Shown: positions 1 to 32,000 of the stretch, one piece after another | How positions within the stretch are numbered: position 1 is the first letter of the stretch | Layout of the letters: every line of letters begins with the position of its first letter | From: Geotalea daltonii FRC-32 | GTDB taxonomy: Bacteria > Desulfobacterota > Desulfuromonadia > Geobacterales > Geobacteraceae | Assembly: GCF_000022265.1 (NCBI RefSeq) | Contig: NC_011979.1 | Location: 750,001 to 782,000, forward strand | DNA: 32,000 bases | Direction: 5' to 3' | Notes under the pieces: model-generated | Seen by the model: the letters and a program-made list of their open reading frames with translations, nothing else | The model's database searches: none | What the model was told of the DNA's origin: nothing | Position numbers and translations under genes: made by a program

Positions 1-1
1 G

Positions 2-127
2 GGAGATATCCACATCTGGCTCACTGATGACGAGCGGCGCATTCCGGTGAAAATGCGGTCCAAGGTCAAGATCGGCAGCATAACCGCCACATTGGCCGGG
101 GGGAGTTACTGGCCGGAGAAAAAGTAA
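2..127 (+). CDS. 3' end of a gene that starts upstream of the window (41 codons: GDIHIWLTDDERRIPVKMRSKVKIGSITATLAGGSYWPEKK*); tentatively a DUF3108-like C-terminus
   Basis: Frame 2 is open from the window edge to TAA at 125-127. It is absent from the ORF track because there is no in-window start. The family guess is from memory of a WxxDDxxRxPV...G C-terminal pattern and is weak. Confidence 0.4.
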   Translation, partial: GDIHIWLTDDERRIPVKMRSKVKIGSITATLAGGSYWPEKK

Positions 128-195
128 CATCGGGATTATTGCCTTCCCGCTGTTTTTGCAGCATAATTGCCGGACTTTTGTGATGAGGAGGAGCA

Positions 196-900
196 ATGAA
201 AAAGTATTTGTCGTTTTTGCTTGTCGTGCTCTGTTTCACAGTAATTACAGCAGGAGTGGCATCGGCAGCTTCTGCCAGGAAGGTTTATCTCAAGGATGGC
301 GCCGTCATAGAATGCCAGAAGGTGTGGCGTTCCGGCGGCAAGATTATGGTGCTGGTCAACAGGGATGTCCTTCTGGATTTTTCCACCGCCGAAGTGGACC
401 TGAAGAAGACTTTTACCAAAAAGGGAGTCGGGGCGAAAGGGAAGAAAAAGCACCTGAAAAAGCCTTTGATGCAAGGAAGTACAAGCAAAAAAGCCGCTAT
501 GCCGGTCCAGAAGCCGGTTTCATCGGTAAAGAAAGTTGCAGCACCTGCCAAGCCTGTCCCGGCAAAACCTGCGCCCCCCACACCTCCGGTTAAGCCTGCG
601 ACAGTACCTCCAACCACTCCGGCAGTTGCACAGAAAACAATTCTCCCTGTTCCTGGGGCTTCTCGGCCGGCAACCACACCCATATCTGGCACCCAGGCTG
701 CCCTGTCTTCGGCGAAAATAGCTGTAGCTGTACCCCAACCGCCCAAACCTGCGCCGCGGCCTGCCATAAAATTTGTTCCTCCCCCACCTCCGCCACCGGA
801 ACCTTTCTACAAGGACCCGCTGGTCCTTCAACTGGGAGGAGGAGGGCTGCTGATCGTATTGCTTCTGGTTCTACTGGTGATGAGGAAGAAGAAAGCTTGA
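196..900 (+). CDS. Exported proline-rich protein with a signal peptide, a small N-terminal domain, a long P/A/K/T-rich low-complexity linker and a C-terminal hydrophobic helix plus basic tail
   Basis: GAGGAGG lies just upstream of ATG 196. The N-terminus MKKYLSFLLVVLCFTVITAGVASA looks like a signal peptide. The linker contains runs such as PPPPPPPEP. The C-terminus is GGGGLLIVLLLVLLVMRKKKA. A perfect terminator hairpin follows. Confidence 0.75.
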   Translation: MKKYLSFLLVVLCFTVITAGVASAASARKVYLKDGAVIECQKVWRSGGKIMVLVNRDVLLDFSTAEVDLKKTFTKKGVGAKGKKKHLKKPLMQGSTSKKAAMPVQKPVSSVKKVAAPAKPVPAKPAPPTPPVKPATVPPTTPAVAQKTILPVPGASRPATTPISGTQAALSSAKIAVAVPQPPKPAPRPAIKFVPPPPPPPEPFYKDPLVLQLGGGGLLIVLLLVLLVMRKKKA

Positions 901-909
901 ATTGTTTCG

Positions 910-943
910 AAAAGCCGTTTCCCCTGAACAGGAAACGGCTTTT
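910..943 (+). terminator. Rho-independent terminator of the 196-900 gene
   Basis: Perfect 13-bp stem: AAAAGCCGTTTCC (910-922) pairs with GGAAACGGCTTTT (931-943), with an 8-nt loop. The 3' arm ends in TTTT. Confidence 0.7.
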
Positions 944-946
944 ACG

Positions 947-1170
947 TTCGCTATTGAAGCGGTCGATACAACCGGCGCCGGCGATGTTTTCATGGAGGCT
1001 ATATCTATGGTCTTCTGCAGGACTGGAGGCTTGAGGATGTACTTGCTTTTGCCTCGGTAGCCGCTGCCCTCAAATGCAAAACAATAGTGGGACGAAAGGG
1101 GATTCCTCTTCTGGCGGAGGTGTTTTCTTTTCTTAAGGAACGGACAGGAAAGGGTTTTCAGGAACAATGA
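947..1170 (+). pseudogene. C-terminal remnant of a PfkB-family (ribokinase-like) sugar kinase, lacking its N-terminal part and carrying a 1-nt frameshift
   Basis: Frame 2 (about 953-991) reads IEAVDTTGAGDVF. Frame 1 (991-1170) reads HGGYIYGLLQDWRLEDVLAFASVAAALKCKTIVGRKGIPLLAEVFSFLKERTGKGFQEQ*. Joined, they give the PfkB signature DTTGAGDxFxGG followed by the usual C-terminal helices. One base is missing in the T/C run at 987-991. There is no start codon or upstream homology; the terminator at 910-943 lies directly upstream. The stop TGA at 1168-1170 overlaps ATG 1167 of the next gene. Confidence 0.7.
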
Positions 1171-1604
1171 ACAATATTCTTCTTTTTTTTCTCATGTTTT
1201 GCGGCGGCCTCGCCGTAGCTATGCAACCTTCCATCAACAGCCGTCTGGCACAGAAAATCGGCTTTCTTGAAAGTTCCTGCATCTCATTCGCCGTGGGCAC
1301 TCTGGCACTTTATATCGTTGCCCTTGTGGCGGGCCGCGGCAGCTTCAGAAGCTTGTCGGAGGCCGCCTGGTGGGAGCTGTCCGGGGGATTGCTCGGGGCT
1401 TATTTTGTCTCCATGACCATTCTTGCCGTGCCGCGTATCGGCACCACTGCAGCCCTGGCTGCGACCATCGCAGCCCAGCTTTTGACCGGACTTGTTCTCG
1501 ATACCTTCGGGCTCTTCGGTTTCCGCCAGATCCCCTTCGATTTCAAACGCGCCGTTGGCGTGGGGCTTCTCATCGTTGGGGCCAGCCTGATTTTCCGCAG
1601 ATGA
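1167..1604 (+). CDS. DMT-superfamily small membrane protein, DUF606/YdcZ-like (5 predicted TM helices)
   Basis: 145 aa and very hydrophobic, with the pattern MQPSINSRLA...LSGGLLGAYFV...PRIGTTAALAATIAAQLLTGLVLDTFG typical of DUF606. Confidence 0.7.
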   Translation: MNNILLFFLMFCGGLAVAMQPSINSRLAQKIGFLESSCISFAVGTLALYIVALVAGRGSFRSLSEAAWWELSGGLLGAYFVSMTILAVPRIGTTAALAATIAAQLLTGLVLDTFGLFGFRQIPFDFKRAVGVGLLIVGASLIFRR

Positions 1605-1620
1605 GGGAGAATGAAAGCCC

Positions 1621-2040
1621 ATGACCACCTTTGCCGTAAGTGAAGAAAAAAACCGCTGGCTGCGCCAGAAGATGGATCTTCTCGGGGTCAGGGAGGAGGA
1701 TCTGGATGAGCAGTTTATCCGTTCTTCTGGCAAAGGAGGGCAGCATGTGAACAAGACTTCCACCTGTGTCTATCTGAGGCATAGACCGACCGGCATCGAG
1801 GTCAAATGCATGGCCGAACGGAGCCAGTCCCTGAACCGGTTCCTGGCCCGGCGCCAGTTGCTGGAGAAGATCGAAAGTGCGACGGGCAAGCCTACATCTG
1901 CGGATCTGAAGCGTGACAGGGCGCGGAAGCAGAAGGCGAGAAGGAAAAAGAGGGCCATGGACAAGTATGCTGCAAGGTCAGACAGCCCAGGTGAGGAGCA
2001 GGCACAGGGTAACGAAGATATAGAGGATGTAGAGGGGTAA
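1621..2040 (+). CDS. Stand-alone GGQ-domain protein (class I release factor domain / ArfB-like peptidyl-tRNA hydrolase)
   Basis: Motifs SGKGGQHVNKTSTCVYLRHRPTGIEV...ERSQSLNR, then a basic stretch KRDRARKQKARRKKR and an acidic tail. GGGAGA lies about 10 nt upstream of the ATG. Confidence 0.7.
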   Translation: MTTFAVSEEKNRWLRQKMDLLGVREEDLDEQFIRSSGKGGQHVNKTSTCVYLRHRPTGIEVKCMAERSQSLNRFLARRQLLEKIESATGKPTSADLKRDRARKQKARRKKRAMDKYAARSDSPGEEQAQGNEDIEDVEG

Positions 2041-3945
2041 CTGGCCGTGCTGCAGCTTTCGGATGTGGTTGAACTTGCGATCGGCGGCTGCAAAAAGAGG
2101 AATGATTGCCAGTTCCAGTACTGCTTCTGGCACATGGCTGCTGAAGCGGGTTTTGGCAGGGATGGTGCCGGTAAGCTCGGGATTTTTCATGTGGGGGTGA
2201 AGAACCCCACGGAAGAGCTTGACGATCATCTCGGCAAAGGAGGAGGAGCTGTATTGCATGCGGGGCGTCGGCCTAAGGTAACCACAGCCCCAGGTTACCG
2301 TGCGTGCATGTTTGCTAGTCCTTGGCTTGCGCAATAGGCTGAAAGCCATAAAAGCCGCTGCTGCCAGCAGGACCATGCCCAAAGCGGTGATCCACCCCAA
2401 GGGCGCGGCAGAGAGAAGCATCTGACCATTAATGGCCGGTGCCGGTAACCAGCTGGAGACGGCCGATTGCAGGAGACCGGCTGCCAGTTGCGGGAAGAGA
2501 CCGATTACGGCACAGAGTGAAGCTAAAGCAATCATTGGCAGCCGCATCGGCCACCCGGCCTCATGAATATTGCTTGTTTCACTGTTGCGGGCGGTGCCCA
2601 AAAATGTAATGCCGCAAACCTTGACGAAACAGGCCACCGCCAATGCTCCTACCATAGCCAGGGCCGGCGCAGCCAGAGCCATCACCGGCACGGCAGCACC
2701 ATTTCCCCCATTAACCCCATTGAATATACCCAGATAGATCAGGTATTCGCTGACGAAGCCGTTCAACGGCGGCAAGCCGCAAATGGCCACTGCGCCCACC
2801 AGAAACAGGGCTGAAGTCCATGGCATTGATTTTGCTATGCCACCCATGAGATCTATTTCCCTGGTGTGACTGCTGTGAATTACCGAGCCGGCTCCCAGAA
2901 AGAGCAGGGATTTGAAGATGGCATGGTTCAAGGTGTGGAGGAGGGCTCCGGACATTCCCAGCAGGGAGAGCAGGGGCAGGTTGAACGCCAGGCCGATAAC
3001 CGCCAGGCCGATACCGATGAAGATGATGCCGATGTTTTCGATGCTGTGATAAGCCAGCAGGCGCTTTATGTCATGCTGGCCCAGGGCGAATACGACTCCC
3101 ATGATGGCTGAAATGATCCCGGCGATCAGTAGCGTCATGCCCCACCACATGGGGGGATGGGGAAAAAATGATAGTATGCGGAGCAGCCCGTACACACCCA
3201 TCTTGATCATGACTCCTGACATGATGGCAGAGATATGGGAAGGTGCAGAGGCATGGGCCGAAGGAAGCCAGACGTGCAGCGGCATCAGACCTGCTTTCAT
3301 GCCGAAGCCGAAAAGTGCTGTGCAGAAAATGGCAGCGGCAACCGGGGCTGACGGTGTTAGCCCGGCCATGGCTGAAAACTGGTAGGAGGAGGCGGCAACG
3401 CCGAGCAGGCTGAACAGGGCAAACAACGCCAGGGTTCCGGTATGGGTGGCAATCATGTAAAGCAGTCCTGCATCCTGCACATCCTGTTTATGGTCTTCTG
3501 TGGTCAGGACGAAAAATGCGGACAATGCCATTACCTCCCAGGCCAGGAGGAAAAGAATGCCATTTCTGGCAGTAATGAGGATCAGAAGCGATGCGGTCAG
3601 AATGCCGAAAAAGAAAGTAAGCCTGCGCCAGGTTTTAGGATTGGCATCAGCCGCCCAATAACTGGTGCTGTACAAACTGCAGCAGGTTGAGACAATGAGC
3701 ACCGGCAGGAGAAAAAATGCGGAAAGATGATCCACGCCGAAATCACACGGCCCGAATGGCAATGTGTCGAAGACGCTGAACGTTGCAGCTTTTCCGGTGA
3801 TGAAGAAGACTGCGACGCCTGCCAGGCCTGTCAGTGCGGCCATGATAATGAAAAAGGTGGCTGCTGCCTGGCCGAGCGAGGAACGACCTTTCATGAGCAG
3901 GGGGAGCACGCCTGAGACTGCGGCAAAACCGGCACTCATTGCCAC
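1978..3945 (-). CDS. Proton-conducting membrane transporter subunit of the NuoL/MnhA/HyfB family (hydrogenase-4 subunit B-like), apparently monocistronic
   Basis: 655 aa and polytopic. Motifs LLAWEVMALSAFFVL, FGFGMKAGLMPLHVWLPSAHASAPSHISAIMSGVMIKMGVYG and LLAYHSIENIG match the antiporter-like module. The C-terminus resembles HyfB. The start is GTG 3945 (or ATG 3939) with no clear SD. Confidence 0.8.
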   Translation of the reverse strand: MAMSAGFAAVSGVLPLLMKGRSSLGQAAATFFIIMAALTGLAGVAVFFITGKAATFSVFDTLPFGPCDFGVDHLSAFFLLPVLIVSTCCSLYSTSYWAADANPKTWRRLTFFFGILTASLLILITARNGILFLLAWEVMALSAFFVLTTEDHKQDVQDAGLLYMIATHTGTLALFALFSLLGVAASSYQFSAMAGLTPSAPVAAAIFCTALFGFGMKAGLMPLHVWLPSAHASAPSHISAIMSGVMIKMGVYGLLRILSFFPHPPMWWGMTLLIAGIISAIMGVVFALGQHDIKRLLAYHSIENIGIIFIGIGLAVIGLAFNLPLLSLLGMSGALLHTLNHAIFKSLLFLGAGSVIHSSHTREIDLMGGIAKSMPWTSALFLVGAVAICGLPPLNGFVSEYLIYLGIFNGVNGGNGAAVPVMALAAPALAMVGALAVACFVKVCGITFLGTARNSETSNIHEAGWPMRLPMIALASLCAVIGLFPQLAAGLLQSAVSSWLPAPAINGQMLLSAAPLGWITALGMVLLAAAAFMAFSLLRKPRTSKHARTVTWGCGYLRPTPRMQYSSSSFAEMIVKLFRGVLHPHMKNPELTGTIPAKTRFSSHVPEAVLELAIIPLFAAADRKFNHIRKLQHGQLPLYILYIFVTLCLLLTWAV

Positions 3946-4014
3946 AAGAACTGCAGGGTCTGTGATGGGTACGTTGACCAGAGGCTTTTCTCCTTCAAAA
4001 CAGAAGGTGTTAAG

Positions 4015-4043
4015 ATTATATGGTGCAGGTAGGCAAGCGTCAA
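4015..4043 (-). promoter_or_regulatory. Near-consensus sigma70 promoter for the HyfB-like gene
   Basis: Read on the minus strand: TTGACG (4043-4038), a 17-nt spacer, then TATAAT (4020-4015), about 70 nt upstream of the start codon. Confidence 0.55.
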
Positions 4044-4138
4044 TAAAAGTTATATAAGGAGAAAAAGTAACTTGAAGATTTTAAATAATGTGAGATTATT
4101 TTAATATTACGTGTCGGTGATAATGTCAATAAATTGTA

Positions 4139-4168
4139 TTGACAAAGGCGATAATTGCGGTTTATAAA
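4139..4168 (+). promoter_or_regulatory. Candidate sigma70 promoter of rho with a long leader
   Basis: TTGACA (4139-4144), a 17-18 nt spacer, then TTATAA/TATAAA (4162-4168), in an AT-rich divergent intergenic region. The leader to ATG 4383 is about 205 nt. Confidence 0.5.
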
Positions 4169-4382
4169 ATTATCAATCCTCGATTGTCCCAGTTTTCATA
4201 TTGCCTCAGCACTCATACCGAGAAAAACCGACACCCCATAGACGCAGAACCCAACATTAAATTACAAACTCCGACGACCAGCATTTCCCCTTCATTCCTA
4301 TGTGTAATCACGTGGAAAAAATAAAGCTTATTGAAGTATTGTTTTGCCGACAAAGGCATATTTGCGTCACCGCAGGAGACCT

Positions 4383-5630
4383 ATGAACTTACAAGAATTA
4401 AAAGGTAAAAAAATCAATGAACTGGCGGCCATTGCCAAGGGGCTGAACATTGAGGGGGCATCAAGCCTGCGCAAACAGGACCTGATTTTTGCCATCCTCA
4501 ATGCCCAGACCGAGAAAAATGGCATGATCTTTGGCGAGGGGGTGCTGGAAACCCTTCCCGATGGCTTCGGTTTTCTCCGGGCGCCGGATTACAACTATCT
4601 GCCGGGGCCGGATGATATTTATGTGAGCCCCAGTCAGATCCGCCGCTTCAATCTCCATACCGGCGATACGGTTTCGGGGCAGATCAGGCCTCCAAAGGAG
4701 GGTGAGCGTTATTTTGCCCTGCTCAAGGTGGAGTCGGTCAATCACGAATCTCCCGATGTTGCCAGGGACAAGATCCTCTTCGACAACCTCACCCCCCTTT
4801 ACCCCGAAGAGAAGTTGAAGCTGGAAACGACCCCGGAAAACATGTCCATGCGGGTCATGGAGCTGATCGCTCCCATCGGCAAGGGGCAGCGCGGCCTGAT
4901 CGTCGCACCTCCCCGAACCGGCAAGACCATGCTTATCCAGAACATTGCCAACTCCATCGCCGAAAACCATCCGGAAGTTTTCCTGATAGTCCTGTTAATC
5001 GACGAAAGGCCGGAAGAGGTCACCGACATGCAGCGGTCGGTCAATGGCGAGGTTATTTCATCCACCTTCGACGAGCCTGCCTCGCGGCACATCCAGGTGG
5101 CCGAGATGGTTATCGAGAAGGCCAAGCGCCTTGTGGAGCACAAACGGGATGTGGTCATACTCCTTGATTCCATTACCCGTCTGGCCCGTGCCTATAATAC
5201 CGTCATTCCCCCTTCCGGAAAAATTCTTTCCGGTGGTGTGGATTCCAATGCCCTGCATAAGCCGAAACGCTTTTTCGGCGCCGCCCGCAATATCGAAGAA
5301 GGTGGGTCGTTGACCATTATCGCTACCGCCCTGGTCGATACCGGTAGCAAAATGGACGAGGTCATCTTCGAAGAATTCAAAGGCACCGGCAACATGGAGC
5401 TTCATCTGGATCGCAAGCTCGTGGAAAAACGGACCTTTCCTGCCATCGATATCAACAAGTCCGGAACCCGGAAGGAAGAGCTGCTCATCGAAAAGAACTC
5501 CCTCAACCGCATCTGGATTTTGCGCAAGGTTCTCCATCCGATGAATGTTGTAGACAGCATGGAATTTCTCCTTTCAAAACTGGACGGAACCAAGAGTAAT
5601 CAGGCATTTCTGGACTCCATGAGCAAGTGA
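4383..5630 (+). CDS. rho: Transcription termination factor Rho
   Basis: N-terminus [27 protein letters not shown], an RNA-binding domain, Walker A PPRTGKT, and a classic Rho C-terminus. AGGAGA sits 5 nt upstream of ATG 4383. The track start at 4344 is a TTG extension with no RBS. Confidence 0.95.
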
Positions 5631-5638
5631 AAAAGAGC

Positions 5639-5667
5639 TTGAAACTTTAAACCAATAGTGCTAATTT
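5639..5667 (+). promoter_or_regulatory. Candidate extended -10 sigma70 promoter for rpmE
   Basis: TTGAAA (5639-5644), a 17-nt spacer ending in TGC, then TAATTT (5662-5667). Confidence 0.4.
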
Positions 5668-5731
5668 TATTACTTTCGATTCGCAAATTAAAATAAGAGC
5701 TCAGGGGGGTGCCCCTGCTAAGGAGGAAGCT

Positions 5732-5929
5732 ATGAGAGAAGGAATTCATCCCAAGTACAACGAGGTTACGGTAAAATGCCTGTGTGGCAATACCTTCCAG
5801 ACCCGTTCCACCAAGCCGGAAATTTCGACGGAGATCTGCTCTGCCTGCCATCCGTTCTTTACCGGCAAGCAGAAGCTTGTTGACACCGCTGGTCGTGTCG
5901 AGCGGTTCAAGAAAAGATACGGCATGTAA
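5732..5929 (+). CDS. rpmE: 50S ribosomal protein L31 (Cys-containing, zinc-ribbon type)
   Basis: MREGIHPKY...CLCGNTF...[13 protein letters not shown]; AAGGAGG RBS. Confidence 0.95.
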
Positions 5930-5951
5930 CAAGGCCCCAGCCTTGAAGATT

Positions 5952-5996
5952 ATGAGGGGATTTTGTCCATGGCGAAATCCCCTCATCTGTTTTTTA
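5952..5996 (+). terminator. Rho-independent terminator after rpmE
   Basis: ATGAGGGGATTT (5952-5963) pairs with AAATCCCCTCAT (5975-5986), followed by CTGTTTTTT. Confidence 0.7.
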
Positions 5997-6030
5997 AGCA
6001 GGTCTGCAAAAGTACAAGCCAAGGACATCA

Positions 6031-6720
6031 ATGAAGGTTGCTCTTCTCCAACACACCCCCGATCCGGAACTCACCGTAGCCCTTGCTGCGCGCCTCTGCT
6101 ATTCCAAAGTGGGCATCGACGAGCTGAAGCAGAAACTCACCAGCAGTGATATCGATTCCTTCCTTGACAAGATCATGTCCCTCGGCCATCAATCAGTCCT
6201 GGAGCATGCCTCTTTTACCTTCGGTATCGAAGGCATTTCAAGGGTAACTTCCCACCAGTTGGTTCGCCATCGTGTTGCCTCCTATTCCCAGCAGTCCCAG
6301 CGCTATGTCTCCCACAAGGAACAGTTTGCGGTGGTGGTGCCACCAGAGATTGCCAAGAATCCCGAGATGCTGGAGATGTTTCAGGAACAGATGGGGCAGC
6401 TGCATGAATGTTATGCCCGGATGGTAGATGGGGGAATTCCAGCGGAAGATGCCCGTTACCTGCTGCCCAATGCAACCGAGACCAAGATAGTGGTAACCAT
6501 GAACGCCCGGGAGTTACTGCATTTTTTTGCGGTACGATGCTGCGAACGCGCCCAGTGGGAAATCAGGGCCATGTCCGTTGAGATGCTCAGGCTTGTTCGG
6601 GATATTGCCCCGATTATCTTCCGCAATGCAGGTCCAGGTTGTTTAGGCGGGCCATGTCCTGAGGGGAAAATGACCTGTGGCAGGGCTCAAGAAATCAGGG
6701 AGAAATTCCATAACCTGTAA
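6031..6720 (+). CDS. thyX: FAD-dependent thymidylate synthase ThyX
   Basis: ThyX signature RHRVASYSQQSQRY, plus SVLEHASFTF. Confidence 0.9.
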   Translation: MKVALLQHTPDPELTVALAARLCYSKVGIDELKQKLTSSDIDSFLDKIMSLGHQSVLEHASFTFGIEGISRVTSHQLVRHRVASYSQQSQRYVSHKEQFAVVVPPEIAKNPEMLEMFQEQMGQLHECYARMVDGGIPAEDARYLLPNATETKIVVTMNARELLHFFAVRCCERAQWEIRAMSVEMLRLVRDIAPIIFRNAGPGCLGGPCPEGKMTCGRAQEIREKFHNL

Positions 6721-6757
6721 GTGGCAGGGGAAGCCTGCCAAAGGCGGTGAGGTCTTA

Positions 6758-7672
6758 ATGAGCAAAATAAATATCGGTGGACAGGCAGTAATTGAGGGAG
6801 TAATGATGCGGGCGCCCCGCTCCATGGCCATTGCTGTCAGGCGTCCATCCGGAGAGATCGTGGTAAAGAAGGATGAAGTTATTCCCCTTTCCGAACGATT
6901 TCCAGTGGTAAAGCTTCCCATCATCCGTGGAGCAGTGGCTCTGTTCTCGTCCCTGATCATCGGCATTACGGCCTTGAATTTTTCTGCAAACGAGGCAATG
7001 GCTGAGGAAGAAAAGGAAGAAGGCAAAAAGGACATATCTTCCTGGGCCATGGCAGGCACCATGGCAGTGGCCTTCGGCTTCGGCATCCTCCTCTTTTTCA
7101 TTCTGCCCCTTTACCTGACCAAGCTTCTCGTCCCCATCATCGGCGATTCAAACATTGTTTTTAATCTGGTAGATGGTGTCATCAGGGTAGCGGTGTTCAT
7201 CCTCTATATCTTTTCCATTTCCCGTATGAATGATATTCAGCGGGTGTTCCAGTATCACGGTGCCGAACACAAGTCCATCTTCGCCTTTGAGGCCGGAGAG
7301 GACCTGACGGTGGAAAACGTGCGCAAGTACAGCTGTCTGCATCCCCGCTGCGGTACCAGTTTCCTGCTCATCGTCATGCTGGTCAGTATTCTTGTTTTCT
7401 CCCTCATCCCCAAGCTGTGGCCTTTTTATCTCAAGGCGGGCTCAAGGGTGGTGCTTTTGCCCTTGATTGCCGGCTTATCCTACGAGATTCTCAAATGGAG
7501 CGCCAAGCATGACCATCTGCCCATAGTCAAGCTCCTTATCTCTCCGGGACTGGCCCTGCAACGCCTGACGACCAGGGAGCCGGACGACAGCCAGCTTGAG
7601 GTGGCAATCCGTTCCATGGAGGAAGCACTGGAAGTAAACGCCGGATACAAGGATGACCGTCTTGTTGTTTAA
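6758..7672 (+). CDS. DUF1385 (YqhQ-like) membrane protein
   Basis: MSKINIGGQAVIEGVMMRAP...YHGAEHK is typical of DUF1385. ATG 6758 follows GGTGAGG. The track start at 6677 overlaps thyX and is unlikely. Confidence 0.8.
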   Translation: MSKINIGGQAVIEGVMMRAPRSMAIAVRRPSGEIVVKKDEVIPLSERFPVVKLPIIRGAVALFSSLIIGITALNFSANEAMAEEEKEEGKKDISSWAMAGTMAVAFGFGILLFFILPLYLTKLLVPIIGDSNIVFNLVDGVIRVAVFILYIFSISRMNDIQRVFQYHGAEHKSIFAFEAGEDLTVENVRKYSCLHPRCGTSFLLIVMLVSILVFSLIPKLWPFYLKAGSRVVLLPLIAGLSYEILKWSAKHDHLPIVKLLISPGLALQRLTTREPDDSQLEVAIRSMEEALEVNAGYKDDRLVV

Positions 7673-7703
7673 CTGTTGAACATATATATTTTGAGGTTGT
7701 CGG

Positions 7704-8774
7704 ATGCTTTTTGACAAGATTGAAGAACTTGAACGGCGCTACCAGGAACTGGAAGCACTGCTGTCCGATCCTGTAGTGCTGGGTAACCAGCCGGAATTCC
7801 GCAAGCTGTCGCGGGAACATTTCGACCTGTCCGCCCTGGTCCAGGCCTATCGTAATTACAAGAGAATCATCAGCGAGATCGAAGGAAATCGGGAGCTTTT
7901 GGCCGACCCGGAAATGAAGGAAATGGCCGAGGCCGAGCTGGAATCCCTGGAAAAGCAGCGGGATGCGCTGGAATCGGAGATCAAGCTGCTTCTGCTCCCC
8001 AAGGACCCCAATGACGACAAGAGTGTTATCCTGGAGATCCGCGCCGGTACCGGTGGTGACGAAGCGGCACTGTTTGCCGGCGACCTTTTTCGCATGTACA
8101 GCCGTTTCGCCGAGACCAACCGCTGGCGAGTCGAGGTTATTTCCTCTTCGGAATCGGAGAAAGGTGGCTTCAAGGAGGTCGTTGCCTCCGTGGAGGGGGA
8201 AGGGGTCTTTGCCAAGCTGAAGTATGAATCTGGTACGCACCGGGTGCAGCGGGTGCCCGAGACGGAAGCCCAGGGCCGCATTCACACCAGCGCCTGTACT
8301 GTTGCCATCATGCCCGAGGCAGAGGATGTGGATATCGACATCAATCCCACTGACCTGAAGATCGATGTCTACCGTTCCAGCGGCGCCGGCGGCCAGCACG
8401 TCAATACCACCGATTCGGCAGTGCGCATTACCCATCTTCCCACCGGCACGGTGGTGGCCTGCCAGGAGGAACGAAGCCAGATCAAGAACCGGGCCAAGGC
8501 CATGAAAGTTTTGAAAACCCGCATTCTCGACAATATCCTGCAGGAGCAGAATGCCAAGCTGGCTGCGGACCGCAAGCAGCAGGTAGGCAGCGGTGACCGG
8601 AGCGAGCGTATCCGCACCTACAACTTTCCCCAGGGAAGGATGACCGATCACCGGATAGGCCTCACGCTGTACCGCCTGGACGCCATCATGGCCGGTGACA
8701 TTGCCGAGATTGCTGATGCGCTAAGGGCTCATTATCAGATGGAGGCGCTCCAGGCCCAATCCGAAGCCGCCTGA
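7704..8774 (+). CDS. prfA: Peptide chain release factor 1
   Basis: The PET tripeptide ([14 protein letters not shown]) and GGQ ([24 protein letters not shown]). Confidence 0.95.
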
Positions 8775-8895
8775 TTCGCGCTGAAAAACATCCATCTGCG
8801 GCGTTGCCCTTCGTCCTCGTCGCTGCGACGTAGCGCTGCTACGCCTCACTCCTCTGACTCGGGGCGCCTTGCACCTGGATATTTTTGAGCGCGAA
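8775..8895. repeat. 121-bp intergenic element bounded by about 20-bp imperfect terminal inverted repeats, with internal nested palindromes
   Basis: TTCGCGCTGAAAAACATCCA (8775-8794) against the reverse complement of TGGATATTTTTGAGCGCGAA (8876-8895) matches at 18 of 20 positions. The interior contains CGTCGC-T-GCGACG, CGTAGC-GCT-GCTACG and a CCTCACTCCTC unit. Confidence 0.5.
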
Positions 8896-8914
8896 TCGAT
8901 GGGGTCGTTGATTT

Positions 8915-9769
8915 ATGGTACAGCAAGAAACGTGGACTGTTTTAAAGGTTCTGACTTGGACCAAGGAATTCTTGACCCAGAAAGGGGTGGAGAATGCCCG
9001 GCTGGAGTCGGAGTGGATGCTCTGTGCCGTGCTCGGCCTTGATCGGATGGGGCTCTACGTTAATTTCGACAAGCCGCTGACGCCGAAAGAGCTGGCCGAC
9101 TACCGGGGGATGATCGCCCGCCGTGGTCGTCGCGAGCCCCTCCAGTATATCCTCGGCTCCCAGGAATTCATGGGGCTTGATTTCGCAGTGGCACCGGCAG
9201 TGCTGATTCCCCGCCACGATACCGAGGTTTTGGTAAACGAGGCCGTAAAAAGGGCCGGAAAAACGTCGAGCATCCTTGATGTGGGCACCGGCAGCGGTTG
9301 CATCAGCATCTCGCTGGCCAAGGCCTTGCCCGGTGCCATTATCACCGGTGTTGACACTTCCGTGGACGCCCTTGCGGTGGCGGAGAAGAACTGCAATACC
9401 CATGGAGTTGCGGTAAAACTGCTGCACGGTTCGCTGTTCGAGCCGGTTCAAGGGCAGCAGTTCCATATGGTCGTTTCAAACCCTCCCTATATCCCCAGTG
9501 ACGACCTGAAAACGCTGCAACCTGAAGTCCGCGATTACGAGCCGGCCGGGGCGCTTGACGGGGGGAAGGATGGCCTGGATTTCTATCGTCAGATCGTTGC
9601 TGCTGCCACGGATTACCTTGTTTGCGGCGGATGGCTTCTCCTTGAGGTTGGCATAGGCCAGGCTGAACAGGTTAGGAAACTTTTTTTCGACAATGGCAAG
9701 TTTGCCGAAGTCTTTGCGGCAAAGGACACTGCCGACATCGAACGGGTGGTAGGCGGGCAGCTGAAGTAG
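8915..9769 (+). CDS. prmC: Release-factor glutamine N5-methyltransferase
   Basis: SAM motif [11 protein letters not shown] and NPPY motif VVSNPPYIP. It lies directly downstream of prfA. Confidence 0.9.
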
Positions 9770-9809
9770 CCTTTTGTGGCTAGCTAATCAATCAGACAGA
9801 GGTATCATT

Positions 9810-11063
9810 TTGGACAAATTAATCATCAAAGGTGGCAAGAAACTCTCCGGTGAAGTTACCGTAAGCGGTTCGAAAAACGCCTCCCTTCCAGTTTTCGTTT
9901 CCACCATTCTGGCTCCGGCGGAGCATGAATTCAGCAATGTCCCCTTCCTGCGCGACATCAATACCACCATCAAGGTAATGGAGCAGCTGGGTGCAAAGAT
10001 CGAAGGCAACGGCAATGTGGTCAGGATCGACACCAGGGGCATCGACAAACACGAGGCCACCTACGATCTGGTCAAGACCATGCGCGCTTCGGTGCTGGTT
10101 TTGGGGCCGCTTCTTTCCCGCTTTGGCATAGCTCGCGTTTCTCTGCCCGGTGGTTGTGCCATCGGTGCCAGGCCAATCAACCTTCATCTTAAGGGATTGG
10201 CTGCCATGGGGGCCGACATTACCCTTTCCCACGGATATGTTGAGGCAAAGGCCAAGCAACTGAAAGGTGCGCGGATCAATTTCGATGTTTCCACGGTTGG
10301 CGGTACCGAACATCTTATGATGGCGGCTGCCACAGCCAAAGGTGAAACGATCCTGGAAAACGCTGCAAGGGAACCGGAAATAGTCGATCTGGCCAATGTG
10401 CTGATCAAGATGGGAGCGCGCATCGATGGGGCCGGCACCGATACCATTCGTATCGATGGTGTCAAAGAGCTTGGCCCGGTAACGCACCGCATGATGCCGG
10501 ACCGTATTGAGGCCGGTACATTCATGATTGCCGCAGCCATTACCGGTGGGGACGTAAAAATCCGCAACATGCAGTTGGAGCATCTGGATGCATTGGTCTT
10601 CAAGCTTCAGGATGCGGGAGTGGAGATCATCAACAAGGATAATGTGGTAAGGGTCAAGGGACCGAAAAAGGTCAGATCGGTCAATATCAAGACCCGCCCC
10701 TATCCGGGCTTCCCCACCGACATGCAGGCCCAGTTCATGGCACTCATGTGTCTGGCCGATGGCGCCAGCGTCATCAGTGAAAACATCTTCGAAAACCGCT
10801 TCATGCACGTTTCCGAGTTGATGCGTTTTGGTGCAGATATCACCACTGAGGGAAATGCGGCAACGGTTAAAGGAGTGAAAAAGCTTTCCGGCGCTCCGGT
10901 GATGGCAACCGACCTGCGTGCTTCCGCATCGCTTATCCTTGCCGGTCTTGCCTCTGACAATACCACCGAAATATCCCGCATCTATCACCTTGACAGAGGG
11001 TATGAGTTTATCGAAAAGAAGCTCGCTGGACTCGGAGCAGACATTGAACGGGTGCAAGAATGA
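9810..11063 (+). CDS. murA: UDP-N-acetylglucosamine 1-carboxyvinyltransferase
   Basis: (M)[23 protein letters not shown] and the active-site loop [16 protein letters not shown] prefer the TTG start at 9810 (AGAGG 8 nt upstream). The longest ORF starts at TTG 9774. Confidence 0.9.
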
Positions 11064-11698
11064 CTGATTTTATTACCATTGCCATTCCCAAAGGACGGAT
11101 CCTGCACGATTCGGTGGCCCTGTTCAAAAAGATCGGCATCGACTGCGAGGAATTGCTCTCGGATACCCGTAAGCTCATCTTCGAGAATCCCGTGCAGCGC
11201 ATGCGTTACATGATCGTTCGCGCCACCGATGTCCCCACCTATGTGGAGTATGGATGTGCCGACCTGGGGATTGTCGGTAAGGATACCCTCCTTGAGCAGG
11301 AAAAGGACGTCTATGAGCCACTTGATCTCAAGTTCGGCTATTGCCGGATGATGGTCGCCGAACCCGCCGAGCTTTCACGCACCGATGATCCATCCGGCTG
11401 GAATAACATCCGCATTGCCACCAAGTATCCCAATTTCACGGAAAAATATTTCACCGGCAAAGGGATTCAGGTGGAGATCATCAAACTATACGGTTCCATC
11501 GAACTGGCGCCGCTGGTCGGGCTGTCCGAGCGGATCGTCGACCTGGTTTCCACCGGCGAAACTCTGAAGCAGAACGGCCTGGTGGAGGTGGAGACCATTG
11601 CCGAGATAACCACCCGCCTTATCGTCAACAGGGCCAGTCTCAAGACGAAACATCAGCGCATTACCCATATTATCGAAGGGCTTGAAAAGCACGTTTAA
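11060..11698 (+). CDS. hisG: ATP phosphoribosyltransferase, short (HisZ-dependent) form
   Basis: 212 aa with no C-terminal regulatory domain. ATGA overlap with the murA stop. Confidence 0.9.
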
Positions 11699-11740
11699 AC
11701 AAATTGCCGTTTGTTTTACGGCCAGATGGAAGAGGCTTTT

Positions 11741-13030
11741 ATGAAATTCCTCGATATTCGCGACAATTCCTTTGAAGACGCTTTTGCCGCCATACTCGCC
11801 CGCAGTGAGGAGACCGGCAGAGACGTCGAGCAGATCGTAGTTGATATTATCGCTGAGGTCCGCAGCCGTGGCGATGCGGCCGTTCTTGATTATACCCGCC
11901 GCTTTGATCGGCTTGAAGCCGATTCAGTTCATTCGCTGGAAGTAACCGAAGTAGAATTTAATGAAGCTTTTGCCCGTGTGGCAGATGAAGACATCGCCGC
12001 CCTGAAGCTGGCAGTGGAACGGGTGGCCCGTTTTCACCAGAAGCAGAAGCAGGAGACCTGGCTTTCCACAGACGAGCCGGACATCATGCTTGGCCAGATG
12101 GTTACCCCGCTGCAACGGGTAGGTATCTATGTTCCCGGCGGCAAGGCCAGCTACCCCTCCAGCGTCATCATGAACGCAGTACCGGCCAAGGTTGCCGGGG
12201 TGGGTGAGGTAATCATGGTGGCGCCGACCCCCGGCGGCGAGATCAATCCCCATGTGCTGGTGGCAGCGCGTCTTTCCGGTGTGGACCGGGTTTTCAGGAT
12301 TGGCGGTGCCCAGGCGGTTGCTGCCCTTGCCTATGGCACGGCAACCATTCCGAAAGTGGCCAAGATCACCGGCCCCGGCAATATTTATGTGGCCACGGCA
12401 AAGAAGCTGGTCTTCGGCCAGGTGGGAATCGACATGATCGCCGGACCGTCGGAGATCCTGGTCATCAATGACGGCAGCGGCAATCCTGCCCACATTGCGG
12501 CGGATCTCCTTTCCCAGGCGGAGCACGACGAACTGGCCTCTTCCATCCTTATTACCACCGACCGTGCTTTTGGCGAGCGGGTGGCTGAAGAGGTGGAGTT
12601 GCAATTGGGGCAGCTGTCCCGGGAATCCATCGCCCGCAAATCCTGGGAGACCTATGGCGCAGTCATAGTCTCCGGCAGCCTTCCGGAGGCCATCGATTTT
12701 TCCAATCGCATCGCTCCGGAGCACCTGGAACTGGCGGTAACCGATCCGTTTGCCATTTTGCCCCAGATCCGCAATGCCGGTGCCATCTTCCTCGGCCACT
12801 TCACACCGGAAGCAGCAGGTGATTATCTGGCCGGCCCGAACCACACCTTGCCCACTGGCGGTACGGCCCGCTTCTTTTCACCGTTGTCTCTGGATGATTT
12901 CGTCAAGAAGTCGTCCATCGTTTACTTCAGTGAAGGAGGCCTGAACAGGCTTGGTCGGAGCATCGTCCATATCGCCCAGCTGGAAGGCCTGGAAGCACAT
13001 GCCAAATCGGTCAGCAAGCGATTGAAATAA
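11741..13030 (+). CDS. hisD: Histidinol dehydrogenase
   Basis: Motifs [22 protein letters not shown] and PEHLEL. The start is ATG 11741 (or ATG 11726). The track start at 11711 is a TTG. Confidence 0.9.
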
Positions 13031-13046
13031 TTTGAGGGAGGCGCAT

Positions 13047-13634
13047 ATGTCGAGGAAAGCCGTCGTCGAACGCATTACCAAGGAAACCCAGATCAAGCTT
13101 TCTCTGGATATTGACGGAGCCGGGGAGGCAAAGGTATGCACTTCGGTTCCCTTTCTCGACCACATGCTCAATCTTTTCGCCCGCCATGGCCTGTTCAACC
13201 TGGAGGTGGAGGCGAAAGGGGACATCGATATCGACTTTCATCATACGGTAGAGGATATCGGTATCGTTTTGGGGGAAGCTTTGAAACAGGCTCTAGGTGA
13301 TAAGAGTGGCATCCGCCGCTATGGCCAGGCCTCCGTTCCCATGGATGAAACCCTTGCCAGCGTGGCAGTCGATCTTTCCGGTCGTCCCTATCTGGCATAC
13401 AACGTCAGGCTCCCCAAGGTGAAGATCGGCGACTTCGATGTGGAACTGGCACGGGAGTTCTTCCAGGCGCTGACCAACAACCTGGCGGCCAATATCCACA
13501 TCAATGTCATGTACGGCGATAACGTCCATCATATCCTGGAGGCATGTTTCAAGGCGCTGGCTCGTGCTCTGGATCAGGCGACCCAGCACGATCCGCGTAT
13601 TTCCGGGGTCATGTCCACCAAGGGCAAACTCTAA
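13047..13634 (+). CDS. hisB: Imidazoleglycerol-phosphate dehydratase
   Basis: [16 protein letters not shown]...FLDHML...HHTVEDIGI...HH..EA.FKA. GAGGGAGG lies 5 nt upstream of ATG 13047. Confidence 0.9.
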
Positions 13635-13639
13635 CATCG

Positions 13640-13708
13640 GTGAGGGGGGAGGCGTGAGGAGTTAGGAGGTAACGGCCTTTTCCTCACCCCTTACTCCTCA
13701 CCCCTCAC
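13640..13708. repeat. Long imperfect hairpin built from period-7 GTGAGG-type units, between hisB and hisH
   Basis: A 28-nt arm (13640-13667) pairs with 13681-13708: 23 Watson-Crick pairs, 1 G-T wobble and 4 mismatches by hand pairing, with a 13-nt loop. TTTTT begins 3 nt after the stem. Confidence 0.7.
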
Positions 13709-13720
13709 AGGTTTTTAACG

Positions 13721-14347
13721 ATGATAGCTATAATCGATTACGGCATGGGCAACCTTCGCTCGGTGCAGAAGGCATTTGAAAAGGTCGGTTTTGAGGCCAC
13801 CGTAACCTCGGATCCAAACGTGGTGCTTGCGGCGGACAAAATTGTCCTGCCAGGGGTCGGAGCATTTCCTGATTGCATGCGCAACCTGGAACAGGGGGGA
13901 TTCATTAATCCCATCCTTAAGGTGATTGCCGATGGACGGCCGTTTTTAGGCATATGCCTCGGTTTGCAGCTGCTCTTTACCGAGAGTGAGGAATTCGGTA
14001 TCCACAAGGGGTTGAACATTATCCCCGGACGGGTGCTGCGCTTTCCGGAAGGGCTGGAAGAGAACGGCGAGAAGCTGAAGGTGCCGCACATGGGCTGGAA
14101 TCAGCTGACACTGCGCGGGGAATCAGCGGTTTTCGAAGGGATCGATGATGGCACCAATGTCTACTTCGTCCATTCCTATTATGTGAAACCGGACGACGAG
14201 AAGGTCGTGGCCGCCAGTACAACCTACGGCATGGAATTTTGTTCCGCCATCTGCAAGGACAATGTGGTGGCCACCCAGTTCCATCCCGAGAAGTCCCAGG
14301 AAAAGGGGCTGCAGATATTGAAGAACTTTGCCGGACTCAAGGCATAA
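13721..14347 (+). CDS. hisH: Imidazole glycerol phosphate synthase, glutamine amidotransferase subunit
   Basis: MIAIIDYGMGNLRSV...GICLGLQLL...HSY...FHPEKS. Confidence 0.9.
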   Translation: MIAIIDYGMGNLRSVQKAFEKVGFEATVTSDPNVVLAADKIVLPGVGAFPDCMRNLEQGGFINPILKVIADGRPFLGICLGLQLLFTESEEFGIHKGLNIIPGRVLRFPEGLEENGEKLKVPHMGWNQLTLRGESAVFEGIDDGTNVYFVHSYYVKPDDEKVVAASTTYGMEFCSAICKDNVVATQFHPEKSQEKGLQILKNFAGLKA

Positions 14348-14371
14348 ACTACTTATCTCCGAGGGAATCAG

Positions 14372-15109
14372 ATGATAGTCATACCTGCCATTGATCTGAA
14401 GGAAGGGAAATGCGTCCGGCTTGAGCAAGGGCTCATGGAGCGTGACACGGTCTATAGTGACGATCCGGCAGCCCAGGCCCTTGTCTGGGAAGCAAAAGGG
14501 GCGGAACTGCTCCATATTGTCGACCTTGATGGCGCCTTTGCCGGCGAGCCCAAGAACAGGGGGGCCATCGAGGCCATTGTCAAGGCTTTGAAGATCACCA
14601 CCCAGCTGGGTGGGGGCATACGCGACCTGGCAACGATCGAGGCCTACCTGGGCATGGGTATCGGCCGGGTGATCATCGGTACTGCCGCCCAGCGCAATCC
14701 GGAACTGGTGCAGGAGGCCTGCAGGAAGTTCCCGGGGCGGATTGTTGTCGGCATTGATGCCAAGAACGGAATGGTGGCGGTCCAGGGCTGGGCCGAGGTG
14801 ACCGGGGTGACGGCGATCGATCTGGCAAAGAAATTCGAAGGGTTCGGCGTAGCTGCTATTGTCTATACCGATATCAGCCGTGACGGTATGATGAAGGGTC
14901 CCAACATCGAGGCCACCAGAAACCTTGCTGAGGCCATTACCATTCCGGTGATAGCCTCCGGCGGAGTTTCCGCCCTGCGCGACATCGAAAATCTAATGGC
15001 GGTGGAAGCTGCGGGAATCAGCGGCGCCATTACCGGCAAGGCCATCTACTCCGGCGCCATCGAACTTTCCGAGGCCATAGCTTTGACCAGGCGGGGTGCA
15101 TCATGCTGA
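14372..15109 (+). CDS. hisA: ProFAR isomerase
   Basis: [17 protein letters not shown]...DLDGA...; position in the his operon. Confidence 0.9.
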
Positions 15110-15864
15110 CCAAACGCATCATCCCCTGTCTCGACGTGAAGGGGGGGCGGGTAGTCAAAGGGGTGCAGTTTCTGGAGCTGCGGGACGCCGGCGACCCGGT
15201 GGAAATTGCCGAGATCTATGACCGTCAGGGAGCCGACGAACTGACTTTTCTCGACATCACCGCCTCCAGTGATGCGCGGGACATCATCATCGATGTGGTG
15301 CGCCGCACCGCGGAACGGGTCTTTATGCCACTCACGGTCGGTGGGGGGGTGCGGACGGTGGATGATATTCGCCGCCTGCTCAATGCCGGTGCCGACAAGG
15401 TTTCCATCAATACGGCTGCCGTACATCGCCCCGAATTTGTCAAGGAAGCGGCCGAGCGCTTCGGCTCCCAATGTACGGTAGTGGCCATCGATGCCCGCCG
15501 CGTCCCGGGTGAGGACCGCTGGGAAGTCTATACCCATGGCGGACGCAATGCCACCGGCATCGATGCTGTTGAATGGGCCCAGCGCATGGAGGAATATGGC
15601 TCGGGCGAAATCCTTCTTACCAGCATGGATTGCGATGGCACCAAGGATGGTTATGATCTCTCCCTGACCAGGTCGGTAACCGATGCCGTTGGGATACCGG
15701 TTATTGCCTCCGGCGGCGTAGGCAACCTGGAGCATTTCTACGACGGCTTCACCAACGGTGGGGCAAGTGCCTGTCTGGCCGCATCCATCTTCCACTATCG
15801 TGAATACACCATCCAAGAAGCCAAGGAATACCTGAAGGGCAAAGGGGTGCCGGTGAGGCTTTAA
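15103..15864 (+). CDS. hisF: Imidazole glycerol phosphate synthase, cyclase subunit
   Basis: [20 protein letters not shown]...DELTFLDI...; overlaps the hisA stop by 7 nt. Confidence 0.92.
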
Positions 15865-15866
15865 AC

Positions 15867-15975
15867 GGTGATTGGTGATTGGTGACTGGTGACTGGTGAC
15901 TGGTGACTGGTGACTGGTGACTGGTGACTGGTGACTGGTGACGAGCGACCGGTGAGGAGTGAGGAGTGAGGAAGG
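15867..15975. repeat. Heptanucleotide tandem array: 2x GGTGATT, 8x GGTGACT and a partial copy, then an 8-nt spacer and 3x (G/A)GTGAGG
   Basis: Hand count: heptamers start at 15867, 15874, 15881 and so on to 15930, with a 6-nt partial copy at 15937-15942. GGTGAGG, AGTGAGG and AGTGAGG occupy 15951-15971. The array fills the hisF-hisE intergenic space. Confidence 0.9.
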
Positions 15976-15978
15976 AAA

Positions 15979-16308
15979 GTGAATGACATGAATGATGATA
16001 TCCTGCAGGCCGTCTATCGGGTTATCCTGGAGCGGAAGGCAAATCCCTCGGAGCAGTCTTATACCGCTTCTCTTATGGCCAAGGGCATCGACAAAATCCT
16101 GAAGAAGCTGGGCGAAGAGGCAACCGAAGTGGTGATAGCGGGTAAAGGGGGGGCGCGTGAAGAGATCATTTACGAAACTGCCGACCTGTTTTTTCACACC
16201 CTGGTCCTTCTTGGATATTGTGATATAAATCCTGATGAGATATACGATGAACTGCGACGCAGGTTCGGTATGTCGGGGATTGCCGAAAAGGAATCCCGTG
16301 ACAGGTGA
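15979..16308 (+). CDS. hisE: Phosphoribosyl-ATP pyrophosphatase
   Basis: SYTASLMAKGIDKILKKLGEEATEVVIA...ETADLFFHTLVLL. The start is GTG 15979 or ATG 15988. Confidence 0.85.
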   Translation: MNDMNDDILQAVYRVILERKANPSEQSYTASLMAKGIDKILKKLGEEATEVVIAGKGGAREEIIYETADLFFHTLVLLGYCDINPDEIYDELRRRFGMSGIAEKESRDR

Positions 16309-16328
16309 AAAATCGTTAAAGTTTTTCC

Positions 16329-16356
16329 TTGACATTATAGTGACGGGTGCTATTAT
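16329..16356 (+). promoter_or_regulatory. Candidate extended -10 sigma70 promoter of the rpsU operon
   Basis: TTGACA (16329-16334), a 16-nt spacer ending in TGC, then TATTAT (16351-16356). Confidence 0.5.
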
Positions 16357-16434
16357 GCATAGTCCTTGTAAATAGTCTGCCGGCCTTAACCTTGATTATA
16401 AGTAAATTTATATACAGGAGGGAGGGGAACATGA

Positions 16435-16632
16435 ATGCCGGGAGTAAGGGTAAAAGAAGCTGAGCCGTTTGAGCTCGCCTTGAAAAAATTCAAGAAACAG
16501 TGCGAAAAAGCGGGGATTTTGTCAGAAGTCCGCAAAAGAGAGCACTACGAAAAGCCTAGCATCAAAAAGAAGAAAAAGGCTATTGCTGCTCGCAAGAGAG
16601 CATTGAAAAAACAGCGTAAGATGATAGATTAA
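16435..16632 (+). CDS. rpsU: 30S ribosomal protein S21
   Basis: [43 protein letters not shown] strong GGAGGGAGGGG RBS region. Confidence 0.95.
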
Positions 16633-16642
16633 GAGGTCTCAT

Positions 16643-17086
16643 ATGTCTTTGCGGGAACGGCTTAACGATGAGCTGAAGGCTTCCATGAAGTCAAAGGATA
16701 ATCTCAAGCTGTCCGTAATCCGCATGGTTCGCTCATCAGTAAAGAACCGGGAAATCGATCAGCAGCACGAGCTTGATGACCGGGAAATTATTGAGATCAT
16801 CAGTACGCTCTGCAAACAGCGTAGGGAATCCATAAGGCTCTTTAAGGAAGCAAGCCGTCAAGACCTCGTGGATAAGGAAGAAAAAGAGTTGGCGCTGCTT
16901 CTGGAATTTCTGCCGCAGCAGTTGACTCGTGAAGAACTAGAAGAACTTGTCAGAAAGACAATTGCTGAAGGCGGCGCGCAGGGGTCCAAGGATATGGGCC
17001 GGGTCATGAAGGCCCTGCAACCGGGCGTTGCCGGTCGTGCAGACGGCAAATTAGTCAGCGATGTTGTCAAGGAACAGCTGGCCTGA
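16643..17086 (+). CDS. yqeY: GatB/YqeY domain protein
   Basis: MSLRERLNDELKASMKSKD...LSVIRMV...EFLPQQL...GKLVSDVVKEQL is typical of YqeY. Confidence 0.85.
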   Translation: MSLRERLNDELKASMKSKDNLKLSVIRMVRSSVKNREIDQQHELDDREIIEIISTLCKQRRESIRLFKEASRQDLVDKEEKELALLLEFLPQQLTREELEELVRKTIAEGGAQGSKDMGRVMKALQPGVAGRADGKLVSDVVKEQLA

Positions 17087-17134
17087 GCTATGGCAAGGTC
17101 CAGATTCCTCTGACGACCAGCGGACTTTCAGGTG

Positions 17135-17169
17135 GGGGCGATTCTCGTAATTGCCCCTACTTTTACTTT
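17135..17169 (+). terminator. Weak hairpin plus T-rich tract (possible attenuator inside the rpsU-rpoD operon)
   Basis: GGGGCGATT (17135-17143) pairs with AATTGCCCC (17149-17157), including one G-T wobble, followed by TACTTTTACTTT. Confidence 0.3.
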
Positions 17170-17201
17170 ATGGCTAGGAACTATCGGCATCGGGTATTTG
17201 A

Positions 17202-17711
17202 ATGATCCTTCTTGATATCCTTATCTGGGCCTTTCTCATCGGTTTTGTCGTAAAAGGTTTCATGAAAGGTCTGGTGGGAGAGGCATGTTCTCTCCTCGGC
17301 CTGGTGACCGGAGGCTGGGCAGCCTTCAGATATTATTCATATATTGCAGAAGCAATCAGACCGTTTATTCACCTGCCCCAGCGTGTGGCGCTGGTCCTGT
17401 CGTTTTTCCTAATTTTCCTTGTTCTCGGACTGCTTTTCTATCTTCTCGGACACCTGCTGACTGCAATTTTGAAGATTATGCTGCTGGGTGGACTGAATCG
17501 TGTCGGCGGCGTCGTCTTCGGTTTTCTCGAAGGAGCATTCGTTCTCTGCATGGTTCTTTACCTGGCAACGACCAAGCCGGCTCCGGAATGGATAAAAGGA
17601 TACCTGTTGCGATCCGGAACAGCCCGGCCCTTCATTTCGTCGGGTAGGGAAATAATTTCAGGCTGGGACAGTGCTGCAGCCCACCGGAAAGGGGCGAACC
17701 GGCACAATTAG
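17202..17711 (+). CDS. cvpA: CvpA-family membrane protein
   Basis: MILLDILIWAFLIGFVVKGFMKGLV... with 4 TM helices, the CvpA pattern. Confidence 0.8.
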   Translation: MILLDILIWAFLIGFVVKGFMKGLVGEACSLLGLVTGGWAAFRYYSYIAEAIRPFIHLPQRVALVLSFFLIFLVLGLLFYLLGHLLTAILKIMLLGGLNRVGGVVFGFLEGAFVLCMVLYLATTKPAPEWIKGYLLRSGTARPFISSGREIISGWDSAAAHRKGANRHN

Positions 17712-17735
17712 TTTGACTGTACATGAAGGTTCAAG

Positions 17736-19505
17736 ATGTCGATGATCCCCGACGATAAGATTAATGAGGTAAGGGAACGGGCGTCAATCCTGGAGATTGT
17801 TTCCGATTACGTCAGCCTCAGGAAATCGGGAGCCAATTACCAGGGCATATGTCCCTTCCATGGGGAAAAGACCGGTTCTTTTAATGTTAATCCTGCAAGG
17901 GGTATTTTCCATTGCTTTGGTTGCGGGGTAGGCGGCAATGCCATTTCCTTTATCATGAAGATAGAGGGCCTGTCCTTTCCTGAAGCCGTCAAATTTCTGG
18001 CTAAGCGCGTTGGTGTTACCATTGAAGAGCGCCCTCGCACGGCAACGGAAAAACGACAGAGCGATGAGAGGGAACTGCTCTACAAAATTAACGGACAGGC
18101 TGCTGCATTTTATCGTCAGCTGCTGCTCAACGATCCGGCAGGCGAAGCCGGACGGCAGTACCTGGAACGGCGCGGGGTTGATTCCGCCACGTCTGAGGCC
18201 TACGGCATCGGCTATGCCCCTGATAAGTGGGACAGCCTGACCAGACATCTGGAACAGCTGCGGGTGCCCCTCGATCTGGCCGAGAAGCTGGGCTTGATCA
18301 AGCGACGTGAAGGGGGGCGCCATTACGATGCCTTTCGCAATAGGCTTCTCTTTGTCATAGCCGACATGCATGGCCGGCCGATCGGTTTCGGCGGCCGGGT
18401 GCTTGATGATTCGCTGCCCAAATACATCAATTCGCCTGAGTCGCCCATTTACCACAAGAGCGAGGTGCTGTTCGGCCTTAACCTGTCCAAGTATGCAATG
18501 CGAGAGAAGGGCAATGGCATCATCGTCGAAGGTTACTTCGACCATTTGGCCCTCTATCAGGCCGGCATAAGAAATGTCGTTGCCACCTGCGGCACCGCGT
18601 TGACGACCGGCCACATCAAGCTGCTACAGCGTTATGCGAACAAGGTGTACACCCTGTTTGACGGGGACAGCGCCGGCAGGAAGGCCACTCTTCGCAGCAT
18701 GGAGCTTTTCCTGGATGAAAAGCTTCCTGCAAGTGTTATCGAGCTCCCACCGGGGGACGACCCTGATACTTTTCTGAAGACTCAGGGAGATGGCGCCTTT
18801 GCTGGTCATCTGGCTAAAGCAAAACCCATATTCGAATTCTTTTTCAGCGAACTTCTTGGTCAGTACGACAGTGGCACCGTCGAAGGGAAAGTCGGCACTA
18901 TTGAAGCTTTGACGCCGCATTTGATGAAAATTGTCAACCCCATAGAGCGGGACCTGTACATAAAGGAAATATCCAGGAAACTGGGTGTAGATCCTCGACA
19001 GATGCAGAAGAAGATCGGCCGATCTCCCGTTTCCAGTGCCGATCTTGCTGTACCGAGGGAACGGGTCAAACCGAGAAGCAACAAGGGTCCGGAAGAGACG
19101 CTGATTTCACTTATGGGCAAATATGCCGGGGTCATCAAGCGGGTCCGCGATTATGGTGCGGCCAATCTGTTCTCCGCCGACCTTCTGCCGATAGCAGAAG
19201 CCATCATGGCCCACAATGACTCTGAAGCCGGTATTGACTGGGCGCTGCTCCTTGAGCAGATCGATTCCACCGAAGAGCGCAGCCGCCTTGCCGGCATTTT
19301 CATGGATGACGATCATCTGGACGAGATCGATGCCAATAAGGCCTTTGATCAGTGCCGCATGAGCCGTGACCGCTCCATGCTAAAGGACGGTGATGTCAAG
19401 GAACTGAAAAAGGAACTGTCCAGACTTGATTCAGATTCGGAACGCTACTGGGAAATATTAAGGAAGTTGGATACCTTGCGAAACAAAAAATCGCAATTAC
19501 TATAG
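17736..19505 (+). CDS. dnaG: DNA primase
   Basis: CHC2 zinc finger CPFHGEKTGSFNVNPARGIFHCFGCG; TOPRIM motifs IVEGYFD and LFDGDSAG. Confidence 0.95.
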   Translation: MSMIPDDKINEVRERASILEIVSDYVSLRKSGANYQGICPFHGEKTGSFNVNPARGIFHCFGCGVGGNAISFIMKIEGLSFPEAVKFLAKRVGVTIEERPRTATEKRQSDERELLYKINGQAAAFYRQLLLNDPAGEAGRQYLERRGVDSATSEAYGIGYAPDKWDSLTRHLEQLRVPLDLAEKLGLIKRREGGRHYDAFRNRLLFVIADMHGRPIGFGGRVLDDSLPKYINSPESPIYHKSEVLFGLNLSKYAMREKGNGIIVEGYFDHLALYQAGIRNVVATCGTALTTGHIKLLQRYANKVYTLFDGDSAGRKATLRSMELFLDEKLPASVIELPPGDDPDTFLKTQGDGAFAGHLAKAKPIFEFFFSELLGQYDSGTVEGKVGTIEALTPHLMKIVNPIERDLYIKEISRKLGVDPRQMQKKIGRSPVSSADLAVPRERVKPRSNKGPEETLISLMGKYAGVIKRVRDYGAANLFSADLLPIAEAIMAHNDSEAGIDWALLLEQIDSTEERSRLAGIFMDDDHLDEIDANKAFDQCRMSRDRSMLKDGDVKELKKELSRLDSDSERYWEILRKLDTLRNKKSQLL

Positions 19506-19531
19506 ATATACAGTTGCAATGAGGTGGTGTA

Positions 19532-21292
<1,761 letters not shown>

Positions 21293-21301
21293 AATTGTAC
21301 C

Positions 21302-21335
21302 AGGCCGCACCGTCCAGAACGGCGCGGCCTTTTTA
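21302..21335 (+). terminator. Rho-independent terminator after rpoD
   Basis: AGGCCGCACCGT (21302-21313) pairs with ACGGCGCGGCCT (21319-21330) with one mismatch, followed by TTTTT. Confidence 0.65.
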
Positions 21336-21374
21336 ATAGCAGGGGGAAGGTCTCCACTGCAGCGAGGTTAAGGG

Positions 21375-22064
21375 ATGAAAAAGAAAGCAGTAATTCTCTA
21401 CAGTGGTGGTCTCGACTCCACTACTTGCATGGCAATTGCCCGTGAAGAGGGCTTTGAGCCCTATGCCATGAGCTTCGACTATGGCCAGCGGCACTCCGTG
21501 GAGTTGGCCACGGCCAAGGCCAACGCAAAGACAATGGGGGCCTCTGAACACCTGGTGGTCAGCTTCGACCTGCGCAAAGTCGGGGGAAGCGCACTGACGG
21601 CCGACTTGGATGTGCCGAAAGAAGGTATCGGGGCGGGAATCCCGGTAACCTATGTCCCGGCAAGAAATACCATTTTTCTTTCCTTTGCCCTGGGCTGGGC
21701 CGAGGTCCTTGGCGCCTTCGACATCTTCATCGGCGTAAATGCACTTGACTACTCGGGCTATCCCGATTGCCGCCCTGAATATATCGCTGCCTTTGAGGCA
21801 ACGGCCAATCTGGCCACCAGGGCCGGAGTTGAAGGGACTGGCAGATTTGTCATCCATGCTCCACTCATTGCCATGACCAAAGCAGAGATTATCCGCAAGG
21901 GCCTTGCCCTCGGGGTGGACTACGGCAGAACCCATTCCTGCTATGATCCTACCCCCGAAGGCCTAGCCTGTGGCCTCTGCGATTCATGTCGCTTGCGTCT
22001 GAAGGGTTTTGCCGAGGCAGGTGTGACTGATCCGGTCCCATATGCAGTGAGGAGCAAGAAGTGA
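21375..22064 (+). CDS. queC: 7-cyano-7-deazaguanine synthase
   Basis: PP-loop [19 protein letters not shown], and the C-terminal Zn cysteines [10 protein letters not shown]. Confidence 0.92.
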
Positions 22065-22133
22065 GGAGTGAGGAGAAACAACCAATGAAGGCAAAACAAA
22101 TGACTACCTCACCTCTCACCCCTCATCCCTCAC
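22047..22133. repeat. Inverted pair of GTGAGG-type heptamer arrays at the queC/folE2 junction
   Basis: GTGAGGAGCAAGAAGTGAGGAGTGAGGAG (22047-22075) faces CCTCACCTCTCACCCCTCATCCCTCAC (22107-22133). The core stem 22061-22073 pairs with 22107-22119: 13 positions, 1 mismatch and 1 wobble. Confidence 0.65.
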
Positions 22134-22915
22134 CGGATGTCATGCCCGATATGCAGAAATCCCGCGACAACCGCAATATCCCCATCAGCAAGGTTGGGGT
22201 CAAGGATATCTCGTATCCGATCGTCGTCATGGACAAAAACAAGTCCATCCAGCATACCGTTGCCCGCATCAACATGTACGTCGACCTCCCCCATCATTTC
22301 AAAGGGACGCACATGAGCCGCTTCATCGAGATCCTCAACGTCTACCGGGAAGAAATCGCTTTAGACAAGATGGAGGCCATGCTGCAGAAGATGAAGGAAA
22401 AATTGGGAGCAAGCACTGCCCATCTGGAGATAGAATTTCCCTATTTCATCGAGAAAAAAGCCCCTGCTTCGGGAGCCAAAAGCCTGATGGAATATACCTG
22501 CGAGTTCAGCGCCAGCCTTGCCTCCGACTTCGACTTCGTTCTCGGCGTCAGGGTGCCCGTTACCTCCCTCTGTCCGTGCAGCAAGGAACTGTCCCGGTAT
22601 GGCGCCCATAACCAGCGCAGTATCATGACGGTCAAGGTCCGTTACCGTGAGTTCATCTGGATCGAGGATCTTATCGAGATCGTTGAAGGGTGCGGTTCCA
22701 GTCCGGTATATTCTCTTCTTAAGCGCGAGGATGAAAAGCTGGTTACGGAAAGGGCTTATGAAAACCCGAAATTCGTAGAGGACATGGTGCGTGAGGCAAC
22801 CGAGAAGCTTCTCTCCATGGACAAAATTACCTGGTTCTCCGTGGAGGCAGAGAACTTCGAGTCAATTCACAAACATTCAGCATATGCCGCCATAGAGCGG
22901 GATAAGATGGGCTGA
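22085..22915 (+). CDS. folE2: GTP cyclohydrolase I type 2 (FolE2/MptA family)
   Basis: DMQKSRDNRNIPISKVGVKDISYPIVV...GTHMSRF...SLCPCSKE...HNQRS is typical of FolE2. The start is uncertain: ATG 22085 has AGGAG 9 nt upstream, family-like sequence only begins near ATG 22142, and the track start GTG 22061 lies inside the repeat. Confidence 0.85.
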   Translation: MKAKQMTTSPLTPHPSPDVMPDMQKSRDNRNIPISKVGVKDISYPIVVMDKNKSIQHTVARINMYVDLPHHFKGTHMSRFIEILNVYREEIALDKMEAMLQKMKEKLGASTAHLEIEFPYFIEKKAPASGAKSLMEYTCEFSASLASDFDFVLGVRVPVTSLCPCSKELSRYGAHNQRSIMTVKVRYREFIWIEDLIEIVEGCGSSPVYSLLKREDEKLVTERAYENPKFVEDMVREATEKLLSMDKITWFSVEAENFESIHKHSAYAAIERDKMG

Positions 22916-22922
22916 ATCTGCT

Positions 22923-22962
22923 TGTGGATAAATCTGTTGAAAATCCCGGAAATTGTGGATAA
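22923..22962. promoter_or_regulatory. Two perfect consensus DnaA boxes (TTATCCACA on the minus strand) in direct orientation, 31 bp apart
   Basis: TGTGGATAA at 22923-22931 and at 22954-22962. Each lies within the identical 11-mer TTGTGGATAAA (22922-22932 and 22953-22963). Confidence 0.6.
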
Positions 22963-22989
22963 AGCTAAATTTTACCAACTCATTAGTGA

Positions 22990-23697
22990 GTGTTGAGGCC
23001 TGCAATTTTGACGAAAAAAGCCCTCCTCATCTTTGCCAAGGAGCCTGTGGCAGGAGAGGTGAAAACCCGCCTCATCCCATATCTGTCGTCAGAGGCCGCT
23101 GCCGAATTATACCGCTGCATGCTCATGGATACCCTGGCCAAGGCAGCTACGCTCAAAGACGTGGATCTCTTTCTTTTTTACCATGGAGGTGCGGAGGCGG
23201 CTGCCTATTTTGATGGGTTGACAGAGGGCATGAATTTTCTGCCCCAAAGCAGTGGCGATCTTGGCGATCGGATGAAGCGCGCATTCAGGCAAGTCTTTGA
23301 ACTTGGCTACGGCAGGGCAGCGGTTATCGGGACAGATTCGCCGGATCTGCCCCTTGCCTACATCAGGGAGGCATTCCTCAAGCTGGAAGATGAGCACATC
23401 CAGGCAGTCTTCGGCCCCAGCCATGACGGAGGTTATTATCTGCTGGGACTGAAGCAGCTGCATGGTGAGCTTTTCCAGGGGATTGCCTGGTCCAGCAGCA
23501 CGGTACTGGCTGACAGCCTTGCTGCGGCTGGGAAAGGGGGTATCGGCGCGGCGCTCCTGGCAGCGTGGCACGATGTGGATACCGCCAACGACCTGCTCAG
23601 ACCTGAGCTTTTGGAATCAGCTAACGGCGCTGAACTGACGCGGGCGTTTCTCCTTGGCAGGATGAGTCCGGATCATTTCAACACCTCCAGTCCATAG
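22990..23697 (+). CDS. DUF2064 / TIGR04282-like nucleotidyl- or glycosyl-transferase-fold protein
   Basis: ALLIFAKEPVAGEVKTRL...GDLGDRM...AVIGTDSPDL...GPSHDGGYYLLG matches the DUF2064 pattern. The start is GTG 22990 or TTG 23008. Confidence 0.7.
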   Translation: MLRPAILTKKALLIFAKEPVAGEVKTRLIPYLSSEAAAELYRCMLMDTLAKAATLKDVDLFLFYHGGAEAAAYFDGLTEGMNFLPQSSGDLGDRMKRAFRQVFELGYGRAAVIGTDSPDLPLAYIREAFLKLEDEHIQAVFGPSHDGGYYLLGLKQLHGELFQGIAWSSSTVLADSLAAAGKGGIGAALLAAWHDVDTANDLLRPELLESANGAELTRAFLLGRMSPDHFNTSSP

Positions 23698-24881
23698 CCA
23701 CGCTTATCCAGATATTCAACGGTCTCCCGGATATGCTCGAACCCCCGCGTTTCCAGTTCCAGCAGGACTTCCGTCTTGCCGATGGGAAGTGCTTTAGAAC
23801 GCCGGTCGTGGGTGATGAGCGAAATGTTTGCGTTGGTGGCTGCGATATCCGCTGACAGCCTTGCCAGCGAGCCCGGCACATCATCCAGTTCCACCTTCAG
23901 CTTCAGATAGCGACCGGCGGCTAAAAGACCTCGCTCCACCACGATGGAGATGGTTTTGACATCGATATTCCCACCTGAGAGCAGGCATACCGTCTTCCCC
24001 GTCAGGGCATCCACCTTGCCGTTCAAAAGTGCAGCCAGCGTGACGGCGCCGGCTCCTTCCACCAAGAGCTTGCTTCTCTCCAGAAGCGAGACGATCGCCT
24101 GGGCGATTTCTTCCTCCTCAACCAATACCACCTCGTCAACCAAATCCCGAATGATGGGAAAGGTGTTTTTGCCGACCTTTTTCACGGCAATGCCGTCGGC
24201 CAGCGTCACCTTAATCGGGGTATCAGCAATAGCCCCCCGATGCAGCGAAGCATGCATGGATGGGGCGGCGACCGATTCGACGCCGATGATCCTCACCCGC
24301 GGACGAGTCTCCTTGATGGCCGAGGCGATGCCGGCGATGAGCCCACCACCGCCTATGGGGACGAGGATGTTGTCCACGTCAGGCAGTTGTTGGAGGATTT
24401 CCAGGCCGATGGTCCCTTGGCCCGCCATTACCAGTGGATCGTCGAAGGGATGAACGAACAGTGCCCCTGTCTCCTTCTGGGTCAGGAGAGCGGCTGCATA
24501 TGCTTCGTCGAAATTCTTTCCCGTCAGCACCACCTCTGCTCCGTAATCCCTGGTGGCGAAGACCTTCTGGGGCGGAGTACTTTCCGGCATGAAAACAACC
24601 GCTTTAACTCCGAGCAGGTCGGCTGAAAAAGCTACTCCCTGGGCATGGTTGCCTGCCGAGGCAGTAATTACCCCCTTTTCCAGCCTGATCCTCGGCTGTG
24701 CCGTCATAAAATTAAGAGCGCCGCGGATCTTGAAGGAACCCGTCCGTTGCAGGTTCTCACATTTGAGGAAGACCTGGGTACCGATTTTCTCTGTGAAATA
24801 ATGGGAATGGATCAGTTCGGTGCGACGCACCCTTTTTTTCAGGCGGTCATCCGCTTCATGGATCAGGCTGTATTCAAGCAT
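23673..24881 (-). CDS. ilvA: Threonine ammonia-lyase (PLP-dependent, single C-terminal ACT-like domain)
   Basis: PLP lysine motif TGSFKIRGALN, glycine loop PIGGGGLIAG, and a C-terminal regulatory domain. I prefer ATG 24881 (MLEYSLIHEADDRL, GGAG upstream). The longest ORF starts at 24974. Confidence 0.88.
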   Translation of the reverse strand: MLEYSLIHEADDRLKKRVRRTELIHSHYFTEKIGTQVFLKCENLQRTGSFKIRGALNFMTAQPRIRLEKGVITASAGNHAQGVAFSADLLGVKAVVFMPESTPPQKVFATRDYGAEVVLTGKNFDEAYAAALLTQKETGALFVHPFDDPLVMAGQGTIGLEILQQLPDVDNILVPIGGGGLIAGIASAIKETRPRVRIIGVESVAAPSMHASLHRGAIADTPIKVTLADGIAVKKVGKNTFPIIRDLVDEVVLVEEEEIAQAIVSLLERSKLLVEGAGAVTLAALLNGKVDALTGKTVCLLSGGNIDVKTISIVVERGLLAAGRYLKLKVELDDVPGSLARLSADIAATNANISLITHDRRSKALPIGKTEVLLELETRGFEHIRETVEYLDKRGYGLEVLK

Positions 24882-24979
24882 GGAGGGAAACTCCGAAGTG
24901 AAAAACAGTTGCGGGCGCTGGTCTGCTGTGTTGCCGTCCTTCATACCGGCTGCCCCATGACGTTTTTCAATCAATATCG

Positions 24980-25942
24980 TTAATGGTGATGGTGACCGTG
25001 GCTGCAGGCACCATGGTCATGGCTGTGGACTGCACGGGGACGATGGCGCATTTCCTTGATAATGGGGCCTTCGATACATTTTGTGCACTCGGCCTGCAAC
25101 GTGGTATGGGATATGTGGTAGCGTTCGAAAAGAAGCTCCTCAATGCGGCGCAGTACGGCTGTCTGGTCATCCTTGTAGTCGGGCAGGATGTCCACGTGGG
25201 CCGACAGGGCCAGAATATGGGAGCAGATGGTCCAGACGTTCAGGTGGTGAACGCTGTTGACTCCCTCTATGGTGCGGATCGCTTCCGATACCTGGGTGAT
25301 GCTCATGTTCCGCGGCACACCTTCCAGCAGGATATGAACGGATTCCCTGATGACGCGCCATGAACCCCAGAAAATGACAAAGCCGATGCCTACTGATACA
25401 ACTGCATCCAGCACATACCAGCCGGTGAAATACATGATCACGCCGCCGGCAATAACCCCGACGGAGGCGGCGGCGTCGCCGATGACATGGAGGAAGGCGC
25501 TGTGGACGTTGAGGTCGTCGTGGGAATGCTGATGCAGGGCCGAGGCGGACAGGAGATTCATGGCCAGGCCGACCAGGGCGATGATGAACATGGGGAGGCT
25601 CTTCACCTCTTCTGGGTGAAGGAACCTCCCCCATGCTTCATACATGATGCCGAAAGCGATGAGGAGAATCGAAACGCCGTTGATGAACGAGGCGAAGACC
25701 TCGGCCCGGTGCCAGCCGAAGGTGCGGGTTTCGGAAACGGGCATAGCGGCAAGCCTGATCGCCCCCAGGGACAAAAGCAGGGCGAACAGGTCAAGGAAAA
25801 CATGGGCCGCATCGGATAAAAGGGCTAGAGAATTGGTCCAGATGCCGCCTGCCACCTCTGCCACCAGAGTCAAGGAGGTGAGGACAATGGCATATTTGAA
25901 CCTGCCGGCGATACTTTTATCCAGATGTGCTTCAGCGCTCAT
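24980..25942 (-). CDS. czcD: Cation diffusion facilitator (Zn/Co/Cd efflux) transporter
   Basis: SLALLSDAAHVFLDL..., HVIGDAAASVGV, and a His-rich C-terminus HSHDHGACSHGHHHH. Confidence 0.9.
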   Translation of the reverse strand: MSAEAHLDKSIAGRFKYAIVLTSLTLVAEVAGGIWTNSLALLSDAAHVFLDLFALLLSLGAIRLAAMPVSETRTFGWHRAEVFASFINGVSILLIAFGIMYEAWGRFLHPEEVKSLPMFIIALVGLAMNLLSASALHQHSHDDLNVHSAFLHVIGDAAASVGVIAGGVIMYFTGWYVLDAVVSVGIGFVIFWGSWRVIRESVHILLEGVPRNMSITQVSEAIRTIEGVNSVHHLNVWTICSHILALSAHVDILPDYKDDQTAVLRRIEELLFERYHISHTTLQAECTKCIEGPIIKEMRHRPRAVHSHDHGACSHGHHHH

Positions 25943-25977
25943 GTGCGTTCCTGTTGAAGGCAGTTAATAGAACTATG

Positions 25978-26724
25978 TTAAAAGCTGACCGCCGCCTTCA
26001 GTGAATAAATGGGGCGTGCCGCATATTCAACTTCCGCGGTGATGCCCAAAAGCGGCAGGGGGGTCAGCTTCAGCCCGCCGAAGACGCGGGGCTGCCAGAG
26101 CTTTTCGCTTGCGAGTCCCGGGGAAAGGGTCAGTAGATTGCCCTTTGCCTTGCTGTCGATCCAGACCGCGCCCGCACCGGCATAGGGGGTGACCAGGACG
26201 AAGCCCTTGCTGATAGAGGCGTCGACACCGACCGTCTGCAGGTCCAGATCGCCGACACCTGCAAGTTTGGTGTAGGTGGCGCGGATACCGAGGGCAGGAG
26301 TCACGGTCGTTCCTTCCAGGATCGCCTTGCTGATCTCGGCGCCATAGAGCTTGATGTTGCTGTCCGGGACATAGGAATACATGGCGCCGATATCTATGCC
26401 GAAAGGAAGACCCTTGCGAACTCGGATTTTCGGCAGGTAGAGGTAAGAAGGAGCGTTCCCATTAAAGGCGTTTTGCCAATAATTATTAGTTCCATCTTTC
26501 TTGATGGACACGGCGGACACTTCGATTCCTGCATCGAAACCGGTAATGCCCAAGGGCTCTGCAGGGGCGGTATTTCTGTAGGCCATGGCCGTGCCGGCTT
26601 CCTTGGTCAAATGCTTGAAATCATCCTGCGTGAGTCCTGAGCTGAAACTGATGTCCCTTGCTGCAGCACTGCCGGCCATAAACAGGCCCAGGCATAAAAC
26701 CACCATAGAAATACGCTTAACCAT
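25978..26724 (-). CDS. Small predicted outer-membrane beta-barrel protein (signal peptide, alternating amphipathic strands, C-terminal Phe)
   Basis: MVKRISMVVLCLGLFMAGSAAA signal peptide; the protein ends YSLKAAVSF. AAGGAGG lies 5 nt upstream of ATG 26724. The track start at 26796 is an extension. Confidence 0.7.
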   Translation of the reverse strand: MVKRISMVVLCLGLFMAGSAAARDISFSSGLTQDDFKHLTKEAGTAMAYRNTAPAEPLGITGFDAGIEVSAVSIKKDGTNNYWQNAFNGNAPSYLYLPKIRVRKGLPFGIDIGAMYSYVPDSNIKLYGAEISKAILEGTTVTPALGIRATYTKLAGVGDLDLQTVGVDASISKGFVLVTPYAGAGAVWIDSKAKGNLLTLSPGLASEKLWQPRVFGGLKLTPLPLLGITAEVEYAARPIYSLKAAVSF

Positions 26725-26793
26725 TGCTTCCTCCTTGTGCATAGCAAATATATGTGTGTGAAGTTTAACAGAGCCCTGGCGCACGGTCAATGA

Positions 26794-27822
<1,029 letters not shown>

Positions 27823-27825
<3 letters not shown>

Positions 27826-27880
27826 GGAGTAAGGGGTGAGGGCTGAGGTGAAAAACCCGCCTTGCCTCCTCACCCCTCAC
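27823..27880. repeat. GTGAGG-type heptamer arrays forming a hairpin between trxB and comM
   Basis: 27829-27842 pairs with 27867-27880: 14 positions with 12 Watson-Crick pairs, 1 wobble and 1 mismatch. The next two flanking positions (27843-27844 with 27865-27866) are mismatched. The left array is four period-7 units starting inside the trxB stop codon. Confidence 0.6.
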
Positions 27881-27897
27881 CGAAAGACGGAGGTTCC

Positions 27898-28635
27898 ATG
27901 CTTGCCAAGGTTCTCAGCAGTGCCCTCTTGGGTATCGATGCCATAATGGTAGATGTGGAGGTGGATATTGCCCAGGGACTGCCTCAATTTGCCACAGTCG
28001 GGCTTCCTGACGGGGCGGTGAAGGAGAGCAAGGACCGGGTAAAGTCGGCGCTGAAAAATTCCGGTTACGAGTTCCCCAATCGCAAGATCACCGTCAACCT
28101 GGCCCCTGCCGATGTGAAAAAGGAAGGGGCAGCCTTCGATCTCCCCATCTCCATCGGCATCATGGCTGCAACCGGGATCGTCAAGCCCGACCACTTGAAG
28201 AAATACCTGCTTCTGGGGGAACTGTCCCTGGATGGGGGTGTCAAGCCGGTTCGGGGTTGTCTTTCCGTGGCCGTGGCGGCAAAAAATGCCGGGCTTGCCG
28301 GCATTATAGTTCCCGAAGAGAATGCCCGCGAAGGGGCGGTGGTCGAGGGAATAGAAGTTATCGGTGTTTCCGAACTGGCCCAGGTGGTGGAATTCCTCAA
28401 CGGCGAACGGCCCATTATTCCCTATTCAGTAGATATTCAACAGCTCTTTAGCCAGAGCTCCGAGCACAACGACGACTTTTCGGAAGTGAAGGGGCAGGAA
28501 CACGCCAAGCGGGCGCTGGAGGTGGCTGCTGCCGGTGGGCACAATATTTTGATATTGTGGCCTATAAAACCCCAGATATCTGCCATATCATTTGCTGACT
28601 CATATTTTACAGAACTCGCTTTCAAGGCGGCTTAA
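27898..28635 (+). pseudogene. comM: 5' half of comM/yifB (Mg-chelatase-like, Lon-protease-like N-domain), interrupted. Family-like sequence ends near 28553 and the rest of the ORF reads through into foreign DNA
   Basis: MLAKVLSSALLGIDAIMVDVEVDIAQGLPQFATVGLPDGAVKESKDRV...FSEVKGQEHAKRALEVAAAGGHNIL is the standard ComM N-terminus. The expected Walker A (GPPGxGKT) and the whole AAA+ C-terminal half are absent. Confidence 0.8.
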
Positions 28636-28671
28636 CATACCATTTTTGATTACCAACACTACTATTGACCG

Positions 28672-29202
28672 ATGAAATTACCTACAGCATTTCTTCCAAT
28701 CATATTTTTCTGCTTTGTATCAATCGTTCAAGCAGCTTCTATCCCTGCAACTGGCGTTATAGAAGCATTCTTTAGCCCGAACGGTGGCTGCACCGATGCA
28801 ATTGTTCGTGAAATCTGCAATGCAAAGTCCGAAGTATTGATCCAAGCATATTCTTTTACGTCCGTCCCGATCGCTAAAGCAATAGTTCAGGCCAAGAAAC
28901 GTGGTGTGAAAATCGAAGCTGTCCTTGATAAGAGTCAGCGAACCGGCAAGTATTCTGCTGCTACGTTCCTAGTCAACGCCGGAATTCCTGTATTGATTGA
29001 CGACCAACACGCGATAGCGCATAACAAAATTATCATCATCGACCGCAATACGCTGATAACGGGGAGTTTTAATTTCAGTAAGGCCGCTGAGGAGAAGAAT
29101 GCTGAGAACCTTCTAGTCTTTAAAGGGAACACGCCCCTTGTATTGCAATACATCCAGAACTTCGATCATCATAAAAGACATTCTGAGCCTTACAACCGAT
29201 AG
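28672..29202 (+). CDS. nuc: Phospholipase D-family endonuclease Nuc with a signal peptide
   Basis: Signal peptide MKLPTAFLPIIFFCFVSIVQAA; a single HKD motif HNKIIIID followed by GSFNFSKAAEEKNAEN. Size and layout resemble plasmid pKM101 Nuc. Confidence 0.85.
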   Translation: MKLPTAFLPIIFFCFVSIVQAASIPATGVIEAFFSPNGGCTDAIVREICNAKSEVLIQAYSFTSVPIAKAIVQAKKRGVKIEAVLDKSQRTGKYSAATFLVNAGIPVLIDDQHAIAHNKIIIIDRNTLITGSFNFSKAAEEKNAENLLVFKGNTPLVLQYIQNFDHHKRHSEPYNR

Positions 29203-29280
29203 TTTAAGTGTAGTTTATATTGTGAACAACTTGACCATTCGCGTGTCATGGTTACTGTAACCGCAGTTGGTTAAGCAAAT

Positions 29281-29688
29281 TCAACGAAGAAAACTGCAAA
29301 GCATATCACCAAGTTTATCAGAATCTTTCAGTTCGCATTCCCAGATGACAAGCACGCTCCATCCTTGTGCGCTCAACGCTTTCTTGTCCAATATATCACG
29401 CTTGCGATTTCGCTCTATCTTGGTTTGCCAATATGTTTGATTGGTTTTCGGAATGCGAGAGCCACGAGGGCAAGTATGTCCATGCCAAAAACAGCCATGA
29501 ACGAATATGACTTTACGTCGAGCGGGTAGAACTATATCTGGACAACCGGGGAGGTCTGCACGGTGGATACGGAAGCGGAAACCCATTCGGTGAAGCATGG
29601 ATCTTACCGCCTTTTCAGGGGAAGTGTTTTTTCCGTGTACCTGACGCATGATTTCACTTCGCTTTTCAGAAGTGAACACGTCCGCCAT
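29281..29688 (-). CDS. vsr: Very short patch repair (T:G mismatch) endonuclease
   Basis: SEKRSEIMRQVHGKNTSPEKAVRSMLHRMGFRFRIH...PDIVLPARRKVIFVHGCFWHGH.C......PKTN..YW..KI..N..RD. ATG 29688 lies 1 nt after the upstream stop. The track start at 29829 is an overlapping extension. Confidence 0.9.
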   Translation of the reverse strand: MADVFTSEKRSEIMRQVHGKNTSPEKAVRSMLHRMGFRFRIHRADLPGCPDIVLPARRKVIFVHGCFWHGHTCPRGSRIPKTNQTYWQTKIERNRKRDILDKKALSAQGWSVLVIWECELKDSDKLGDMLCSFLR

Positions 29689-29689
29689 G

Positions 29690-30412
29690 CTATTCTTCTT
29701 CGTTGATTTCAGCTGCGAGTTCGCATCGACGCTCAGAAAGCCATTGAAGTCTTTTGGCCTGGGTGAGGAGAACCTTTCGCAAACCCTTTTGCACTTTGCG
29801 TTCGCAGATAACTTGGGCAAGTCTAGCAAGCGTCATAGCACGGCGGGCAATCCGTAAATCGGGATGATCACGCAATGCGCTTACTTCGTCGGTAACAATG
29901 CGTTCCTTATGGGATTGGGGAACTTCTATTTCTACGCGAGGAGCTGGAGGGTCTTTTTCGTTAAGAACGGCCCCGAAACGTGACTCGTTAAGCAGTTTTT
30001 GGAAGATATTATATTCCAAGGCGTCCAGATGTTCTTTTGCAACCTTTTTCGCGGCTTTGTCGTTCTTTCCGATTTCCTGAAACTGCGGCAAGGGCCATAC
30101 TTCGATATAGCACACTTCAAATGGGTCGAGAACGTTCATCGCTACTGCGTCAGTTCGCTGGTTGGTTAGATGGCGGCGGATGCGCGTTCTAAGCTGTTCG
30201 TTGGTTTGCCCGACATAAATCGGTTCCCCATCATAGTCATAGAAGGCATACACGCCCCATATATAATTTCCTAGCTTGGCCGGAGTTTCACCAGAGACGT
30301 CAACCACTTTATCGAGAAAACTGGTAAGCGCTTCGCGAAGATGTTTAGTCTCAAAAGGTAATTCAGCTATATCTAAGGTAGGTGGTCTGAAATCATGTTG
30401 TTCTTCTGGCAT
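29690..30412 (-). CDS. GIY-YIG nuclease-domain protein, candidate restriction endonuclease of the adjacent methyltransferase
   Basis: WGVYAFYDYDGEPIYVGQTNEQLRTRIRRHL...YIEVW...EYNIF...LNEK fits GIY / YIG / R..H / E / N spacing. ATG 30412-30410 shares one base with the dcm stop TGA 30414-30412. Confidence 0.65.
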   Translation of the reverse strand: MPEEQHDFRPPTLDIAELPFETKHLREALTSFLDKVVDVSGETPAKLGNYIWGVYAFYDYDGEPIYVGQTNEQLRTRIRRHLTNQRTDAVAMNVLDPFEVCYIEVWPLPQFQEIGKNDKAAKKVAKEHLDALEYNIFQKLLNESRFGAVLNEKDPPAPRVEIEVPQSHKERIVTDEVSALRDHPDLRIARRAMTLARLAQVICERKVQKGLRKVLLTQAKRLQWLSERRCELAAEINEEE

Positions 30413-31557
30413 CAGGCAGCGCACCTCATAGCGGATTTATTTGCATTCAAAACTTGCTCAATGATGTTTTTTGCGATATGGCGCACCACTGGAACCGCTA
30501 CACCGTCTCCGGCAAGGTGATACGCATCGTTATATTTCTCAGGCAAATGGTAACTTTCTGGCAAACCCATCAACCTGGCTGCCTCTCTGGGTGAGAGCAA
30601 GCGTGTCTTGACTTTATTGCCTTCGACCAAGATGATGATTTGCCGACTCGAACCGCCTGAAGGAGTTCTCAGGCATCCCGCGATATCATCGAAACGTACT
30701 TCTGCGCGCTGCCGTTTTATGCCTTCCTTGTCCTTTCGAGTGCGTTTATAGATGGTGCCGACAACGCGCTTTCCAGCTTTCTTCGCTTGGCTGAGCTTTT
30801 CAAGATTGATTGGCGACATCATACCGATTATGCGATTCGTTTCAAAAGGTGTGTGCCATTCAACGCCTTTCGGCTCATTCTCTACCATGTCCGAAAATGT
30901 CGTCGTGCGCGGTTTGGGAACAGGCAGATTCCACCATAACCATGATGCCCTGGCAGTCTCGGAAAGTAAATCGTAAGAAAGCCCGAGTGCGTCTGGATGC
31001 CAGCGTGGATCAGGAGCCCCAACAAGACGTTTTGGTACTTCTAACGTATTATGTATTGCAATTATGAATAGGCGAGGACGGCTATGCGGAAGAAAAAGAA
31101 CCGCGTCTATCACCATGGGACCACACCTATACCCGGCTTTAACCAGTTCTTCAATGATAATGGATAAGTCTTTTCCGTCGTGGCTCGTTACGGTACCGTA
31201 GACGTTTTCAAGGATAATTGTTTTCGGTGCGCGGCCTTCTTTCCGCAGCTTAGTTATCACATTCCAAAACGGCCAAAACGCTCCTGAACGTTCCCCGGCA
31301 ATACCTGCACCGTTACCGGCAAGTGACAAGTCTTGGCAAGGGAATGACGCCCAAGTTAAATCAGCCGTGCCTAGAAGCTGGGAGGTTTGGATTTTTGCGA
31401 CGTCTTCCACGACAAAATGATCATTTCCACGAAAATAAGTGCGGTAAGAAATAGCTTTTTTCGGGTCAAAGTCGTTGGCAAAAACGCACTCCCACCCCTT
31501 TCCAAGCCCAATTCTTGCCATTCCTCCGCCTGCAAAAAATTCATAAAAGGTTTTCAT
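30412..31557 (-). CDS. dcm: DNA (cytosine-5)-methyltransferase
   Basis: Motif I FFAGGGM, motif IV SFPCQDLS, motif VI ILENV, motif VIII HSRPRLF, motif X GDGVAVPV. Confidence 0.92.
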   Translation of the reverse strand: MKTFYEFFAGGGMARIGLGKGWECVFANDFDPKKAISYRTYFRGNDHFVVEDVAKIQTSQLLGTADLTWASFPCQDLSLAGNGAGIAGERSGAFWPFWNVITKLRKEGRAPKTIILENVYGTVTSHDGKDLSIIIEELVKAGYRCGPMVIDAVLFLPHSRPRLFIIAIHNTLEVPKRLVGAPDPRWHPDALGLSYDLLSETARASWLWWNLPVPKPRTTTFSDMVENEPKGVEWHTPFETNRIIGMMSPINLEKLSQAKKAGKRVVGTIYKRTRKDKEGIKRQRAEVRFDDIAGCLRTPSGGSSRQIIILVEGNKVKTRLLSPREAARLMGLPESYHLPEKYNDAYHLAGDGVAVPVVRHIAKNIIEQVLNANKSAMRCAA

Positions 31558-31627
31558 ACACGGCCACCCCTTTTAAAGCGAATAATATACCAAAAAACCA
31601 AATGAAATGGTATCCAATTTAGTTGTG

Positions 31628-32000
31628 TTATAATTCCAGCCCTAGTTTTTCGGCCTCTTTATTCGGCAACCATTTCATAAACTTGCCACATTCTGTGCAA
31701 ACTACCTTGTAGCGTTTGATTTTTTCAAAGTTGGGAACGTAATTTATAGTTTGATGTTTGCATTCGATTTTTGGCGGGGGTACATATACAGCATCAATGA
31801 GAAAATCTGTAAGCGACACTCGCTGCTCTAATCTTCTCATAGAAATGAATCTATTTGTGCAATCTCCTCCGCCACGAGCCCATTTTTCTTGGAAATAAGG
31901 CAATAAAACAGTTCCAGACGGGAGAAGATACCCGGCATATACACAACCCGGAAAATCTTTTTTCACAAACAGGCGCTTTTCGATTTCTTTCAGAGAGTAT
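31628..32000 (-). CDS. Hypothetical protein, 5'-partial (the frame is open to the window edge), with a C-terminal CxH-x18-CxxC motif
   Basis: The track ORF starts at GTG 31966, but I translated the same frame upstream (..YSLKEIEKRLF-V-KKDFPG..) and found no stop up to 32000. I recognised no family. It lies 70 nt upstream of dcm on the same strand. Confidence 0.5.
   Translation of the reverse strand, partial: YSLKEIEKRLFVKKDFPGCVYAGYLLPSGTVLLPYFQEKWARGGGDCTNRFISMRRLEQRVSLTDFLIDAVYVPPPKIECKHQTINYVPNFEKIKRYKVVCTECGKFMKWLPNKEAEKLGLEL

What the first reader, a model, noticed from the sequence alone, without database searches (positions are those of the whole stretch)
28540..32000. comM/yifB is cut after its GGHNIL motif by an AT-rich island that runs off the window
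The ORF from 27898 reads as a normal ComM N-terminal half up to ...KRALEVAAAGGHNIL. Family members continue with the Walker A loop (xxGPPGxGKT) and an AAA+/Mg-chelatase half. Here the sequence becomes ILWPIKPQISAISFADSYFTELAFKAA* and stops. At the same point, hand-counted 60-nt lines drop from about 52-60% GC to about 35-45%. Every gene from there on is accessory-type (secreted Nuc, Vsr, GIY-YIG nuclease, C5 methyltransferase, unknown ORF). comM is a documented insertion hotspot for genomic islands in other bacteria, for example AbaR-type islands in Acinetobacter. No recombinase is visible in-window, so the element class (ICE, prophage, Tn7-like or other) is open.
Basis: partly seen in the sequence, partly recalled or inferred. 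Interest (0 to 1): 0.7.

Follow-up and report, generated by a model that had tools for sequence, protein, structure and literature searches.

The report
Serine-recombinase island splitting the comM gene
The competence gene comM of Geotalea daltonii is split just before its ATP-binding loop by a 10.5-kb mobile island that a large serine recombinase inserted; this is a clean example of an insertion type that is already known to be common.

Summary
The comM/yifB reading frame runs normally to ...AAGGHNIL (Leu218). It then reads into foreign DNA and stops at 28635, and GC falls from about 54-57% to 43%. A public contig 100% identical to the window extends it by 7.9 kb and shows the rest. The island is 10,543 bp long (window 28549 to extended coordinate 39091). 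The missing comM half (MIGPPGSGKT...) follows it in frame. A 613-aa large serine recombinase (LSR) gene lies at the far end. A metagenome contig 99.5% identical to the flanks carries uninterrupted comM, so both ends are defined. The crossover lies within TTGAT, and the inferred attP is a near-perfect palindrome. At least 38 of 85 loci with related recombinases (33-62% identity, many phyla) sit against a comM half broken at the same codon. The island is not Tn7-like and not a prophage. It carries a methylase/GIY-YIG/Vsr restriction-modification module, a PLD nuclease, a small serine recombinase, a repressor and a putative rolling-circle Rep-like protein. LSR integration into "Mg-chelatase/ComM" genes was already reported as the most frequent LSR target (Durrant 2022). 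This is therefore a new member of a known kind. A recurring tandem attP-like scar is a minor unexplained point.

The parts
27898..28553 (+). 5' part of comM/yifB: codons 1-218 plus 2 nt. It holds the ChlI domain and the first 28 profile positions of the AAA+ Mg_chelatase domain, ending ...GGHNIL.
   Evidence: It joins in frame to the 3' half on L001. The rejoined protein matches TIGR00368 at 627 bits in one stretch.
28537..28575 (.). attL. It consists of the host B half-site GGGCACAATAT(T), the crossover core TTGAT (28549-28553, probable central dinucleotide TT at 28549-28550) and the element P' half-site ATATTGTGGCCTATAAAACCCC.
   Evidence: Inverted repeat I4. Comparison of attL, attR and the empty site L104 confines the exchange to TTGAT. 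The P and P' half-sites are inverted copies of each other.
28554..28635 (+). Read-through tail of the truncated comM ORF into element DNA (ILWPIKPQ...FKAA*). It is not ComM sequence.
   Evidence: This stretch is absent from the empty site L104.
28549..32000 (.). Left 3.45 kb of a 10,543-bp integrative element. It continues off-window to extended coordinate 39091 (extended coordinate = 39891 minus L001 coordinate). Off-window parts, in L001 coordinates: CoiA-like nuclease gene start 8263<-7385/7442; small serine recombinase 6677-7288; YAcAr/SLOG 6243-6680; internal att-like site 6011-6050; ORFs 5520-5936 and 4884-5474; HUH-motif Rep-like 4176-4769; 55-77-aa ORF 3998-4231; Xre HTH 3562-3924; ORF 2962-3453; LSR 959-2800; attP-like palindrome 845-883; attR 785-820; comM 3' half 2-799.
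   Evidence: L001 is identical to window 20752-32000, with 0 mismatches in 11,249 nt. Element GC is 43.4% against 54.4% for the flank.
28672..29202 (+). Secreted PLD-family (HKD) nuclease of the Nuc/NucT type. It is the conserved end-gene of this element family.
   Evidence: PLDc_2, E 9e-26. NucT and DrmC-like hits. Orthologues with 71-88% identity sit at the same end of L002 and L003.
29281..29688 (-). vsr (very-short-patch repair endonuclease). The likely ATG is at 29688, 1 nt after the GIY-YIG stop.
   Evidence: Pfam Vsr E 5e-31 and TIGR00632 at 156 bits. Junction sequence.
29690..30412 (-). GIY-YIG nuclease-domain protein (240 aa) and candidate cognate restriction endonuclease. Its ATG overlaps the methylase stop by 1 nt.
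   Evidence: GIY-YIG E 1.7e-8. Gene call. TGATG overlap. The role as REase is inferred.
30412..31557 (-). C5 cytosine DNA methyltransferase.
   Evidence: PF00145 E 8e-48, TIGR00675 at 146 bits, PADLOC MTase models.
31628..32000 (-). 3' part of a gene for a 273-292-aa protein with a CoiA-like (PD-(D/E)xK-type) nuclease domain. The gene starts beyond the window.
   Evidence: CoiA_nuc E 1e-9 on the full protein from L001 7385-8263.

Best explanation
The window comes from Geotalea (Geobacter) daltonii FRC-32. Its comM/yifB gene encodes the AAA+ helicase that drives branch migration during natural transformation. The gene is interrupted between Leu218 and Met219, three codons before the Walker A loop GPPGSGKT, by a 10,543-bp integrative element. 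SHOWN: the element is bounded by hybrid attL and attR sites. These consist of about 22-bp inverted half-sites (consensus GGGGTTWTATWGGCCACAATAT) around a shared TTGAT core. The inferred attP is a near-perfect palindrome. The host attB (GGGCACAATAT-TTTG-ATGATCGGTCC) is the DNA that encodes G-H-N-I-L-M-I-G-P, and it partly mimics that palindrome. Joining the two comM halves across a single TTGAT core restores an intact in-frame comM, and a near-identical strain has exactly that empty site. The element encodes, at its far end and divergent from the comM 3' half, an intact 613-aa large serine recombinase (catalytic domain, recombinase domain, zinc ribbon with coiled coil). Related recombinases in many phyla sit at the same comM codon. 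INFERRED: the LSR catalysed attP x attB recombination, with a 2-nt staggered cut probably at the central TT and subunit rotation. Excision would need an unidentified directionality factor. Insertion abolishes ComM ATPase/helicase function. This should lower recombination of heterologous transforming DNA and so protect the island and other mobile DNA from being deleted by transformation. The rest of the island has three parts. The first is a cargo operon: YAcAr/SLOG protein, small serine recombinase, CoiA-like nuclease, C5 methylase, GIY-YIG nuclease, Vsr. It is a type II restriction-modification/defence module that also favours retention of the island. The second is a secreted PLD nuclease. 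The third is a backbone of an Xre repressor plus a small protein with the three HUH rolling-circle motifs. That protein would replicate the excised circle or act as a relaxase for mobilisation, so the element looks most like an integrative mobilizable element.
For: An identical contig extends the window. The att sites, the 10,543-bp length, the in-frame rejoining and the GC contrast are. The rejoined protein is a full YifB-family match. The empty site L104 is 99.5% identical over 808 bp of the 3' half and 100% identical over the last 50 bp of the 5' half, and the two are contiguous. The LSR profile matches TP901-1 and A118 integrase structures, and the coiled-coil segment is visible. The organism is identified. 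Relatives at 61% and 46% identity sit against a comM 3' half starting NIL|MIGPPG. In the survey, at least 38 of 85 loci have the LSR gene <600 bp from a comM half broken at residue 214-222, and 11 further loci have both halves 6-11 kb apart. The attB DNA is conserved across 49 metagenome contigs. The HUH motifs FITLTF / HxHxII / YxTK are invariant in orthologues. Translational coupling of methylase, GIY-YIG and Vsr is shown. Literature: Mg-chelatase/ATP-dependent-protease homologues are targeted by 12.4% of predicted site-specific LSRs, and competence genes are enriched as targets (PMC10083194). ComM function and the argument that comM-disrupting mobile elements benefit are in PMC11472951.
Against: No recombination, excision or circular form was observed. 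A scan of viral contigs for the attP palindrome gave only chance palindromes. No directionality factor could be named. The Rep/relaxase assignment rests on motifs and a sub-threshold Pfam hit (PF23343, E 5e-4). The AlphaFold model (pLDDT 82) matched HUH Rep domains only weakly (TM 0.51-0.57, E 0.07-0.15), alongside unrelated ferredoxin-like folds. No oriT or helper element is known. It is unknown whether G. daltonii is naturally transformable, so the fitness argument is by analogy. Which of the two nuclease candidates (GIY-YIG or CoiA-like) is the restriction enzyme was not resolved.
Confidence: 0.88

Rival explanations
1. The island is a Tn7-like (AbaR/Tn6022-type) transposon aimed at comM by a TniQ/TnsD-like target selector, as in Acinetobacter.
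For: comM is the classic target of AbaR-type Tn7-like elements (PMC11472951; PMC10293859, listed). A 5-bp sequence (TTGAT) is present at both junctions and once in the empty site, which on its face resembles a 5-bp target duplication. The left end contains TGTGG.
Against: None of the 14 ORFs of the complete 10.5-kb element has a TnsA/B/C/TniQ-type domain. Reading the ends as TGT...ACA leaves flanks that are not a duplication (GATAT versus ATATA). The ends are a single pair of inverted about 22-bp half-sites that form a palindromic attP, not arrays of TnsB sites. An intact LSR sits at the end, and its relatives track the same comM codon across phyla.
Confidence: 0.01
2. It is the same LSR-integrated element, but it is a phage satellite or a decayed LSR prophage that spreads by helper-phage packaging rather than by conjugative mobilisation.
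For: An integrase plus an Xre repressor plus a small Rep is a typical satellite or prophage-remnant core. The PLD nuclease and YAcAr proteins have PHROG matches (phrog_12711 E 2.5e-45; phrog_289 E 2e-29). LSR prophages do target this gene family, for example sr1WO of Wolbachia in the Mg-chelatase gene (PMC9203015). Four backbone ORFs have no recognisable function.
Against: There are no capsid, terminase, portal, tail or lysis genes, and no packaging-redirection homologues. Complete relatives are all 6-11 kb. No relative was found in IMG/VR by att pattern. The closest phage LSRs are only about 30-36% identical.
Confidence: 0.1
3. The insertion is a programmed, reversible switch like the Listeria comK prophage or the Bacillus skin/sigK element. 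The element would excise under defined conditions to restore ComM and then reintegrate, so the split gene is a regulated state rather than a knockout.
For: Joining the two halves across one TTGAT core gives an exact, in-frame comM. The LSR appears intact. An empty site exists in a 99.5%-identical population. Competence genes are enriched as LSR targets.
Against: There are no data on excision or expression and no identified directionality factor. The empty site is equally explained by a strain that never acquired the island. The defence cargo and the AT-rich composition point to a selfish mobile element.
Confidence: 0.08
4. The short comM is an ancestral truncated gene or pseudogene, and the AT-rich DNA is ordinary strain-specific sequence unrelated to site-specific insertion.
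For: None beyond the in-window appearance. The window alone shows no second half and no recombinase.
Against: The 3' half was found in frame 10.5 kb downstream. An uninterrupted allele exists in a near-identical relative. The same break point recurs in dozens of unrelated genomes, always next to an LSR gene.
Confidence: 0.005

Closest known systems
LSR-borne mobile elements that integrate into 'magnesium chelatase/ATP-dependent protease' (ComM/YifB) genes, catalogued computationally by Durrant et al. 2022 (PMC10083194)
   Same: The enzyme class is the same. The target gene family is the same, reported as the target of 12.4% of predicted site-specific LSRs. The logic of disrupting a competence gene is the same. 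This survey independently recovers the pattern (at least 38 of 85 relatives).
   Different: That study is a database-level statement. This particular Geotalea element, its att sites and its backbone are not described there ('daltonii' and 'Geobacter' are absent from the supplementary text held). None of the LSRs tested experimentally in that work was identified as a close relative here.
Prophage WO sr1WO of Wolbachia, whose LSR integrates into the Wolbachia Mg-chelatase gene (PMC9203015)
   Same: An LSR splits a Mg-chelatase-family gene so that portions of the gene flank the element, and attB can be rebuilt by concatenating the flanks.
   Different: WO is a full tailed prophage of tens of kb in an alphaproteobacterial endosymbiont. 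The element here is 10.5 kb with no virion genes. I did not test sequence relatedness of the recombinases or identity of the cut position.
AbaR/AbGRI (Tn6022-type, Tn7-like) resistance islands in Acinetobacter baumannii comM
   Same: Same target gene and the same consequence (loss of ComM and reduced transformation). Defence-system cargo in comM insertions is reported in PMC11472951.
   Different: The mechanism is entirely different: a DDE transposase with TniQ-type targeting and a 5-bp duplication, against serine-recombinase attP x attB exchange. No Tns/Tni genes are present here.
Listeria A118/phi10403S-type prophages in comK, and the Bacillus skin (SpoIVCA) and SPbeta (SprA) elements: LSR insertions inside genes that are restored by excision. 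The skin, SPbeta and phi10403S biology is from my own knowledge. The A118 integrase paper is PMC3556126 (listed).
   Same: An LSR inserts within a coding sequence, and rejoining the att sites restores the gene precisely. The target is a competence-related gene, as with comK.
   Different: Those are prophages or sporulation-linked elements of Firmicutes with demonstrated regulated excision. Here no excision data exist, the host is a Desulfuromonadia member, and the element is a small defence-carrying island.
Integrative and mobilizable elements (IMEs) with a site-specific serine recombinase and an RCR-initiator-type relaxase/Rep (Guedon et al. 2017, PMC5704250)
   Same: Small size, a single serine integrase, insertion that disrupts a dispensable gene, very short repeats at attL and attR, a small HUH/RCR-type protein, restriction-modification cargo and no conjugation pore genes.
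   Different: The described examples are almost all from Firmicutes. Relaxase activity, oriT and a helper element are unknown here, and the HUH assignment is motif-level only.

Membership tests
ComM/YifB (Mg-chelatase-like AAA+ competence helicase): identity of the interrupted gene | Full-length match to the YifB family model, with the ChlI N-domain, the AAA+ Mg_chelatase domain with Walker A, and the C-terminal domain | tested here: met
   The rejoined 483-aa protein (the contig ends about 20 aa before the C-terminus) matches TIGR00368 over model positions 1-480 of 499 in one stretch, 627.5 bits against a cutoff of 362.4. Pfam finds ChlI and the start of Mg_chelatase in the window half. The 3' halves in relatives carry Mg_chelatase plus Mg_chelatase_C.
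Large serine recombinase (serine integrase) integrative element | Recombinase with an N-terminal resolvase-type catalytic domain, a 'Recombinase' domain and a zinc-ribbon domain with an embedded coiled coil | tested here: met
   PF00239, PF07508 and PF13408 are all above their cutoffs in the right order. The segment 378-474 matches coiled coils, and the family profile matches TP901-1 and A118 integrase structures. PHROG 'integrase' E 4.5e-70.
Large serine recombinase (serine integrase) integrative element | Catalytic serine in the conserved N-terminal R-x-S-T motif, plus conserved catalytic arginines | tested here: met
   YIRFST at residues 13-18. R15, S17 and Q21 are conserved in at least 90% of sequences, and R94, S96 and R97 are invariant, across 25 homologues.
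Large serine recombinase (serine integrase) integrative element | attL and attR are hybrids of imperfectly palindromic attB and attP sites of about 40-50 bp. They share only a very short core and no long direct repeats. | tested here: met
   The P and P' arms are inverted copies. The reconstructed attP is GCCATAATAT-ATTG-ATATTGTGGC and the reconstructed attB is GGGCACAATAT-TTTG-ATGATCGGTCC. The shared core is TTGAT.
Large serine recombinase (serine integrase) integrative element | An unoccupied attB exists in related genomes, and removing the element restores it exactly | tested here: met
   L104 is contiguous across the junction, at 99.5% and 100% identity to the two flanks. 49 further intact attB sites were found in metagenomes.
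Large serine recombinase (serine integrase) integrative element | Demonstrated attP x attB recombination, and RDF-dependent attL x attR excision | not testable with these tools
   No circular junction was found. No RDF candidate can be assigned from sequence.
Tn7-like transposon (AbaR/Tn6022 type) | TnsA/TnsB(TniA)/TnsC(TniB)/TniQ genes near one end | tested here: not met
   All ORFs of the complete element were scanned against Pfam and NCBIfam, and none has these domains.
Tn7-like transposon (AbaR/Tn6022 type) | Terminal TGT...ACA inverted repeats with several internal TnsB-binding repeats, flanked by a 5-bp target duplication | tested here: not met
   There is only one half-site per end, plus one sporadic extra palindrome. 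With TGT...ACA ends the flanks GATAT and ATATA are not a duplication. The shared TTGAT lies inside the palindromic att core.
Temperate prophage | Virion structural, packaging and lysis genes | tested here: not met
   None is present in the 10.5 kb (Pfam, PHROGs).
Integrative mobilizable element (IME) | Own integrase/excision module and absence of a conjugative pore | tested here: met
   The LSR is present, and no T4SS or coupling-protein genes are found.
Integrative mobilizable element (IME) | Relaxase (canonical or RCR-initiator type) and oriT that allow mobilisation by a helper | tested here: inconclusive
   The 168-197-aa protein has invariant HUH-type motifs I-III and a sub-threshold PF23343 hit. 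The fold search gave only weak matches to viral HUH Rep domains. oriT and a helper element are unknown.
Type II restriction-modification cargo | Methyltransferase with an adjacent cognate endonuclease | tested here: inconclusive
   The C5 MTase is firm. The GIY-YIG gene is translationally coupled to it, and a CoiA-like nuclease gene lies upstream, but neither matches a named restriction-enzyme model. Vsr is firm.

The most novel reading that the evidence does not exclude
The Geotalea island and its closest relatives (L002, L003, L143, L144) may form an undescribed, modular family of about 10-kb elements. Their order is PLD nuclease | swappable restriction/defence cassette placed next to a small serine recombinase | HUH Rep-like | Xre repressor | LSR. 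Sister copies in one genome would be aimed at different host genes. The tandem attP-like scars at their ends would record competition or accretion at the same attB. The comM insertion might act as a reversible competence switch rather than a plain knockout.
Probability: 0.2. Interest if true: 0.5.

Novelty: new member of a known kind. Interest (0 to 1): 0.3.

Why it matters
The case gives a fully delimited, base-pair-resolved example of an LSR element in comM: attL, attR, inferred attB and attP, and a natural empty site. It comes from a metal-reducing deltaproteobacterial lineage where such elements have not been described. It also supplies a candidate attP/attB/integrase triplet for tool building. 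The comparative survey shows that one clade of serine integrases follows the same codon boundary of comM (GGHNIL|MIGPPG) across Desulfobacterota, Alpha-, Beta- and Gammaproteobacteria, Bacillota, Planctomycetota, Verrucomicrobiota, Bacteroidota and a cyanobacterium. This supports the view that mobile elements systematically disable the recombination step of natural transformation. For genome annotation, the 'short ComM' and the downstream 'Mg chelatase' fragment in G. daltonii should be read as one interrupted gene. None of this overturns current knowledge.

Tried and rejected
(1) A genome-collection scan with the single LSR protein found nothing. It had to be repeated with an alignment of homologues.

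(2) I scanned IMG/VR for the attP-type palindrome to catch a circular or packaged form. The 7 hits had no LSR, ComM or element genes and are chance palindromes or terminators.

(3) One metagenome att-pattern hit that was not comM (L109) lies inside an aldehyde-dehydrogenase-like ORF and is a chance match.

(4) A 10,529-bp contig carrying a Rep-like homologue looked as if it could be an excised circle. It is only a fragment of a related element, with no LSR or PLD gene.

(5) PDB sequence searches with the Rep-like protein and with the single LSR gave nothing. Only the LSR profile reached the TP901-1 and A118 integrases.

(6) The fold search with the Rep-like model was inconclusive.

(7) A Druantia reading of the methylase (best PADLOC model DruM2) was rejected because no other Druantia genes are present.

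(8) The Tn7-like reading was rejected (see rivals).

(9) I considered whether the extra attP-like site is an operator for the LSR promoter. This is unlikely as a general role, because in L057 and L003 the same structure sits at positions unrelated to the LSR promoter.

Full report
OBSERVATION. The ORF that starts at 27898 (ATG; the mechanical ORF starts at TTG 27862) reads as a normal ComM/YifB N-terminal half up to ...KRALEVAAAGGHNIL. It then continues as ILWPIKPQISAISFADSYFTELAFKAA and stops at 28635. Pfam finds a complete ChlI domain but only the first 28 of 207 positions of the Mg_chelatase AAA+ domain. GC in 500-nt windows falls from 56.6% (28001-28500) to 39-50% for the rest of the window. 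The genes that follow are a signal-peptide PLD-family nuclease, vsr, a GIY-YIG protein, a C5 methyltransferase and the tail of a CoiA-like nuclease-domain gene.

EXTENDING THE WINDOW. An exact-protein look-up with the methyltransferase returned a 19,139-bp assembly contig (L001). In reverse orientation it is identical to window 20752-32000, with 0 mismatches in 11,249 nt. It adds 7,890 bases beyond position 32000 (extended coordinate = 39891 minus L001 coordinate). At the far end lies a 613-aa large serine recombinase (LSR) gene. Directly beyond it, in the orientation and frame of the window's comM, the sequence reads ...ATT GAT GAT CGG TCC TCC CGG GTC GGG CAA GAC C = (I)LMIGPPGSGKT..., which is the missing Walker A-to-C-terminus half. 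The LSR is 100% identical to a protein of Geotalea (Geobacter) daltonii FRC-32, which identifies the organism. A Rep-like gene of the island is locus tag Geob_0717.

ENDS OF THE ELEMENT. attL is GGGCACAATAT TTTG ATATTGTGGCCTATAAAACCCC (window 28537-28575). attR is GGTTATATTAGCCATAATAT ATTG ATGATCGGTCC (extended 39071-39106). The element-side arms are inverted copies of one another, with consensus GGGGTTWTATWGGCCACAATAT, so the reconstructed attP is a near-perfect palindrome. The host-side arms encode G-H-N-I / M-I-G-P and partly mimic that palindrome. The two junctions share TTGAT (28549-28553 and 39092-39096), and core-to-core the element is 10,543 bp. Joining the flanks across one copy of the core gives an open frame. 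Its product matches the YifB-family model TIGR00368 over positions 1-480 of 499 in one uninterrupted stretch, 627 bits against a cutoff of 362.

THE EMPTY SITE. I scanned JGI metagenomes once with a degenerate pattern covering all four att combinations. It returned 50 contigs, of which 49 are intact comM genes. One of them, L104, is 99.5% identical over 808 bp to the comM 3' half. It continues without a break into 50 bp that are 100% identical to window 28504-28553. This is an unoccupied attB in a near-identical strain. Comparing attB with attL and attR confines the strand exchange to TTGAT. The centre of the attP palindrome falls on the TT, which is the first two bases of the Leu218 codon TTG. 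TT is therefore the probable crossover dinucleotide, but this is an inference.

WHAT THE ELEMENT IS. The 14 ORFs include no Tns/Tni transposition genes, no tyrosine integrase and no virion, packaging or lysis genes. The LSR has the canonical architecture. It has a resolvase catalytic domain with YIRFST, a recombinase domain and a zinc ribbon with a coiled-coil insertion. Its family profile reaches the TP901-1 and A118 integrase structures.

The rest of the island, in window orientation, is as follows.
- A PLD nuclease.
- One co-directional block on the minus strand: YAcAr/SLOG protein, a 203-aa small serine recombinase (Mpi-invertase-like, below cutoff), a CoiA-like nuclease, the C5 methylase, GIY-YIG and Vsr. 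The methylase stop and the GIY-YIG start overlap (TGATG). The GIY-YIG stop and the vsr start are 1 nt apart.
- Two unknown ORFs.
- A small protein with invariant HUH-type motifs FITLTF / HxHxII / YxTK.
- A 55-77-aa ORF, an Xre-type repressor and a lipoprotein-like ORF.
- The LSR.

I read the cargo as a type II restriction-modification/defence module with its Vsr repair partner. I read the backbone as that of a small integrative, probably mobilizable or rolling-circle-replicating, element. The HUH assignment is motif-level. Pfam PF23343 is sub-threshold. A confident AlphaFold model (pLDDT 82) matched the HUH Rep domains of wheat dwarf virus and PCV2 only weakly (TM 0.51-0.57, E about 0.1), among unrelated ferredoxin-like folds.

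A FAMILY THAT FOLLOWS ONE CODON OF comM. The nearest recombinases (61% and 46% identity, metagenomic) also sit divergently against a comM 3' half that begins exactly NIL|MIGPPG. I then scanned one genome per species with an alignment of 25 homologues, which gave 80 more loci at 33-51% identity. Across the 85 loci:
- At least 38 have the LSR gene within 600 bp of a comM fragment broken at residue 214-222.
- 7 more have comM fragments nearby.
- 11 show both halves 6-11 kb apart.
- All four arrangements of gene end versus comM half occur.

The hosts include Desulfoluna, Syntrophobacteraceae, Paraburkholderia, Bradyrhizobium, Afipia, Devosia, Bacillota MAGs, Planctomycetaceae, Verrucomicrobiota, Bacteroidota and a Synechococcus. 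The element-side half-sites are recognisably related (GGGTTAAAT...ACACAATAT types). One close relative (57% identity, L003) has switched target and splits a small secreted-protein gene instead. The element backbone is conserved in L002, L003, L143 and L144 while the cassette differs (Eco57I/XamI-type, N6-MTase, SmaI-type). The order is: PLD nuclease at one end, a small resolvase next to a variable R-M cassette, the Rep-like protein, the HTH repressor, and the LSR at the other end. The placement of a small serine recombinase beside defence genes matches a recently reported general association (PMC13552941).

HOW IT MOST LIKELY WORKS. Shown: the anatomy, the att sites, the empty site, the intact recombinase and the family-wide target. 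Inferred from established serine-integrase biochemistry: an LSR dimer on attP and another on attB synapse, make 2-nt staggered double-strand cuts at the central dinucleotide, rotate and religate. This gives attL and attR. The reverse reaction needs a directionality factor, which I could not identify. Inferred from ComM biology (PMC6158740, listed, and the discussion in PMC11472951): cutting the gene before Walker A removes the ATPase/helicase. This should reduce integration of heterologous transforming DNA. That in turn protects integrated mobile elements from being deleted by transformation. The R-M module would add phage defence and post-segregational stabilisation. Whether G. daltonii is transformable, and whether the island still excises, was not tested.

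COMPARISON WITH WHAT IS KNOWN. This kind of insertion is already documented. Durrant et al. [quoted passage not shown] The sr1WO prophages of Wolbachia integrate through an LSR into the Mg-chelatase gene (PMC9203015). IMEs with a serine integrase, an RCR-type relaxase/Rep, R-M cargo and gene-disrupting insertion are described mainly in Firmicutes (PMC5704250). The closest phage integrases are only about 30-36% identical. The Geotalea element itself and its att sites do not appear in the texts I could search. My verdict is a new member of a known kind.

LOOSE END. Between the LSR promoter region and attR, the Geotalea element carries a complete attP-like palindrome (GGCCACAATAT ACTA ATATTATGGCC, extended 39008-39046). 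About 26 bp of spacer separate it from the P arm of attR. The closest relative, L002, lacks these 73 bp. The same P-O-P' / spacer / P-O-B' arrangement occurs independently in a Rhizobiales genome (L057, LSR 36% identical) and at the opposite end of L003. It is found in only 2 of about 36 comM junction loci. A P-type half-site also lies upstream of the cargo operon in L001 and L002. These are most simply scars of tandem integration, or of elements carrying a duplicated attP, comparable to accretion at other integrase sites. I did not establish a mechanism.

VERDICT. The finding is real and was correctly interpreted, and it is now fully resolved. It is an ordinary, though very clean, instance of a known phenomenon, so its interest is modest.

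Noticed in passing
L001 845-883 plus 785-820 (extended window coordinates 39008-39046 and 39071-39106); also L057 12566-12660 and L003 17861-17945: A complete attP-like palindrome sits one short spacer (about 20-26 bp) inside the true junction, giving P-O-P' / spacer / P-O-B'. It occurs in three unrelated elements. The closest relative L002 lacks it, as do most other loci (only 2 of about 36 comM junction loci have it). It is possibly a scar of tandem integration or a duplicated attP.
   Followed up: partly
L001 6011-6050 (extended 33841-33880); L002 about 16715: A P-type half-site (GGGGTTATATTGGCCACAACA...) with a degenerate partner lies in the intergenic region upstream of the YAcAr / small-resolvase / cargo operon in two relatives, but not in L003. 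It could mark a module boundary (accretion) or an LSR binding site.
   Followed up: partly
Elsewhere in the G. daltonii FRC-32 genome (Geob_0595 region); L144, L145 and a contig without DNA from SRR29904083: A second, sibling element is present in the same genome. It has the same backbone order (PLD nuclease, N4/N6 methylase plus SmaI-like endonuclease, small resolvase, 68%-identical Rep-like protein, HTH). It has its own 619-aa LSR, which abuts a RadC-family gene. The other end is next to a dCMP deaminase gene. The target site was not determined.
   Followed up: partly
L003 7495-7525 and 17930-17950: An LSR 57% identical to the Geotalea enzyme, on the same element backbone, does not target comM. 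Instead it splits a roughly 225-aa secreted protein gene of unknown function (in-frame rejoining ...KPGATAE|GLWVAHW...). This is a target switch within the family.
   Followed up: partly
window 30410-30414 and 29686-29692 (minus strand): The methylase stop TGA overlaps the GIY-YIG ATG (TGATG). The GIY-YIG stop TAG is followed after 1 nt by the vsr ATG. This implies translational coupling of methylase, GIY-YIG nuclease and Vsr. A second nuclease candidate (CoiA-like, 31628 onward) lies directly upstream of the methylase.
   Followed up: partly
L010 8520-9881 (Deltaproteobacteria bacterium IMCC39146): Here a related LSR gene lies about 120 bp from a comM match that is uninterrupted over query residues 30-483 rather than a half. 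Either the insertion point is different (near the comM 5' end) or the arrangement is different.
   Followed up: no
window 4001-4500 and 16001-17000: Other local GC dips (38.8% and 47%) occur in an otherwise 50-60% GC window. No tRNA genes are present anywhere in the window. I did not examine these regions further.
   Followed up: no

Follow-up and report, generated by a model that had tools for sequence, protein, structure and literature searches.

In Geotalea daltonii FRC-32, a compact operon of a cytosine methylase, a GIY-YIG protein and a Vsr endonuclease lies near the end of the window, i.e., the whole analysed stretch of 32,000 nucleotides (contig NC_011979.1, positions 750,001 to 782,000). 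The operon would constitute a self-contained, horizontally mobile 5-methylcytosine restriction-modification (R-M) unit of the form M-R-V, in which the GIY-YIG protein serves as an alternative restriction endonuclease (REase) with the specificity of the methylase. We assign this reading a probability of about 0.5. The following features were located, with positions counted from the first letter of the window:

27862 to 28635, plus strand: truncated comM/yifB gene, with the island junction at about 28560
28672 to 29202, plus strand: PLD-family Nuc/NucT-like nuclease of 176 aa (PF13091, E=9e-26), convergent with vsr
28741 to 32000: island stretch with the PLD nuclease, vsr, GIY-YIG, dcm and CoiA_nuc genes, shared with the mobile island of the loci L081-L083
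29281 to 29688, minus strand: vsr, ATG at 29688, TGA at 29283-29281, 135 aa
29690 to 30412, minus strand: GIY-YIG gene in the middle position, ATG at 30412-30410, TAG at 29692-29690, 240 aa
30410 to 30414, minus strand: TGATG, with base 30412 common to the dcm stop and the GIY-YIG start
30412 to 31557, minus strand: dcm, ATG at 31557, TGA at 30414-30412, 381 aa
31628 to 32000, minus strand: CoiA_nuc-domain gene, of which only the 3' part falls within the window; island neighbour on the upstream side of dcm, at a distance of 70 nt

The tight packing of three minus-strand genes, described in the initial annotation, was borne out by the open reading frame listing and the sequence, including the TGATG overlap and the 1-nt gap between the GIY-YIG stop and the vsr start. 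A Shine-Dalgarno-like element, GAGG, is located within dcm about 10 nt 5' of the GIY-YIG start, and an in-frame GTG at 30424 offers an alternative start for a protein of 244 aa. Scans for promoters, terminators and repeats between 28.4 and 32 kb revealed nothing exceeding the shuffled expectation. Because the GIY-YIG start overlaps the dcm stop, translation of the nuclease is probably coupled to, and follows, translation of the methylase. With this order, a newly entered host would be shielded while the unit becomes established.

The first gene codes for a C5 cytosine DNA methyltransferase (PF00145, E=8e-48; TIGR00675, 146 bits with a cut-off of 101). Its translation carries FAGGGM, FPCQDLS, ENV, HSRPRLF and GDGVAVPV, thus the motifs I, IV, VI, VIII and X are present, and the PADLOC models PDLC00028 (532 bits) and MTase_II PDLC03243 (325 bits) were matched. 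The likeness to solved structures was generic and confined to the catalytic region of M.HhaI and M.HaeIII. The target-recognition region is conserved among 76 homologues, and the enzyme would methylate one fixed sequence. Split methylase matches beside an intact GIY-YIG gene (L019, L038 and L058, from long-read or metagenome-assembled genomes) were left out as likely indel errors. A search of 1.12 Mb of host loci for avoided 6-bp palindromes, as a clue to the recognition site, had no C-containing 6-mer that stood out, which counts against the R-M reading; the lowest ratio of observed to expected occurrence was 0.46 for CTCGAG, and CCGCGG had 0.67. A Druantia type II system was considered on account of the match of the methylase to the DruM2 model (532 bits) and rejected, since DruF, DruG and DruE were absent from the four neighbouring proteins scanned up to the window end at 32000, and likewise from the related island L081.

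The last gene of the operon encodes a very-short-patch T:G mismatch endonuclease (TIGR00632, 157 bits with a cut-off of 98; PF03852, E=3e-31; PADLOC Vsr PDLC03397). The enzyme would nick T:G mismatches that arise from deamination of 5-methylcytosine within the methylated site, and the module would therefore limit its own mutagenic cost. A C5 methylase followed by Vsr in one operon is known from E. coli dcm-vsr and from the methylase-linked vsr of Neisseria (PMC12907096). The window differs from both by the additional GIY-YIG nuclease between dcm and vsr.

For the 240-aa protein, the GIY-YIG hallmarks of the initial annotation were recovered: GVYAFY, IYVGQT and LRTRIRRH are all present, and PF01541 matched above its cut-off (E=1.6e-8, 35.1 bits vs 22.6). 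Structure prediction agreed with this assignment and with the fold of the superfamily, a three-stranded sheet with helices. The AF2 model (pLDDT 83.8, pTM 0.82) had as its top Foldseek match the N-terminal GIY-YIG domain of UvrC (1yd6, probability 0.99). A conserved N-terminal helix (LPFET..LR) is followed by the GIY-YIG core, roughly residues 50-160, and residues 175-236 form a helical hairpin at the C-terminus. The C-terminal region had been described as helical and basic; the helices were present in the last 80 residues of the model, the basic character was only mild (pI 8.8, 16 K+R vs 14 D+E). Y55, Y66, R77, H81, E133 and N151 were invariant in 80 of 80 homologues, the active site is intact, and from spacing and the AF2 model E133 and N151 are the presumptive catalytic Glu and Asn. 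The protein would be an active metal-dependent endonuclease, which most likely cleaves the target sequence of the methylase in its unmethylated state. Altogether 7047 homologues were found, with matches spanning hundreds of species.

The first annotation had placed the protein beside the few characterised GIY-YIG REases. No kinship with Eco29kI, Cfr42I or Hpy188I was detectable by sequence, profile or Foldseek, and the lack of a sequence relation to Eco29kI or Hpy188I counts against the R-M reading. Membership in the Eco29kI family was dismissed after phmmer and a search with a 41-sequence profile both retrieved no PDB chain at E<=10 and Eco29kI was missing among the top 50 Foldseek matches; Hpy188I (3oqg) reached a Foldseek probability of 0.06 (E=1.5, TM 0.20-0.25) and had no sequence match among PDB chains. 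Eco29kI and Cfr42I (CCGCGG) are still the precedent for the GIY-YIG fold as a type IIP/IIF REase (PMC4081073). Both systems resemble the window in a small GIY-YIG nuclease gene that adjoins and overlaps a C5 methyltransferase gene on mobile DNA. The window is set apart from both by the order M then R, and its nuclease has a conserved helix at the N-terminus and a helical hairpin at the C-terminus of its own. Hpy188I (TCNGA), an REase, shares a compact GIY-YIG build with the window protein, but the structural match is weak and not significant. The window nuclease family was found neither in the PluTI paper (PMC2875022) nor in the Polaromonas plasmid paper (PMC6015842).

Linkage to one methylase family is almost invariable. 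Of 80 loci, 78 have a homologous dcm adjoining the GIY-YIG gene, and in the other two the contig ends less than 260 nt upstream; the refuting condition of the initial annotation, homologues without any linkage to methyltransferases, is thus contradicted, and the arrangement in different species is not a product of chance. Several observations support the R-M reading: stop/start overlaps of dcm and the GIY-YIG gene were present in about two dozen homologous loci, the two proteins co-evolve with correlated pairwise identities (r=0.71), and methylases of only 35-37 % identity from Verrucomicrobia and from plasmids of Arthrobacter and Mycobacterium keep the GIY-YIG partner. RFDD..GCLRT..GGSSRQ was kept in the methylase of L039, the sole divergent one that was read. 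In the decayed copies encountered, on pRL11 and on the Mycobacterium plasmid, it is the nuclease that is broken and the methylase that is intact, which points in the same direction, as do the unrelated flanks of the pair in most loci and its occurrence on plasmids and islands. Micromonospora likewise has the order dcm-GIY-vsr, and the GIY-YIG gene and dcm can also be arranged divergently; tandem and divergent orders are both usual in R-M pairs. The commonest form is the dcm-GIY pair without Vsr and without the 283-aa gene described below; the pair lacking the latter predominates in proteobacteria and is present in Actinobacteria, too. The annotated lack of a controller protein held for the window, but many relatives have a small ribbon-helix-helix (RHH)-like ORF just upstream of dcm that is reminiscent of a controller and speaks for the R-M reading.

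In G. daltonii, comM is interrupted by a serine-recombinase-type island that carries the operon. The ChlI domain of the truncated comM is whole, and of the Mg_chelatase AAA+ domain only positions 1-28 of 207 remain. From about 28.5 kb the GC content drops from 0.57 to 0.44-0.49. The island has 86 % nucleotide identity to L081-L083 across 3.27 kb. In L081 it is placed within a split radC and carries a large serine recombinase of 620 aa. In L082, dcm is preceded by a CoiA_nuc protein of 273 aa, and the CoiA_nuc fragment of the window shares 87 % identity with its residues 151-273. At the other end the PLD nuclease is the final gene of the island, in an equal position in L081-L083; it has a hydrophobic N-terminal signal-like segment and scored up to 65 bits with NucT models, below their cut-offs.

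The same methylase family is associated with further nucleases. An unrelated 283-aa protein, often encoded beside these methylases, matched the PADLOC model REase_II PDLC03501 with 415 bits. It had no match in Pfam, NCBIfam or PDB sequences, its AF2 model had no significant Foldseek match, and from the invariant D94...D108-x-K110 pattern it is read as PD-(D/E)xK-like. Its gene forms plain M-R-Vsr units (dcm-283aa-vsr), a direct sister system of the window with a common methylase family and target-recognition region, Vsr, a small upstream ORF and mobility; within the target-recognition region the methylases of these units are 52-55 % identical to that of the window. Unlike these units, the window has the GIY-YIG nuclease only, and a tblastn search of it for the 283-aa gene came up empty. 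On the R-M reading, the GIY-YIG protein would stand in for the 283-aa REase of other genomes, as an enzyme that is not homologous to it but shares its specificity. The two genes often coexist, in 23 of 80 loci centred on the GIY-YIG gene and in 24 of 80 centred on the 283-aa gene. Where they coexist, both genes are intact and the conservation of the GIY-YIG protein matches that of the methylase (0.745 vs 0.746), which argues against a simple redundancy of two nucleases. Beside the 283-aa gene the GIY-YIG gene varies in position and orientation: it is found in tandem downstream of dcm, divergent upstream, or convergent after vsr. Near-identical (89 %) dcm-283aa-vsr units occur with and without it, a polymorphism that, like the coexistence, was counted against the R-M reading. 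The slot after the 283-aa gene often holds GIY-YIG, DUF4928, a 283-aa paralogue or an ATP-binding protein. DUF4928 represents a third nuclease family able to occupy the GIY-YIG slot; it matches PADLOC REase_II models, was unrelated to the GIY-YIG and 283-aa proteins by hhalign, and in the literature a mention was found only in an unrelated context. Given the plain M-R-Vsr units of the 283-aa protein and the frequent coexistence, the REase of the family is not necessarily the GIY-YIG protein. The annotated R-M interpretation was partly supported: the fold and the methylase linkage have stood and the module is mobile, kinship with known REases was not supported.

A broader and less probable reading takes the GIY-YIG protein as a new, methylase-dedicated, non-classical nuclease that one 5-methylcytosine methyltransferase family recruits with or without a true REase. 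It might act jointly with Vsr in the second incision or excision at deaminated 5-methylcytosine, in the clearance of methylase-caused damage, or as a second, non-redundant restriction effector beside the 283-aa REase. Slightly more doubtful is the narrower version, in which the protein is no REase and handles the consequences of 5-methylcytosine methylation by the linked methylase. It might add a second incision to that of Vsr in very-short-patch repair, or act on lesions caused by the methylase or on DNA adducts in which the methylase is trapped. On this view, the window would encode two repair nucleases and a methylase that lacks its REase, and restriction in the family would fall to the 283-aa enzyme, which is missing from the window. 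Strong purifying selection on a GIY-YIG gene that coexists with the 283-aa gene and Vsr fits this role, as does its optional presence beside otherwise near-identical units. No PADLOC REase model matched the protein (best PDC-S14, E=0.003, and UzuA, E=0.015), and HTH-fused GIY-YIG relatives in Actinosynnema lack a methylase within 5 kb; both observations also count against the R-M reading. Overlaps of dcm and the GIY-YIG gene resemble E. coli dcm-vsr, which is co-transcribed as a single operon (PMC12907096). The top structural match is a domain for 3'-incision, but UvrC is also the commonest GIY-YIG structure in the PDB. The match of 1yd6 to the catalytic core (TM 0.60 on the target) is limited to about 90 residues; the window protein is without the C-terminal half of UvrC, its genomic context differs, and the NCBIfam uvrC model gave 12.6 bits vs a cut-off of 285. 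The commonest form of the pair, without Vsr or 283-aa gene, also speaks against a repair role, and dcm-GIY behaves as mobile cargo in unrelated contexts, unlike a vertically kept housekeeping pair. To our knowledge, there is no GIY-YIG mismatch- or adduct-specific enzyme of the proposed repair kind. A repair factor needs no such strict linkage: in Caulobacter, VsrA is unlinked to the solitary 5-methylcytosine methylase ScmA (PMC12907096).

The variable positions and orientations of the GIY-YIG gene around a conserved methylase gene, together with its presence or absence at 89 % identical units, would also be expected of a selfish, free-standing homing-type endonuclease with a target in or adjoining the methylase gene family, which would spread by cleaving GIY-less copies of the locus and being copied into them upon repair. 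Many GIY-YIG proteins are homing enzymes, and the viral fold matches were phage GIY-YIG endonucleases. We consider this origin improbable. In the AF2 model (pTM 0.82) the protein forms one compact globule, unlike the I-TevI type of introns and phages, in which a long linker joins the catalytic domain at the N-terminus to a distinct domain for DNA binding. TIGR01453, which models group I intron endonucleases, gave 15 bits vs a cut-off of 56, and no significant match was obtained in PHROG. The gene resides in an operon with dcm on a chromosomal island, outside of introns and phages, and the tight stop/start overlap indicates operon integration. The linkage persists with methylases of only 35 % identity, at which a nucleotide target would not be conserved. 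Decaying homing genes are usually far less conserved than the GIY-YIG protein is here.

Still less credible is a dependence of the GIY-YIG protein on a partner nuclease, the 283-aa enzyme or an equivalent, in a two-component or two-step REase, with the window as a decayed remnant that keeps methylation and Vsr repair and has lost restriction: R-M systems commonly decay through loss of restriction and the slot after the 283-aa gene has the varied occupants named above, but the 283-aa enzyme can do without a partner, as the many plain dcm-283aa-vsr units show, the majority dcm-GIY form without it keeps an intact GIY-YIG gene with invariant catalytic residues and dcm overlaps, and the window bears no remnant of a 283-aa gene.

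On the preferred reading, the GIY-YIG protein would add to Eco29kI/Cfr42I and Hpy188I a third lineage of GIY-YIG REases, one of very wide distribution, and would be a candidate for a new reagent and structural model. The nucleases combined with one methylase specificity come from as many as three unrelated families, frequently two at a time, and the methylase family is a useful case of how R-M systems exchange or accumulate nucleases. Should the protein not be an REase, it would hint at a nuclease function, so far not described, that is linked to 5-methylcytosine in bacteria and would bear on the persistence of many apparently solitary cytosine methylases.

The three minus-strand genes of the module were as tightly packed as the initial annotation had described them, both in the list of open reading frames and in the minus-strand sequence:

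31557 (ATG) to 30414-30412 (TGA), minus strand: dcm, 381 aa
30412-30410 (ATG) to 29692-29690 (TAG), minus strand: GIY-YIG gene, 240 aa
29688 (ATG) to 29283-29281 (TGA), minus strand: vsr, 135 aa

Base 30412 is common to the dcm stop and the GIY-YIG start (TGATG), GAGG lies about 10 nt 5' of this ATG, and vsr starts one base past the stop of the middle gene. Dcm matched PF00145 (E = 8e-48) and TIGR00675 (146 bits, above the cut-off), Vsr matched TIGR00632 (157 bits, above the cut-off), and the middle gene product reached 35 bits with PF01541 (cut-off 22.6). The GIY-YIG fold was further confirmed by an AF2 model built from a 41-sequence alignment (pLDDT 83.8, pTM 0.82), for which the N-terminal GIY-YIG domain of UvrC was the top Foldseek match in the PDB (prob 0.99). 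The model combines a three-stranded GIY-YIG core with a conserved N-terminal helix, a long helix and a C-terminal helical hairpin; the C-terminal region, annotated as helical and basic, is indeed helical, but at most mildly basic (pI 8.8). Since Y55, Y66, R77, H81, E133 and N151 were invariant in 80/80 homologues, the protein is almost certainly an active nuclease. Few restriction enzymes with this fold are known, i.e., Eco29kI, Cfr42I and Hpy188I (PMC4081073). The 5hmC-specific enzyme PD-T4-3 is present in PDB entries of the year 2026. All four have the fold in common with the present family, but no further detectable kinship: in the PDB search with the model, PD-T4-3 and Hpy188I appeared at non-significant levels only and Eco29kI was outside the top 50 matches. 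Sequence and profile searches against all PDB chains gave no match, nor did PHROG, and no restriction enzyme, homing endonuclease or Vsr model of PADLOC was matched. Source names, where given, are generic ('GIY-YIG nuclease family protein', 'hypothetical protein'), and a literature search found no paper on this family.

The family is large, with 7047 homologues in a word-indexed search and 607 cluster representatives at 50% identity in an exhaustive search. In contigs of one genome per species, at least 587 relatives were confirmed among the 600 pattern matches listed, with hosts among the Alpha-, Beta- and Gammaproteobacteria, Geomonas, Verrucomicrobia and Acidobacteria; Actinobacteria were added by plasmids of Arthrobacter, Curtobacterium and Mycobacterium and chromosomes of Streptomyces and Micromonospora. 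A dcm homologue adjoined the GIY-YIG gene in 78 of 80 loci from different species (51-62% identity to the dcm of the window, 35% in one locus), and the two exceptions had less than 260 nt of upstream sequence, so that a family never linked to methyltransferases can be dismissed. In some two dozen loci a 4-nt overlap joined the dcm stop and the GIY-YIG reading frame, and pairwise identities of the two proteins were correlated (r = 0.71). The target-recognition region of the methylase was conserved across homologues, implying one specificity. The GIY-YIG partner was retained even beside methylases of only 35-37% identity, and the one such sequence read (locus L039) has kept the motif RFDD..GCLRT..GGSSRQ. 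Genes flanking the pair were unrelated in most loci, and the smallest plasmids carrying it had 9.6 kb. A vsr gene followed in about one third of the 80 loci, and the exact order dcm-GIY-vsr recurred in Micromonospora. This pattern of linkage, co-inheritance and mobility is the behaviour of a restriction-modification module.

In Geotalea daltonii the module is the cargo of a small integrative island inserted into the competence gene comM/yifB:

27862-28635, plus strand: truncated comM/yifB, cut after the first 28 positions of the AAA+ domain
28672-29202, plus strand: Nuc/NucT-like nuclease of the PLD family, N-terminus hydrophobic and signal-like, last island gene
31628-32000, minus strand: C-terminal part of a CoiA_nuc gene, 70 nt upstream of dcm, running off the window end

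The junction lies at about 28560, and at the truncation the GC content falls from 0.57 to 0.44-0.49. Positions 28741-32000 share 86% identity with an island in three other loci (L081-L083); in the closest relative, L081, a split radC flanks the island, which encodes a 620-aa large serine recombinase together with a resolvase and a CoiA_nuc protein. The full CoiA_nuc-domain protein has 273 aa with a Cys-rich tail, matched no PADLOC model, and is encoded upstream of dcm in the closest island relatives only. On Methylocystis plasmids, too, the GIY-YIG gene is followed by a PLD-like gene (L098; weak tblastn matches in L052, L055 and L074).

Accessory genes vary among the relatives. A small ORF of 70-110 aa, absent from the window, often precedes and overlaps dcm (L007:5450-5722, L088:3645-3866, L155:3530-3856); it looks like a ribbon-helix-helix protein from its sequence, the sole family match being a weak one to the BrnA antitoxin (E = 0.06), and could be a controller. 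A reading frame of about 200 aa without Pfam match lies upstream of dcm on the opposite strand in 16/80 loci (L033:4048-4866 and 15 others) and may be a further accessory gene. The methylases (dcm of the window, 30415-31557; L088:3859-5001) matched DruM2 (PDLC00028), the PADLOC model for the Druantia type II methylase, over full length with 532-542 bits; no other Druantia genes were found near them. Actinobacterial GIY-YIG relatives of 374-414 aa (P0284, P0298, P0301, P0388) carry an N-terminal domain, which we read as HTH-like, and a low-complexity linker before the GIY-YIG body; for the fused gene of Actinosynnema pretiosum (L179/L180, 5001-6125), no methylase was present within 5 kb.

A second nuclease candidate accompanies the same methylases. 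In 23/80 GIY-YIG loci an ORF of about 283 aa lies between dcm and the GIY-YIG gene, overlapping both. Its product has 3151 homologues and is widespread (e.g., L011:6095-6958, L088:5001-5852). It has no relative in Pfam, NCBIfam or PDB and its AF2 model gave no significant Foldseek match, but it matched the PADLOC model REase_II PDLC03501 ('Type II restriction enzyme') over full length with 415 bits. An invariant D94...D108-x-K110 pattern appears PD-(D/E)xK-like, and the protein may be a PD-(D/E)xK enzyme that has diverged strongly, unless its fold is one not yet recognised. Metagenomes were scanned with its profile and 80 loci were tabulated by partner nuclease. Plain dcm-283aa-vsr was common, with about 22 loci presenting it without another nuclease gene in the available sequence; 24 also had a GIY-YIG gene in variable position (13 downstream in tandem, 8 upstream divergent, 3 convergent after vsr), 9 a distant GIY-YIG paralogue (25-34% identity), 6 a second, divergent copy of the 283-aa gene and 2 a DUF4928 protein. 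The latter (310 aa) matched REase_II PDLC03543 with 132 bits and fills the GIY-YIG slot in operons of Xanthomonas, Agrobacterium and Novacetimonas with the order small ORF, dcm, 283aa, DUF4928, vsr (L084, L085, L088, L090, L100); one methylase is thus accompanied by two restriction enzyme-like genes. The target-recognition region of the window's methylase is common to the methylases of all these variants, and among units of 89% nucleotide identity some have a GIY-YIG gene next to them and others do not. In loci with all three genes, conservation was 0.745 for GIY-YIG, 0.746 for the methylase and 0.642 for the 283-aa protein. Loss can strike either nuclease: the 283-aa gene is disrupted by IS256 on a Sphingomonas plasmid, the GIY-YIG gene is degraded on Rhizobium pRL11. 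Several dcm-283aa(-GIY)-vsr units adjoin a Z1-domain helicase-like gene (L086:1586-3601, L100, L116, L131, L161, L178), labelled 'Type II helicase domain protein' in PADLOC, and on the Arthrobacter plasmid L093 a gene for an AIPR family protein precedes dcm at a distance of about 2.4 kb.

The simplest account, to which we assign a probability of about one half, is that dcm-GIY-vsr forms a restriction-modification unit of the type M-R-V, with the GIY-YIG protein as the restriction enzyme, which would share the specificity of the 283-aa enzyme. The candidate system of the initial annotation is favoured by the strict co-inheritance and co-evolution of the nuclease with one methylase family, by tandem as well as divergent M/R layouts, by the small, in our reading RHH-like, ORF upstream in many relatives and by the mobility of the pair; it is weakened by the stable coexistence of two nucleases, by the missing match to a restriction enzyme model and by relatives without a methylase within 5 kb. 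These same three observations fit a role outside restriction, e.g., a second incision alongside Vsr or the processing of methylase-induced damage, which we regard as possible, yet rather doubtful. A homing-type selfish nuclease would account for the variable position of the gene, but is improbable, fitting poorly with the compact fold, the integration into the operon and the persistence beside methylases only 35% identical. That the module is a remnant lacking a partner on which the GIY-YIG protein depends is the most unlikely, because dcm-GIY alone predominates, with an invariant active site. Within the restriction-modification reading, double-nuclease operons could arise through recombination between homologous methylase genes. 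In this family, several unrelated nuclease families serve one methylase specificity in mix-and-match operons.
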